A stretch of DNA of 64,000 bases from Dictyostelium discoideum (lineage: Eukaryota): positions 1,440,001 through 1,504,000 of the forward strand of contig CM000154.2 of the NCBI GenBank assembly GCA_000004695.1, read 5' to 3'. Position numbers and translations under genes: made by a program. A model generated the notes under the pieces. The model saw only the letters and a program-made list of their open reading frames with translations. It did no database searches and was not told where the DNA came from. Position 1 is the first letter of the stretch. The number at the start of each line of letters is the position of its first letter. This document shows positions 1 through 64,000 of the stretch, piece by piece.

Positions 1-3000
1 GTAGTTGGAGTTGTTGGAGTTGTTGGAGTAGTTGGAGTTGAAATTGAGGTTGGTGATAGATTTGTTGGAGTTGGTGTTTTTAAGATTGGTACTGGATTTG
101 GTGCTGGTGGTTTTTGAGAAGAAATTAATGTTGGCTTTGGTGTAATATTTGGTTTCATTGCAGTTGGAACTGATGGTTTTGGTGTAATATTTCCACCAGC
201 TAAGATAGTTTGAACTGTTGGTGTAGTTGCAACTGATGTTGTTGTTGTTGTAGTAGTAGTTGGAACTGATGATACAATAACTGAAGGAGTAGGTGAAGTT
301 GCTATTGGTGTGAAATTTTGAGTTAATTTTCTAACTAGTTGTGGATGAGGTTGAGGTGGTGAGGTTGTACCACTGCCACTACTTATGGTTGAAGATTTTG
401 GTTTTGTTGTTGTTGTTGCACCTGAATTTGAGTTAAAACCAGTAGAGATTGTAGACTTGGCAGAATTTGTTGTTGTTGCAGTTGCAGGATTTAAACCAGA
501 CATTATTAATAATCTTGAATGAATATCAATAAAGGTTGGTCTTTTAAGTGGATCATTTTGCCAACAATCAGTGATTAAAGTGATAAAGTCAGGATGACCA
601 CAAACAGAGTTTTGAGGAATTGTTGGTCTTAGACCGTTAGTGATTTCATCTTCTAATTGATACATAAAAGAGGAATGAGCGACAGGATATTCATCAAATG
701 GAAGTAAACCAGTTAAAATTTCCCATAGTACAATACCGAAACTGTAGACATCAGCCTTTTCAGTATACTCATCACCCCTCATGATTTCAGGAGATAACCA
801 AATTGGATTCGAAAGTTTATCACGACCGAGGGCACTTGTAACGACAGCTCTAGTTTCACCAAAATCAGAGACCTTGCAAACCACAGCAGCATTCATATCG
901 GAAAGCATTAAAATATTTGGGGATTTCAAATCACGATGACAAATCTTTGGAGTGAAACCATGCATATGTTTAATGGCATCGGCAATGTTGATTGCGATTT
1001 TCAATTTCAATTGCCAAGTGATTGAGGAGAAACTCTTTCTTAGATGACTATACAATGTTCCATTTGGTATGTACTCCATAACGATACAACATGGATCCAA
1101 ACAATAACCTTTCAAAGAAACTATACTTGGATGAGTTAGGGTGTTTGATAACCAAACTTCACGTCTAAATTCACGATAAATTTCAGAGGCAGCTTCAGCT
1201 TGGCCACTATCAATTGTGATTTGTTTAATTGCCACAAGTTGACCACGAAGTTTGCCTTTGTAAACTATACCAAAACCACCTTCACCAACTTTTTCAATGA
1301 TTTCAAGATCTTTATATTCTAGGGTAAAGTTTGGACCAATATCAGACATCATTAATTCAGGTACGAGTGAATCTAAACGAACTATAGTCTCTTCACCAGT
1401 GATGGAACTACGACAAACAACCTCGAATTTCTTTGATAAGAAGATACGTTCAATCTCTTCATATAAAAACATTGTACGTAAATCTTGAGTTTTAGAAGGA
1501 CCAAATGAAAGTTGTTGATTAATTAAATGTGAAATTTTTGATAAATCAAGTTGTCTTGATGAAGTGTTTGATAGTGAAGTAGATGAAGAGGAGGAGGAAG
1601 AGGATGAAACAGCAGTGGTCACTATTGAACTACTACTACCACTACCGGTTGTACCATTGATTTTTGGTTTATTAGTATTTCTATAGAGTGTTAAGAATTT
1701 AGAAGGATTCTTCTTTCTCTTTCCTTTTAATGTACCACCAGGTGAAACACTTTCACCATCGTAATAATCTGCAAAATCTAAATCTAAAATATCACCTGAA
1801 GTTTCATTTGATGATGAAGTTGAATCTGGATTTAATAATGGTGGTGATAATAATGATGGAGTTGATGATGAACTTGAAACATTTGAATTTAATGAATTTG
1901 TTGAAATACTACCACTCATTGATGATAATGAACTTGAATGTGTTAATTGTATTTGTGAAGATGATTGTTGTGATGCTAAAGATTGCGATGAAGATGATGT
2001 TGTTGTTGTTGCTGTTGTTGTTGTTGTTGTTGATAATTGTGGTTGTGATGTTGATAATGATGGTTGTGAAGATGTTAATGGTGTTGATAATGATGGTTGT
2101 GAAGATGTTAATGATGATGATGATGATGTTGATGTTGATGGTGATTGTTGTTGTTGATGATGTTGTTGTTGCGACATATTCACAATATTTACATTATTAT
2201 TATTATTACTACTTAAATTTATAGTACTATTAATAATATTAATTGAACCAATATTTGAAATTAAAATTGAATTACAATTGATACAATTACAAGGTACCAA
2301 GAAATGGAAATGTAATTTATACCAACCAGATATTAAAACTTCAGCTGTTTCAATTATAAATCTAAGGAGAGAAGCAGGATTTTTACCCCAAGCTTTAAAG
2401 TTAATTTGATTGAATTGTTGAATACTTTCAATTAAACATTGAGAATCATCTTTTTCAACCAAAAGTCCATTCTTCCAAAACTCTTTAACCGTAGTGAAAT
2501 GCATTGTTCTTATCATTAGTTTTGAAAAGAAACCAATTGGTAAGAATTCAAATTGATAAATTCTCTCTAAAAATGGTTGTTGTTGTTGACTCTTTAATAG
2601 AATTTGATCATAAAGTTTTTCAATTGAATTTGGTCTTTCTTCACTCAACAATATTGGTACTAAATGTTTTGTGCTACTCTTTGGAACTAATGTTATTGAA
2701 TCTGAGAAATTATTACTACTAGTATTTGGTGATGGTGTAGTAGAATTTGATGGTGATGTTGATTGATCATTGATTTTCTTTATAATACTTAATGAAGAAC
2801 CCTTTGAAATTGAACCATTACCAAATCTTGAAACATTTAATAATGATGTTGTATTTGTTGTACTATTAGTTCTATGTAAAGTTTTATTACCATTTGTTGT
2901 TGATGATGATGATGTTGATATTGCACTACCACTTGATTTCAAATTTGAACCTGAATTATTTAAAGATTTTTGAGTGGTTGATGGTGATGATGATGATGAT

Positions 3001-6000
3001 GATATGGTTGCTTTTGGATCAGGTAAAGGATGAACAATTTCAAACTTTTGTAAAATTGCTAATAAAACATGATGAAGATGTTGAGGGAAATCAGGTGGTT
3101 TCCAAATTTGATGAAGATTTGATTGATCTAGTACACCAGATTGTACGAAATTAGGTTTACTAGTGATAATGGTAGCCATAAGACGTGTTAACCAAGGGGG
3201 ATCAATGAAAATGAATTGATCAAGACCACTCTTTGGATCATCGAAATAAACGATTACACCCAATTCCTTTAAGAAATCAGCGGCAGCGGTGATTGAAGTT
3301 TGAGGGATACCACAAGAGATAGCCATTTCAGTGAATTCCGATAGGGTAATGATTGGTGGTGTATTCATTTCTCTTTCACTTAGGATTAAATTCTCCAATT
3401 GGAAATAACTTCTACTGAATAGATCACCCAATTTCTTTTCAGCTTTACCCAATTTGACGATATGATTCTGAAGTTTATTGATGTTTTTACCAGATTTACA
3501 ACTTACAGGTAAAAAGAATTTAACGTTTGGAAACTTTGTAAAATATTTACTGTGAATATCTTGAGTGATTTGATTGACATCTACACCATTTGGTAAATCA
3601 TCTAAATGAGTACCCACCAAGATAACTGGAGAATTACCACCAAACGCCTCGATACATTGTAACCAATAGGGTACACGTGATGTTTCATCAGGATTGTAGA
3701 CAGACATATCGAAAACCACAATGAAAACTGAACGACTACTAATAAAGAATTGATGAGTTGAATAGTAAACTTCTTGACCAGCAAAATCCCAAATTGAAAA
3801 AGTCACTGGTGGGGATTGATCCTCAGAGGGTGGTCTCCAATCGTCCATGTTGATACCATCAGTTGAGATATTTAAAGAGGTATTCAATGGGTTAATCGAT
3901 TGTGGGGCATTGAAATCAATTGAACCATTTGCTTCGGTTAGTGTTGGAGTTTTACTCTTCTTAGTGCCCAAACCAATGGTTTGACGTAACTTTTTACCCA
4001 CTGGTATAATCTCTTTCTTTAAACATTTTGCAATACTAGTTTTACCGACATTCTCTTGACCAACCAACATTAACTTCATACGCATACATGGTTTCTCCTT
4101 TGTTGATGCCAATTTCAAGTATTTCAAAATTCCAATTAAATCATCACCACTCAATACATCTGGTATTGAGATTTTAGCATTCGAAGCGCCATCGAATGAA
4201 ATTGGATTACCCGTTATATTTAAAACCTTTAGAGTTGTCAATTGTGATAATTGCCAAGGCAATGACTCTATGGCGTTATTTGATAGATTTAGAGTTTGCA
4301 ATGAAGAAAGTTTACCAATTTGTGGTGGTAAATCTTTGATACGATTATTTGTTAAATCCAATTCAATCAATGATGAAATTGAGCCAATTTCAATGGGTAA
4401 TGCTGATAGACCACAATCTGATAGATCCAATTTCGTGGCTTTTATAGCGATTGCTTCATAAATTCTTTGTTTAATTGGATGAAAACATGGTGAACCTGCA
4501 ATTGAAAATGATTCTAAACTCTTTAAACGTGTAAATATCTCAATTGGTAAACGATTGAAATAATTTCTTTGCATCATCAATACCTTTAGATTAACCAATT
4601 GTGATAAACTATTAACATTTATAGTTTCAATGAAATTGAAACTAATATCCAAATGATTCAATTTACATAGTGTACCAAGTTCAATTGGTAACGATGATAA
4701 ATTATTATGAGAAACATTTAAAAGTTTCAATTCTTTCATCTCTGAAATTTCACTTGGTAATGATGACAATTGATTATTTGATAAATCTAAAATTTGTAAA
4801 TTCTTTAATTCCTTTAAAATTGAAACTGGTATACTACTAATACAATTATGATCTAAATATAATTCTTTTAAATCTGAAATTCTTCTACTATCCAATGATA
4901 ACATATTTAATTTATTTAAAAGTTGTAATGAAATTTCTGAATAATCACATGATCCTAAATCTAATAATCCTTTATTATTATTTATTATTGTTGAACTTGT
5001 TGTTGAAGTTGAAGTTGATGGTGTTGTTGATTTTTGATTAACTTGTAATTGTTTTTTCTTTTTATCTAAACGATTTGTAACTGAAATTGCTTTTAATTTT
5101 ATACGATCACTATATTCTGGTGGTATTGATGGTAAAGTTATTCTTGATAAAACTGTACTATGACAAGAAACCCATTGATCAATGATTTCAGCACCCATTG
5201 ATTGAGTGATATTATTATCTTCTAAAAATAAGGCATTTAAAGTTTGATTAAATTTTAAAAGTTTTGAAATATGTTTTGCACCAGTATCTGTGATTTGATT
5301 CTGAGTTAAAATGACCACGGTAATTGATGGATGTGATAGAATACCATCAATCAAAGATATCAGACCTTTATCGGCTATTGTATTCTCGCTTAAATCCATT
5401 TGAATCAATGAATGATTATAACGTAACATATCACCCAATGCAACTGCACATGGATCATTGATTGAATTTTGAGATAATGTTAAATGAGTGATACTCTTAT
5501 TCAATGACATCATACCCAATGTCATTTGCATATACTTATCATTCATTGTCAATGGTATGAAAATTAATTGATTTACAAAATGTGTTGATGCCAATGCCGC
5601 AAACAATGGTTTTGGATCTGATATTTTCAACATTTGTGAAGTTAATTCAACCTTTGGTCTTTGACCACTAATTATCATTTTACAAAATAATGCAATATCT
5701 TTTGCATCTTCAAATTCATCTGGACCATCATCATTATTACTACCGTTATTATTACCGTTATTATTATTATTAAAATCATCAATTCCGCCTAAACCAATTG
5801 TACTATTTCTACCACCTGCTACAGTTGAGGAATAAGAATTGGTTAAATTATTTTGATTTTGATTTTGATTTTGATTTGATTTTAAAGAAGCTTGAGATAA
5901 AACTTGAAACCAAGTTGATTTCTCTTTTTCTGATGAAGTCATATAAAATATTGAAGATTCTTTAGTTTTAATTTGAAAACCTTTTCTATATTCAAATCCT

Positions 6001-6981
6001 AACTCTGGATCATCAACTTGAATATTTACAATTCTCTCCAACTTTTTCAATAAATAAAATGAACCATCATATGCCATCATTGTATTATTATTAATTGTAC
6101 TTGTATCTTCAATCTTTTCTGTAAATAATATTATATCTGAAAATAAAAATGTATAATATGAAATTCTTTGATTATTAAATTGTTCAATTAAAATACCTTC
6201 TTTTAAAAATTTTCTATTTTGAACAATATCTGAACTCTAAAAAAAATAAAAAAAAATTAATGTTAATAAATAATGGAAAAAATATAAATTTTTAAAAAAA
6301 AAAAAAAAAACACAACTTACATTAAATAAACCAATTGTTGGTGATTTAATTGATTTTGAAATTGAGATAACTTTGTTAATGTTTACAGATTCATTTACAA
6401 TATCTTTAACAACTTGAACAATTTGTTTATATAAATTATTGTATGGTTTATAATCTGGATTTAATACTGCTATTGAATCAATTAAAGATTTAAAGAATTG
6501 ATGAAATCTTGCCAAAAAATGAATTGGTAATATTAAAAGTGATGCTAAATTACTATAAGTATATTCCTGTGTGAATTTACCTGTTACACTATTACTATTA
6601 TTTATACCACTACTACCACCACCACTATTATTATTATTATTATTACTGTTAGCGCTATTTATTCCAGTAAATGTATGACCAGTTCTTCTTAATGTAACAG
6701 CTGGGAAAGAACTACCACTACTATTATTTGTTGATTGTGATGTAGTTTGATCATATTGTGAACCTAGAATCTCTGAAAGTGATACAGGTTTAACACAAGA
6801 TGATGATGATGAAGTTGGAACTAATGGTGCCAATGAATACTTGTGTTCATTAACTAACTTGCTCTCTGCATTATTTATAAAACTTTCAAATCTTTGATTA
6901 TCAAACATTAATAAACATAAACTACTTAAACTATAATTATATTGTAATCCATAAACTTTATATAATTTTAAATATCCAACC

Positions 6982-7031
<50 letters not shown>

Positions 7032-8036
7032 TGAAAATGAAAATGAAAATATTAATATATAAATTTTTTAATTAAATTAAAAAAAGTAATTTGTAATACA
7101 AACAAATTGTAAAAATGTTGAATGTAATTGCGCTTGAGTAGTTGAATTCCAATTACTAATATATTTTTTAAAGTCAATGAGAATTGTTTGTTGAAATGAT
7201 GAAATTGATTCAATTAAAGAGAAAATTGCCTTTAATTCCTCTTGTGATAATAAATCTGCTTTCTTTAATGGTTGATAAAACACATCCAATATCACTTTAA
7301 TTGCATCGCTACATCCTTGAAGTGATTTCATAAATCCTTCAACTAATTTCCTTCTATTCTCGTCAACTGGTGATTCATTAATTGAGTCCTCTTTATTATC
7401 TTTATCTTTTTCTTTTTCTTTTTCTTTTCTATTTTTTGGTGAATGTTCATTACTTATATCTTTACCACTTGCATTATTATTACCGCCGCTATCTAATGAA
7501 GTTACATTTATTTTTACAGTTTCTTTATTATTCGATGATGATACATTACTTCCAGTAGTATTGGAAGTTTTATTATTATTATTTATATTATTATTACTAG
7601 TATTGTTATTTTGTACAGATACCAATGAAGGTATATTATTTGATGATGTTGTTGTTGTAGTTGTGGTTGTAGTTGATGTATTCGTTACCCAGAAATCCAT
7701 TGCTTTTTTATGATTCTCTTGTGTCGTTGGATTTAATAAAATTGCATTTGCTTCTGCTGTGGATTGTGCTGATACTGATGAAGGTGGTGGTGGTGGAGGT
7801 GGTGTTGGTTCTGTTAAGTTACCAACCCATCCACCTACAATACTAAATAGACCGCCATCCTTTTCTTTATCCTTTTCCTTTTCCTTTTCTTTTTCTTTCT
7901 TTTCCTTCTTTTCTTTTTCTTTTTTCTCTTTATCTTTTTTCTCTTTTTTTTCAGATTTATCTTTTTTCTCTTTATCTTTTTTCTCTTCTTTATCCTTTTT
8001 CTCTTTATCTTTTTTCTCTTTTTTAATTACTTCCAT
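1..8036 (-). CDS. ROCO-family kinase, 5' partial in window, architecture K/E-rich N-terminus - RhoGEF(DH) - PH - RanGAP-like LRR - LRR - Roc GTPase - COR - protein kinase - S/T/P-rich tail; resembles a RhoGEF-containing Dictyostelium Roco (Roco5-like)
   Basis: Hand translation of the minus strand. Exon 1 is 7104..8036 (ATG at 8036; MEVIKKEKKDKEKK..., DH start RRKLVEGFMKSLQGCSDAIKVILDVFYQPL). Intron 1 has a GTTTGT donor and contains a (TAA)n tract. Exon 2 is 6321..6980 (DH continuation YLKLYKVYGLQYNYS...GLFN, then GTAAGT). Exon 3 runs from 6236 down past position 1. It encodes a PH-like segment (KEGILIEQFNNQRISYYTFLFSDIILFTEK) and LRRs at about 4100-5700. The Roc domain lies at about 3190-4090 (LMLVGQENVGKTS, WDFAGQE, LVGTHLDD), the COR region at about 2250-3190, poly-Q/H at about 1950-2200, and the kinase domain at about 540-1500 (VAIK, HRDLKSPNIL, DFG, SPE, DVYSFGIVLWE). 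The reading frame stays open through position 1, so the C-terminus lies outside the window. The ORF track shows no long ORF here only because the ORF runs off the window edge. Confidence 0.8.
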
Positions 8037-9134
8037 TTTTTTATTTATTTATTTAACACACACACAAACACACACAATAAAGAGGGAGAGGAAAAAAAAA
8101 TTTTAAATGAATTATTTATAAACAAAAGTATATATAGTATTTATAAAACTATATAAATAATAAAAAAAAAAAAAAAAAATTATAAAAACTAAATGTAAAT
8201 ATATGTTTTTTTTTTTTTTTTGGTTTTTTTTTTGGTTTTTTTTGGGTTGTTTTTTTTTTTTTTTTTTTTGGGTTGTGTTTTTTTTTTTTTTTTTTATATT
8301 TTTTTTTTTTATATTTTTTTTTTTTTTTTTGGTAATCCTTTTTTTTTTTTGTGTGATTGGAATGAAAATTGGTGATTAAAAAAAAAAAAAAAAATTGGTC
8401 AAGACTGTGAGTTTTTAAAAAAAAAAAAAAAATAAATAAAAATAAATAACAATTAAATTTAATTAAATATTTTTTTAATAATTATTTTTGTTTTTTGTTT
8501 TTTGTTTTTTGTTTTTTTGGTGTGTTTTTTGAGTGGTTTGTGTAAAACACAAGTGAGTGTTTTATTTTTTTTGTGATTATTAATAGATTTGGTTGTCACG
8601 ATGTGTTTTTTTATTATTTTTTTTTATTTATTTTTACTCTTTGTAGGAAAATTAAATAAATAATATAAATACAACAATAATGATATAAATACAGATGAAT
8701 ACAGATAGAATAAATATTGTTTTTTTTTTTTATTATTATTATTATTTTTTTTTTTTTACTTTATTTTATTTACTTATTTATTTTATTTTTATTTTATTTT
8801 TATTTTTTTATGATATTAATTGGTGATATTATTTTTTGTGATATCATACACAACAATTGTTTTTTTATTTTTTTTTAATAAAAAAAAAAAAAAATAATAA
8901 AATAAAAAAAAATAAAATAATAAATAAAAATAAAAAATTATAAAAACACAATAAATTTCTTTTTTTGTTCTAAAATAATAATAGAAAATGATATATTTTT
9001 AAAAAAAAAAAACAAAACAAAAAAAAAAAAAAAAAAAAAAGTTTTTTTTTTAATTATTATTTTTTTATTTTTTTTTTTTTTTTTTTTCTAAATCCTCTAA
9101 ATAAAGGGGTAGCAACATTAAAAATTTAAAAAAA

Positions 9135-9173
<39 letters not shown>

Positions 9174-9962
9174 AAAACGATTTTTTCTAAAATTTTTATT
9201 TTTATTTTTTATTTTTTTTTTTTTTTTTAAAAATATTATTATAATCAATGAAAATATCTGTCTAAAAATCGAAAATAGAAACTTTTTTTTAAGATAATCA
9301 TTTTAAAACATTCATATGCAAAACCAACAACAAACAAATGGGTTATAATATAAAAAACCACTTAGGTAATATTTTTTTATTTTTTTTATTTTTTTTATTT
9401 TTTTATTTTTTTTTTTTTTAAAGTATGAATCCATTGCTCTATGAAGTGAACAAATGTTGTTTTTATTTTTTTGTTTTGTTTTCATTTTTTTTTTTTAACT
9501 TTTTTTTTTTTTTAACTTTTTTTTTTTTTTTTTCAAAGATATAACCTTTCCAAATTACTAACACCAAGATTTCGAGTAACAAATTCAACCACTATTCCAA
9601 ATTTTCTTTTTTTTTTTGGATTATATGCTGAATCAAATAAACCTTCACAATTGTCAAAGTTGGATTTCCAATTATGAAATTTTTAAAAAATAAAAATTAA
9701 AAAAAAAAAAAAGTAAAATACTAAAAATAAAGACTTAAAAATAAAATTATATTAAATACTCACCAGTTCATTGAATTATTAAAAAGGTTGGAAAAAAAAA
9801 AAAAAATTACATAAATAAATATCTTTCTCAAAGCCGAGATTTTAATTTCAAAAAAAAAAAAAAAAAAAAAAAGTCAACCAATTTTTTTTTTTTTTAATCG
9901 AATCGCCATCTTATCGATATTTTTTTTGAAAAATAATAATTATCAAATAACACGTGTTGTTT

Positions 9963-9997
<35 letters not shown>

Positions 9998-10185
9998 AAA
10001 CTTGGAAAAATTAAATGTCATAAAAAATTAAATAATAGTCACAAAAAAAATATATTTCCACTTTTGGTTTTGTTTTAATAAATAATTTATTTTTATTATT
10101 AAAAAGGGGGTAAATCAAATGATTTTACTTTTTTTTTTTTTTTTTTTTACTTTTTTACTTTTTTACTTTTTTTTTTTTTTTTTTT

Positions 10186-10722
10186 TTTTGATTTATTGAT
10201 AACCATTTCCAAGTTGACAATTGTCACCCCAATAACCAAAGTCACAAACACAACGACCAGCACCACAATAACCTCTATTTGAGCAATTTGTTGGACAATT
10301 TGCAGGAGTGGTTGGTCTAATAACATATTCATAGGAGTTTGGAGAAAACCAAGTATAACCAGCTTGAGTGATTGAAATATCCTTTACACCATACCAGCAC
10401 CAATATTACATTTAATTTGATCAGTAGTAACAAGGGTTGGAGTACAAGTTTGACTTCCAATTAAGATAGAAATTGGAGAATTTGCTGTGAACCAACCATA
10501 GAAAATCACTTCACCACCGTCAGTGTATGATGGGAAAATTGAATAAACTTGGATTTTTTTAGTTGAGCAATCATTTCCAGTCCATTGATTAGTGCATGTA
10601 CATTGGTTATTTGAATTACAGGTACCACCATTTAAACAGCCATTTCCACATGTTCCTGCAATACAATTATTTATAAAAATTATAGAAATTAAAATTAAAA
10701 TTATTAAAAGAGTTTTTTTCAT
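10186..10722 (-). pseudogene. Secreted Cys-rich protein (signal peptide - EGF-like - IPT/TIG-like beta-sandwich - EGF-like) with an internal +1 frameshift; possible pseudogene or sequence error
   Basis: The ORF 10384..10722 gives MKKTLLIILILISIIFINNCIAG (signal peptide), then CGNGCLNGGTCNSNNQCTCTNQWTGNDC (EGF-like), ending ...DQIKCNIGAGMV*. Downstream, the +1 frame of the same strand continues a protein-like sequence (YGVKDISITQAGYTWFSPNSYEYVIRPTTPANCPTNCSNRGYCGAGRCVCDFGYWGDNCQLGNGYQ*) with a second EGF-like motif and a stop at about 10186. No plausible intron is present: the only GT..AG pair would be about 23 nt. Confidence 0.5.
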
Positions 10723-10805
10723 TTTTTTTTTTAAATTTATTTATTTAATATCCTAATTTATTTAATTAATTTTTTTAAAAAATAAAAAAAAGAATCTATT
10801 TAAAT

Positions 10806-10840
<35 letters not shown>

Positions 10841-11131
10841 CAATTTTTGATTATATTTTTTTTTTAATTTTATTTATTTTTTTTTTTAATCAAGTTGATT
10901 AATTTTATCTTTATTTGAAATTTTCAAAACTACAATAAATCATTTTTTATTGTAAGTTTGAAAATTATATATTGGAAAAAACAAGAAAAAAAACATTTTA
11001 TATTAAATTGCCGAGATTTTAATATCATTGAGCTCGGAATCTATACAATTTTTTTTTTTTTTAAAAAAAAACACCCAAAATTTAAAATCAATCTTTTTGG
11101 AAATCAATGGTCATTTTTTATATTATAAAAT

Positions 11132-11162
<31 letters not shown>

Positions 11163-12225
11163 TTATTTTATTTAACTTAATAAAAACAAATTTTTTTTTT
11201 TTTTTTATATAGTCGATCAGTTGAAAATTTGATTAAACTATATTAAAAAAATTCTCTTTAAAAACAAATAAAAAAAATTAAAAATAAAAAAGGAAAAAGA
11301 GGAGGTAATAAAATTTGATTACCAAAAAAAAAAAAAAAAAAATATAACAAAATAAAAAAAATAAAATAGTATAAAAAAATATAATAAAATAAAAATAAAA
11401 AAAAAAAATAAAAAAAATCAATACACTTTTTTATTTTTACTCTATATTTTTTTTTTTTTTTTTTTTATTTTTATTTTTATTTTTTTTCTTTATTTTTACC
11501 TTTTATGGACGAAGAAGAAATTAGAATGAGGTTTGGTTTTAAAATGAAAAAAAAAAAAAAGCCAAATTTTGAATTTGAAAAAAACTTTTTTTTTTTTTTT
11601 TTTTTTGAATTTTTTTTTTTTTTTTTTTTTTTTATTTTATTTATTTATATAAAACAAAAATATCGATCTGATAACAATTTTAAAGTAAAGTTGTGGAGGG
11701 TGTAGGTACAACGAATCTTATTTAAAAAAAATAAATAAAAAAATAATTAAAATAAAATAAAAAATAAAATAAAAAAAACACAAGCCCTGGTTATACTTTT
11801 TTTTTGTTTTTTTTTGTTTTTTTTTGAATTTCAAACAAAATTAAACAGAGAAATTATTATCTATATATCTAAATTTTAAAATAAAAAAATAAAATTCAAA
11901 AAATAGATATAAAAAGTAAATCAATAAAGATAATAATTGCAGTAATAAATTAAAAAATAAAAAAAAAAAAAAAAAAAAGTAAAAAAAAGAATATAGATAA
12001 AAGATAATAAAAGTGAAAAAAAAAAAAATAAAAAAAATAAAAAAAATAAATAAAAAAAATAATAATCATTATATATACATACGTGAATATATATTTATAT
12101 ATATATATATATTTTTTGTTGTTGTAAAATGTTTTTGTGTGTTTTTGTGGGAAGTGTAACGGATATAAAAATTTTTATGTGATTTTTTTTTTTAATTTTG
12201 TTATTTTATTTTTTAATTTTTTTTT

Positions 12226-12262
<37 letters not shown>

Positions 12263-12515
12263 TGTCAACGTATATATATATAAACATAATATCGATTATT
12301 TTATATTAAAACAAACTTACCACTTTCTAATTTTTTTTATTTATTTAAAAGTAGTTTAATATTAAGAGAGAGAGAAAAAAAAAAAAAAAAAAAAAAAGAG
12401 AGAAGAGAAAAAAAAAAAACAAATTATAATATACCATATAAAATACTAAATAGTATAAAAGAAATACTTGATTCAAGAGAGAAGAAAGAAAAAAAAAAAA
12501 AAAAAAAAAAAAGAA

Positions 12516-12624
12516 ATGGTATTAACTTCAAAACAAAAGGAGGAATTGTATGTTTTTTTTTTTTTTTAAATTTTTTTTTTTTCAAATTTTATATATACAT
12601 ATTTATATTAATAAAAAATTTATG

Positions 12625-12655
<31 letters not shown>

Positions 12656-13990
12656 TAATAAAGGAATGGATCAATTTTAGATTATTTTGAATCATCACAA
12701 TATAAATCAAGTTTTGAAGAATTTAAAAAAGAAACAGGTACAGAGTTAGATGTTAAAAAGAAAGGATTATTAGAGAAGAAATGGACATCAGTTATTAGAT
12801 TACAGAAAAAGGTATTAGATTTAGAGGCAAAGGTAGCACAATTGGAAGAAGAATTAAATAGTGGAGGAGGTAGAGGAGGTGGTAGAGGTAGAGGTAAAGA
12901 GGATGCATTACCAAGGCCACCAGAGAAACACATATTAACAGGACACAGAAATTGTATCAACAGTGTTAAATTTCATCCATCATTTTCACTGATGGTATCA
13001 GCATCAGAGGATGCAACCATCAAAGTTTGGGATTTCGAGAGTGGAGAGTTTGAACGTACCCTAAAGGGTCATACAAATGCGGTACAAGATATAGATTTCG
13101 ATAAAACTGGTAATTTATTGGCCTCTTGTTCGGCCGATCTCACCATTAAACTATGGGATTTTCAAACATACGATTGCGTTAAAACCTTACATGGTCATGA
13201 TCACAATGTAAGTTGTGTTCGTTTCACCCCATCAGGTGATCAATTGATCTCATCGAGTAGAGATAAAACCATAAAGGTTTGGGAAGCAGCCACCGGTTAT
13301 TGCATTAAAACTTTGGTAGGTCATGAGGATTGGGTTAGAAAAATTACAGTTTCAGAGGATGGCAGTTGTATAGCTTCTTGTTCAAACGATCAAACCATTA
13401 AAACTTGGAATATTGTTAAAGGTGAATGTCTTGCAACTTACAGAGAACATAGTCATGTTGTTGAATGTTTAGCTTTTTCAACTGCAAACATTATAGATAT
13501 ACCAGGTTCTCTCCTATCAACCCCCGAAGGTAAATCAAAAGTTAAACAAGGTCCTGGTGGTAATTTAGTTGGTCAATGTGGTTATTTAGCTACTGGTTCA
13601 AGAGATAAAACTATTAAAATTTGGGAATTGGCTACTGGTCGTTGTTTAGCAACTTATGTAAGTCAATAATTAATTATTAATTATTAAAAAAAAAAAAAAA
13701 AGATCTTTTTTTTAACTAATAATAATAATATTATTTATTAATTTATTTTAAAATAGATTGGTCATGATAATTGGGTTAGGGCTGTAAGATTCCATCCATG
13801 TGGTAAATTTTTATTAAGCGTTGGTGATGATAAAACAATAAGAGTTTGGGATATTGCTCAAGGTAGATGTATCAAAACTATAAATGAAGCTCATACACAT
13901 TTCATATCATGTTTAGATTTTTGTTTACACAATCCGCATATTGCCACAGGTGGAGTTGATGATGTAATAAAAGTTTGGAAATTACAATAA
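12516..13990 (+). CDS. lis1: LIS1 (PAFAH1B1 homologue; LisH + coiled coil + 7 WD40 repeats), 3 exons
   Basis: Structure is join(12516..12547,12664..13657,13757..13990). Exon 1 is [11 protein letters not shown] followed by GTATGT. The exon 2 acceptor is aataaAG|G, giving ...[65 protein letters not shown]..., which matches the human LIS1 N-terminus (ELNRAIADYL...[24 protein letters not shown]). WD repeat motifs ([48 protein letters not shown]) align along human LIS1. Exon 2 ends ...ATY before a GTAAGT donor. Exon 3 is [32 protein letters not shown]...VIKVWKLQ*. Confidence 0.9.
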
Positions 13991-14376
13991 TAATTTTTAC
14001 AAATATATAGATAATTAATAGTAGTAATAATAATAATAATAATAAATAATTAATAATTAATAAACTATAGAAATTCAAATAACAATAATAAAAAAAAAAA
14101 AAACAAAAAAAAAAAAGAAAGAAAGAAACTAACAAAATAAAAAAAAAAAAAAAAAAAAGGAATCTAAACAAATATTAACAGTACATAAATTGTAAAAAAA
14201 AAAAAATAAATAAATAAAATTTAAAAAAAAAAAAAATTAAAATAATTAATAATAATAATAATAATATGATATATACTATTTCTTTGTTTAAAATAAAGGG
14301 ACATAATTAATAATTTAATTAAATAAATAAATAGTTTTTTTTTTTTATTCTTTTATATTTTTTATTTGTTTGAAAT

Positions 14377-15069
14377 CAATCAATAAAAAGAAAAATTTTC
14401 TGGTTCAGTATTTTTGTGTTTTGGGGATTTTGGTTTTTTAATTGGTTTTTCATCTTGTTTTGGTTGTTTTAAATGTGGAAAAGATAGTTTTGGTTGTATT
14501 GATGATTGTTGATGGTCTAATTTTGGTTGATCATGTTGTTGGGAAAGAGGTTCTACAATTTGGGGTATTTTAACTCGAGTTTGTTCTTCTTCCTGTTGTT
14601 GTTGTTGCTGCTCTTGTTGTTCTTGTTGAATATCATGGTCAACAAAATCTGATTGAGAATCAGATTGACTGAATGAACAATTTTCTAAATTTTTAAAACT
14701 TTCAAAATGGTTTGTAACATAAGTATATGTACCAGCCAATACTCTTTCAGAAACAATTTGATCTTCAATTTTATTCATCCATTTTAGTTTTTCATCACTT
14801 ATTATAATTAGAGCTCCTAAACTTAAGGTACCCAAGTTTGAACTACTACTAGTAGAAACTTTTTTTGAATTATGATAAATTGCAAATCCACTTGGGTATC
14901 TATAGTCATAATCGCATACTCTTGAAATATTGGATAATGAAATTACAGTAGCCTTTTTATTAAATAATGAGTTCTTTTCTGCAAATACAATTCTTTGATT
15001 AAATAAATACAATGTACCTTCTGAAGTACTACCATTTTTATTGACCTTTTTAACTTTTCCTTCTCTATA

Positions 15070-15103
<34 letters not shown>

Positions 15104-17511
15104 AATTAATATTATTAGAATAATTATTATTTTTAATTATATTATTAAAAGATTATTATTTTAAACTTACCCTATAAAAGTTTGATGATGTAATAAATAT
15201 TCTATATCTTTTGTGCCAATTTCTTTAATGATTTCTTGGATTTTAGTATCATTTTTCATTTTACCATTAATATCACTGACAATCTTTCCCATTAAAGAAG
15301 TTGTACGTTTAATGGTTTTATGGTTTTGTTCATCTTCTTTTGGTAATGCTTTACTCAATTCTTTTAATAATAAAGGATATTTACAAAGTCTTTGACATGG
15401 TTTAATTAAAAATGAATGTAGATTGTTTAGTTTACAAATTGGTATTAATTTTTGAAATATTTGTGCTGCTGTTTGATTTGTTAATAAAATTTCCTGTAAA
15501 AATTTATTACAACTATCATGTGATGATAAATATGATCCATATCTTTGAAAACTTTTACTCTATAATATTAAAAATATTATTAATTAGTATTTTTTTTTTT
15601 TTCTTATCTAATAATTGTTTTTTTTTATTTTTCAAAAGACTTACATTAAATAAAAAAACTTCTTCAATATTTGGATATTGATTCTTTTCTAATAATGGAA
15701 TACAATTTAATAACATTGGATAAATTTTTAAAGAAATATGATAAACTTCTTCAAAATTTGAAAAGATTGAAAAAATATCTCTTTTTTCCAATATTTTATA
15801 TTTTACCATTTCCAATGCGGCAAAAAGATAAAAATTAATTGTAATTTCCATATGGTCTAAATAGTCTGCCTCAGTTTCTATGATTTCTTTAACAACCTTA
15901 TTAAAAATGGTTGAATCATTAATATATGGTAATTGTGATCTTCTTGATGGTATTGATTCAAATTTTTGTTGTTGTTCTTCAATTTTTTCAAATATAACAG
16001 ATTTGAAATCAAATTTATTAAAAAGAGATGGTCTTTTTTTTGATACTGTTGCATTTGGAATTAATGTACTAACTGGTTCTTCTGGTAAACTTACAGTTCT
16101 ACCATGTTTTGTTTCTGTAACTTTTAATGTGTCCTTGTTATTATTATTGTTGTTATTATTATTATTATTATTATTAGTAGTAGTATTGTTATTATTATTA
16201 TTGCTATTATTTTTATTTGTTGTTTGATTTTCTTGATCATCTTCATCACTACAAGAACCTCTAAGATTATATGAACTTTTACTAATTACAAATGAACCCC
16301 TATTAGAAGAAGATACACTTTTAAGATTAGGTTCACTATCAAGAGTAGTACCACTCTTTTTGGATAGTTCTGATTCATTTTCATCATCGGTATCAACTCC
16401 ATTATCAAGTAATTTCATAGTGGCAGCTTTTCTAGTAAAAACTCTTTGTCTTCTAGTTCTAACGACAGGTGATATTTGTGATTGACTTAACTCTGATGAA
16501 TCATTACCAAAAACATAGTCATCAAAGTTTTCAAAATTAGGTTTTGATGGTTCAAAATTTAAAAAATTACTTGGAGATTTACCACCACTTCCACTACTAC
16601 TACAACAACTACCACTACTATTTAATGATGATGGAAATATTGTTGGGTTTGTTACATCAAATAGAGTTGTTGACCTTTTTGGTGCTATATTTGAAAATGA
16701 ACTATCGATTGGTTTATTTGCCGATCTCCAACCATTTGATGTATTTAATAAATTTCCAAGAGGTGGTGGCGATGATGACAATGGAGATGTGGAGTTTTGT
16801 AAACCCTCATTATTATTTTGATCATTAAAAGTTTCAATTTTAGAAGGTACTCTTGGTAATGGTTTAGGTGCCATTGTGTGATAATCTTCTTTCTCTTGAT
16901 CGATTGGTATTGGTGGAAGAGGTTTATTTTTATTAAATTCTGGTGAATTAAATTGTGGTGGAGTTGTTGATGTTTTAATATCTTCACCACTATAATTGTC
17001 ATCATAATTATCATCATAATTGTCACCATCTTCTTTTTTTTCAAATGTAATATTAATTGATGGTGGTGTTGTTGGTATATAATTAGTGATTTTTTCATCT
17101 GCACCATCATTCATTAAAAATGCTCTTGGTGGAACAGGTGGACGTTTTGGTTTTGGTAATGGTTCAAGTAATGGCATGGATAAACTTTTTCTTCTTGATC
17201 TTTCTCTATTATTATTTTTGATATTATTGGTATTACTATTATTATTGTTATTGTTATCAAATGATTTTGATAAATTTTTTATTTCCATTTCATTATCTAT
17301 AAAAAAAAAAAAAAAATAAAAGAAAAAATAATGGTAATAATAAAAAAAAAAAGAAATTAAAAAAAAAATAAATAAAAAAAAAATAATAATAAAAATAATA
17401 ATTGAAAAAAAAAAATTAAAAATTAAAAAAACAAAAAATTAAATTGAAATAATAAAATAAAATAAAAAAAGTGAATAAATAATTTATAATAATAATTTTA
17501 TAATAATGAAG

Positions 17512-17553
<42 letters not shown>

Positions 17554-17655
17554 ATAATAAAAAACATATTATAATTATTAGAAATAGTTCTTACCTTGAA
17601 ATTTGTCTAAATTTAAATTACTATCAATACCATATTCTATATTAATATTCTCCAT
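14377..17655 (-). CDS. RhoGEF (DH-PH) protein, paralogue A, 4 exons
   Basis: Structure is complement(join(14377..15064,15171..15559,15645..17296,17595..17655)). The main exon (ORF 15555..17288) carries the DH start NKVVKEIIETEADYLDHMEITINFYLFAALEMVKYKIL...PNIEEVFLFN, followed by GTAAGT. Exon 15171..15559 is SKSFQRYGSYLSS...FLIKPCQRLCKYPLLLKELSKALPKEDEQ...HHQTFIG (DH C-terminus, matching ORF 15167..15358), followed by GTAAGT. Exon 14377..15064 is a PH domain (EGKVKKVNKNGSTSEGTLYLFNQRIVFAEK...). The tentative 5' micro-exon 17595..17655 (MENINIEYGIDSNLNLDKFQ, then GTAAGA) joins in frame to ...DNEMEIKNLSK. Exon order and content are collinear with the intronless paralogue at 23358..26365. Confidence 0.75.
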
Positions 17656-19572
17656 TTTAATCGGAATATTTAATTTAAACAAATAATTTTATTTTTTTAA
17701 AAAAAAAAAAAAAATAAAAAAAAATAATAGATAAATATTTTAATATTAATAAGTTTGAATGTAATAATTTCTTTTTCTCTGTTGTGTAAATGAATAATTT
17801 TTATATGTAGAACAAATTTTAACAGATAACAATAAATTATAATGATATAATTTGTGGTAGTGATTTAAATAAAAAAATTAAAATAAAAAAAAAAATTAAT
17901 ATAATGAAAAAAAAAAAAATATAAAAAAAAATAATAATAATAATTAAAATTAAAATGAGAAAAACACACACTAACACAGTTCGAAAATAACCTAATTGTA
18001 TTATCATGTAATATTTTTAGTTTTTTTTTTTTTTTTTGTTATTATTATTAATAATTAAAAAACCAATTATTTTTTTTTTTTTTTTTTTTTTTTTTTCTAT
18101 TAAAATCGATCGACAAAAATATACACCCACATTTAAGTGTGTTTTTTTTTTTTATTGTGATTTTCTGTTGTTGTTTTTTTTTTATGGTAAGAAACATTTT
18201 ACACAATCCAAAAAAAAAAAAAATAAAAAAAAAATAAAAAAAATAAAAAAATAATAAAAAAAAAAAAGAATAACAACAACAATAGTTGTTTTTTTGTATT
18301 TTATAATTTTTTTTTTCTAATAATATTTTTTTTTTTTTTTTTTAAATGAATTAACTCAATAGATTAAAAAACAAATATATCCATTAAATAAATAGAATAT
18401 TAAAAATAAAAGAAATTACTTAATTTGTAAAAAAAGAATGGAATTTGGGATGATTAAAAAAAAAAAAATTTATTTTTATATTTTTTTTTATATTTATTTT
18501 TACACAATCCAAAATGATTTGGTTTCAATCTTACAAAAAAAAAAAAAAATTGTATATATGAGGAAGTAAAAAAAAAAAAAATGATTTGTAAAATTTATTA
18601 AACTGTCGAATTGATTTATTCATATTATTGGTGATTTTATACAATTGAAAATAAATAAATAATTAAATCAATAAATAAATAATAAAAAAAAAAAAAAAAT
18701 TAATTTTCAATTCAAATTTAAATTGATTGCACAAAAAAAAAAAAAAAAATTCCATATAATTATTTTATTATGTTTTAATTTTTTTTAAAAAACTTTATCG
18801 TTTTTTTTTGTGTCATGTTTTTTTTCTTTAATTATTTTAATAATGTGGGGGGTGTTCGAGTATTGATTGGGTGGATCATATTAATCGATCATGAGAACAG
18901 AGGATCTATAGCCACTCACCCTTTAAATACTCAAAAGTCTCCAAATGATTTTCAACAAAAGTTTTCATTGTCAACTTACTCCCGTAGGACATCGACTAAA
19001 CTTTGTGCGACATATAAATCTTTGTTTCTTCTTTATCTGTTTTTTAAAAGTGAAATGAAAAAAATTTTAATATATAACACTAGTAAACAATATATTATGG
19101 GTCATAAAAATTTTTTTTTTTTTTTTTTTTTCGTTTTTCGTTTTTTCATTTTTTTTTTTTTTTTGACAATTTACAAAATAAATTACCGGTCTATTGTTGT
19201 CAATCCAGACCAATAGTAATTTCAATTGTAATTAATTATAATAAATATAACAATTATAATTATAATTTCAATTCTAAACTCTTTGTAACCTGGTTTATTT
19301 ACTTTTTTTTTTTTTTTTTTTTTTTGATACTACAACAACAACTTTACAAATTTACAATTTAATTTAAAAATTCCTTTAAATATGTTATAATATATAAATT
19401 TTTTTTTTTTTTTATTATTTTTTTTTTTTATTTTTTTTTTATAATGTTACAATGAACAATTTTTATTATATTTTTATATTTTATTTATTTTTTATTATTA
19501 TTTAATTAAAAATTGTTTTCTTATTCTTTTTAATCTTTGCTACTATTGCTTTTTTTTTTTTTATGTATTAAA

Positions 19573-19730
19573 TTAATCTTTTTTATTTTGTGCAGCACGA
19601 TCACCACCATAAAGCATTTTCTTATTTTCATATTCTTCTTGGGTTATAGTTTGATGTTTATTGAATGCATTTGATCTAATTTCTTCCATATCTTTTCCGT
19701 TACCTTTATCAGTACCAATGATTTTAGAAC

Positions 19731-19769
<39 letters not shown>

Positions 19770-19921
19770 AAAAATAAAAAATTAATAAATAAATAGAGAA
19801 ATAAATTTTTTTAAAAAAAGTATTAAGACATACCCCCAACGAGTATCTTTTTCGCTAATATCATTCTAATTAAAATTTTATTATTAGTATGTTTTTATTT
19901 TTTTTTATTTTATTTGTTTTT

Positions 19922-19958
<37 letters not shown>

Positions 19959-20213
19959 TTTTTTTGTTTAAAGGTTAAATATAAATAATAAAGTAAAACT
20001 TACAACGTAATCTGGATCAGTTTCGAAATCATCATCGTCATCGACTTGATTTGCTTTGTTTAAAGTTGCTGGTGCATGAGTAACGGTTTTTTGGTAAACT
20101 ATTTTGTTTTTGTAGGAAAAAATATTTGTTAGAGGCAATCATTTAATAATTGTTATTTATTATTATTATTATTATTTTATTAAAGAGAAAAATAAATAAT
20201 ACCAACCTGACAT
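19573..20213 (-). CDS. Small acidic protein (about 98 aa), 4 exons including a 7-nt first coding exon; function unknown
   Basis: Structure is complement(join(19573..19729,19834..19865,20004..20098,20207..20213)). The deduced protein is MSVYQKTVTHAPATLNKANQVDDDDDFETDPDYV|NDISEKDTRWG|GSKIIGTDKGNGKDMEEIRSNAFNKHQTITQEEYENKKMLYGGDRAAQNKKD*. Donors are GTAAGT, GTATGT and GTTGGT (the last is atypical). Acceptors are (A/T)nAG. The introns consist of (AAAT)n/(TTTA)n. The first exon (ATGTCAG) is tentative. The ORF track reports only the last exon (19573..19839). Confidence 0.45.
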
Positions 20214-20822
20214 TTCTATTGTTTTGTATATATATGAAAAAAAAAAAAAAAAAAATTTAAAAAAAAAAAAGTAGTGTTGTGTGGAATAAAAAAAAAATAT
20301 CTGAAAATTTTGTGGAAATTTTTTTTTTTTTTTTTTTTTTCCATCAGTTTAAATGGGTTGGTGGTTAAAAAACACCAATTTTTATTTTTATTTATTTTTT
20401 TTTTTTACATGTTAATCGCGTGCAATTATATTTGATTTTTTTTTTATATATGTATTGATTTTTTCATATTATATTAATTTTGTTTTTTTTTCTTTTTTTT
20501 TTTTTTTTCTTTTCTTTTTTTTTTTTTGTAAGATTCCTTTGAAAAAACATAAATAATAAAAAATTTAACATTAACAAACAAAAACAAACTAAACCCAATT
20601 TCTTACACAATGAAAGAAAGGGGGTAAAATATAAATTTTTTTTTTTTTTATTTATTTATTATTTTTTTTTTTATTTTTTTTTTATTTTTTTATTTTTAAA
20701 GTTTAATAGTTTATTTATGGAATTTTAGTTTTCTTTTTTTTTTTTTTAATTTAAATTACCAAATAAATAATTTTAAAATATAGTGTTGTTATTATTTATT
20801 TTATGATTTATTTTTATTTTTT

Positions 20823-22575
20823 TTAAATTAAGTCATGTTCTTTTAATAAATCTTCAAGTGAGGAGGCATAATCTTGAACCCATTTTTTACATTGAGCATT
20901 GTATTCTGTAATATTATCACGATAAATTCCAGCTTTTACACTAATGTATATGTAAAAAAAAAAAATAAAAAAAAAATTAAGTTAAGATTTATTTATATTT
21001 TTTTTTCCAAAGAAAAAAAAAAAAAAAAAAATTAAATACTTACACATCTAATGGATCCATTGGATTTGGATTAGATAAAAGTGAATGAATTGAAAGTAAA
21101 ACTTTTTCAGTAGTGATAGCAGCAGACCAGTGGTCTTTTAAAATATCTAAACATATATTACCATCAGTATTGATATTACAATGATAGATACGATTTTCAA
21201 ATCTAACTTTTGGTGGTGCAAATGGATAGATATTTGGAAATTGAACAGAGAGTACGAAATGACCACCTTCATATGGTGTATCAACTACACCTTTCATTAT
21301 AACTTTCCAAACTGAAATATCATTTGGATTTGCATAAAGTGTGAATATTGATGATTTACCATTTTTATTTAATTCTTCAATTGATTTTTGAAAACTGATA
21401 TACTCTCTATAAATTCTTTTACTTGTACCACCAGCACCACTACCATTATTAATATTATTTGAAATTTCATCAAGTTTTTGTTGATCAATTTTTGAAACAC
21501 ATGTTATACCTTTAAGAGCACTATCAACTTTACGAGAGATTGTTTTCAATAAATCACCTTTTAATGATGAAAATTGTTGTTCATTTTCAATTGGGGAAGA
21601 GAATGGAGAGAAGGAATCTCTTTGAGTTGGTATTAATAAAGCTTCACGTTCAAATAGTTCAACACCTTCTTGGGTTGAATTTGCCATGAAACAACTACCA
21701 CCAGTTGCTTTAGTAAGAGTTGATAATGTACTATTATCATCTCTACCAATTGGAATTGCATCCAATATAATATTTAATGGTTTTAAATATTGATAAACAT
21801 TATAAGGATTAATATTTGAGGTATCTTGACCATCAGTTAATAAGAAAATTCTACAACAAACATCTGGTGCTAATTTCTCTTTTGGATTATTTCTATATTT
21901 TTCAATCTCATTTGCTGCATGATAAATTGCTTCATATAATCTTGTAGAACCTTGATTTGCAACAACTTCACCCAATTCTTGTGAAAATGAATCAAAATTT
22001 TTACTAATTTCAAATGCTGTATCAATTTTTTGACCAAATAATACTAAACCAGCAACTACTGGTACTTCAAATGAAACATATTTATCCAACATTGTTTGAA
22101 ATAATGCTTGTGAAACTTCACTTCTATTCATTTCAAGCAAACCTGGTTTTGTTGACCCATTATATGCCACAGCTGTCATTGAACATGAAACATCTAATAC
22201 AATCATATCAATTTGTTTAATTAAAAATTCATTACTATTTGACATTTCAATTTTTTTATATTCCAAATCAATAACATTTTTAGAATTATTAGTAGTAGTG
22301 GTAGTTGTTGTTGTAGTTGTTGTAGTTGTTGGTACTAATTTTGATTGATTAATTAAAATTAATTTTGAATTATCAGGAATTGATAAATCACCAATTGTAT
22401 CGGTTTCAAATAATTCACTATTTTCATATTGTAATTTAAAATTATTATTATTATCTTTGTTTTCCAAATTAACTGCTTTTAAAATTTGATTAATTAATTC
22501 TTGTATTGTTATTTCACTTTTAAATGGAAAATTAATTGTTTTATCAATTGATGGTACTGAAATTATTAAAGTCAT
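20823..22575 (-). CDS. UBL - von Willebrand A (intact MIDAS DxSxS) - ubiquitin-conjugating E2 (UBC) fusion protein, 2 exons
   Basis: Structure is complement(join(20823..20940,21044..22575)). The N-terminus MTLIISVPSIDKTINFPFKSEITIQELINQILKAV...KLILI has a beta-grasp/ubiquitin-like profile. The VWA domain shows IDMIVLDVSCSMTA...GSTRLYEAI...RIFLLTDGQDTS. The C-terminal UBC fold is SKRIYREYISFQKS...WKVIMKGVVDTPYEGGHFVLSVQFPNIYPFAPPKVRFENRIYHCNINTDGNICLDILKDHWSAAITTEKVLLSIHSLLSNPNPMDPLDV. A GTAAGT intron follows, and exon 2 is VKAGIYRDNITEYNAQCKKWVQDYASSLEDLLKEHDLI*. The catalytic Cys (ICLDIL) is present. The usual HPN motif reads HCN. Confidence 0.8.
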
Positions 22576-22868
22576 ATTTTCTTGTTATTTTTTATTTTTT
22601 ATTTTTTATTTTTTATTTTTTATTTTTTATTTTTTATTTTTTTTTTATTATCTAATTATTTAATGTATATATAAATATTGTTTTGAATTTAAAAATAATT
22701 AAATTAACCATTTTTTTCAACTATTTATACTGAAATTATTTATTAATATATTAAATTTGAAAATAAAAAAAAATCAAGATTTTTTGAAATTCTTAAAAAA
22801 AAAAAAAAACAGTATTAATGACACACTATACAGTCAACATCTGTCACCAAAAATTTTTTTCTCATTTT

Positions 22869-22899
<31 letters not shown>

Positions 22900-22913
22900 G
22901 AATTAAGATAAAC

Positions 22914-23044
<131 letters not shown>

Positions 23045-23357
23045 CTGAGGTGATCACCTTTGTTTTTTTTTTTATATTATATATGAATTATAAAATGGTT
23101 TAATGATGATGAGTGATTATTGATTGATCTATTTATTAAATCCAAGCAAAATAAAAAATCTATTTTTAGAATTTAATTGTTTGGATGTAACAAGACAAGA
23201 CCAAAAAAAAAAAAAAAAAAAGAAAACATTGTTATTTTAAGTTTTGAAATTCTTAAAAAAAAAAAAATTAAGGCAACCAAATTATGGCAATAACCTTTAT
23301 AGTATGCCACATAATTTAATTTTATTATAACTTAAATATTAATTATTATAATTAATA

Positions 23358-23481
23358 TTAGTTTGAGGTATTATTATTATTATTAATATTATTATTTATA
23401 CATTCACCACTATTTTCTAAACTTGTATTATTTGAGTTTATATTATTTTCATTAATATTATTTTCATTAATATTATTATTG

Positions 23482-23567
<86 letters not shown>

Positions 23568-25522
23568 ATTAATATTAATATCTTTTTCAGAGACATTAAA
23601 TTTATAAGAACCAGTTAAAATCTTTAATATATTAATTGCCTCATCAATATCATTTAACCAAATTAATTTATCTTGATAATTATCACAAGAAAGTTTAATT
23701 GATAATGTGTTAACATTTACAGTTGGTGTTGAATTTGTTGTTGTGGTTGTAGTTGTTGGTGTTGAATTTGTAGTTGTTGTAGTTGTTGGTGGTGTTGATG
23801 ATGTTGTATCATTTGTTGAAGATAAATTATTTTGATTATTATTATTATTATTTTGAATATCATTATCATTTAAATAATTAATTGAAATACCAAATTGAAG
23901 TTCTCTTTCAATATCAATAATTTCTAAAATATTTTTTAAAGGAATAATTTTAACCTTTTTTTTAAAGGTACCTTTTTCAAAGATAATTAAAATTTGACTT
24001 AAAAGGTATAAAGTTACAATTACTTTATTACCTTTTTTTTTTAATTTTTTAATTCTATTTGAAGATTTTAAAAATGTTTGATCACGTAATTGTTGTTCAA
24101 TATCTTTTGTACCAATTTCTTTAACAGTTGATTGAATTTTATTATCATTTGCCATTTTACCATTGATATCATTGACGATCTTTTCCATTAATATTAAAGA
24201 ACGTTGGAATATTTTATGATGTTCTTCAGCCTCCAATGAATCATCTTCTGGTGGTAATGCCTTTTTCAACTCTCTTAATAGCAATGGATATTTACAAAGT
24301 CTTTGACATGGTTTAATTAGGAATGATTGTAGATTCAATTGCTTTGAATGTGGTAACGATTTAACATATTGAAAGATTTGATTCACTACATTGTTTCCAT
24401 CGATTAATGAATTCAAAACTTTGATTGAATGATCATGTGTTGATAAATATGAGCCATATCTTTGGAATGCTTTTGAATTGTAAAGAAAGATCTCTTCAAT
24501 ATTGGGATACTGATTCTCATGGTCCAACACTGGTATAATATTCAATAACATTGGGTAAAGGCGTAACGAAACGTAGTAAAGCTCTTCAATATTTGAAAAG
24601 ATTTGATAGATATCATTTGCTGTCATTAATTTATATTTTGACATTTCCAATGCTGCGAAATAATATAAATTAATTATAACCTCCATTTGATCGATATAAT
24701 CTGCTTCAGTTTCAATGATCTCTTTAATCACCTTATTAAATGATGTTGATGAATTAATTGGTGGTAATAATGATTTTCTACTTGGTTTTTGTGATAATTG
24801 AGTGGTGATTGTATATTGTACATTTATCTTTTCGATTAATATAGTCTTTATATCTAATGTATCTCTTCTTAATGTACCTGATATAAATGATGTTTTCTTT
24901 TTATGTGATGATATAAAATTACTAACTGATAATCCATTATTAGGATTAATATTAATTGAAATATTATTAAAACTTGTATCATTTAATGAATTTGTTGATG
25001 TTGTTGTTGTTGATGCTGATGATGATGCTGATGCTAATGATAATGAACTGTTTGAATTATTTGAATTATTTGAATCATCACTATTAAAACTATTAATTAA
25101 ATCATTATTAATATTTTCATTACTATTGATTGTTAAAAATTCATTTGAGACTGAATTTGATGGCGACATTGATGGTGGTGTTGTTGATGGTGTTGGATTT
25201 GCTGATGATGGTGTTGATGGTGATACTGATGTTGGTGTTGTAGATAACGACAAGGATGAAAAATCTTCACCATTTAATTTCATTGATGCTTGTTTTCTTG
25301 TAAAGGTTCTTTGTCTAAGAGTTCTTAAATCTGATGCCGCTATATTTTGAGAATCTTGAATTGGTGCTATAATTGGTGTTTGTTCAATTACTACTGTTGG
25401 TGTATTGGTTATATTTGCTGTTGATAATGATGTTACTGGTATTGGTGATATATCATTTCTTGGTGCAATTTTTGGTCTTGGTGGCTTAGTTGATGTTGGT
25501 GGTAAAGGTTTATTATTATTAC

Positions 25523-25582
<60 letters not shown>

Positions 25583-25873
25583 ATGCTATGGTTTGTGAAG
25601 GTGGAGTTGTTGGTGGTGTTGTTACATTATTATTTATTGTTGTTGTTGTTGTTGCTGTTGTTGCTGTTGTTGATGATGGTGATAAAGTTTGATATTTTAC
25701 ATTTGTTGAATTTATATTTGTTGATGTTTTTGTAGTTGCTATTGTTGGTGGAGTAGTTAAAGTACCACTAGAACTCCATGGTCTCGGTGGTGGTGCAGGT
25801 TTATCATTTGGTGGTGGTATTGGTAAAGTTTTTACAGAATGTGATCCAAGTTTTGAAATATAATTATTATCAC

Positions 25874-25955
<82 letters not shown>

Positions 25956-26756
25956 GTTATTAGTGGTGGTAGTATTTAGTGCTTCATCTGGATTTGGTGG
26001 TACTGGTGAAGTTGGTCTTGATGGTAATTTTGGTAATGGTGAGGGTGGTCTAGTTGGTAATTGACGTCTTGGTGATGGTAATGGTGATAAAATTGTAGGT
26101 GTAGGAGCAGGTGATGGTGATGGTGATGGTGAGCCTGATATATTATTATTATTATTCTTCTTTATTATAGATGTTGGTGATAATGTATTTGGTGATAAAT
26201 TACTTGGTGTATTATTATTGGCACTACCACTATTATTAATGTTATTTATAGTTGATAGTAAAGGTTTTGGTGGTAGAGAGGGTGATGATGATGAAGATGC
26301 TGTTGATGATGATGATGATGGTTGTTGTTCATTATATTTTGAAATCATTGTTGAAACTCCTGAAACTATTAATTAATTTTATTTTTTAATTTATTTTTAA
26401 TTTATTAATTTTAATCATAATGGTTAATTTTTTTTTTTTTTTTTTTTTTTTTTTCCTCAATAATTTTGTTTTTATTTTTTTTATTTTTATTTTTAAAAAT
26501 AATTTCTATACATACATTTCCTTTGAGGTAAAACTTGATGTGTTTGTTGTTGTTGTTGTTGTTGTTGTTGTTGGTTTTTATCAATTTGATTTACAAGAGA
26601 GCCAACACTAAACATTTTTTGGTTAGAATTTTCATTAATAATTTTATTTTTATTTACAAAGGTATTATTATTATTGTTTACCACTGTTGTTGTATTTTTT
26701 GGTGGAGTTAAAAATTGGTGGCTGGGAGATGGATTCGAGGTTGAATTTTTTCTCAT
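23358..26756 (-). CDS. RhoGEF (DH-PH) protein, paralogue B; long Pro/Ser/Thr/Asn-rich N-terminus; probable 5' exon
   Basis: Structure is complement(join(23358..26365,26516..26756)). The main ORF is 23358..26348 (996 aa). Its DH domain is NKVIKEIIETEADYIDQMEVIINLYYFAALEMSKYKL...LIKPCQRLCKYPLLLRELKKALPPEDD...GTKDIEQQLRDQTFL. Its PH domain is KKKGNKVIVTLYLLSQILIIFEK.... The pre-DH motif RTLRQRTFTRKQASMKL is shared with paralogue A (RTRRQRVFTRKAATMKL). The upstream ORF 26493..26756 (MRKNSTSNPS...HQVLPQRK) ends at a GTATGT donor in phase 1. The acceptor aattaatAG at 26366/26367 joins in frame to ...FSGVSTMISKYNEQ. The 5' exon is tentative. Confidence 0.8.
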
Positions 26757-27412
26757 TTTTTGATTTTATTTTATTTTTTTTTTTTTTTTTTTTCTTTTTT
26801 GTTTGTCAGAAAGCCTAAAGTATTTATTTTATTTTATATTTTTTAAAAAATGATTGTGATTATTATTATTATTATTATTATTTTTTTTGTTATTATTTTT
26901 TAAAAATTTTATTTTTTTTTGTTATTTTTTTATTTATTATTGATTTTCTTAACCAACATGCCAAGATTAGACTGTGGTGTGTGGGATATTCGATTTTTTT
27001 TTTTTTTTTTTTTTTTTTTTTGGAATGTGTGATTTAAAATTATTTTTTTTTTTTATTTTGTTTTTTTTTTTTATTTTATTTTTTTCTATTTATATATTAT
27101 ATAATATATTGGTAATCTTGAGAAGTGTTTTAAAATTTAGAATCATAAAGATGGATTATTTATAGATGAAAATGTGTGTAACCAAAAACTAGTTTGCAAA
27201 TTATTTTTATTTTTTTTTTTTTTTCCAATTTATTTTTTAATTAAATAATTAATATTAAAAATAAAAAAAAATGAAAATAATGATAGTGGCTATTATAGTT
27301 TTTTAAAAAAAAAAAAAAAAGAAAATTTAAAAACTCTTTTCAATCAAAATTAGACAATCATAAAACAGAATAAAAAAAAAAATAAAAATAAAAATAAAAA
27401 TAAAAATAATTT

Positions 27413-27470
<58 letters not shown>

Positions 27471-27681
27471 CCAATCAAAACAAAACCCTTTTTCCTTTTT
27501 TTTTTTTTTTTTTTCAAATAATTAATTTGATAAAATGGTTTAAATTATAAATCTAATTTTTTTTTTTAAAAAAAAAAAATAAATATAAAAATAAAATAAA
27601 TTAATAAAAATTAAAAATCTATTTAATTCGATTATTATTTTTTTATTATTATTTTTTTTTTTAAAAAAATTTTATATTATT

Positions 27682-28342
27682 TTATTTCTTTTTAAAGAAT
27701 TTTTTATTTTGTCTATGAGAATCAATTGAAGAAGGTATTTCCCTTTTATGGAATGATGGCATTGGAATTTTACGATCATTTGTTCTACCACCACGATCTG
27801 GTACTTTACCAACTAAGACTGAACCAGTTAATAGTTGAGAGGAAGCACTATGAGTACTAGTACGAATGATGTGTAATAAATCTTTATGAACATTTTTTAA
27901 ATCGAAAAATGAGTAATGATTGAGTGATGGTAATGCTTGAATGTAGTATCTAACGGATCTGTTGATCTCTTGAAGTTTGTCAGCGATACGTTCACTCCAA
28001 AGTAAAGATTCCACTGTTACGTCTAATCTTTTTTGAAGTACAATACTTCTTTTCTTATAATCTTGGTATAGAGAATCACTCATTTCTTGAATCTCTTGAA
28101 TTTGCTTCTCTGTAAATTCAGTATTCTTTAAAAATGGTTCACTCATAAAATCACTTGGTAAAAGTTTTAATGTCTCTTTAATCTTTTCATTAATTTGATT
28201 AATTGAATTTGAAAAATTATCAAAATTATTAAATTCAACATTAAATAAATCACTTAGTATTTGAATTTGATTAATTATAAAATCTTCATTATTAATTAAT
28301 TCAATATCTTTCATTTCTTCATCATTATTATTATTCTCATTA

Positions 28343-28397
<55 letters not shown>

Positions 28398-28641
28398 TTT
28401 TTAAAAATAATTCTAATTGAAAAGTTTGTAATTGTAAAAATAAAAATTCAATAAGAGATAATCTATTAAAGTATGAATCTTCAATATTTGTAATTTCTTG
28501 ATAATCACATTCTTTTAATAATTTTTCAAATGGTTCATTTAATTGTTGATTAAATTCTCCAGCTTTTTCAATTTTTTCCATTTTTGTTGGCCATTGAATA
28601 TTATAATAAACTGATAATTCTTTACCAATTGACCAAATTAA

Positions 28642-28675
<34 letters not shown>

Positions 28676-28913
28676 GGTTTGGTTTTTATGAAAGTTAATA
28701 GGGGAGGAAAAAAAAAGAAAAAATTTGGCAAGAATAAAAAAAAAAATAAAAATAAAACACATACTGATAAAGAAAATCGGATTTTCCCTTTTCAATAATA
28801 GATTTAAATGATTGTTCAGTTTGATCATTTATCCAATCACATTCTAATCTTAATAATGATATATCTTCAATAATTCTTTGTAATCTAAAACTTTCAAATG
28901 ATTGTTGTTCCAT
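27682..28913 (-). CDS. Coiled-coil protein with poly-N tract, 2 exons, function unknown
   Basis: Structure is complement(join(27682..28645,28765..28913)). Exon 1 is MEQQSFESFRLQRIIEDISLLRLECDWINDQTEQSFKSIIEKGKSDFLYQ, ending CA|GTATGT. The acceptor follows a poly(A) tract (AG|AGAATT), giving QELIWSIGKELSVYYNIQWPTKMEKIEKAGEFNQQLNEPFEKLLKECDYQEI ... SIVLQKRLDVTVESLLWSERIADKLQEINRSVRYYIQALPSLNHYS.... The frame is consistent with ORFs 28695..28913 and 27682..28731. Confidence 0.7.
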
Positions 28914-28950
28914 TTTTTATTTTTATTTTTTTTTATTACTATTTTTTTAT

Positions 28951-28985
<35 letters not shown>

Positions 28986-30618
28986 AAGAGCACACACCAA
29001 AAATTTGAAAAAAAAAACAAAATAATAATATAATTTTTTTTTTTTTGGAAATTTTTTTTTTAAAAAAAATTTCTTATTTTCACTGTTTCATTTTTGATAA
29101 AAATATAAAAAAAAAACTTAAAAAAAAGGAAAAACTGAATAATAACTGTTTTTTTTAAAACATATGATTTATTCTATGTAAATAATAGTAAATTAATAAC
29201 CTATCATTGAATGAACCCTGATTTTTTTTTTTTATTCAAAATAAAAAAATAAATAAAAAATAAATAAATAAATAAATAAATCACTTTAAAAAAACAGACC
29301 AAAATCTCTTTAAAATAGGGTGTTTTGTTTTTATTTTATGAACAAAAATTTGATATTTATTTTAGGAAAAACACTCAATTCAATAATTCTTTATGAATTT
29401 ATAAAACATTTAAAAATATTTTTAAAAACTACATTTATATCTAATATGTTAAAATAAAATAAAAAAAAAAAAGTTTTCTTTTGTATAATTTATTTATTTT
29501 TATTCATTTTTAATAATTTATTTTTATTTATATATTTTAAATATTAAAATAAAATGAAAAAATCTAAATATAATATTTTTTATAAATAGATATAAAAAAA
29601 TGATTAATTACATTTTTATGATTCGCGATCAAGAAAATATTTTTTTTTTTTAAATTTTCTTACCGAAAAAAGTTTCGGTTTTTTAATTTTTTTTTCTCTA
29701 GAGAAGTTCAGTTTCAAAAAGGCTTTTTATTTTATAAAAAAAAAAAAATTAAAATTTATTTTTTTTTTAATTTTTTTTTTTTAAATTTTTTTTTTTTTTC
29801 AAAAAATCGTCGAGCGGCCTGCGCTACAAAAGAAAATTTTTTCTATTTTTTTATTTTTTTTTTTTTTTAACTCTCGAGTGCAAAAAAAGGTTAGTAATAA
29901 ACTTTTGCTAAATATTTCTATTTTTATTTTTTTATTATTTATTTGTTTTAAAAATATCAATACTATTACCAATATATATTTATATACACACATACCCACA
30001 CACACAACATTAAAAAAAAAAAAAAATAATAAAATAAAAATAAAAAAAAAAAGTGAACATGTCAAGCGATAAAATAAATTTCTCACCTTTTGTGTTAAAG
30101 TGTGTTACAGCGATAGTGAAATAAATAAATAAAAATAATAATAAAATAATAATTAATTTTTTGTTTTTTGTTTTTTTTTTTTGTTTTTGTTTTTATTGAA
30201 TAAAAAAAAAAAAAAATTATAAAAACAATTACTTTTTTATTTTTTGTGTGTGTAAAATTTCCTATAATCGTAATTTCTCAACAATACTTTAGAAAAAAAA
30301 AAAAAAAAATAGTTTCACAAATGTAATTTATATTAAAAAAAAAAAAAAAAAACGAGTTTTCATTTTTTTTTTTTCATCACTCTTACATACACATTTTTTT
30401 TTTTTATTTTGTTATTGCAAACCTTCTCGAACTTTTTTTTTTTCAAAAAATAAAATAAATAAAAATTGTATTCTAATATTTTTTTTTCTTTAATTATTCT
30501 CAAAAAAAAATAATATAAATTTTTTTAAAAAAAAAACATTTAAATTTCTTTTTTACTTTTTTATATATATATATATACACATTTCAATTTTTTTAAAATA
30601 TAATTAGTAAAGTACAAA

Positions 30619-33138
30619 ATGGTTAATTTCACAATCGATCAAATTCGTGCCATTATGGACCGTCGTGAAAATATCAGAAATATGTCTGTTATTGCTCATG
30701 TCGATCACGGTAAAACCACTTTATCAGATTCTTTAATCCAAAGAGCTGGTATTATTGCCGATAAAGTTTCTGGTGATATGAGATATATGTCATGTCGTGC
30801 TGATGAACAAGAGCGTGGTATCACCATTAAATCTTCATCTGTATCACTTCACTTCGAAATGCCAAAGGAAGACAAATTACCAGCTGGTTGTACTTCACAC
30901 GAATTTTTAATCAATCTTATCGATTCCCCAGGTCACGTTGATTTCAGTTCAGAAGTAACTGCTGCCCTCCGTGTTACTGATGGTGCTTTAGTCGTTATCG
31001 ATTGCGTCGAAGGTGTTTGCGTACAAACCGAAACTGTATTACGTCAAGCCGTCGCTGAACGTATCAAACCAGTCTTATTCGTCAACAAAGTCGATCGTTT
31101 CTTATTAGAACTCCAATTAAACACTGAAGAAGCTTATCTCTCTTTCCGTAGAGCTATTGAATCCGTCAATGTCATTGTTGGTAACACTGAAGATAAGGAA
31201 TTCGGTGATGTCACTGTATCCCCAGAAAAAGGTACCGTCGCTTTCGGTTCTGGTCTCCACGGTTGGGGTTTCACCTTAGGTCGTTTCGCTAAATTATACG
31301 CTGCTAAATTTGGTGTCCCAGAAGATAAATTAATGGGTCGTTTATGGGGTGACAGCTATTTCGATGCTACCGCCAAGAAATGGACTTCCAATCCACAATC
31401 TGCCGATGGTAAAGCCTTACCAAGAGCTTTCTGTCAATTCGTTCTCGAACCAATCTACCAATTAACCAGAGCCATCGTTGATGAAGATGCCGTCAAACTC
31501 GAAAAGATGATGAAGACTCTCCAAATCACTTTAGCCCCAGAAGATGCTGAAATCAAAGGTAAACAATTAGTTAAAGCCGTCATGAGAAAATTCCTTCCAG
31601 CCGCCGATGCTATTTTATCTATGATTGTCACCCATTTACCATCACCATTAGTTGCCCAAAAGTACCGTTGTGCCAATCTCTATGAAGGTCCAATGGACGA
31701 TGAATGTGCCGTCGCCATTCAAAAATGTGATCCAAACGGTCCATTAATGATGTACGTATCAAAGATGGTTCCAACCTCTGATAAAGGTCGTTTCTATGCT
31801 TTCGGTCGTGTCTTCTCAGGTATCATCCGTACCGGTCAAAAGGTCAGAATTATGGGTGTCAACTACGTCCCAGGTAAGAAAGACGATTTATTCTTAAAAT
31901 CCATCCAACGTACCGTTCTTATGATGGGTAGAAAGACTGAACAAATTGAAGATTGTCCATGTGGTAACATTGTTGGTTTAGTCGGTGTCGATCAATTCCT
32001 TGTCAAATCTGGTACCATCACCACCTCTGAAGTTGCTCACAACATTCGTGTCATGAAATTCTCCGTATCACCAGTCGTCCGTGTTGCCGTCGAACCAAAG
32101 AATCCATCTGATTTACCAAAACTCGTCGAAGGTCTCAAACGTTTAGCCAAATCCGATCCATGTGTACTCTGTTACTCTGAAGAATCTGGTGAACACATCG
32201 TTGCCGGTGCTGGTGAACTCCATCTCGAAATTTGTCTTAAAGATCTTGCTGAAGATCACGCTGGTATTGAAATTAAAACCACCGATCCAGTCGTATCATT
32301 CAGAGAATCCGTCTCAGAAGAATCATCAATCATGTGTCTTTCTAAATCACCAAACAAACACAATCGTCTCTTCATGAAAGCTTCACCAATCTCTATGGAA
32401 TTACAAGATCTCATTGAAGCTGGTTCTGATATCTCATCCAAAGATGATCCAAAAGCTCGTGCTAACTATCTCGCTGATAACCACGAATGGGATAAAAATG
32501 ATGCCATGAACATTTGGTCTTTCGGTCCAGAAGGTAACGGTGCCAATCTCCTCGTCAATGTCACCAAAGGTGTTCAATATTTGAATGAAATTAAAGATTC
32601 TTTCGTTGGTGCTTTCCAATGGGCCACCAAAGAAGGTGTTGTTTGTGATGAAAACATGAGAGGTATCCGTTTCAATCTTTATGATGTCACCCTCCACACT
32701 GATGCCATCCACAGAGGTGGTGGTCAAATCATCCCAACTGCTCGTCGTGTACTCTATGCTGCTGAATTAACTGCCTCCCCAACTCTCTTAGAACCAATCT
32801 ACTTAGTAGAAATTACTGCCCCAGAAAACGCTATTGGTGGTATTTACTCTGTACTCAATCGTCGTAGAGGTATTGTTATTGGTGAAGAACGTCGTATCGG
32901 TTCCCCATTATTCTCTGTCAAAGCTCATTTACCAGTATTAGAATCCTTCGGTTTCACCGCTGATTTACGTTCCCACACTGCCGGTCAAGCTTTCCCACAA
33001 TGTGTCTTCGATCATTGGGCTTCAATTGGTGTTGTCAACAAAGATAAGAAAGCCACTGAAGTCGCTTTAGCCACCAGAAAGAGAAAAGGTTTAGCCCCAG
33101 AAATCCCAGATCTTGACAAATTCCACGAAAAACTCTAA
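30619..33138 (+). CDS. efbA: Translation elongation factor 2 (EF-2), single exon, 839 aa
   Basis: The ORF is 30619..33138. The N-terminus is [73 protein letters not shown]. The GTP-binding G motifs are present, and the diphthamide-region motif [25 protein letters not shown] and a canonical EF-2 C-terminus are also present. Codon usage is GC-rich for this genome, which fits a highly expressed gene. Confidence 0.97.
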
Positions 33139-33381
33139 ACAATTTAAGTCGCACTTTGAGTTTTCAAATATAGTAATCAAATCTAAAAAAAATTTTAAAA
33201 AAAAAATAATAAAAAAAAAAAAATTAAAAAAAATAATATTTGTTTTGTAATTTATTTTCTTTTTTTTTTAAATTGATGTCCATTTTTAATTTTTATTGTT
33301 TAATATTTCCAAGCCTTATTTGAATAAAAAAATACTTTGTCAAATTACAGTTTCTAATTTTTTTTTTAAAAAAAAAATATA

Positions 33382-33389
33382 ACCCATAA
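33382..33389 (+). promoter_or_regulatory. DUSE (Dictyostelium upstream sequence element, ACCCATAA) about 72 nt upstream of the Class I RNA start
   Basis: The sequence is an exact ACCCATAA within an otherwise A/T-only stretch. It is in the correct orientation and at an approximately correct distance upstream of the putative ncRNA 5' end at 33461. Confidence 0.5.
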
Positions 33390-33460
33390 TTTTTTTTTTT
33401 TTAAAAGTTTGGTAGAATTTAAATTTAGTTTGTGATTATTTTAATGTGTTTAACAAATAA

Positions 33461-33519
33461 GTTGGCCTTACAGCAAATTCTCACAAATTTTTACTGATTA
33501 AAAAAAACCCCTTGTCAAC
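33461..33519 (+). ncRNA. Class I RNA (Dictyostelid-specific small ncRNA)
   Basis: The sequence is GTTGG-CCTTACAGCAA-ATTCTCACAAATTTTTACTGATTAAAAAAAACCCCTTGTCAAC. The exact conserved 11-nt Class I motif CCTTACAGCAA lies immediately after a 5' GTTGG. This GTTGG can pair with the 3' TCAAC (33515..33519) to form the terminal stem characteristic of the class. The length is about 59 nt. A DUSE lies upstream. The location is the efbA/accA convergent intergenic region. Confidence 0.55.
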
Positions 33520-34053
33520 TGTCCACTTTTATTTTTTTTTTGTTTGTTGTCCTGAAACGGGGATAATTTTTTGTGAATGACAAATTATCCACTATTTAAT
33601 GTATCAGTGAAAAAAATTTAAAACAAGATCCAAGCAATTTTAAATTTCTAAACGATTTCTTTTGTAAAATTTACAGACTAAGAAAATTAACATGCAAAGC
33701 TTATTTTATTCTGGAATCTGTGCTTTCGAATATATTTACTTTGCCCAATTCATATAATTAACTACAATTTCAATATTAAATTTATCGATTTAATTCATTT
33801 AATTTAAAACATGGGTGTATTAAAAAAAAAAAAAAAAAAAAAAAATAATAATGCACTAAATTTTAAAATTCTTTATTTGCTAACTCAAACAAAAAAAAAA
33901 AAAAAAGAAAAACTACTTTACATTTTAAAATTAAAATTCATAAATAAAACTATTTCATTGTTTATTCCTTTAATGTATAAACACTGATTAATCAATATTA
34001 AAAAAAAAAAAAAAAAAAAAAAGTAAACCAACAAGTAAAAAAAAAAAGTACAA

Positions 34054-34089
<36 letters not shown>

Positions 34090-34121
34090 AATTTTTTAAT
34101 TTATTTATTATTACTTTTTTT

Positions 34122-37100
34122 TTATTTATTTAAATCTTTTTTCAAAGATTCAAATAAAAATTCTTTTTGTTGAGTTGAAATAAAAGGTAAAAGATTTTGG
34201 AAACCATCAACGATTGATTCTGAATCTGATTGAACAAAATTTAAAATTTGATTGATAGCATATTGTTTTGAAAGATCAATAATCTTATCATTAATTATAT
34301 GAGAATTTGATTCGATTGTTGAAGAAATTAATTTATCGTTTTGATGGTAATCAACTGATTGATTGTTACCAAGGATTTGTTTAATCCAAGTTTCCAATAG
34401 ATTCAATTTTGATTGACGATTTAAACCTGGATGAGATTTATCGATTAATTTTAATTTATCCTCTTCAAATAATCTTCTCTTTATACGATCATAGAAGAAG
34501 GAACGAGCCGATTTCCATGGTACCATTTGTTTAATAACACCCTTTGCTTTCATTCTACCTGGAGTATCATGAAGATCAGCAAATTTAATGGCAATTTGTT
34601 GATAAATACCCAAGAGTTCTTTTTCTCTTTGTTGAATTTGAGATTTAATGGTCTTTTGAGATTGATCCAAACCATTGACACTAACACCAATTGGAATTGA
34701 TTTATCCCATTCAATAAGTTTTGGATCTAAACGATGCATAGTTTTAATGAGTTCTGGATCTCTATATTTAATTTCAGCGATACCATTTGGTTCCAATACA
34801 CCACCTCTACCTTCTTCACTACAATACATTTCCATCATATCCAAATTGATTGTTGAATCTAAAACTACCCAAGCACCACCACGTAATTCAGCAAATGGTG
34901 GAATATAGACCATAACTGGTTGTTTATAGTTTCTAAGGTTATCGACAATCATTGAACCAAATTTAAGGATTTCATCAAACATATCTCTCATACCACCACT
35001 AAAACCTCTCCAATTGGCCAAGATCATCAATGGTAACTCTTCACCATTATTGAAATCAGCGATTGCTTGAGCGGTCTTGAATGAAGAATCTGGATACCAA
35101 ACTTGGCCTGCTTGAGTATTAACTTGTTCATAAGAGAGTGGATTTGCTGGATCAGCAGGAATGATCTTTTCAACACTCTTTGTCTCGACTGCAATGATAC
35201 CAACTGGAATACCACCTAACCTAGCACGACCAGTGATTACAGTATTTGCCCAGCCAGCCAATGTTTCCATGAAACTATCCTTATCAAACATACCAGAAAT
35301 CCAATAGTTTGGATCGAGTTCCGATTGTAAACCTGCAATCAAATGTCTAGTATCACATTTACCATTGATTGAATTGGAAGGATCAAATTCGATATCTCTG
35401 TGTGGTGAATCGATTGGTGAAATAATTGGTACCATTTCACCACCACTCTTTGGTACAAATGATAACCATTGAAGTACATTTGTAATACCACGAAGTTCAT
35501 CATTGACAATGATATGAGAAACACCATTTGGATACATAATTTGTGAACCACCCAATTGTTGATTGGATTCATAGACTTCTTTACCCAAAACTTTATTCAA
35601 AGCTGAAGCACCAGTTAAAATGATTGGAGCATCATTTTGAATGGTTCTTTGACCCAATCTAACTAGGTATGCACCAATACCAACTGAACGACCTGATACG
35701 AGTGTAATTGTAAAGATTTCATTGTAAGCTTGTGAGGTTTCACCAGCGATTAAACCTGACCAACTTAAATTTTCAACACCAATACCATTTTTTTGACCAA
35801 TGATATCATGAATGATCCATTTGTCTTTATCGGTAGTATCTTGATAAGCAATGACACTATCTTTTAATGCTTGATAATCGTTATTGGTTAAATAAAGGTT
35901 TTTAATACCTTTGGTTGGATCGGATGGAACGTTCCAAGTTACTTTAAATTTACTCTTAATTTCATCGGCTAAACCAATTCTAGCACCAGAATTTGAAGAT
36001 AAATAAATTCTTGGTATTTTTTCTTTTCTTGCCAATTCCGAAGCCAATTTAAATAACATATCTTCTTGTGGACCGAATGAACCAATTTGGTGAGTGATAT
36101 CATTAGCAATCACTATGGCCTGTCTACCTAATGGATATTCAGGAGTATAGAAAGTCATTCTCCAAGCTACCATACCAATATCATTGTAACCAATTGGACG
36201 ATAGGTTTCTTCAAGTTTTGGTTTACTCTCTTCTGGTAATTGATCCAATGGAATTGATGGTGGGAAATCAGTATTGATAGTAGATGGTAGAATCAATTCA
36301 ACACTTTCTAAAACACCACGAGATGATGGATAAACCTTGACAGGATTTGTTTTATTTGATTCCATAAATTCCATCCAAATGTTTTGCATTGCCTCTCTAA
36401 AGAGATCAGGATAATCATAACAATAGGTTGTATCTAAACGTTGAGCTTTAAATCTATTTCTTTGAACAGCATCCATAATTGGGTAAGGTGTATCAACTGG
36501 TAAACCTTCCCAACTACCTTTTGAACTACCAGGTACAACTGCGAAAACCATTTGACCAATTGAATTTTGTTGTTCATAATAGCATTGAACTTGGAAAGCA
36601 TAACCAGTTGGGTTTTGTACAAAGAAACGAACTGGAATTAAACCATCACCTTTTCTAATACGACCTCTAACCTCTACACGACCAACTCTAAGTTTCCAAA
36701 GTCTTTTACCTAAACGATCACCAATCTCTTGAACTACATAACCAATCATTTTCTCATCAAACATTACCTCTGGCATTACATTTAAAAATATTGAATGATT
36801 TTGTGCTTTTTCATACTTTTTATTTGACATTGCAATCTCTAATGATTCAATTGACTCTGAGAGTAGAGTTTCAATTTGTGATAATAAAATATCAACTTTA
36901 ATCTCATTGGAATGACCATATAGATCTGAATAACGAATAACTGAACGTACAAAGAAACTACGATCAGCATCCGGATCAGTTTCTTTCTTACCTTTCTCTT
37001 GAGCATAGTAGAGATGAATTCTTTGACTAGTGGTTGGAACGTGAGTTATATCGAAATTTGATAATTTTCTAACCTCTAAATGATAGGCCATAGCTGGTTC

Positions 37101-40100
37101 AATATGTCTAAAGATTGGATCCTCCATATACATATGACGTTCTCTAAAAGTGAAATATTTCAATGGTTTACCTTCATCACCACCACAACAAATAAATGTT
37201 ATACGACGAATACGTGCAATTGACAACTCTTTAATATAACCCTTTAATATTGATTGGAATGAAGAGATAGCTTGATTCTCTTGTGAGATTGATTCTGGAT
37301 AGATTGAAATGATAACACTAAGAATATCTGTACTTTCATTTGGTGAGAGGGATAATTGAGATTTCTTATTATTCTCTTCATTGTAGCGTGTTAAAATCAA
37401 TGGTAATTTCTCTTCAAATTTCTTTTCATTTTCAAAGAATACCATCATACCATAACGAAGTTTTGTTTGATCTTCCATTGCAGTTAATGAGTCAGTTGAA
37501 TCAGTTCTTAACATTGATAAACCATTAAAAATTGACATTGATGGTCTTGGTGAAATTTGGAAACCACTACCACCACTACTACCACCACTACTACTAATAG
37601 ATCTTATTAATGGTGAACCATAAGTTGGTGAGCCACTATTACTACCACCAAGATTTGATTGTTGTGGTAAATTAATATAGAAATGCCATTCAATGAATGA
37701 AAATCCACTTGATCCTTCATCATTTGATAGTGTAACTTTAGTATCTTCAACATAATAGGAACGATAACTATGACGTACATAAACTTCCATTGCTAATTTA
37801 CGAATATCATCATCATTATTTGATTCATTGAAAAACATTGGTATTAAAATATCACTAATTTCATTTGTTTGTTTTGATAATTTTGAAATTTTTTCATCCT
37901 TATTATCTTGAACTTTTTCATCAACTTGTTGTTGTTGTTCATTGTTTACATTTAAAATTGATTTTAATGAATTAATTAAATCATTTGATCTTTGTTTATT
38001 TGAAGGTAATTGAGAATGAACCATGATATGTTTAGCTTTTAAAGAGATTTCCATACAATTACCACCAAGTGATGATAATTTTTTAAATTGTTCAACGAAA
38101 TCACAAACTAAACCTTGTTCTTGAATTTTATTTAGTAATAATAAAATGAATTTATATTTTTTAGATTGTGGATGTAATGATTGAGCGATATCAACAACCT
38201 TTGAAATATTATCTTTATAGGTAGGTCTAATTGATTTTAAAACTGTTTGAATATTTTTATTTTGTAAATTAGTTTCAATTTGAATGAATTCTTCTAAATA
38301 ATTTTTAAAGATATTAATCGCAGCGAATGAAACACCATCATTATATTTCTCTGCTAATAAAATGATTGGTTTAATTAATAATTGAATTGCAATTGATAAT
38401 TGTTCATTCTCTAATAATAATTTATTTAAATATAATGAAATTGATAATTGTAAATTTTTTGAATTAAATAATTCACTATCATCTTCATCGTCGTCGTCAT
38501 TATTAAATTCAAATTTATTTAATTCATCATTAATTAATTTAAATAATGATTGTGGTATTCTTGACTGAACAATTGATAATTGTTCTTTAAATTCAAATAA
38601 TGGTAATTTTTGATTTGATAATTGTTTAATTGTATCATTTAAAAGTTGATTTAAATCATTTGATTCATAACCACATAAAACATTTGAAATTTTACCAAGA
38701 GTATAATTTAAGAGTTGATGTGGTTTATTACCAATTAGAGTTGGTGGTGACATTTTTGTAAGGGAACCAGTGAAAACGGTTGATTTTTGAATTGATGATT
38801 GGTCTGATAATTCCAAGTTAGCAATGATTGCACCAGGTGCCATTACTGAACCTTCAGTGAGTACGAATTTAATGATACCTTTCTCTGGTACTAACAATGG
38901 CATATACATTTTCATAACTTCAATCTCTGCAAATGGAGTACCTTTTACAACTAATGAACCATCATCAACCAAATAACGTACTAATTTACCAGGTGATGAG
39001 GTTCTAAGTATACTTGGATCATATTCTTGAGAGAAAACACAAGTTTTAGAGTCAATCATTAATGATAACCCAATTACATCCTCTCTACCATAACAAACAT
39101 GTGTTGAACCATTCAATAGAATTAATAAACCACTATCGGATAACATTATAACACTTGAATCGATTGAGACTGCACTTTTATCATTCTTTAAACAAACTGA
39201 ATAATTGTTTATACCAGTTCTTGAGACTTCAAATTGATATTTAACATTATTATAGATCAATTCAATTGGTAGCGAATTATTTAATAACTCCAAACTTGGT
39301 AATTGACCATTTGATAATTGATTTGAGAATTCTTGAATCTTTGTTGAGAAAATGGTTGAAGCTTTATAGATTGCACCACATAATACAACGATCATTGTTT
39401 CTGGTTTTTTAGTTTGAATCTTTTCACTAATCAATTGATCTAACCAACCGGTATGAATATGGTTCTCTTTGAAATCTTTACTCTCCAATAAATGAATGAT
39501 ATATTCCACTGGGGTTCTAATATCACCACGAATTGAAATCTCTTTTAGACCCAAAATAATGGTTTTTCTAGCTTCTTCTCTTGTTGCACCATTGGCAAAG
39601 ATATGACCAAATTGTGAATCTGCATACTCGTGAAGACCACCTTTAGCACCAACACTGAAATAACCCCAAATATTTGGTGTACTTCTAAAGGTGAGTTCAT
39701 GGATTTGACCAGACGTTGGTTTAAAACCCTCATCAGGATTTTCACCTGTGATTCTAACTGCAATACAATGACCAGCTGGTGGATTACGTTTAGTGAAATC
39801 GTGTAAATCAATCATTGAATCCCCATAGAGATCATCACCAGTACGACCATACAATTTTCTAATATCCGGTATTCTATGTAATGGTATACCCATTGCAATT
39901 TGTAATTGAGTTGCTGGTAAATTTACACCAGTGATTTGTTCAGTCACTGGATGTTCAACTTGAAGACGTGGATTCAATTCCAAAAAGTAATATTCTCCCT
40001 CTGCAAATAAATACTCTACTGTACCAGCACCAACATAACCAACCTCTTTGACTAAACGTACGGCGGCACGTTCCATCTCTTCCCAAACTTGTGGGGTTGG

Positions 40101-40970
40101 TGCAATTGCTGGACCCTCTTCAATGATCTTTTGATGACGACGTTGTACTGAACAATCACGACCATTCAATGAGATGGCTTCACCATGACGATCGGCAACG
40201 ATTTGAACCTCTAAATGACGGGCATTCGATACTAACTTCATAAAGAAAATCGGTGAACCTGGTACTTCATTTTGAACCTGTCTAAACGATGACTCGAGAT
40301 CCTCCATTGAGGTCACCTTTCTAATACCTTTACCACCACCACCTTCACTTGCTTTAATCATTGCTGGGAAACCAACACGTTGAGCACATTCACGTGCCTC
40401 CTCAACTGAATTGATACATGCACGACCATAGATTTCCGATGGTACGCCATTACATTCGCTATAGTCCACTTTTAATCCACTACCACTCCATGGTACACAT
40501 GCGACACGTGCACTTTGTGCAACGATTGTCGATGCAATTTTATCACCTAAATCTGCCATAGCCTTGGCGGGTGGCCCAATGAAAACTATACCTGTCTCTG
40601 TTTTTGATAAAAGGTCTGGTAAACGTGGATTCTCTGATGCGTGTCCCCAACCGGCCCAAACAGCTTGTACACCAGCTCGTTCTGCAAAATCTACAATAAT
40701 ATCCACATTTGCATAGTTGTTATTATTCGATCCACCTGGTACCTGTAATATTTGGTCTGCCATTCTAATATATTCAGCGTTTGCCTTCATATCCTCTGGT
40801 GTTGCCATCACAACAAATTTAATTGCTCTTTCATTACCAAAGTTTGTATATGCCCATTTTCTAACTGATCTAATTGCTTTTACCGCTGCTATACCATTAT
40901 TTGCAATTAATATCTTTTCTATATTTTTATCACCTCCTAATTTTTTAATATATTCATTAATTTCAATCAT
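34122..40970 (-). CDS. accA: Acetyl-CoA carboxylase (biotin carboxylase - BCCP - carboxyltransferase), about 2280 aa
   Basis: The ORF is 34122..40997 (2291 aa). The listed start is TTG. The first in-frame ATG is at 40970 (MIEINEYIKKLGGDKNIEKILIANNGIAAVKAIRSVRKW...). Biotin carboxylase motifs are present (GWGHASENP, EGGGGKGIRKV, the ATP-grasp fold), as is the biotinylation site EVMKMYMPL and the carboxyltransferase motif (GGAWVV, ANWRGFSGG). A tttcAG acceptor sits immediately 5' of the ATG, so an additional short 5' exon cannot be excluded. Confidence 0.93.
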   Translation of the reverse strand: MIEINEYIKKLGGDKNIEKILIANNGIAAVKAIRSVRKWAYTNFGNERAIKFVVMATPEDMKANAEYIRMADQILQVPGGSNNNNYANVDIIVDFAERAGVQAVWAGWGHASENPRLPDLLSKTETGIVFIGPPAKAMADLGDKIASTIVAQSARVACVPWSGSGLKVDYSECNGVPSEIYGRACINSVEEARECAQRVGFPAMIKASEGGGGKGIRKVTSMEDLESSFRQVQNEVPGSPIFFMKLVSNARHLEVQIVADRHGEAISLNGRDCSVQRRHQKIIEEGPAIAPTPQVWEEMERAAVRLVKEVGYVGAGTVEYLFAEGEYYFLELNPRLQVEHPVTEQITGVNLPATQLQIAMGIPLHRIPDIRKLYGRTGDDLYGDSMIDLHDFTKRNPPAGHCIAVRITGENPDEGFKPTSGQIHELTFRSTPNIWGYFSVGAKGGLHEYADSQFGHIFANGATREEARKTIILGLKEISIRGDIRTPVEYIIHLLESKDFKENHIHTGWLDQLISEKIQTKKPETMIVVLCGAIYKASTIFSTKIQEFSNQLSNGQLPSLELLNNSLPIELIYNNVKYQFEVSRTGINNYSVCLKNDKSAVSIDSSVIMLSDSGLLILLNGSTHVCYGREDVIGLSLMIDSKTCVFSQEYDPSILRTSSPGKLVRYLVDDGSLVVKGTPFAEIEVMKMYMPLLVPEKGIIKFVLTEGSVMAPGAIIANLELSDQSSIQKSTVFTGSLTKMSPPTLIGNKPHQLLNYTLGKISNVLCGYESNDLNQLLNDTIKQLSNQKLPLFEFKEQLSIVQSRIPQSLFKLINDELNKFEFNNDDDDEDDSELFNSKNLQLSISLYLNKLLLENEQLSIAIQLLIKPIILLAEKYNDGVSFAAINIFKNYLEEFIQIETNLQNKNIQTVLKSIRPTYKDNISKVVDIAQSLHPQSKKYKFILLLLNKIQEQGLVCDFVEQFKKLSSLGGNCMEISLKAKHIMVHSQLPSNKQRSNDLINSLKSILNVNNEQQQQVDEKVQDNKDEKISKLSKQTNEISDILIPMFFNESNNDDDIRKLAMEVYVRHSYRSYYVEDTKVTLSNDEGSSGFSFIEWHFYINLPQQSNLGGSNSGSPTYGSPLIRSISSSGGSSGGSGFQISPRPSMSIFNGLSMLRTDSTDSLTAMEDQTKLRYGMMVFFENEKKFEEKLPLILTRYNEENNKKSQLSLSPNESTDILSVIISIYPESISQENQAISSFQSILKGYIKELSIARIRRITFICCGGDEGKPLKYFTFRERHMYMEDPIFRHIEPAMAYHLEVRKLSNFDITHVPTTSQRIHLYYAQEKGKKETDPDADRSFFVRSVIRYSDLYGHSNEIKVDILLSQIETLLSESIESLEIAMSNKKYEKAQNHSIFLNVMPEVMFDEKMIGYVVQEIGDRLGKRLWKLRVGRVEVRGRIRKGDGLIPVRFFVQNPTGYAFQVQCYYEQQNSIGQMVFAVVPGSSKGSWEGLPVDTPYPIMDAVQRNRFKAQRLDTTYCYDYPDLFREAMQNIWMEFMESNKTNPVKVYPSSRGVLESVELILPSTINTDFPPSIPLDQLPEESKPKLEETYRPIGYNDIGMVAWRMTFYTPEYPLGRQAIVIANDITHQIGSFGPQEDMLFKLASELARKEKIPRIYLSSNSGARIGLADEIKSKFKVTWNVPSDPTKGIKNLYLTNNDYQALKDSVIAYQDTTDKDKWIIHDIIGQKNGIGVENLSWSGLIAGETSQAYNEIFTITLVSGRSVGIGAYLVRLGQRTIQNDAPIILTGASALNKVLGKEVYESNQQLGGSQIMYPNGVSHIIVNDELRGITNVLQWLSFVPKSGGEMVPIISPIDSPHRDIEFDPSNSINGKCDTRHLIAGLQSELDPNYWISGMFDKDSFMETLAGWANTVITGRARLGGIPVGIIAVETKSVEKIIPADPANPLSYEQVNTQAGQVWYPDSSFKTAQAIADFNNGEELPLMILANWRGFSGGMRDMFDEILKFGSMIVDNLRNYKQPVMVYIPPFAELRGGAWVVLDSTINLDMMEMYCSEEGRGGVLEPNGIAEIKYRDPELIKTMHRLDPKLIEWDKSIPIGVSVNGLDQSQKTIKSQIQQREKELLGIYQQIAIKFADLHDTPGRMKAKGVIKQMVPWKSARSFFYDRIKRRLFEEDKLKLIDKSHPGLNRQSKLNLLETWIKQILGNNQSVDYHQNDKLISSTIESNSHIINDKIIDLSKQYAINQILNFVQSDSESIVDGFQNLLPFISTQQKEFLFESLKKDLNK

Positions 40971-41459
40971 TTCATCTGAAATAATTTTAAAAAACAATTA
41001 AAAAAAATAAAAATAAAAAAAAAAATAAAAAAAAAAATAAAAAAAAAAATAAAAAAAAAAAAAAAATGAAAATATTAATATTTTAAAACAGTAATTAAAT
41101 TATTTTTAAAAATAAATATGATTAAAAAAAAAAAAAAAAATAAAAAAAAAATAAAGTAAAAAACAAATAAAATAAATACTAATAAAAAACTATATTGAAA
41201 CTATTTAAAGTTTTTAACCTATATTACAATTTTTCTATGTTGGTTATGGTTTGGTTGTTAATTTCCTTATCCCCTTTTTTTTTTTTTTTTTTGTTTTTTT
41301 TTTTTTTTTATTTTTTTTTAAAAAAAAAAAAAAAAATTAATTTTAAATTATAAGTTTGAAAGTTTTAATTTGTTATTGTTATTATTGTTATTGTTTTTAT
41401 TTCTATATTTTTATTGTTGTTGTTATTGTTGTTATTACCCGTATTTTATTATTTTATTA

Positions 41460-41491
<32 letters not shown>

Positions 41492-41587
41492 TATATATAA
41501 ATTATCTTAATTATATATTACAACTCCAATATTATTACAATTGTTATTAATGATATCTATTAATGTTTATAGGGTAGCCTTTGTTTG

Positions 41588-41644
41588 AGTGTTGTGTATT
41601 GTGTGGTGTGTGGGTGTGTGGGTTTGTTATGAATGTGTGTGTTT
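41588..41644 (+). promoter_or_regulatory. GT-rich G-box / CA-rich-element (CAE)-like block in the accA upstream region
   Basis: The sequence is gtgttgtgtattgtgtggtgtgtgggtgtgtgggtttgttatgaatgtgtgtgttttgg. It contains iterated TGTGGG/GTGTG half-sites of the type bound by the Dictyostelium G-box-binding factor. It lies about 600 bp upstream of the accA start, on the minus strand, and is flanked by pure A/T. Confidence 0.35.
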
Positions 41645-41699
41645 TGGTTTTGGGTTTGGGTTTGGGTTTGGGTTTGGGTTTGGGTTTGGGTTTGGGTTT
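41645..41699 (+). repeat. (GGGTTT)n hexanucleotide microsatellite, about 9 copies; G-quadruplex-capable
   Basis: The sequence is ttttgggtttgggtttgggtttgggtttgggtttgggtttgggtttgggtttt, a perfect tandem array. It lies immediately 3' of the GT-rich block. Confidence 0.9.
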
Positions 41700-41783
41700 T
41701 ATTTATAAGGGATTAATTTCTAAAGTTAATTTTATTTTAAATAGATTAGTATAACTTTTAAAATTTACAGATTTAAAAATTAA

Positions 41784-41823
<40 letters not shown>

Positions 41824-42056
41824 CTTTTTTCTTTTTTTTTTTATTTTTTATTTTTTTTATTTTTTTTCTTCTTATTTTGTTTCTTTTTATATCAGACAAA
41901 AAATCTATTTAGAGGATGAAACTCCTCAAGTTGAAAGATTTATTTTAAAATCCGATTAAAGGAATAAAAAATAAAAAAAAAAAAAAGTATATAAAAAGGA
42001 ATTCCATCAAATAATAAAAAAAAAATAAAATAAAAAAAAGATATTTTGATATTTTA

Positions 42057-42108
42057 ATTTTTTATTTTATTTTATTTTATTTTATTTTATTTTATTTTAT
42101 TTTATTTT
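42057..42108. repeat. (TTTTA)n pentanucleotide repeat
   Basis: The sequence is ttttattttattttattttattttattttattttattttatttta. Confidence 0.85.
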
Positions 42109-42203
42109 AAAATTTTTTTATATTACAATTTAAAATCGTATTTGATTATTCGGGTAAAAATAATTATTGTTTTAATTAATTGAAATGAGCACTTCTTGCC
42201 TTG

Positions 42204-42243
<40 letters not shown>

Positions 42244-42941
42244 AAAATGAAAATTATTTTTTTAAAAAATGAAATTAAAAAAAAAATTAAAAAAAAAAAA
42301 AAAGATATTTTTTGATTAAAGGGATTTTTATTATTTATTTTTATTTATTTTATTTTATTTTTTTTTTTTTATTTTCGTCTGAAAATATTTTTTGGTTGGG
42401 AAAACAAAAAAAAATAAAAAAATAAAAAAAACTAATTAATAGTTAATAGTTAACTATATTGGTGACGAATATAGATTTTTTTTTTAATTTTTAAAAAATA
42501 AAAAAATAAAAAATATTGAAAGTTGATGGTTTTTTTCTTTTTTCCCAAAATGTTTTAATTATTTTTAATTTTTTTTTTTTTTTTTTTTTTTTTGACACCT
42601 TACAATGTGTTTGTTAATATTTATTTTTTTTTTTTTTTTTTAAAAAAAAAAGATTTGACCAGTCAAAAAATTTTGTATTATCTTTTGGAATATCATAGGT
42701 TTTATCTTAAATTTTCGTTTAATCTTTATTAGCGTCATAAATTACTTATTATTAATAATATTGTCATCATTACAATAACATTTATTTATTTATTTTATTT
42801 TTTGGTTTTATAAATAATTTTTGATGGGTTGCACCACAATAAAAAAAAAAAAAAAAAAAAACCATCCCAAGATCTTTAATTTTCGAATGTACACTTTGTT
42901 TTATTTTATTTCGTTTATTTTTTATATTCTCTCTAAAGATA

Positions 42942-44969
<2,028 letters not shown>

Positions 44970-46051
44970 TTAAATTCAAAAAGTAAAAAATAATGTGAAA
45001 AAAAAAATAAAAAAAAAAAAAAAAAAAAATAAAAAAAAATCTTTTTTTTAAATTTTTTTTTATTTTTTTTAATTTTTTTTTAATTAATAAATTTTTATTT
45101 TCTTATTTTTAATTTCCTTAAATGGAAATATTAAAAAATTATCAATGAAATATTTGGAAATACTTTTAACCTTCAAAAAATTCCAATGTAAATAAAGTCT
45201 TAAAATTTCAATCAAAAAAGAAATTAATTTTGTTTTTATTAAATTTCTTATTAAACAAAAATAATTAAAAAAAAAAAAGAGTTTAGAAAAAGATAAAAAT
45301 TAATTCCTATTATATCAAAATGAATTGAAATTTTAAATAAAATTCCAATATATATGATTGTTTTGGATGAAGTAATTTTTTAAAAATAGAATTTATTGAA
45401 AAAAAAAAAAAAAAAAAAAGTTTAAACCAAGAAATAATTTATAATTTCAAAATAAAAGCACTAAACCAATAAAAAAATTAATTTTTAATAATAAATAATA
45501 TTAATATTCTTATCCATTTCATAAAAAAACATCATAATTTTTTTTTTTTTTATAACACTAATAAAATATAAAAAATTAATATTATTTATTCATTTGTTTT
45601 AAAAAATATTAAAAACCACACCAACATCGAATTTTTTTTTTTTTTTTTTAAAAAAATGTACAAAATTGGAAAATCTCCCACACACACCCACACAAACCAT
45701 TAAAAGTGAAAAACATAATTCTTGATAAATTAGTGCCATAGAAAAAACTTAAACAAATAAATACATACACAAATTCAACTAGTATCATACTTAGGCAAAG
45801 GAATTTTTTTATTTTTTAAAATTTTTTTAATTTTAATTTTTATTTTTATTTTATATAACCCACACGTATTAGTTTTCTAAACCATTGTTTTCTATTTTTT
45901 TTTATATTTTTTTTTTTTATTTTTTTTTTTTTTTTTTTTTTATATTTTTTAATTTTTTAAAACTCTTTTAATTTATTTATTGTATAAAAAAAATTTTATT
46001 TTGTAATAAGTCAACAAATATCAATAATTTAATAAAAAATCTTTAGATCTT

Positions 46052-46098
<47 letters not shown>

Positions 46099-46101
<3 letters not shown>

Positions 46102-46735
46102 TTTGGAAAATTAAAAAAAAGTCAATCCAGTAAAACATTAGGAACCTTAAATTATCAAACCTATGATAATAATTATAAAGATACCAATTATTTAACATCA
46201 AGATGTTTTTTAACACCATCATTAGTTTTAATAAGTGGTGATAATCAATGTATGAATCAATATTCAAATGAAAAAGTTGTAGTAAAAATTACAAATACAT
46301 ATGTGGAAATTATGGAAAAAACAAATTTAGTAAGTTTTTTTTAAAATGAAAAAAAAAAAAAAAAAAAAAAACCAAATTAATTATTTTTTATTTTATTAAT
46401 TTTAAATAATTAATTTTTGATTAATAAAGGTTGTTATAAAAACTTTTTTATTAAGAGATGTTAAAGAATTTATTTTTAATGGTCAATTTTGGGAAATTAT
46501 ATGTAGAAATTCTCAAGGAGAATTTGTAACATATAGTTTCAATGTTTCAAAAGCACATATTTTACAATCAAAAGTAATGGAATTTCTTAAACAAGTACAA
46601 AAAGTAAATATTTTTATAAAAAAAATTAAAAAATCATTAAATATTTTAACTAATTCAATTTTTGTTTAATTATTTATTCAAATATTTTAGGAGGAAGACC
46701 ATAATAGTGAATTCATCCCAAAAATTGTTTATTAA
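46099..46735 (+). CDS. Small PH/GRAM-like domain protein (about 150 aa), 3 exons
   Basis: Structure is join(46099..46329,46430..46603,46691..46735). Exon 1 is ORF 46099..46344 up to ...EIMEKTNL|GTAAGT. Exon 2 is VVIKTFLLRDVKEFIFNGQFWEIICRNSQGEFVTYSFNVSKAHILQSKVMEFLKQVQK|GTAAAT. Exon 3 is EEDHNSEFIPKIVY*. The second intron is tentative: without it the protein ends ...KVNIFIKKIKKSLNILTNSIFV*. Confidence 0.55.
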
Positions 46736-46831
46736 TTTAAAAAATATTATATATATATATAAACCAAAAAAAATAAAATGTAATCCCCTTTTGTACAATA
46801 GAAATTATTAAATTATAAATATTGTTTAAAT

Positions 46832-46869
<38 letters not shown>

Positions 46870-46879
46870 ATTTTAATTT

Positions 46880-47969
<1,090 letters not shown>

Positions 47970-47994
47970 TCTCTGTATTTATATATATATTTAG

Positions 47995-47999
<5 letters not shown>

Positions 48000-48029
<30 letters not shown>

Positions 48030-48042
48030 GTGTGTTGTGTGT
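48000..48042. repeat. (GT)n microsatellite about 30 bp upstream of the U1A start codon
   Basis: The sequence is gtgtgtgtgtgtgtgtgtgtgtgtgttgtgtgttgtgtgtg. Confidence 0.9.
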
Positions 48043-48573
48043 GAATGGAAAGTTTTGAGTTTATTTTGATGTTTTATTTAGATCTGTATTTAATACAACC
48101 AATAAATTTATACTGGAAGGGATATTTTTTTAAAAAAAAAAAAAAAAAGAAAAAAAAAAATGTTGGTTTTAATCGATAGAAATGAAAATGAATAAAAAAA
48201 AAAAAAAATAAAAAAAAAAAAAAAATGTTTTCTAATTTTGAAAATTTTTGAAAAATGAATTTTTTTCATCAATTGACAAATTATTTGTGGGGGTTGGAGT
48301 AAAAATAATAATAAAATAAAATAGAGAATAGTAATAAATAAAATAGGAAAAGAGATTAAAAATGGATTTCATATAACACTATTTAATTAATTTAAAAGAA
48401 AAAAAAAAAGTGTGTAAAAAAAAAAAAATAAAATAAAAAAAAAGCTTTTTTAATAGAGGGTTAAAAAACAACTAGAAATTTAAAAAAAAAAAAAAAAACT
48501 CATTCTATTTATAATCATTATTAATTATTGTCAGAGTTAATTATAATTTTTAAATAATTATAAATTTATTAAA

Positions 48574-48616
<43 letters not shown>

Positions 48617-48762
48617 CCCATGGTTTTTTTAATAAAAAACATAAATAAAAATATAATAAAATTATAATTATTATTAATTAATTTTTTCCAAGAAATAAAA
48701 AATAAAGTTAAAAATAGGTTTGTTATTTAATTTATTTAATTTTTTCATTTTATTTTATTTCA

Positions 48763-48808
<46 letters not shown>

Positions 48809-48950
48809 GATCAAAAATTTTTTTTTTTTTTTTTAATTTTTGTTTTTAAAATATCTTTTTTTTTTTTTTCACCATTATACTTATTTATTTTTTATAATTT
48901 ATATATATGAAATAAAAAAAAAATAAAAAAAAAAATAAAGAAAAATAAAA

Positions 48951-49589
48951 ATGGAAGTAATGGAAATTGATAAAAAAATAAATAAATGTGAAGAATTATT
49001 TTGGAAAGTTATAAGAAATAAATATTTATTTAATTATATATTTCAAGTATTGGAAACAATGCCAATTGAATTCGATTCAGTTAGTAAATATTATATTGGT
49101 AATAGAATTAAATTTAAGAATATAAAGAATTTAGATTGGATGGTTAAACATGGTCAATGGGAAATATTAAGAGATAAATTAATTTCCAGTCAATATATTT
49201 GCATTAATCTTGAAATGATATCACCTTTTCTAATGAAATGTAAAGATGAATCAATATTAGAACTAATGTTTGAAAAAAAGATAACGGAATTAAGACAAAT
49301 CAATATAATTGATTCTTGTGTGTCTAGTGCAAATGAAATATCAATAAATTTCTTTTTATCAAAACTTGAAAATAATCCACACCTTTTGAAAACATCTTTA
49401 CCAATTTATCAATCAACCATTAGAAATTCAATCACAAATTCAACACCTAAAGTATTTGAAAATCTTATAAAAACTCAACCAATTTTAGATGAATCTTTAA
49501 AAGAAAATTGTATTCAATATGCTTTATTAAATAAAAATCATAAAGTTGAAATGATTAAATCTGTTAAAAAATATTTGGAAATTATTTAA
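48951..49589 (+). CDS. Hypothetical protein, 212 aa
   Basis: The ORF starts with ATG, and its codon usage and amino-acid composition are protein-like (MEVMEIDKKINKCEELFWKVIRNKYLFNYIFQVLETMPIEF...). No domain was recognised. Confidence 0.5.
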   Translation: MEVMEIDKKINKCEELFWKVIRNKYLFNYIFQVLETMPIEFDSVSKYYIGNRIKFKNIKNLDWMVKHGQWEILRDKLISSQYICINLEMISPFLMKCKDESILELMFEKKITELRQINIIDSCVSSANEISINFFLSKLENNPHLLKTSLPIYQSTIRNSITNSTPKVFENLIKTQPILDESLKENCIQYALLNKNHKVEMIKSVKKYLEII

Positions 49590-49691
49590 AAAAATTTAAA
49601 AAAAAAAAAAAAAAAAATTTAAAAAAAAAAAAATAAAATTTAAAAAATAAAATTATTTTTATTATTATTGTTATTATAATTATTTATTTAT

Positions 49692-50102
49692 TTATTTTTG
49701 TGTTTCTTTACTATATGAATATTTAACTTGACAAATTCTAATTTCATAATGTTCATACCAATTTGTTATTCCAAATTTTTGTGCTATTTTATGATTTGAA
49801 TTATCTTTCCAATTTTTAATAGAATTCAAGGATTCCCAATATGAAACTGTGATACCAAATCTTGAATGATCATTTCTTGTAGATTCTATACCAAGATAAC
49901 CATCTTGTGATTTTGCTAATTCATCCATTTCATCTTTATTTTAAAATGTTAATAAACATTAAACCAATGGGTTGGGATATTTTAATATTTTAAAGAAATA
50001 TGTACCTGCCATTTTATTATATTCTTCATTATATTCTGATGTTCTTATACTTGAAAATATACAAGCATAATAATCTTTTTTTGGTGTTTTCGCAAATACC
50101 AT
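49692..50102 (-). CDS. ABM (antibiotic-biosynthesis-monooxygenase/Dabb-like) small protein, 2 exons
   Basis: Structure is complement(join(49692..49933,50006..50102)). Exon 1 is MVFAKTPKKDYYACIFSSIRTSEYNEEYNKMA, then G|GTACAT (an atypical donor). Exon 2 is (D)EMDELAKSQDGYLGIESTRNDHSRFGITVSYWESLNSIKNWKDNSNHKIAQKFGITNWYEHYEIRICQV.... The pattern Y..E.W.S.....W......H..A...G...WY..Y.IR matches the ABM fold. Confidence 0.6.
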
Positions 50103-50103
50103 C

Positions 50104-50134
<31 letters not shown>

Positions 50135-50396
50135 TTAAAAATGAAAAAAAAAATAAAAAATTATTTTTGTGGAAAAAAAAAAAAAAAAAAACAAAAAAAA
50201 AAAGTAATATAATAATTTAATTTGTGAAGATTTTTTTATTTACAATTTTGTGTTTAGATTAATTTATATATAGGGTTGTTTTTTTTTATTTTTTTTTTAT
50301 TTTTTTTATTTTTTTATTTTTTTTTTTTTTTATTTAATTGAAATTAAAAACTTTGGAAAAGAGAAATATACAATTTGAAATTCAATTTGAATTTAT

Positions 50397-50660
50397 TCAT
50401 CCAAGTAAATAATGTTCATCAACTTCTGGGTCAAATTCTCTAGAGTTATCAATATGTGGCCAAACTAAACCTTCAACTGGCTTTTGAACTAAATTGTCAT
50501 CAAGATTTCTATCAACTCTTTTAACTGGTCGTGGATCAAACTCATCGTCAAGTTCTTTATCAACCTTGAATCTAACAGATTTTGGCTTTAATGCATCCTT
50601 GGCTGCTTTAAAATTAGCAGAATCCATAACCTCTTCATCTACATTTGAATGTGTGTTTCC

Positions 50661-50663
<3 letters not shown>
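50397..50663 (-). CDS. Small protein (88 aa) with N-terminal myristoylation consensus MGNTHSN; member of a tandemly duplicated pair
   Basis: The ORF is MGNTHSNVDEEVMDSANFKAAKDALKPKSVRFKVDKELDDEFDPRPVKRVDRNLDDNLVQKPVEGLVWPHIDNSREFDPEVDEHYLLG*. The N-terminus has Gly2 and Ser6, the N-myristoyltransferase consensus. Confidence 0.6.
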
Positions 50664-50692
<29 letters not shown>

Positions 50693-51223
50693 TTTTTTTT
50701 TTTTTTTTTAAAAAGTAAATATTTGTTTTTTTTTTTTAAATAAATATTATTATTTTTTAAAAATTAAGGTTTGTATTTTTAAAGTTTTGTTAAAATTATA
50801 AAAATCTATTTAAATTAAAAAAAAAAAAAAAAAAAAAAAATATTTTAATTTAAAATAAAAAAAAAAAAAAAATAATAAAAAAAAAAAAAAAATTAAAATA
50901 AAATTAAAAAAACCTTTTTTTTCCCTTATTTAAATAAAACCTTGGTATCTATTAAAAATTTTTCAATTTTAAATTTCCAATTTCCAATTTCCAAAAGGTG
51001 GAATTGAATTAAGATTAAAAAAAAAAAAATAAAAAAAAATTAAATTTGGGTTGCAATTCTATATATTTTGAAATATATTAATTTTTTATTTACAAATGTG
51101 TATAGATATTTTTAATTTTTATTTTTATTTTTATTTTTTTTTATTTTTATTTTTATTTTTGTTTGAATTGAAACTAAAACTTTGGAAAAGAGTTAAACCG
51201 CACAATTATTTGAATTTATTTAT

Positions 51224-51445
51224 TTATCCAAGTAAATAATGTTCGTCAAATTCTGGGTAAAGTTCTCTAAAGTTATCATTATGTGGCCAAACTAAACCTT
51301 CATCTGGTTTTTGATATAAACGATCATTAAGATTTCTATCGACCTTGGATTTGTTAACAATTTTAGGATTTAATGGTTCTTTGGGTGGTTGGAATTTATT
51401 TGAATCCATATTCCATTCACTTAAATTTGATTGTGTATTTCCCAT
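51224..51445 (-). CDS. Small protein (73 aa) with N-terminal myristoylation consensus MGNTQSN; paralogue of 50397..50663
   Basis: The ORF is MGNTQSNLSEWNMDSNKFQPPKEPLNPKIVNKSKVDRNLNDRLYQKPDEGLVWPHNDNFRELYPEFDEHYLLG*. It shares with its neighbour MGNT.SN, DRNL.D.L.QKP.EGLVWPH.DN and EHYLLG*. The 3' flank (about 60 bp, ...aactttggaaaagag...) is also duplicated. Confidence 0.6.
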   Translation of the reverse strand: MGNTQSNLSEWNMDSNKFQPPKEPLNPKIVNKSKVDRNLNDRLYQKPDEGLVWPHNDNFRELYPEFDEHYLLG

Positions 51446-52015
51446 TATTATTATTATTAAAATTATTATTTTTTTTTATTTAATTTTTTTATTGTTATTG
51501 GTTTTATTATTTTTTGAAACTAAATAATACTAATATCCAATTTTTTTTTTTTTTTGTTTGGAAAAAAAAAAAAAAAATTAATTAAAAAAAAAAAAAAAAA
51601 AAAAAATTAAATTTAAATAAATTTACCTTTACCTTTTTTTTTTTCCCTTAATTAAATTATAAACTTCCAATTGTTAAAAGGTTATTTATAAAAAAAAAAA
51701 AAAAAAAATTTTTGTTTGTTTAGTGAAATTCGGAAAGACACTCTGTTTTTAAAAAAAAAAAAAAATAATAATTAAAAAATAGATTTTTTTCCTAATTTGA
51801 GGTTTCTTTATAGAAAAATTGTTTAAACAATTTTAATTTTTTTATTTGTAATTATTTTAATTTACATTTTTATTTTATAAATTATTATTATTATAAATAA
51901 AATTTTTGTTATTATAATATTAAAATTATTGTTGTTTTATTACAATAATTTTTTTTTTTTTTGAATAAAAATAAAAGGAAAAAAAGAAAAAAAAGGAAAA
52001 AAAAAAAAAAGACTG

Positions 52016-64000: not shown

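Follow-up and report, generated by a model that had tools for sequence, protein, structure and literature searches.

The Dictyostelium discoideum genome carries 11 Roco genes, and in this family RhoGEF is one of the domains that flank the shared core, as stated in the excerpted text of PMC6320773. The paradigm for an intramolecular relay within the family is GbpC (Roco1), in which a GEF domain of the same polypeptide activates Roc and Roc then activates the kinase (excerpts of PMC6320773 and of the PMC8923023 supplement). Like Roco5, the subject of this analysis, GbpC is a Roco kinase with a small-GTPase exchange-factor domain in one polypeptide. Its additional domains are C-terminal (RasGEF, DEP, cNB, GRAM) and it is cGMP-responsive, whereas those of Roco5 are an N-terminal DH-PH and an RI-type LRR, and a Pfam scan of 2609 residues of Roco5 found no cyclic-nucleotide-binding domain.

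Human LRRK2 and LRRK1 have the LRR-Roc-COR-kinase core in common with Roco5, with a G4 motif of the THLD type and a kinase of the TKL group. LRRK2 has N-terminal armadillo and ankyrin repeats, a C-terminal WD40 domain and no DH-PH, whereas Roco5 has no WD40 domain and ends in a low-complexity tail; the kinase motif that reads DYG in LRRK2 is DFG in Roco5. SOS1 offers a third comparison, since its DH-PH, which is coupled to a REM-Cdc25 RasGEF, is mainly an autoinhibitory, lipid-released module. The same scan of 2609 residues gave no RasGEF or RasGEF_N match in Roco5, and the likeness to SOS is limited to the divergent DH-PH.

Roco5 itself has already been described with an N-terminal RhoGEF domain, with orthologs listed in five dictyostelid genomes and with mutant phenotypes summarized as affecting cAMP signaling and slug migration (PMC8923023 supplement, in excerpt); roco5 and a RhoGEF/LRR kinase both go unnamed in the main text of Sawai et al. 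2007 (PMC2323234). The literature and dictyBase/UniProt already contain the gene with its architecture and a mutant phenotype, none of which is a discovery of this work. The excerpts of the roco5 literature available to us contain no mention of the loss of DH signature residues that we describe below, a loss that bears both on counting Roco5 among the approximately 46 Dictyostelium RhoGEFs and on the way in which LRRK2-like kinases receive input from accessory domains.

Identification of the gene as roco5

The window, a stretch of 64,000 nucleotides of D. discoideum DNA, begins inside a gene read on the minus strand. Positions 8036 to 1 are the first 7.8 kb of the roco5 coding sequence, as coordinates, length and two phosphosite positions establish. 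In a published supplement, a dictyBase header gives the location of roco5 (DDB_G0294533) as chromosome 5:1439427-1448036. This span fits an ATG at window position 8036 and a total of 2800 aa; the remainder past the window comes to exactly 192 codons, and the gene extends 574 nt past window position 1. The published Roco5 phosphosites are S1628, within the 13-mer SLNNSGSNLKSSG, and S1656; in our model this 13-mer is centered on residue 1628, and residue 1656 is also Ser. The published architecture of Roco5 (UniProt Q1ZXD6), an N-terminal RhoGEF followed by LRR-Roc-COR-kinase, agrees with the model, with no difference detected. We identify the gene as roco5 because chromosome span, 2800-aa length, S1628/S1656 numbering and published architecture all agree. 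The homology matches to the model included no D. discoideum protein; EF2, another gene of the window, is 100% identical to EF2 of D. discoideum AX4. When neighboring ORFs were looked up by exact sequence, EF2 and a 484-aa ORF had records, and the 996-aa RhoGEF and four more ORFs had none.

Translation from the ATG at 8036, which is preceded by the A-rich leader AAAAAAATGG, runs through three in-frame exons (8036-7104, 6980-6321 and 6236-1), and splicing gives 2609 aa of product within the window.

1..8036, minus strand: roco5 (DDB_G0294533) coding part, codons 1-2609 of 2800 (open frames, splice sites, dictyBase coordinates, phosphosite numbering)
7104..8036, minus strand: exon 1, residues 1-311, with the K/E-rich N-terminus, the conserved motifs GGLFSIVGGW and QENHKKAMDFW, and the start of the DH domain
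6981..7103, minus strand: intron 1, 123 nt, GTTTGT...TTAAG, in phase, junction bridged by orthologs
6321..6980, minus strand: exon 2, residues 312-531, with the remainder of the DH domain including a low-complexity insert
6237..6320, minus strand: intron 2, 84 nt, GTAAGT...TTTTAG, in phase, junction bridged by orthologs

Domain architecture

Domains were called with Pfam profile HMMs on the 2609-aa product, and the DH-PH segment was also scanned alone. A reading of the DNA letters that preceded this analysis (the sequence-only reading) had proposed a single polypeptide uniting DH-PH, LRRs of two kinds, Roc, COR and a TKL kinase, and the HMMs support it. The order is a K/E-rich N-terminus, DH, PH, ribonuclease-inhibitor-type LRR, typical LRR, Roc, COR-A/COR-B, TKL kinase and an S/T/P-rich tail.

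6354..7364, minus strand: DH/RhoGEF domain, residues ~225-520, spanning intron 1 (Pfam RhoGEF, solved DH-PH matches, column statistics)
5871..6326, minus strand: PH domain directly after DH, residues ~530-653, spanning intron 2 (PH_13; aligns to the PH domains of SOS1, FGD5 and LARG)
5118..5546, minus strand: ribonuclease-inhibitor/NLR-type LRR block, residues ~762-904 (LRR_6, 39 bits; ribonuclease inhibitor, E = 1e-19, NLRP3 and others)
4167..4871, minus strand: typical (SDS22/LRRK-like) LRR block, residues ~987-1221 (LRR_8 88.8, LRR_14 73 and LRR_4 65 bits; SHOC2 and LRRK2 LRR matches)
3453..4085, minus strand: Roc GTPase, residues ~1249-1459 (Roc PF08477, 76.3 bits against a cut-off of 27; Ras, 44 bits)
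3018..3413, minus strand: COR-A, residues 1473-1604 (PF16095, 94.4 bits)
2571..3017, minus strand: S/T-rich COR-A/COR-B linker with phosphosites S1628 (2946-2948) and S1656 (2862-2864)
2277..2570, minus strand: COR-B, residues 1754-1851 (PF25497, 75.8 bits)
510..1307, minus strand: TKL-type kinase, residues 2175-2440 (PK_Tyr_Ser-Thr, 166 bits)
1..509, minus strand: start of the S/T/P-rich C-terminal tail, residues 2441-2609, with another 191 residues outside the window

Pfam RhoGEF (PF00621) matches residues 246-353 with 54.5 bits in the whole protein and 63.5 bits in the segment alone (cut-off 27.6), and a low-complexity insert of ~70 residues (residues ~376-445, window 6579-6788) divides the domain. 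Among solved DH-PH structures the profile matches are LARG (E = 9e-11), SOS1 (E = 6e-9) and also FGD5, intersectin and collybistin, and the DH domain has 1879 library matches at E <= 1e-3. PH_13 reaches 32.1 bits (cut-off 27) in the segment scan only, being absent from the whole-protein listing. The PH segment also gives weaker matches to PH_16, SOS1_NGEF_PH and PH, and the orthologs carry a precomputed PF16652 (PH) annotation, with precomputed SOS1_NGEF_PH in two of them. An AlphaFold2 model of the DH-PH from a 5-sequence alignment has a pLDDT of 31.8 and a pTM of 0.22, values too low for the model to be used.

The two LRR blocks had been read as RanGAP-like and classical. Both blocks stand, but the RanGAP label for the first does not: RanGAP is not in the top 60 solved-structure matches, in which ribonuclease inhibitor reaches the E-value listed above, and ribonuclease-inhibitor/NLR-type is the better description.

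The core has the features of the Roco family, Roc followed by COR directly C-terminal to it, in the LRRK-type (group 1) layout with LRR before Roc, a TKL kinase after COR and intact catalytic motifs. The Roc motifs G1 GQENVGKT (1257), G3 DFAGQ (1348) and G4 THLD (1407) are invariant in 5 species, and the P-loop helix is separated from switch I by a conserved insert of ~45-60 residues. The kinase, which had been called TKL-like from HRDLKSPN and DFG, has these motifs at 2298 and 2322, together with GEGGFG, VAIK (K2202) and SPE (2346), and VAIK, HRD and DFG are invariant among the orthologs; the kinase HMM score leaves the earlier call intact. Its closest solved relatives are Roco4 (E = 5e-56), LRRK2, TAK1, CTR1 and MLK. 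Matches to solved LRRK2 (E = 5e-80, in three stretches), to LRRK1 (E = 2e-64) and to the Roco4 kinase likewise uphold the LRRK2-like arrangement. The S/T/P-rich tail does run past the window as had been expected, but the further domains suggested there are not supported: 191 residues are left, and the C-terminal tails of the four orthologs are S/T/P-rich with no additional Pfam family.

These four orthologs have an identical architecture at 55-72% identity, with conservation maxima in the DH C-terminal half/PH, LRR, Roc, COR and kinase. Few parts of the protein are conserved as well as the C-terminal half of the DH and the PH, at ~80% identity. To judge from these alignments, conservation this strong shows that the segment has a function, not which function it has.

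Loss of DH signature residues

In Dbl-family GEFs, as complexes of Tiam1, Dbs and intersectin illustrate, the CR1 Glu touches switch I, and mutating this Glu abolishes exchange. The Roco5 DH has Leu239 (7320-7322) in place of the CR1 Glu, His465-Phe466 (6516-6521) in place of the CR3 Gln-Arg, and Phe470 in place of the CR3 Tyr. Column statistics were compiled for the 147 nearest non-Roco5 DH representatives and for 7 Roco5-clade sequences:

CR1 Glu: 141 of 142 other DH domains; L/F/I/T in the Roco5 clade, Glu in 0 of 7
CR3 Gln: 136 of 141 other DH domains; His in 7 of 7 of the Roco5 clade
CR3 Arg: 138 of 141 other DH domains; Phe in 7 of 7 of the Roco5 clade
CR3 Tyr: 139 of 141 other DH domains; Phe in 7 of 7 of the Roco5 clade

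The canonical CR1/CR3 residues are thus present in 96-99% of the 147 related DH domains versus 0/7 of the Roco5 clade, and the CR1 Glu and CR3 Gln-Arg are lost in every dictyostelid ortholog. The window holds an internal control, a canonical RhoGEF gene of 996 aa (23358-26348) that has ETEADY and KPCQRLCKYPLLL. An alternative CR3 register taken from a single-sequence alignment to FGD5, in which the Arg would be retained, was rejected, as 141 DH domains align Pro, Gln, Arg and Tyr at 96-99%. Downstream of CR3 the alignment around the DH Asn is fuzzy, with Asn in about half of the sequences at either of two columns. The Pfam RhoGEF match is a local alignment that begins at profile position 16, bypassing the CR1 motif.

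SOS1 is a parallel, since neither protein has the canonical CR1 Glu, which is Ile in SOS1 and Leu in Roco5, and both have other residues at the CR3 Gln-Arg, Tyr-His in SOS1 and His-Phe in Roco5, although the SOS1 CR3 alignment alone is not significant (-2.7 bits). The likeness is probably one of parallel loss and not of specific kinship, because LARG outscores SOS1 overall. The label "Rho-activating module" in the sequence-only reading goes too far for a DH that lacks the near-invariant CR1 Glu and CR3 Gln-Arg; with these signature residues lost, the exchange activity of the Roco5 DH is not to be assumed.

Possible roles of the DH-PH and the proposed gating of the kinase by Roc

We infer all biochemical activities of Roco5, drawing for the family mechanism on excerpts of PMC6320773, PMC6337361 and the PMC8923023 supplement. 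If Roco5 works as its family does, then Roc would bind and hydrolyze GTP, COR would mediate nucleotide-dependent dimerization, and the two together would gate the adjacent kinase, the output of the protein, by a mechanism already demonstrated in GbpC and LRRK2. The N-terminal DH-PH may then serve as a conserved input or targeting module. This explanation as a whole, roco5 with Roc-COR gating the adjacent kinase and with DH-PH as a conserved input or targeting module, is one that we hold with high confidence.

As to what kind of input this would be, the balance tilts slightly toward a GTPase-/lipid-binding or autoinhibitory module like that of SOS1, in preference to a conventional Rho/Rac exchange factor. 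We favor an SOS1-type module because the catalytic CR1 Glu and the CR3 Gln-Arg are missing in all dictyostelid orthologs. A more specific proposal, which we put forward tentatively and would not back at even odds, is that the Roco5 "RhoGEF" is a pseudo-GEF that lost these residues before the divergence of the dictyostelids and has been kept by strong purifying selection, whether as a GTPase-/lipid-binding/autoinhibitory input or as a private partner of Roc. If this were true, Roco5 would be a Rac/lipid-regulated kinase that does not itself activate Rac, and lists of Dictyostelium RhoGEFs would be wrong to include it. The similarly divergent DH of SOS1 reportedly exchanges on Rac inside a protein complex, so the loss of these residues is no proof of inactivity.

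If the DH-PH were instead a working Rho/Rac exchange factor, Roco5 would activate Rac and also signal through its Roc-gated kinase, thereby coupling cytoskeletal Rac activation to kinase output. The RhoGEF score of 63.5 against a cut-off of 27.6 bits, with a PH domain directly adjoining, would be expected of such a module, as would the strong conservation of the DH-PH among dictyostelids; excerpted literature and GO lists place roco5 under RhoGEFs and "regulation of GTPase activity", and mutant phenotypes in cAMP signaling and slug migration, as summarized there, are compatible with cytoskeletal regulation. However, the Pfam alignment behind that score leaves out the CR1 motif, and 7/7 Roco5-clade sequences are without the CR1 Glu and the CR3 Gln-Arg-..-Tyr. 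On this evidence we regard a working exchange factor as unlikely, while giving it appreciable weight.

A third arrangement would be an internal relay like that of GbpC, in which the DH-PH would act within the molecule on Roc itself, whether by atypical exchange or by sensing its nucleotide state, and so switch on the kinase. GbpC supplies the precedent, and both the clade-specific invariant His465, Phe466 and Phe470 of the Roco5 DH and the clade-specific conserved Roc insert beside switch I could reflect a private interface. Set against this, the only known partners of DH domains are GTPases of the Rho family, which Roc does not resemble, and the G domains of Roco proteins bind nucleotide with low affinity and as a rule need no GEF, a matter of ongoing debate (PMC6337361, in excerpt). 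We consider such a relay improbable, well behind a working exchange factor.

Integrity of the gene model

The preferred explanation presupposes a single intact gene. Both introns, predicted from the letters of the DNA at 7103-6981 and 6320-6237, have GT..AG at exactly those positions, their lengths are divisible by 3 and preserve the reading frame, and the exon junctions LQF/VGYLK and GLFN/SSDIV are spanned gap-free by D. purpureum, Polysphondylium violaceum and two more orthologs, whose N-termini begin like the roco5 model and match the start at 8036. Frame breaks or stops in 1..6236, which would have split the gene, are absent: the frame of the last exon is open on the minus strand from 6236 to 3, 2078 codons to the window edge, and two additional open stretches lie upstream of it in the same frame. 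The correct reconstruction of this three-exon, 2800-residue gene and its domains from sequence alone is a positive control for reading unaided by tools. We reject, as having almost no chance of being right, the reading of the region as a pseudogene or as two or more genes wrongly joined (one for a RhoGEF, another for a Roco kinase): a prokaryote-style ORF list does give the upstream exons as separate ORFs, and long low-complexity linkers do set the domains of the product apart, but the stop-free codons and in-phase GT..AG introns form a single frame, four orthologs are collinear along the full length, the dictyBase span and the residue numbering fit a single 2800-aa product, and phosphopeptides from that product have been detected in vivo.

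The roco5 gene and its product

The long minus-strand gene at window 8036..1, which the sequence-only reading took for a three-exon ROCO kinase with a RhoGEF (Dbl-homology, DH) and PH module, is already described as roco5 (UniProt Q1ZXD6); the observation is confirmed as an accurate rediscovery, and its interpretation is supported. The dictyBase header 'DDB0232931|DDB_G0294533' places roco5 on chromosome 5 at position 1439427 to 1448036 (PMC6397043 supplement). Setting the ATG at window 8036 makes the window chr5:1440001-1504000 and leaves 574 nt of the gene outside it, which with 2 leftover bases make exactly 192 codons and a protein of 2800 aa. Orthologs are given for five dictyostelid genomes, and the gene is classed both as Roco GTPase and as RhoGEF (PMC8923023 supplement). 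D. discoideum has 11 Roco genes, with RasGEF, RhoGEF, and RhoGAP among their flanking domains (PMC6320773, PMC6337361).

A six-frame scan of window 1-8200 found a minus-strand frame without a stop from 6236 to 3 (2078 codons), as had been claimed, and two upstream open stretches, 8048-7080 and 7067-6240, in the same frame. Both proposed introns have canonical splice sites at precisely the predicted coordinates, and both lengths are divisible by three:

7103-6981 (-), intron 1, 123 nt, TTT/GTTTGT...TTAAG/GTT
6320-6237 (-), intron 2, 84 nt, AAT/GTAAGT...TTTTAG/AGT

Joined, exons 8036-7104, 6980-6321, and 6236-1 give 2609 codons with no stop. Orthologs span both exon junctions and have the N-terminus in common. 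G+C content, at 28-38% versus 12-17% in flanking intergenic DNA, supports coding status. In the bacterial-style ORF list only the two upstream stretches appear, as the long open frame extends past the window edge. A 115-aa antisense ORF of SF/FS repeats at 7759-8106 (+) is an artefact, the reverse complement of the N-terminal K/E-rich repeat.

Phospho-S1628, reported with the 13-mer SLNNSGSNLKSSG, and a second site, S1656, are in vivo phosphosites from chemoattractant phosphoproteomics (PMC6397043 supplement). Since SLNNSGSNLKSSG is centered on residue 1628 of the three-exon model and residue 1656 is Ser, the numbering equals that of the curated protein. Both sites sit in a low-complexity COR-A/COR-B linker (window 2571-3017, minus strand; Roco5 1605-1753).

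The closest database proteins are full-length orthologs with equal Pfam content, namely D. purpureum DICPUDRAFT_148631 (72% identity), Polysphondylium violaceum CYY_002928 (61%), and two further dictyostelid proteins. The matches of this homology search included no D. discoideum protein, neither Roco5 nor a paralogue; Cavenderia fasciculata and D. purpureum paralogues were among them. Further domains had been thought possible past the window edge, but only 191 residues remain there, and the S/T/P-rich ortholog tails match no additional Pfam family. In three of four orthologs the tail ends in a short conserved motif, LLRPTG..FKK.

Domain content

Pfam matches bear out the claim that DH, PH, LRR, Roc, COR, and kinase domains share one polypeptide.

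Pfam matches in the whole conceptual Roco5
PK_Tyr_Ser-Thr (residues 2175-2440), 166 bits
COR-A, 94 bits
LRR_8, 89 bits
Roc, 76 bits
COR-B, 76 bits
RhoGEF (residues 246-353), 54.5 bits
LRR_14, LRR_4, LRR_1, LRR_6, also matched

Scanned alone, the DH region matched RhoGEF in two stretches (63.5 bits), the following segment PH_13 (32.1 bits, cut-off 27), and the block after that LRR_6 (39 bits). Against solved structures, the LRR-Roc-COR-kinase part matched LRRK2 in three stretches (E = 5e-80), LRRK1 (E = 2e-64), and the kinase domain of Roco4 (E = 5e-56), and the DH-PH part matched LARG, FGD5, intersectin, FARP, collybistin, and SOS1 DH-PH. Two kinds of LRR block are indeed present; the first matched ribonuclease inhibitor (E = 1e-19) and NLR LRRs, so ribonuclease-inhibitor type is better wording than the proposed "RanGAP-like".

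The HRDLKSPN and DFG motifs from which a TKL-like kinase had been predicted are present; ROCO kinases belong to the TKL group (PMC1420674). The Roc motifs (G1 GQENVGKT, G3 DFAGQ, G4 THLD) and kinase motifs (GEGGFG, VAIK, HRDLKSPN, DFG, SPE) are invariant in five species, which fits an active enzyme. The P-loop helix and switch I of Roc are separated by an insert of ~45-60 residues (KKLRQTIGLGTKKSKTPTL...INPLNTSLNISTDGINMDDW; window 3790-4040, minus strand; Roco5 ~1264-1345) that splits the Pfam Roc match and is near-invariant among dictyostelid orthologs. The N-terminal motifs GGLFSIVGGW and QENHKKAMDFW (window 7677-7860, minus strand; Roco5 ~60-120), flanked by the K/E-rich repeat and low-complexity sequence, are kept in all orthologs and matched no Pfam family.

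Loss of DH signature residues

What is slightly new here is only that the Roco5 clade as a whole has lost residues of the DH signature. The Pfam RhoGEF alignment starts at profile position 16 and thus skips the CR1 motif. We built a profile from the DH-PH of five Roco5 proteins and searched it against 1.84 billion representatives; only three further Roco5-like proteins had E < 1e-30, and the next match (E = 2.6e-23) was followed by 1879 generic DH proteins. The best 150 matches, with the RhoGEF gene at window 23358-26348 as control, were aligned back to the profile.

DH signature residues: generic DH proteins; Roco5 clade (7 sequences)
CR1 Glu: 141/142; L/F/I/T
CR3 Pro: 140/141; Pro 7/7 (retained)
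CR3 Gln: 136/141; His 7/7
CR3 Arg: 138/141; Phe 7/7
CR3 Tyr: 139/141; Phe 7/7

The D. discoideum replacements are Leu239, His465, Phe466, and Phe470; the control gene has canonical ETEADY and KPCQRLCKYPLLL. The CR1 Glu is needed for exchange in Dbl-family complexes. In our alignment the SOS1 DH likewise carries Ile at the CR1 Glu site and Tyr-His at the CR3 Gln-Arg site. The sequence does not bear out the Rho-activating module that had been proposed: a DH domain is present, but its CR1 Glu and CR3 Gln-Arg are replaced. The DH C-terminal half and PH are ~80% identical across species, so the module is functional, though probably not a textbook exchange factor. Given the signature loss, the likeness to SOS1, and the CR1 Glu requirement, we lean slightly toward a regulatory or binding role for the DH-PH module. 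That it is a conventional GEF seems doubtful, with the CR1 Glu and the CR3 Gln, Arg, and Tyr replaced in all seven clade sequences.

In GbpC, the exchange-factor domain that drives Roc, and then the kinase, is part of one polypeptide with them (PMC6320773, PMC8923023 supplement, PMC6337361). By family analogy, the most likely mechanism for Roco5 is one in which Roc would alternate between GDP and GTP, COR would mediate nucleotide-dependent dimerization, and the Roc-COR state would control the adjacent kinase as the output.

Neighboring genes

Within 20 kb of roco5 are two more genes with a RhoGEF domain, whose near-identical DH starts (FNKVIKEIIETEADYIDQMEVIINLYYFAALEM versus FNKVVKEIIETEADYLDHMEITINFYLFAALEM) suggest local duplication; both, unlike roco5, have the canonical CR1 'TE'. 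The genes discussed here are:

15555-17288 (-), RhoGEF-domain gene
23358-26348 (-), RhoGEF-domain gene
30619-33138 (+), elongation factor 2 (EF2), 100% identical to D. discoideum AX4 EF2 (P15112/XP_636721)
34122-40997 (-), acetyl-CoA carboxylase, 2291 aa, with EF2 a housekeeping neighbor
54498-59084 (+), second-largest RNA polymerase subunit, Rpb2 domains 1-7
10384-10722 (-), small ORF

In the polymerase gene, Rpb2_3 and Rpb2_4 are separated by an insertion of ~450 residues (aa 433-889), which we take to be the known D. discoideum RPC2 intein; it matched Hint as well as Intein_splicing (33.6 bits, slightly below the 35.8 cut-off), and the latter is also in the NCBI contig's precomputed annotation. 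The small ORF, upstream of roco5 in intergenic DNA otherwise of 12-17% G+C, begins like a signal peptide and contains an EGF-like, Cys-rich motif, CGNGCLNGGTCNSNNQCTCTNQWTGNDC; it probably represents exon 1 of a gene for a small protein, either secreted or in the membrane.

Follow-up and report, generated by a model that had tools for sequence, protein, structure and literature searches.

The Class I RNA gene DdR-31 and its DUSE promoter element recognized in the efbA–accA spacer of Dictyostelium discoideum chromosome 5

Class I RNAs were reportedly first described by the Soderbom group in 2004. The reference study of the family is that of Kjellin et al. (2021, Genome Res 31:436; PMC7919456), according to which these RNAs are found only in Dictyostelia, are mainly cytoplasmic and developmentally regulated, measure about 42–65 nt (median about 60) and have a GC content of 32–41%. 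Their hallmarks are an invariant 5' G that follows AA and a 3' CUGU of which the C pairs with this 5' G, and T-runs have been noted 3' of many Class I genes (PMC7919456). Members of the class also have a common 11-nt motif next to the 5' strand of a 6-bp stem between the two RNA ends, and in this stem it is the pairing that is conserved, not the sequence. RNA-seq and earlier mapping place the 5' ends of the D. discoideum members at the conserved G (PMC7919456). The Dictyostelium upstream sequence element (DUSE) accompanies both Pol II and Pol III genes, and transcription of Class I genes by Pol III has been raised as a possibility (PMC7919456). In the D. discoideum-type arrangement, a TGTG box follows DUSE at a distance of about 60 nt; this box, which in Group 4 species is linked to higher expression, may act either as a promoter element or as the start of a precursor; Class I candidates without a correctly placed DUSE are not expressed (PMC7919456). 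Direct binding by Rnp1A (CIBP), structure probing and a knockout phenotype have been reported for DdR-21 only (PMC7919456). Rnp1A has two RRMs and is apparently essential, and knockout of DdR-21 results in fruiting bodies that are more numerous and smaller (PMC7919456).

The window analyzed here is a stretch of 64,000 nucleotides of D. discoideum DNA, and all positions refer to it. The locus of interest lies in a spacer of 983 bp between two genes which we take to be efbA and accA, and is thus intergenic. The protein encoded upstream has the same sequence as EF2_DICDI P15112 / XP_636721.1, the elongation factor 2 of D. discoideum AX4, and the efbA stop codon lies 322 nt before the first nucleotide (G+1) of the RNA described below. 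A 2282-aa product was called at the accA position in the closely related locus L001, which comes from an independent D. discoideum assembly. The coordinates of all features, together with the orthologous loci that were compared, are collected in Table 1.

Table 1. Features of the DdR-31 locus in the window and the nine loci retrieved with EF2 orthologues
Feature or locus	Position or source	Strand	Remarks
efbA, elongation factor 2, 839 aa, upstream neighbour	30619-33138	+	Pfam EF-G/EF2 domain set
DUSE ACCCATAA	33382-33389	+	exact match; -79 to -72 relative to G+1
TGTG box TAATGTG	33442-33448	+	one mismatch from AAATGTG; 19 nt before G+1
Two conserved A's before the 5' G	33459-33460	+	reads ...caaatAA, then GTTGG
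Mature DdR-31 Class I RNA	33461-33522	+	61 nt annotated (33461-33521); 62 nt with the last U of CUGU
Terminal stem, 5' strand GUUGGC	33461-33466	+	covariance-model alignment, 6/6 standard pairs
Class I 11-nt motif CCUUACAGCAA	33466-33476	+	exact match; first C is part of the stem
Terminal stem, 3' strand GUCAAC	33514-33519	+	covariance-model alignment
Conserved 3'-terminal CUGU	33519-33522	+	C33519 pairs with 5' G33461
T-run TTTTATTTTTTTTTT, candidate RNA polymerase III terminator	33527-33541	+	starts 5 nt past the RNA
accA, acetyl-CoA carboxylase, convergent downstream neighbour	34122-40997	-	Pfam ACC_central, Carboxyl_trans, biotin carboxylase, Biotin_lipoyl
L001	D. discoideum GCA_054883475.1		99.7% identical over 12.5 kb; identical gene and flanks
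L002	'D. cf. discoideum' GCA_054859235.1		RF01414 42.4 bits, 67 nt, same efbA-accA spacer
L003	D. purpureum		no Class I match within ±6 kb of efbA; neighbourhood rearranged
L004	D. firmibasis		no Class I match within ±6 kb of efbA; different downstream neighbour
L005	D. citrinum		no Class I match within ±6 kb of efbA
L006	D. dimigraforme		no Class I match within ±6 kb of efbA
L007	D. cf. discoideum GCA_054859205.1		no Class I match within ±6 kb of efbA
L008	'D. discoideum' GCA_054859385.1		RF01414 51.5 bits, same efbA-accA spacer
L009	'D. discoideum' GCA_054859355.1		RNA identical to that of L008, same spacer; motif search and alignment only

Positions 33461-33521 of the forward strand match the Rfam covariance model RF01414 (Dicty_Class_I_RNA) with 48.8 bits (E 2.3e-6), the gathering score of the model being 41.5. 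The alignment is full-length (model positions 1-56), with standard pairs at all six stem positions. This is the sole RNA-family match of Rfam in the 64-kb window, at gathering thresholds as well as at E<=1; no second ncRNA was found in the window at E<=1, nor any tRNA with ARAGORN. The sequence 33461-33521 is identical at 61 of 61 nucleotides to the published DdR-31 (r31), the reference being the 61-nt entry in the supplementary FASTA of Kjellin et al. 2021 (ddi_curated.fa, PMC7919456). The GFF of the same study gives r31 at DDB0232432:1473461-1473521 (+) (PMC7919456), from which it follows that the window corresponds to chromosome 5, positions 1440001-1504000. The gene carries the identifiers DDB0237383 / DDB_G0295607 and the cDNA-derived GenBank entry AJ699392 of the Soderbom group, and in Table S2 it has a classifier score of 64.48 and a score of 46.1 with the authors' own covariance model (PMC7919456). 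Its length of 61 nt, its position, its DUSE, its TGTG box and the distances between them agree with those of the published gene, and we found no differences. The locus has the attributes of the class throughout: the 11-nt motif, the stem, the AA-G and CUGU ends, a DUSE with a TGTG box, the length, the GC content and an intergenic site. We are therefore highly confident that 33461-33522 (+) is the gene for DdR-31, a dictyostelid-specific Class I RNA, in the efbA-accA spacer of chromosome 5.

An initial annotation of this stretch, made by reading the sequence, had placed a Class I RNA gene with a DUSE between efbA and accA. The RF01414 score above threshold, the identity to DdR-31, the same DUSE in the published table for r31 (PMC7919456) and the two flanking proteins all support this placement. 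The covariance-model search that it had proposed as a check gave the 48.8-bit match, in which the ends of the RNA do form the terminal stem. It had further stated that an ORF-based annotation would miss the gene, which is not the case since the locus is already annotated as DdR-31 (DDB_G0295607, AJ699392). The gene is known and experimentally validated, and the locus is not new. The existing annotation was absent from the initial reading, as were the TGTG box, the CUGU 3' end and the T-run. The recognition of DdR-31 is best viewed as a positive control, in which a lineage-specific ncRNA gene and its promoter element were picked out of raw sequence without tools. Its value for discovery is small, the gene being present in GenBank and dictyBase and having been re-validated by RNA-seq in 2021.

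The 11-mer CCTTACAGCAA occurs exactly once in the window, versus none of 100 dinucleotide-preserving shuffles. It begins at RNA position 6, the position also given for DdR-31 in the code of Kjellin et al. 2021 (PMC7919456). The GC content of the RNA is 34%, versus 24% for the window. Several details of the initial reading could be refined. GTTGG is present as an exact string at 33461-33465, and the 11-mer is where it had been seen, but it adjoins GTTGG instead of following 5 nt after it, a distance of 5 nt being obtained only when counting from the start of GTTGG. The TCAAC at 33515-33519 does lie 54 nt from the start of GTTGG; the two are not fully complementary, as G33465 and U33515 form a wobble. 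The short terminal stem drawn from these two strings corresponds to the stem of the family and is longer than proposed, C33466-G33514 adding a sixth pair. The transcript of about 55–60 nt that had been predicted is also too short: the RNA measures 61–62 nt, the feature reaches 33522 with the CUGU, and the T-run extends to 33541. The CUGU is kept in L001, L002, L008 and L009, and the sequence CACTTTT followed by a T-run is kept in all orthologous loci.

The terminal stem of DdR-31 (GUUGGC/GUCAAC) thus has 6 bp including one G·U wobble (G33465·U33515). Folding had also been suggested as a check, and here the outcome went against the initial reading, since the terminal stem is not the minimum-energy structure of 33461-33521. 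The unconstrained fold (-4.4 kcal/mol) has a 4-bp 5' hairpin in which GUUG pairs with CAGC of the motif, versus -3.9 kcal/mol when the terminal stem is forced; the probability of the stem in the ensemble is about 0.37. The folding z-score of this segment is -0.18, and 85 of 200 shuffles fold at least as well. The 37 curated members of D. discoideum have a median stem probability of 0.91, and in 32 of them all six pairs are standard. Thermodynamics alone was set aside as a test of family membership, and covariance-model alignment and covariation were used instead. For covariation we compared 18 different Class I end types, drawn from the D. discoideum and D. firmibasis members and from one orthologue found in this analysis. 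In this set, 94.4% of the stem cells are paired versus 73.8% in shuffles, double-sided stem changes number 18 versus 4.0 expected, and none of 500 shuffles reaches the observed score. Sliding the stem partner by 1–3 columns makes the pairing fall to 10–43%. The terminal stem is a well-supported feature of the family, and DdR-31 is among its weakest instances. As the stem is not the lowest-energy fold here, its support comes from the model alignment and from covariation in the family, not from thermodynamics.

Position 5 of the RNA is an A in L008, L009 and L002, in the paralogue DdR-33 and in DfiR-2 of D. firmibasis, and a G only in the window and in L001. The G5 of these two AX4-type sequences is thus derived. 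The change, seen in these two sequences only, turns an A-U pair of the stem into G·U. When G5 is reverted to A in silico, the stem probability rises from 0.37 to 0.93 and that of the competing 5' hairpin drops from 0.62 to 0.06. A5G is thus predicted to shift the fold toward the 4-bp 5' hairpin over part of the 11-nt motif, a weak prediction because the fold energies involved are only about -4 kcal/mol. The G5-bearing DdR-31 is still among the most abundant Class I RNAs.

Upstream of the RNA, the exact DUSE reported in the initial annotation at about 72 nt was recovered, its last base lying 72 nt before G33461. From the start of DUSE to the start of the TGTG box the distance is exactly 60 nt. 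The 72–79 nt between DUSE and the 5' G, instead of about 60 nt, are due to the intervening TGTG box, as in the D. discoideum-type arrangement. Table S2 lists for r31 the DUSE ACCCATAA with a duse_dist of 70 and a FIMO score of 13.38, the element being also present in the MEME output, and the box TAATGTG with a TGTG-box_dist of 11 and an end-to-end inter_dist of 59 (PMC7919456). These three distances (70, 11 and 59) are all reproduced from the window coordinates in the frame of Kjellin et al. 2021, in which the 150 nt upstream correspond to 33310-33459. The DUSE octamer alone has 3 matches in the window versus 3.28 expected, and the degenerate form WCCCAYAA has 5 versus 10.6 expected. Since the octamer occurs at chance rate, it is meaningful only by its position relative to the RNA. 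Other DUSE-like matches (12145-, 19095-, 31850- and 32993+) were rejected as promoter elements, being at or below chance rate with no Class I match downstream; those at 31850- and 32993+ are inside the efbA ORF. A scan for sigma-70 promoters and intrinsic terminators gave promoter-like matches at chance level, with bacterial models that are uninformative for a eukaryote.

Exact look-ups of EF2 orthologues gave nine loci (L001 to L009). The RNA shared by L008 and L009 is GTTGACCTTACAGCAAATTCTCTCAAATTTTTACTGATTAAAAAAAACCCCTCGTCAACTGT, which differs from the AX4 DdR-31 by three changes (G5A, A23T and T53C), and their DUSE is TCCCATAA. In the L002 copy the motif reads CCTTAAAGCAA, the A-run is longer, and 9 nt are deleted between the TGTG-like box AAATGTA and the G. 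The DUSE core CCCATAA is kept in L008, L009 and L002. The spacing from DUSE to box is 60 nt in the window and L001, 60 nt in L008, 60 nt in L009 and 61 nt in L002; the distance from box to G is 19 nt, but 10 nt in L002. L008 is 95% identical to the window over the RNA, 92% from DUSE to -1, 66% upstream of DUSE and 80% downstream, and among the orthologous loci the sequence upstream of DUSE is only 66–70% identical. The high identity of the RNA and of the interval from DUSE to -1 means that constraint spans the promoter interval and the whole RNA, not just the motif and the stem. In L003, L004, L005, L006 and L007, neither Rfam nor motif searches revealed a Class I gene in the 6 kb on either side of efbA. 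In the spacers of L005, L006 and L007, only the first 125–170 nt align to the window spacer, and this aligned segment is plausibly the efbA 3' UTR. The patchy presence of the DdR-31 locus among close relatives of D. discoideum suggests a recent gain or loss. Such patchiness fits the little synteny and the expansion by duplication described for Class I genes (PMC7919456); Supplemental Fig. S8 of Kjellin et al. 2021 holds no information on DdR-31 synteny (PMC7919456). The patchiness of the locus, the constant DUSE-TGTG spacing and the AX4-type wobble add minor points to the picture of how Class I genes evolve.

We can propose how the locus may be transcribed. The DUSE at -79 would be a position-fixing promoter element, like the proximal sequence element of snRNA genes. 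On balance, judging from the arrangement of the elements, DUSE would make transcription begin at the TGTG box, some 60 nt further on, and a short leader would then be trimmed. With a start at the box, about 19 nt of leader would precede the invariant 5' G and be trimmed off. DdR-31 is probably transcribed by Pol III, which would stop in the T-run at 33527-33541, the 3' end being then trimmed to CUGU. That the TGTG box is the true transcription start, and that Class I RNAs in general are cut from a 5'-extended precursor, comes close to an even chance. Alternatively, the box could be a second, proximal promoter element, with transcription starting at G33461 and no leader to process; this possibility deserves serious consideration even if we hold it to be somewhat doubtful. 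It accounts for the mapping of Class I 5' ends to the conserved G and for the AA before the G that is kept in all species, including those without a TGTG box, and the box is linked to higher expression in Group 4 species, both roles having been left possible (PMC7919456). The distances speak against it. In the Class I genes without a TGTG box (DdR-35, DdR-36, DdR-65 and DdR-66), DUSE lies 56–60 nt from the RNA start, and in those with a box it is the box that lies 57–61 nt from DUSE and 8–29 nt from the RNA (Table S2, PMC7919456), so that with a start at G, DUSE would have to act over a variable 68–90 nt. The deletion in L002 likewise shortens the stretch from box to G from 19 to 10 nt while DUSE-to-box stays at 61 nt. 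It is this constant spacing from DUSE to box, together with the variable distance from box to G, that favours initiation at the TGTG box followed by trimming of a leader.

It is also conceivable that the small RNA is not a separate unit but arises from the efbA 3' UTR by processing, or is a read-through transcript, as efbA has the same orientation and ends shortly before it, the stop codon lying 322 nt upstream. We consider this highly improbable. A DUSE and a TGTG box of its own precede the RNA with canonical spacing and are kept in the orthologues, and candidates without a correctly placed DUSE are not expressed (PMC7919456). Moreover, the spacers of D. citrinum, D. dimigraforme and L007 align to that of the window over their first 125–170 nt only, with the RNA absent; because the start of the spacer aligns where there is no RNA, the inferred efbA 3' UTR and the RNA are separable units.

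The published expression data support DdR-31 as an independent gene. In duplicate libraries at 0 h, 4 h and 8 h, r31 has 561,763 and 713,293, 774,003 and 979,132, and 898,436 and 937,144 reads, respectively, and its read coverage is scored 1 (Table S2, PMC7919456). Ranked by raw counts within the class, it is the second most abundant RNA at 0 h; at 4 h and 8 h it is third, behind DdR-21 and DdR-60 (PMC7919456). A chance match or a dead copy, in which motif, stem and DUSE co-occur without an independently expressed gene, might be considered because the DUSE octamer alone is as frequent in the window as chance predicts, the terminal stem has marginal thermodynamic stability and the high-scoring candidates DdR-57, DdR-45 and DdR-62 have no reads (Table S2, PMC7919456), but it is dismissed by the 0.56–0.98 million reads per library at a locus scored as expressed (PMC7919456), and it is also at odds with the covariance-model E-value of 2.3e-6 and the exact 11-mer in none of 100 shuffles, with the GenBank entry AJ699392 of the Soderbom group attached to the locus, and with the 92–95% identity to L008 of the RNA and the interval from DUSE to G versus 66% upstream of DUSE.

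As for function, the ends of the 62-nt RNA would close in the 6-bp stem, and the 11-nt motif CCUUACAGCAA would stay single-stranded. By analogy with DdR-21, cytoplasmic DdR-31 may be bound by the RRM protein Rnp1A (CIBP) and may contribute to the control of early multicellular development. We infer Rnp1A binding and a developmental role for DdR-31 from its family membership. A full-text literature search for 'DdR-31' found no knockout, Rnp1A-binding or localization data specific to it, and an RNP1A CLIP-seq study mentions ncRNA binding only by citing earlier work.

Among known systems, the DUSE-driven genes for snRNAs and other ncRNAs of D. discoideum also have the upstream element, situated some 60 nt ahead of the start site (PMC7919456, which cites Hinas and Soderbom). 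Unlike DdR-31, these genes are without the 11-nt motif, the terminal-stem architecture and the TGTG box, and none was detected in the window with Rfam at E<=1. Of the Class I RNAs of other named species, DfiR-2 of D. firmibasis is the most similar to DdR-31, with the variable-region core TTTTACTGATTAAAAAAAACCCCTT common to both. No synteny is supported for this pair, since DfiR-2 is not within ±6 kb of the D. firmibasis efbA (L004), which has another downstream neighbour. The nearest paralogue of DdR-31 is DdR-33 on chromosome 3, of the same architecture and 4 substitutions and 1 indel apart. Its variable region is nearly that of DdR-31 (…CAAATTTTTACTGATTAAAAAAACCCCT…), its DUSE is TCCCATAA and it is also highly expressed. 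In contrast to DdR-31, DdR-33 carries the canonical A at position 5 of the stem, which gives an A-U pair and a predicted stem probability of 0.93 versus 0.37. The wild-type L008 and L009 orthologues are nearer to DdR-33 at three positions than the AX4 DdR-31 is. Finally, DdR-21 resembles DdR-31 in its 6-bp terminal stem, its identical 11-nt motif, its DUSE and TGTG box and its very high expression, whereas the variable regions of the two RNAs are unrelated.

[quoted passage not shown] No Class I gene was found within ±6 kb of efbA in D. purpureum, D. firmibasis, D. citrinum, D. dimigraforme and a fourth D. cf. discoideum assembly (L003 to L007). This distribution suggests a recent gain or loss of the locus. 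The efbA-accA region of this last assembly (L007) carries a long AT-rich near-perfect hairpin, which gave a weak match to the unrelated miRNA model mir-1954 (26.7 bits, where the gathering score is 99; E 0.07) and is most likely a mere inverted repeat. A second EF2-like paralogue of D. discoideum, P0015, is encoded outside the window; it is 853 aa long, shows 77% identity and bears the name 'elongation factor 2 [D. discoideum AX4]'. The longest contig carrying it measures 5,288,541 bp, the same size as the chromosome-scale contig with L001. The counterparts of P0015 in D. firmibasis, D. citrinum and D. dimigraforme are P0014, P0020 and P0031.

Coordinates of DdR-31 orthologues and of other elements in the window and related assemblies
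Feature	Sequence	Position	Strand
DdR-31 orthologue	L008	8812-8873	
DdR-31 orthologue	L009	8793-8854	
DdR-31 orthologue	L002	8836-8903	
AT-rich hairpin	L007	10018-10115	-
Second exact octamer	window	19095-19102	-
Mechanical ORF	window	18815-19216	+
GC-containing hairpin	window	33550-33572	+
Period-3 repeats	window	22915-23045, 23438-23587, 25510-25581, 25859-25962, 28293-28403, 43402-43531, 47706-47888, 60482-60582, 62786-62906	
Matches to period-3 repeats	L001	258-377, 2649-2805	

The distance between the DUSE and the TGTG box is 60–61 nt across all orthologous loci (DUSE to 5' G: window 33382-33461; L002 8765-8836). In L002, a 9-nt deletion in the leader cuts the distance from the box to the 5' G from 19 to 10 nt. 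That the DUSE-to-box spacing is held despite this deletion is consistent with the box marking a DUSE-directed initiation site. A second exact ACCCATAA in the window overlaps only an opposite-strand mechanical ORF of 133 aa, and this octamer occurs in the window at chance level. Rfam gave no match at this element; on the minus strand, some 80 nt downstream of it, ATG...GGGAGTAAGT resembles a short first exon and a 5' splice site. About 30 nt past the T-run of DdR-31, a small GC-containing hairpin, TCCTGAAACGGGG, precedes ATAATTTTTT and is partially conserved in L008. It was picked up solely by a bacterial-type terminator scan, and the organism is a eukaryote. Elsewhere in the window, period-3 simple repeats cross-match each other in BLAST, with match offsets stepping by 3 nt, and also match two stretches of L001; they are probably codon-repeat tracts typical of Dictyostelium genes.

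Among the orthologous loci, an A-to-G change at RNA position 5 (window 33465) is confined to the two AX4-type sequences, those of the window and of L001; it turns an A-U pair of the terminal stem into a G·U. With this G, the predicted probability of the terminal stem is about 0.37 instead of about 0.93, and folding would favour a 4-bp 5' hairpin (G1-C14 to G4-C11) covering part of the 11-nt motif. The same G at position 5 is found in DdR-44. The motif of the L002 orthologue reads CCTTAAAGCAA (8841-8851): A replaces C at motif position 6, a position described as almost invariant (Kjellin et al. 2021, PMC7919456). This orthologue may be a decaying copy, since its Rfam score is barely above the threshold (42.4 versus 41.5 bits). 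DdR-57 likewise has an A at motif position 6, and is without reads (PMC7919456).

What the first reader, a model, noticed from the sequence alone, without database searches (positions are those of the whole stretch)
41576..41700. GT-rich G-box-like block plus perfect (GGGTTT)9 array upstream of accA: potential G-quadruplex / GBF-binding regulatory region
In a genome where intergenic DNA is almost exclusively A/T, the 125-bp stretch gtgttgtgtattgtgtggtgtgtgggtgtgtggg...(gggttt)9 stands out. The first half resembles the GT-rich G-box/CAE elements bound by the G-box-binding factor in developmentally regulated promoters. The second half is a telomere-like hexamer array with nine G3 tracts separated by TTT loops. 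This is an ideal intramolecular G-quadruplex former on the non-template side of accA.
Basis: partly seen in the sequence, partly recalled or inferred. Interest (0 to 1): 0.5.

Follow-up and report, generated by a model that had tools for sequence, protein, structure and literature searches.

The report
Microsatellite beside a CA-rich promoter island
The G-rich stretch upstream of the Dictyostelium acetyl-CoA carboxylase gene is a fast-evolving six-base simple repeat next to a partly conserved GT/CA-rich promoter-type element, and the runs of three G that would make it an "ideal G-quadruplex" are missing from a second assembly of the same species, so it is ordinary and may partly be a sequencing error.

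Summary
The block exists and is the G-richest 125 nt of the window (53 G, 64 T). The array is GGTTTT plus 8 perfect GGGTTT (41646-41699), not 9 perfect units. It lies 619-729 bp upstream of the accA ATG. Its G-rich strand is the template strand for accA, not the non-template strand.

Orthologous loci split the block into two parts.

(1) The hexamer array sits in a hypervariable simple-repeat slot:
- (GGTTTT)9 in a second D. discoideum assembly whose accA CDS is 100% identical
- 2-3 GGTTTT-type units in D. cf. discoideum
- (ATTT)n in D. citrinum
- a T-run in D. firmibasis

G3 tracts occur only in this window. They belong to 26 substitutions packed into about 1 kb, against 2 in the other 21.5 kb compared. 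The clusters lie next to long homopolymers, the window base almost always copies a neighbouring base, and the outgroups side with the other assembly. This looks like post-homopolymer miscalling in the reference. Without the disputed G, G4 potential vanishes.

(2) The GT block (41589-41645) carries 10 overlapping matches to the GBF half-site consensus. Its 26-nt core is retained in sister species. Seven such islands occur in 64 kb. It is a plausible but untested CAE/G-box-class element.

Verdict: ordinary, low interest.

The parts
41646..41699 (.). Hexanucleotide microsatellite: GGTTTT x1 + GGGTTT x8 on the + strand, which reads (AAACCC)8 AAAACC on the accA-sense strand
   Evidence: The orthologous slot holds (GGTTTT)9 in D. 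discoideum GCA_054883475.1, 3 and 2 GGTTTT-type units in two D. cf. discoideum assemblies, (ATTT)n in D. citrinum and a T-run of about 21 in D. firmibasis.
41589..41645 (.). GT-rich (+ strand) / CA-rich (accA-sense strand) island: a degenerate TGTGTGGG / (GT)n repeat with 10 overlapping KGKGKGK (GBF half-site consensus) matches
   Evidence: It is 100% identical in GCA_054883475.1, near-identical in one D. cf. discoideum assembly, and replaced by (CA)11 in the other.
41617..41642 (-). Conserved core of the island. On the accA-sense strand it reads ACACACACATTCATAACAAACCCACA
   Evidence: Retained at the orthologous position in D. cf. discoideum, in D. citrinum (ACACACACTCATAATAACCCCACA) and in D. 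firmibasis (ATACATATTCATAACAATACCCACA). Coordinates.
34122..40970 (-). accA (acetyl-CoA carboxylase) coding sequence. The block lies 619-729 bp upstream of its ATG (40968-40970)
41654..41783 (.). Main cluster of discrepancies between the window and D. discoideum GCA_054883475.1: 17 substitutions, including the T/G position of all 8 GGGTTT units. It lies directly beside the T36 run at 41788-41823
   Evidence: Outgroups agree with the other assembly at 41711, 41719, 41727, 41733, 41738 and 41765.
41261..41295 (.). Second discrepancy cluster (5 substitutions plus indels), beside the T-runs at 41275-41309
42254..42287 (.). Third discrepancy cluster (4 substitutions), 15-48 bp to the right of the A36 run at 42204-42239

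Best explanation
The 125-bp block is two unrelated things side by side in the 5' flank of accA.

(a) 41646-41699 is an ordinary, young hexanucleotide microsatellite of the GGTTTT type. It grew by replication slippage in a slot that carries a different A/T-rich simple repeat in each related lineage. It has no conserved sequence and probably no specific function. At most it acts as a spacer of variable length. The GGGTTT spelling that creates eight G3 tracts is peculiar to this window's sequence. Most likely (about 0.65) it is a base-calling error of the reference, made in reads that had just crossed a long homopolymer. Such reads give a one-base phase-shifted signal, so a base is called as a copy of its neighbour.

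(b) 41589-41645 is a CA-rich (accA-sense) / GT-rich island of a kind that recurs in Dictyostelium intergenic DNA. Its 26-nt core (ACACACACATTCATAACAAACCCACA) is kept in sister species. It is therefore the part most likely to be a real cis-element of the accA upstream region, working by binding a sequence-specific factor of the G-box/CAE-recognising type.

Shown: the anatomy, the non-conservation of the array, the discrepancy pattern, the motif matches and the core conservation. Inferred: the artefact mechanism and any protein binding.
For: Microsatellite behaviour. TRF finds period 6, 9.5 copies, 98% matches. The orthologous slot holds (GGTTTT)9, 3 units, 2 units, (ATTT)n and a T-run of about 21 in six other assemblies, while both flanks align. 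There is no ORF in any frame, no tRNA and no Rfam match. SSRs make up 14.3% of the D. discoideum genome and slippage is frequent (PMC7466956).

G3 tracts not reproducible. GCA_054883475.1 has an accA CDS 100% identical at nucleotide level over 6849 nt. Over 22.6 kb it differs from the window by only 28 substitutions, and 26 of these lie in 41261-42287. They form three clusters, each beside a homopolymer of 16-36 nt. In the 14 cleanly aligned substitutions examined (12 non-array sites plus 2 of the 8 array units), the window base always equals an adjacent base. For the 12 of these in 41261-41765 it equals the 3' neighbour on the accA-sense strand. At four sites the other assembly's base equals neither neighbour. 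D. cf. discoideum, D. citrinum and the Illumina-polished D. firmibasis assembly agree with GCA_054883475.1 at the sites that can be aligned between 41711 and 41765. D. cf. discoideum and D. citrinum also agree with it at 41261-41274. The measured base-substitution rate of 2.47e-11 per site per generation makes a real burst of 26 changes in 1 kb very unlikely.

G4 potential hangs on that one base. G4Hunter gives 1.56 for the window against a maximum of 1.12 for the whole block in the other assembly. The ViennaRNA G4 model gives -25.28 against 0.00 kcal/mol.

GT island. There are 10 KGKGKGK hits in 60 nt, against a maximum of 6 in any of 100 simulations. The core is conserved out to species whose accA third-codon identity is 0.84 and 0.79.
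Against: I do not know the strain or the sequencing technology of GCA_054883475.1, and I could not obtain a third D. discoideum source (searches found nothing). A real strain difference in the array is therefore not excluded.

If the new assemblies share a technology, a systematic miscall of (AAACCC)n as (AAAACC)n could be common to them. The agreement of the independently produced, Illumina-polished D. firmibasis assembly covers only the non-repeat sites.

A stutter artefact would be expected to continue past the array, but the discrepancies stop at its proximal unit. At 41261-41274 D. firmibasis shares GGGG with the window, so not every window state is unique.

Conservation of the GT-island core (about 83-88% identity) is not clearly above third-codon identity. 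One D. cf. discoideum assembly replaced most of the island with (CA)11. The island could therefore itself be a decaying compound microsatellite.
Confidence: 0.7

Rival explanations
1. The (GGGTTT)n array is a genuine intramolecular G-quadruplex former that regulates accA transcription, for example by stalling or opening the duplex upstream of the gene.
For: In the window the motif is canonical, with 8 G3 tracts and TTT loops. It is the only G4Hunter hit at or above 1.5 in 64 kb. The G4 model predicts -25.3 kcal/mol. The identical 45-mer is a standard G4 oligo. G4-prone motifs are about 1.4-fold enriched in D. discoideum promoter regions (PMC6511855).
Against: G3 tracts are absent from a second D. 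discoideum assembly with an identical accA CDS and from all four related lineages that can be aligned here. The slot is occupied by unrelated simple repeats elsewhere. The G4Hunter score only just reaches the lowest threshold used for this genome (1.5; 1055 such motifs). The G strand is the template strand, 676-729 bp from the ATG. The G3 spelling coincides with a cluster of probable miscalls.
Confidence: 0.07
2. The GT-rich half is a bona fide GBF (G-box binding factor) site that puts accA under post-aggregative, cAMP-dependent developmental control.
For: There are multiple overlapping matches to the GBF response element KGKGKGK. On the gene's sense strand it reads CA-rich, like the CAEs of prespore genes (orientation of CAEs is from my own knowledge). 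The half-site TGTGGGT (ACCCACA) is kept in D. cf. discoideum GCA_054859205 and D. firmibasis, and as CCCCACA in D. citrinum.
Against: The consensus is degenerate. Seven clusters occur in this window, including plain (GT)n and (AC)n repeats and one 613 bp upstream of the housekeeping gene efbA. accA encodes a core metabolic enzyme, and I found no literature on GBF dependence. No binding or expression data are available here.
Confidence: 0.15
3. The whole 125 bp is functionless. It is a compound, decaying (GT)n / (GGTTTT)n microsatellite with no role in accA expression, and the apparent core conservation is only shared ancestry.
For: TRF also scores the GT half as a period-2 GT repeat (29 copies, 64% matches) and as TGTGTGGG x3.6. 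One D. cf. discoideum assembly has a pure (CA)11 in its place. Core identity to D. citrinum and D. firmibasis (about 83-88%) is similar to third-codon identity (0.84 and 0.79).
Against: Much of the surrounding AT-rich intergenic DNA is unalignable between these species, whereas the core and several neighbouring blocks align well. This suggests constraint. C/G-containing positions are kept in a 15% GC background.
Confidence: 0.3
4. The window's sequence is correct and the AX4 lineage really carries a local burst of about 26 'copy-the-neighbour' substitutions. These would include conversion of (GGTTTT)8 to (GGGTTT)8, produced by error-prone synthesis with primer-template dislocation around structure-prone repeats and homopolymers.
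For: All changes are derived in the window lineage and share one signature. They are confined to 1 kb. Dislocation mutagenesis produces exactly neighbour-copy substitutions (my own knowledge).
Against: The base-substitution rate is extremely low. Eight identical hits in eight successive repeat units with the copy number unchanged (9 and 9) would be needed. The same signature is the classic result of phase-shifted Sanger traces after homopolymers.
Confidence: 0.08

Closest known systems
Non-coding simple sequence repeats (microsatellites) of Dictyostelium discoideum
   Same: Perfect head-to-tail short unit in AT-rich intergenic DNA. The copy number and even the unit differ between very close relatives at the same locus. 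There is no coding or RNA signal.
   Different: The unit contains G, whereas most non-coding SSRs in this genome are pure A/T. It is a hexamer. In the window's spelling it happens to meet the G4 motif definition.
G4-prone sequences catalogued in D. discoideum with G4Hunter (Saad et al. 2019, PMC6511855; Guedin et al. 2018, PMC6007418)
   Same: It is located within 1 kb upstream of a start codon. The G4Hunter score of 1.56 would place it among the 1055 motifs at threshold 1.5. Short tandem G-rich repeats are a recognised subclass there, for example (GGGGTT)n.
   Different: It is below the 2.0 threshold used for the motifs those papers characterised, and it is not named in the paper or in its held supplements. 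Here the G3 tracts are not reproduced in a second assembly.
G-box / CA-rich elements (CAE) bound by GBF in post-aggregative Dictyostelium promoters
   Same: Clustered KGKGKGK half-sites in a GT/CA-rich island several hundred bp upstream of a gene.
   Different: The gene is a housekeeping metabolic enzyme, not a known cAMP-induced developmental gene. No binding or expression evidence is available. The motif is common in this window.
Model oligonucleotide G3T3 / 8G3T3, (GGGTTT)7GGG
   Same: Identical in sequence to window 41652-41696, and listed as a G-quadruplex-forming oligo in PMC8305571.
   Different: That is single-stranded DNA in vitro. Here the sequence is duplex chromosomal DNA, and its G3 spelling is in doubt.

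Membership tests
Canonical intramolecular G-quadruplex motif (PQS / G4FS) | At least four runs of 3 or more G separated by loops of 1-7 nt | tested here: met
   Window 41652-41696 has eight G3 runs with TTT loops. The feature is not met by the orthologous sequence in GCA_054883475.1, which is (GGTTTT)9.
Canonical intramolecular G-quadruplex motif (PQS / G4FS) | G4Hunter score at or above the threshold used for this genome (1.5-2.0) | tested here: inconclusive
   The maximum is 1.56. This is above 1.5 but below 1.75 and 2.0. The other assembly's block reaches only 1.12 (thresholds).
Canonical intramolecular G-quadruplex motif (PQS / G4FS) | Folds into a G4 in vitro (CD, TDS, melting) | not testable with these tools
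   The identical 45-mer is listed as the G4 oligo 8G3T3 in PMC8305571. The ViennaRNA G4 energy model gives -25.28 kcal/mol for the window against 0.00 for the other spelling.
Functional promoter G4 | Motif maintained in independent isolates and related species at the orthologous position | tested here: not met
   There are no G3 tracts in the second D. discoideum assembly, either D. cf. discoideum, either D. citrinum, or D. firmibasis. D. purpureum has no alignable block.
Functional promoter G4 | Perturbing the G4 changes expression of the adjacent gene | not testable with these tools
   No expression or reporter data are available.
GBF-binding G-box / CAE | Two or more half-sites matching (T/G)G(T/G)G(T/G)G(T/G) | tested here: met
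   There are 10 overlapping matches in 41600-41642. Simulated sequences gave at most 6 in 60 nt. The consensus is from PMC2257962. Specificity is low: there are 7 clusters in the window, including (GT)n.
GBF-binding G-box / CAE | Bound by GBF, and the target gene is GBF-dependent and induced after aggregation | not testable with these tools
   No ChIP, EMSA or expression data. The literature search on accA regulation found nothing.
GBF-binding G-box / CAE | Element conserved at the orthologous promoter position | tested here: inconclusive
   The core ACACACACATTCATAACAAACCCACA is retained with 2-4 changes in D. citrinum and D. firmibasis. The rest of the island is absent there, and it is replaced by (CA)11 in one D. 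cf. discoideum assembly.
Microsatellite (simple sequence repeat) | Tandem head-to-tail copies of a 1-6 bp unit | tested here: met
   TRF: period 6, 9.5 copies, 98% matches.
Microsatellite (simple sequence repeat) | Copy number or unit varies among close relatives while the flanks stay orthologous | tested here: met
   9, 9, 3 and 2 units, then (ATTT)n and a T-run of about 21 in the same slot, with both flanks aligned.
Telomere-type repeat | Matches the lineage's telomeric repeat and lies at a chromosome end | tested here: not met
   Dictyostelid telomeric repeats reported for D. firmibasis are GAGGAGAGAGTCCCTTTTTTT and GGGGAGAGACA, and none are conventional in D. discoideum (PMC11193728). The locus lies about 1.5 Mb inside a 5.29-Mb chromosome record.

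The most novel reading that the evidence does not exclude
The window's spelling is genuine. Within an otherwise near-identical genome, the AX4 lineage would then have suffered a localised shower of about 26 neighbour-copy substitutions in 1 kb of the accA 5' flank. This shower would have rewritten (GGTTTT)8 into a strong G4 motif. That would be a footprint of error-prone, dislocation-type DNA synthesis at homopolymer and repeat-rich DNA. It would also provide a natural near-isogenic pair of strains, with and without the G4, for testing G4 effects on accA.
Probability: 0.08. Interest if true: 0.55.

Novelty: new member of a known kind. Interest (0 to 1): 0.17.

Why it matters
The finding matters little for biology. 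It is one more microsatellite and one more GT/CA-rich island in a genome full of both.

Its practical value is as a caution. G4 catalogues and promoter-motif scans of D. discoideum rest on the reference sequence. At this locus the entire G4 call depends on one disputed base per repeat unit, inside a 1-kb stretch where the window differs from a second assembly about 270 times more often than in the other 21.5 kb compared.

If the conserved core (41617-41642) and the other conserved blocks upstream of accA are regulatory, they offer a small, testable entry point into control of fatty-acid synthesis in dictyostelids.

Tried and rejected
Coding sequence: rejected. All six frames have stops within about 60 codons, and only spurious ORFs of 27-57 aa exist.

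tRNA or known RNA family: none found (Rfam gathering thresholds; Rfam E<=1 on 40900-43000).

Telomeric repeat: rejected.

Recent transposon insertion: unlikely, because the GT island and both flanks are orthologous across species.

Attempts to get a third, independent D. discoideum read-out of the array all failed:
- an exact look-up of the 57-aa spurious ORF
- a homology search with it
- an exact 32-nt search of metagenome contigs

The Saad et al. supplements held as text do not list this motif or accA. Powell-Coffman 1994 and Eichinger 2005 are not held, so the CAE sequences could not be compared directly.

I could not identify the strain or the technology behind GCA_054883475.1. The candidate paper PMC13046832 deposited its assembly elsewhere.

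D. purpureum upstream DNA is too diverged to align.

An RNA-structure test of the conserved block at 42115-42205 showed no structure and no covariation.

Full report
CONTEXT

The window is Dictyostelium discoideum DNA. Overall GC is about 24%, and intergenic stretches are 13-16% GC. The minus-strand ORF 34122-40970 encodes a 2282-aa protein identical to D. discoideum acetyl-CoA carboxylase (accA, Q54J08). efbA (EF2) lies at 30619-33138 on the plus strand. The next gene to the right (42942-44969) is also on the minus strand. The interval 40971-42941 is therefore the 5' flank of accA. The finding lies inside it.

THE OBSERVATION

41576-41700 holds 53 G, 64 T, 6 A and 2 C, and is the G-richest 125-nt stretch of the whole window. 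The array is GGTTTT (41646-41651) followed by eight perfect GGGTTT (41652-41699), not nine perfect units. TRF gives period 6, 9.5 copies, 98% matches.

It is the only canonical G3 quadruplex motif in 64 kb and the only G4Hunter hit at or above 1.5, with a maximum of 1.56. The GT-rich half (41589-41645) is itself a degenerate repeat, TGTGTGGG x3.6, which TRF also scores as (GT)n.

The array lies 676-729 bp upstream of the accA ATG and the GT block 619-675 bp upstream. Because accA is on the minus strand, the G-rich plus strand is the template strand.

NOT CODING, NOT A KNOWN RNA

All six frames are closed within about 60 codons. There are no tRNAs. No Rfam family matches at gathering thresholds, nor at E<=1 in 40900-43000.

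COMPARATIVE EVIDENCE

I used the accA protein, its cluster members and its homologues to fetch the orthologous upstream DNA from these assemblies:
- a second D. discoideum assembly, GCA_054883475.1 (L001, L008)
- two 'D. cf. discoideum' assemblies (L004, L005)
- two D. citrinum assemblies (L006, L007)
- D. firmibasis (L002)
- D. purpureum (L003)

accA third-codon identity to the window is 1.000, 0.93-0.95, 0.84 and 0.79 for the first four groups. Alignments show that both flanks of the array are orthologous, but the slot itself holds a different simple repeat in each lineage:

| Assembly | Repeat in the slot |
|---|---|
| Window | GGTTTT + (GGGTTT)8 |
| Second D. discoideum | (GGTTTT)9 |
| D. 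cf. discoideum (two assemblies) | three and two GGTTTT-type units |
| D. citrinum | (ATTT)n |
| D. firmibasis | T-run of about 21 |

This is how a fast-evolving microsatellite behaves. It fits a genome that is 14.3% SSR and slippage-prone (PMC7466956). G3 tracts exist nowhere except in the window.

IS THE GGGTTT SPELLING REAL?

The second D. discoideum assembly is essentially the same genome. The accA CDS is identical at all 6849 nt. Over 22.6 kb there are only 28 substitutions, and 26 of them fall within 41261-42287. They form three clusters:
- 41261-41295, beside the T-runs at 41275-41309
- 41654-41783, beside the T36 run at 41788-41823
- 42254-42287, 15-48 bp to the right of the A36 run at 42204-42239

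I examined 14 cleanly aligned substitutions: 12 non-array sites and 2 of the 8 array units. In all 14 the window's base is a copy of an adjacent base. Reading away from the homopolymer, it equals the next base. At four sites the other assembly's base equals neither neighbour.

Where outgroups can be aligned between 41711 and 41765, D. cf. discoideum, D. citrinum and the 540x Illumina-polished D. firmibasis assembly carry the base of the second assembly, not that of the window. At 41261-41274, D. cf. discoideum and D. citrinum agree with the second assembly, while D. firmibasis shares GGGG with the window.

All 26 changes are thus derived on the window's side. The measured substitution rate is 2.47e-11 per site per generation, so a real burst of this kind is very unlikely. 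The pattern is what phase-shifted Sanger traces give after polymerase slippage in a long homopolymer. This mechanism is my inference, not a demonstration.

I put about 0.65 on the GGGTTT spelling being a reference error. The caveats are:
- I do not know the strain or the platform of GCA_054883475.1.
- The discrepancies stop abruptly at the proximal unit of the array.
- Three attempts to obtain a third source failed.

CONSEQUENCE FOR THE G4 READING

The window's G strand is predicted to form two tandem three-layer quadruplexes, at -25.28 kcal/mol in the ViennaRNA G4 model. The same 45-mer is a literature G4 oligo, '8G3T3' (PMC8305571). With T in place of the disputed G there is no predicted G4 (0.00 kcal/mol). 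The whole block in the second assembly reaches a G4Hunter maximum of only 1.12, and by hand a pure GGTTTT unit scores about 0.67.

Even taken at face value, 1.56 only just passes the lowest threshold used for this genome, at which 1055 motifs are called (PMC6511855). A regulatory G4 is therefore not supported. It is not conserved, it may not be real, and it is on the template strand far from the ATG.

THE GT-RICH HALF

[quoted passage not shown] This is more than any simulated sequence gave in 60 nt (maximum 6).

The consensus is loose, however. Seven clusters occur in this window. They include a pure (GT)n at 47996-48042, an (AC)n at 8056-8076, and similar CA-rich islands at 29986-30006 (613 bp upstream of efbA, also CA-rich on the sense strand), 45678-45694 and 62252-62295.

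Conservation is partial:
- The island is identical in the second D. discoideum assembly.
- It has two substitutions in one D. cf. discoideum assembly.
- It is largely replaced by (CA)11 in the other.
- In D. citrinum and D. firmibasis only the core ACACACACATTCATAACAAACCCACA (41617-41642, accA-sense strand) survives, with 2-4 changes.

The core is thus the best candidate for a true cis-element. Whether GBF binds it, and whether accA is developmentally regulated, could not be tested. A literature search found nothing on this.

COMPARISON WITH KNOWN KINDS

The array is a member of the ordinary microsatellite class. In the window's spelling it also meets the formal definition of a G4-prone sequence of the kind already catalogued for this genome.

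The GT island resembles G-box/CAE elements at motif level only. It is not a telomeric repeat. Dictyostelid telomere repeats are different sequences, and the locus is about 1.5 Mb inside a 5.29-Mb chromosome record.

VERDICT

The best explanation is a young (GGTTTT)n-type microsatellite next to a partly conserved CA-rich promoter island, with the 'ideal G4' probably created by miscalled bases. Interest is low. The main value is a caution about reference quality in homopolymer-flanked intergenic DNA, plus a few conserved non-coding blocks upstream of accA that may deserve experimental attention.

Noticed in passing
window 42118-42203 (minus strand), directly downstream on that strand of the 36-nt homopolymer at 42204-42239: An ~85-nt block, CAAGGCAAGAAGTGCTCATTTCAATTAATTAAAACAATAATTATTTTTACCCGAATAATCAAATACGATTTTAAATT|GTAATATA, is about 90% identical in D. 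cf. discoideum, D. citrinum and D. firmibasis. That is more conserved than accA third-codon positions. It looks like an oligo-dT run, then a transcription start, then a 5' splice donor, so it is a candidate non-coding first exon of accA. If so, the GT block and the array lie in a 5'-UTR intron of about 1.15 kb. There is no Rfam hit and no RNA structure or covariation.
   Followed up: partly
window 40971-40977 (minus strand): AGATGAA, which ends immediately before the annotated accA ATG (40970-40968), is invariant in all seven aligned upstream sequences. It follows a T-rich tract (TTATTTCAG|ATGAAATG). This is consistent with a conserved 3' splice site and a tiny ATG-AAA-TGA upstream ORF that overlaps the start codon.
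   Followed up: no
window 42119-42129, 41220-41230 and about 41520-41545 (minus strand): The motif AATTGTAATATA occurs exactly twice, and a third time as the variant CAATTGTAATAATATTGGAGTTGTAATATA. All three lie in the accA upstream region and are conserved across species. They could be splice donors of alternative first exons or a repeated cis-element.
   Followed up: partly
window 41890-41960 (minus strand): A conserved block, CGGATTTTAAAATAAATCTTTCAACTTGAGGAGTTTCATCCTCTAAATAGA, contains a GAGGA-N6-TCCTC inverted repeat. It is kept in D. cf. discoideum and partly in D. citrinum and D. firmibasis.
   Followed up: no
window 41261-42287 versus L001/L008: 26 of the 28 substitutions between the window and D. 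discoideum GCA_054883475.1 over 22.6 kb lie in this 1 kb. The remaining differences are almost all homopolymer-length indels. Locally, the sequence quality of one of the two assemblies is poor.
   Followed up: yes
window 33461-33521 (+): An Rfam Dicty_Class_I_RNA match (48.8 bits, E 2.3e-6) lies in the efbA-accA intergenic region.
   Followed up: no
window 29986-30006, 45678-45694, 62252-62295: These are further CA-rich islands sharing the ACCCACACA-type motif with the accA island. The first lies 613 bp upstream of the efbA ATG, is in the same sense orientation, and is at a similar distance from its gene as the accA island. CACCCACACA with up to 1 mismatch gives 22 hits against 1.2 expected, although about half come from (CA)n tracts.
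   Followed up: partly
L002 (D. firmibasis) downstream of accA: Synteny differs. In D. firmibasis accA is followed by a DUF2465 gene and another ORF rather than by efbA, whereas efbA follows accA in D. discoideum, D. cf. discoideum and D. citrinum.
   Followed up: no

Follow-up and report, generated by a model that had tools for sequence, protein, structure and literature searches.

A tandem pair of late spore genes in Dictyostelium discoideum, probably coding for disordered, myristoylated proteins restricted to this species

The stretch of DNA we have analyzed is a 64 kb window from chromosome 5 of D. discoideum AX4. It contains two short ORFs on the minus strand, coding for 88 and 73 amino acids, which a preliminary description of the sequence interpreted as a small protein-coding gene duplicated in tandem. 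They correspond to the single exon genes DDB_G0288397 and DDB_G0288399, located between a PRP38-like gene and a gene with an ABM domain. The genes and the conserved blocks which accompany them are the following:

50232–51668, minus strand: whole tandem duplication, head to tail, with unit A at about 50232–50945 and unit B at about 51082–51668
50397–50663, minus strand: DDB_G0288397 ORF, 88 amino acids plus TGA stop, promoter-distal copy (ORF list and translation)
51224–51445, minus strand: DDB_G0288399 ORF, 73 amino acids plus TAA stop, upstream copy (ORF list)
50335–50363, minus strand: 3'UTR block of copy A, CTCTTTTCCAAAGTTTTTAATTTCAATTA on the minus strand, 34–62 nt past the stop, repeat families D5 and D13
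51165–51192, minus strand: 3'UTR block of copy B, with the direct repeats and an exact 15-mer
Common to both 3'UTR blocks: conserved sequence element CTCTTTTCCAAAG
50912–50945, minus strand: upstream block of copy A, CCAAGGTTTTATTTAAATAAGGGAAAAAAAAGGT, 249–282 nt before the ATG, repeat family D16, 95% identity
51631–51668, minus strand: upstream block of copy B, GGAAGTTTATAATTTAATTAAGGGAAAAAAAAAAAGGT, 186–223 nt before the ATG

Both ORFs lie where the preliminary description had placed them. A sequence look-up gives exact matches to XP_636728.1 / Q54J02 for the 88 amino acid ORF (MGNTHSN...DEHYLLG*) and to XP_636729.1 / Q54J01 for the 73 amino acid ORF (MGNTQSN...DEHYLLG*). They are annotated as hypothetical genes, which are uncharacterized. 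Their identifiers do not appear in the main text of the literature searched, nor in the supplements examined from Gloeckner et al. 2016 and from the SpaA paper. The view that these are genes for uncharacterized small proteins has stood up well, as both copies have an annotation, a transcript and an ORF that has stayed open, and one of them has been detected as a protein.

The two genes are a head-to-tail duplicate with a unit of about 780–830 bp, and each copy includes an upstream block, an ORF and a 3'UTR block of its own. The evidence for a tandem duplication comes from the paralogous ORFs, from the flanking blocks and from six families of direct repeats (D5, D9, D10, D13, D15, D16), which are in register in the direct-repeat analysis and in alignment A2. 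Their start-to-start spacings are 722–850 bp, so the unit of about 830 bp suggested previously was right. The duplicated 3' flank is also real. It contains an exact 15-mer, AACTTTGGAAAAGAG, found at 50349–50363 and 51178–51192 and nowhere else in the whole 64 kb window, where the chance expectation for this sequence with up to two mismatches is 0.53 matches. The 3'UTR block of copy A immediately precedes an AATAAA. A search of Rfam for an RNA gene within the duplicated 3' flank gave no match in the region.

The upstream block is absent from the preliminary description. It contains a 17-mer which is found exactly at the two sites only, and it stands in DNA with otherwise about 10% G+C. We consider it a candidate for a shared promoter element, with a putative regulatory role. 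We looked in it for a CArG box, the SrfA site, and rejected this candidate: The sequence is GGG-A8-GG, while CC(A/T)6GG is required. A scan for bacterial-type promoters and terminators, irrelevant for a eukaryote, gave the counts expected from shuffled sequences. The 64 kb window has no further copies of the genes, tblastn returning exactly these two. Copies with frame-disrupting differences, which according to the preliminary description would suggest a decaying repeat, have not been found.

Expression data come from supplementary file 5 of Kin et al. 2018 (PMC6198379), where the time course (data of Parikh 2010) and the cell-type values are independent experiments. DDB_G0288397 stays at 0.6 or less from hr00 to hr20 and reaches 349 at hr24. 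Its value is 3867 TPM in spores, compared with 0.7 in cup, 26 in stalk and 1.3 in vegetative cells (PMC6198379). DDB_G0288399 reaches 42 at hr24 and 1103 TPM in spores, all other cell types having 7.3 or less (PMC6198379). Before 24 h, neither gene exceeds 5.3 (PMC6198379). Both are included in k-means cluster 1, the set described as "almost exclusively expressed at 24 h", together with celA, celB, gerA-C and iptA (PMC6198379). Both are spore-enriched and nearly confined to 24 h, as corresponds to late spore genes. They are terminal-differentiation spore genes, silent from growth to 20 h and switched on at about 24 h, and their mRNAs rank among the abundant messages of mature spores. Lack of transcription had been proposed as an argument against the genes, and strong expression of both in spores is what the data show. 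Spore specificity is the main biological fact about the pair, and it was missed in the preliminary description.

[quoted passage not shown] The gene is also found in the STRING input list, in the late-development clusters 5–8 (PMC12821622). The 73 amino acid protein of DDB_G0288399 was not detected in the same proteome (PMC12821622), where the celA protein is abundant at the fruiting-body stage. The values listed there are abundances for whole proteins only.

Such short ORFs in extremely A+T-rich, repeat-rich DNA might be suspected of being an artefact of annotation, or part of a non-coding repeat in decay. The expression and proteome data contradict this explanation, with abundant cell-type-specific transcription and detection at the peptide level. 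The ORFs are preserved, their coding composition is unlike that of the flanks and no Rfam match is found here. We consider an artefact extremely improbable. DDB_G0288397 and DDB_G0288399 are almost certainly real, translated, spore-specific genes.

Another explanation concerns the time of action: The mRNAs might be stored in dormant spores and the proteins might act mainly at germination, as in the case of celA, celB and gerA-C. The pair shares its k-means cluster with these known germination factors, and fruiting bodies give a weak protein signal, in a single replicate, despite the very high mRNA level. Nevertheless, the 88 amino acid protein can already be detected at the fruiting-body stage. 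The celA protein itself is abundant at that stage, and sharing a cluster is therefore no sign of delayed translation. Storage of the mRNAs appears improbable as the main explanation. It concerns timing only, and would be compatible with the myristoylation mechanism discussed below.

The features found within the coding regions are the following:

50643–50663, minus strand: codons of the predicted N-myristoylation motif MGNTHSN, with Gly2, Asn3, Ser6 and no Pro7
51425–51445, minus strand: codons of the predicted N-myristoylation motif MGNTQSN, second copy
N-terminal peptides of the pair: GNTHSNVDEEVMDSANFK and GNTQSNLSEWNMDSNK
50520–50567, minus strand: extra segment of the 88 amino acid protein, KVDKELDDEFDPRPVK, which repeats the next 16 residues, RVDRNLDDNLVQKPVE (50472–50519)
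50400–50525, minus strand: C-terminal core of DDB_G0288397, VKRVDRNLDDNLVQKPVEGLVWPHIDNSREFDPEVDEHYLLG, with the acidic-dileucine-like DEHYLL at its end
51227–51352, minus strand: C-terminal core of DDB_G0288399, KSKVDRNLNDRLYQKPDEGLVWPHNDNFRELYPEFDEHYLLG

The two proteins are 52% identical over 88 columns (pairwise BLASTP, E 9e-28). Their sole indel is in frame and involves 15 amino acids. Once it is removed, 46 columns of the alignment are invariant, including MGNT.SN, VDRNL, QKP.EGLVWPH.DN.RE and DEHYLLG, which agrees with the shared MGNTxSN start and the conserved core ending in DEHYLLG noticed previously. The difference in length is due to the internal repeat in the longer protein, whose ungapped self-alignment score of 40 is reached by only 9 of 2000 shuffled sequences. 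The preliminary description did not mention that the 15 extra residues of this protein are a repeat.

Conservation is not uniform along the sequence. The first seven residues are identical in six positions, the next 24 in only ten, and the C-terminal core in 30 of 42. The dN/dS ratio is about 0.8 overall, about 1 in the N-terminal third and 0.63 in the core. The overall value, calculated from a single pair of sequences, indicates weak constraint or fast divergence, and codon bias in these highly expressed genes may lower dS. In simulations of drift at the 22.5% nucleotide divergence found here, an intact ORF has a P of 0.003–0.005. Coding regions have 30–35% G+C, compared with about 10% in the flanks, and the alignment shows that the flanks of both ORFs are riddled with indels.

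No homologue has been found beyond the pair. Searches of Pfam, of PDB profiles and of representative proteins gave no match, in agreement with the earlier remark that no known domain is present: Pfam gave only noise at E values up to 10 (Lipoprotein_19, E 0.17) and so did the PDB profile search (E 1.7). A two-sequence HMMER profile found no homologue beyond the pair among 1.84 billion cluster representatives. In that search, a low-complexity tandem-repeat ORF of 291 amino acids matched PV.GLVW five times, and we judged it spurious. The word-index searches, which covered 5.8 billion clusters, gave back the query proteins alone, although this tool has limited sensitivity for such short proteins, as a search with a single sequence missed the paralog. 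Back-translated N-terminal patterns gave 177 matches in metagenome contigs, none of them confirmed by tblastn. Homology to TUSC2/FUS1, considered because of a resemblance to its C-terminus, was also rejected: BLASTP against human TUSC2 gave an E value of 0.56, which is not significant, and no match to Pfam PF15000 was found. The family appears to be limited to D. discoideum as judged from these searches. This restriction is another feature not noticed in the preliminary description.

These results raise the question of whether the proteins have any function. The pair might derive from a young orphan ORF placed behind a strong late-spore promoter, duplicated and now drifting with little or no function, in which case the motifs would be leftovers of shared ancestry. 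The lack of homologues in 1.84 billion representatives and 5.8 billion clusters, a dN/dS close to 0.8 and the lack of a predicted fold are all in line with such an origin. On the other hand, both ORFs are intact, when only 0.3–0.5% of the drift simulations keep one open, and the lone indel is in frame while the flanks are full of indels. The C-terminal core is better conserved than the rest, and the coding regions are three times as rich in G+C as the flanks. A useless protein expressed at such a high level would also be costly. We regard drift without function as quite improbable.

Both ORFs begin with MG, without any in-frame start codon upstream. GNTHSN and GNTQSN match the regular expression G-{EDRKHPFYW}-x(2)-[STAGCN]-{P}, of the PROSITE PS00008 type, so both N-termini present the N-myristoyltransferase consensus (Gly2, Ser6) proposed in the preliminary description. 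Both have Asn3 and Ser6, which are favoured residues in this motif. The MGNTxS start is also found in the beta-1 subunit of AMPK, which is myristoylated. That both paralogs retain the motif is in itself weak evidence, because it survives in about 15% of the drift simulations. Our search of the literature did not find a Dictyostelium myristoylome. From their N-terminal sequences, both proteins are likely to be myristoylated.

The proteins are acidic, as previously suggested, with pI values of 4.7 and 5.2. The longer one has 21 D+E and 13 K+R, the shorter one 12 and 9. Residues 8–17 are acidic or neutral, and in the 88 amino acid protein residues 9–11 are acidic. Neither protein has a second membrane signal: Both lack Cys, an N-terminal polybasic patch and any hydrophobic or transmembrane segment. 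The preliminary description suggested that they may be membrane-anchored, which is more than their sequences can support. With a negative net charge and no second signal, myristate alone would give weak, reversible binding, and a stable membrane anchor is unlikely for either protein. GRAVY values are -0.94 (88 amino acids) and -1.28 (73 amino acids). AlphaFold2, run with the two-row alignment, gives a coil with practically no secondary structure (pLDDT 58.9, pTM 0.12), and these small, Cys-free products are predicted to be disordered.

Such a composition, together with an extremely high, spore-specific mRNA level, recalls the soluble protectants of dormant cells. Hydrophilins and LEA proteins, the small acid-soluble spore proteins of Bacillus and yeast Hsp12 are also small, hydrophilic, disordered and massively made in dormant, desiccation-tolerant cells. 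The pair might act in bulk on the cytoplasm or on macromolecules as the spore desiccates and lies dormant, the MG...S start being incidental or its myristoylation irrelevant. Both proteins are predicted to be disordered, strongly hydrophilic and acidic, they lack a second membrane signal, and their fast evolution is typical of protectants. Other features do not fit. Glycine is below the hydrophilin threshold, with 3.4% (3/88) and 4.1% (3/73) instead of more than 6%, and only the 73 amino acid protein passes the hydrophilicity index above 1 of the Garay-Arroyo criteria. There is no match to LEA, SASP, Hsp12 or any other Pfam family, and the lipidation motif and conserved motif-like residues distinguish the pair from all these known families. 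Conservation lies in MGNT.SN, EGLVWPH and DEHYLLG rather than in overall composition, which points to specific recognition. A role as bulk protectants is unlikely.

The explanation we lean towards, with modest confidence, is that these are myristoylated spore proteins with a weak lipid tether and a C-terminal binding module. After removal of the initiator Met, N-myristoyltransferase would add myristate to Gly2 co-translationally. The lipid would then hold the protein weakly and reversibly, either on the cytosolic side of membranes or on a partner which binds lipid. The last 40 residues or so (VDRNL...EGLVWPH...DEHYLLG) would be the working module, a binding region of the linear-motif type, in which the acidic dileucine is a candidate for binding an adaptor complex. 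For both proteins, the time of action would be the maturation of the spore, its dormancy or its germination. That they work at membranes by means of the C-terminal motif is a tentative part of this explanation, rather less likely than not. DEHYLL matches the pattern [DE]xxxL[LI], is invariant at both C-termini and lies within the predicted disordered region, but a rough estimate gives a chance match in about one of every seven proteins of such composition. Its role as an acidic-dileucine sorting signal is speculative.

Several known systems resemble the pair in part. BASP1/NAP-22, the N-terminus of MARCKS, SVIP and TUSC2/FUS1 are small N-myristoylated disordered proteins. Like them, the proteins described here have a Met-Gly start and Ser/Thr6, and they are short and hydrophilic, without a fold or transmembrane segment. 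A lipid tether combined with short motifs is what we propose for the pair, which shows no sequence relationship to any of these proteins. In BASP1 and MARCKS, the region next to the lipid is basic (the myristoyl-electrostatic switch), while the proteins of DDB_G0288397 and DDB_G0288399 are acidic. In HIV-1 Nef and LAMTOR1/p18, an N-terminal lipid and an acidic dileucine lead to adaptor-complex binding and endolysosomal targeting. Both paralogs present the same combination, a myristoylation signal and an invariant [DE]xxxL[LI] pattern, as a pattern match only, without homology. The cores of Nef and LAMTOR1 are folded or form complexes, and LAMTOR1 carries palmitate as well. In the pair, a single residue separates DEHYLL from the C-terminal end of a disordered chain of 73–88 amino acids.

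There is a precedent in Dictyostelium for a small myristoylated protein with reversible membrane binding: hisactophilin, which has a pH-dependent myristoyl switch. It is a folded, His-rich beta-trefoil, while the proteins of the pair are disordered, contain only two or three His and have no similarity to hisactophilin. The hssA/2C/7E family is comparable in other respects: Its genes are small, dictyostelid-specific and often duplicated, with very late and very high expression in one terminal cell type (PMC6198379). The hssA genes are cup-cell specific and have two exons and an unrelated sequence (PMC6198379), while the pair is spore specific, with a single exon and apparently two members.

In summary, DDB_G0288397 and DDB_G0288399 probably form a species-restricted late spore gene family, whose products would be disordered and myristoylated. 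A broader proposal, which has a small chance of being right as a whole, is that the family was born in or near the D. discoideum lineage and represents an unrecognized class of lipid-tethered, disordered, acidic spore-dormancy proteins. Through myristate and the conserved motifs of the C-terminus, these would be reversibly recruited to membranes or to adaptors of trafficking, for instance as the cytosol of the spore becomes acidic and dehydrated, and they would be needed for spore maturation, viability over long periods or germination at the right time. The pair does not overturn current understanding. It is found among the highly expressed spore genes, it is small enough for the deletion of both copies in one step, and it offers two concrete hypotheses: Myristoylation of Gly2 and the C-terminal LL motif. 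If no phenotype is found, it would be one more duplicated orphan gene. If the pair is functional, it would exemplify a gene family found in one species, possibly of de novo origin, which has been recruited to a terminal cell type.

The window is very A+T-rich, with 14–35% G+C per 2 kb, and exact look-ups of its proteins assign it to chromosome 5 of D. discoideum AX4. The two minus-strand ORFs of 88 and 73 amino acids reported in the preliminary description are present in the ORF list and in the translation, and a tblastn search detects only these two copies of the family in the 64 kb window. The similarity of their DNA extends past the ORFs, as seen in direct repeat families and in the alignment. 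These families are in register and spaced 722–850 bp, which defines a head-to-tail duplication:

50397–50663, minus strand: DDB_G0288397 ORF, 88 aa (exact look-up, XP_636728.1 / Q54J02, annotated as "hypothetical")
50472–50567, minus strand: internal 16-residue repeat KVDKELDDEFDPRPVK / RVDRNLDDNLVQKPVE of DDB_G0288397 (self-alignment; one copy in the 73 aa paralog)
51224–51445, minus strand: DDB_G0288399 ORF, 73 aa (exact look-up, XP_636729.1 / Q54J01, annotated as "hypothetical")
~50232–50945, minus strand: unit A of the duplication (repeat families in register)
~51082–51668, minus strand: unit B of the duplication (repeat families in register)

Aligned over their full length, the proteins are 52% identical (E 9e-28), a figure which rises to 63% when only shared residues are counted. 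The alignment has a single in-frame indel of 15 amino acids. Residues 33–48 of the 88 aa protein are a repeat of residues 49–64; the self-alignment score of 40 was matched by 9 of 2000 shuffles. This repeat accounts for the 15 extra residues: Since the paralog has a single copy, the length difference comes from a short segment that was either duplicated in frame in one protein or, once duplicated, lost from the other. Identity is 6/7 in the MGNT.SN start, 10/24 in the linker and 30/42 in the C-terminal core (the last 42 residues), where the conserved stretch is VDRNL.D.L.QKP.EGLVWPH.DN.RE..PE.DEHYLLG. Both proteins are acidic (pI 4.7 for the 88 aa protein, 5.2 for the 73 aa protein) and hydrophilic (GRAVY −0.94 and −1.28), they have no Cys and no hydrophobic segment, and AlphaFold2 gives coil (pLDDT 59, pTM 0.12). 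They might be considered soluble hydrophilin-like protectants, but they fall short on the glycine criterion, and the motif-like conservation of the family also argues against this reading.

Coding regions have 30–35% G+C, versus about 10% in the flanks. Many indels separate the copies in the flanks, versus one, in-frame, in the ORFs. In a drift simulation set to the observed 22.5% nucleotide divergence and the local base composition, the ORF is still open in just 0.3–0.5% of trials. Overall, the paralogs have a dN/dS of 0.79, rising to about 1 in their N-terminal third and falling to 0.63 in the C-terminal core. Such high values indicate weak constraint or fast divergence of the copies; a codon bias linked to very high expression may also reduce the dS of the pair.

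Kin et al. 2018 assign both genes to k-means cluster 1 (PMC6198379, supplementary file 5). Expression of DDB_G0288397 does not exceed 0.6 at 0–20 h and reaches 349 at 24 h (Parikh 2010 data, in PMC6198379), with 1.2 in prespore and 0.3 in prestalk cells; in purified cells, TPM values are 3867 in spores, versus 0.7 in cup, 26 in stalk and 1.3 in vegetative cells. DDB_G0288399 stays at or below 5.3 through 20 h and reaches 42 at 24 h, with 1103 TPM in spores versus 1.0, 7.3 and 0.5 in cup, stalk and vegetative cells (PMC6198379). Transcription is thus late and spore-specific in both cases. [quoted passage not shown] The mRNAs might be stored for germination, but the 88 aa protein is already present in fruiting bodies, and such storage bears on timing alone. 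DDB_G0288399 mRNA is up 2.93-fold in vegetative ATG9-null cells (PMC8204557, Table S1), in a list which also includes gerE and several stress genes; this hints at induction outside sporulation when autophagy is defective.

The preliminary description would have given up gene status for copies which were untranscribed or decaying. Both are transcribed and their ORFs have been kept open, so this does not apply, and a non-coding repeat is contradicted by the transcription, protein and ORF data.

As previously suggested, neither protein has a known domain: A Pfam search finds no family, and a PDB search finds no relative. No homologue is found in word-index searches of 5.8 billion clusters, in a metagenome scan, or among 1.84 billion cluster representatives searched exhaustively with HMMER, where the one extra match (P0003, E 1e-4) is spurious. 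This 291 aa database ORF is built from a unit of about 57 aa, present five times, which includes PVAGLVWTQTS. The ORF is almost certainly no homologue but a tandem repeat read as protein, with a chance likeness to PVEGLVWPH. Judged by annotated proteins, the family is confined to D. discoideum. The lack of homologues and the high dN/dS would suit nearly neutral young orphan genes, but the preserved ORFs and the conserved C-terminal core do not.

Both N-termini match the N-myristoylation pattern, with favourable Asn3 and Ser6, and the myristoylated AMPK beta-1 subunit has the same MGNTxS start. It is therefore likely, judging from these motifs, that Gly2 would be myristoylated co-translationally in both proteins. 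Retention of the motif between paralogs is weak evidence for myristoylation, being expected in 15% of cases under drift. Myristoylated proteins follow an established two-signal rule. Both sequences lack a second membrane signal and their net charge is negative, which argues against stable attachment by the membrane anchor suggested previously: The myristate would give at most weak, reversible membrane contact, or sit in a protein pocket. The invariant C-terminus DEHYLLG fits the acidic dileucine pattern [DE]xxxL[LI]. In Nef and LAMTOR1, the combination of an N-terminal lipid with an acidic dileucine can lead to adaptor binding and to delivery to the endolysosomal system. The pair resembles them in its predicted lipid and in a pattern match with a chance expectation of about 1/7, so an adaptor contact through DEHYLLG is only offered as a testable idea.

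Two non-coding blocks shared by the units are conspicuous within the A+T-rich flanks. The 3' block, CTCTTTTCCAAAG(T)TTTTA.TTTCAATT, is found 32–62 nt past the stop and directly before an AATAAA, so it is presumed to lie within the 3'UTR. The upstream block, AAG(G)TTT.AT..TTTAA.TAAGGG-A8-11-GGT, is found 186–282 nt ahead of the ATGs. Their cores (15-mer and 17-mer, respectively) have exact matches at the sites of the two copies only. A tandem array of three GGAAATT units, TTGGAAATTGGAAATTGGAAATTT (50966–51003, minus strand), is confined to unit A, at the junction of the two units, about 310–340 nt upstream of the DDB_G0288397 ATG. Other features are found in the window:

33461–33521, plus strand: Class I non-coding RNA gene, Dicty_Class_I_RNA (RF01414; Rfam, 48.8 bits versus a gathering score of 41.5, whole model)
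49692–50102, minus strand: downstream neighbour of the pair, apparently a two-exon small gene (ORFs and weak Pfam matches)
52016–53071, minus strand: upstream neighbour of the pair, with a PRP38-family domain (E 4.6e-24)
54498–59084, plus strand: RNA polymerase second-largest-subunit (Rpb2-type) gene with an intein-like insert (ORF residues ~433–889)

The RNA gene is immediately downstream of an acetyl-CoA carboxylase gene. In the downstream neighbour, Pfam weakly matches a 78 aa ORF (49692–49928) to ABM / monooxygenase af470-like entries (E 4e-4, under cut-offs), and a 47 aa ORF (49959–50102) could be its first exon. After the PRP38 domain comes a long tail rich in Arg/Asp/Ser (RD/RS-like). 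The domain begins outside the ORF, which makes an upstream exon likely. The insert in the Rpb2-type ORF ends in ...VSHNC, with long Asn/Gln-rich tracts inside; it has a Hint module and 33.6 bits for Pfam Intein_splicing, below the 35.8 cut-off, and is presumably the known Dictyostelium RPC2 intein.

Both loci were previously annotated, with expression values in public supplementary tables, and their gene IDs are not mentioned in the main text of the literature searched. The definition of the family, the internal repeat of the 88 aa protein and the two non-coding blocks are new, and so is the connection drawn from late spore specificity to a predicted lipidation motif. In summary, these are lineage-restricted late-development mini-genes of Dictyostelium, coding for small, disordered, probably myristoylated proteins. 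Given the timing of their expression, they would function while spores mature, lie dormant or germinate.
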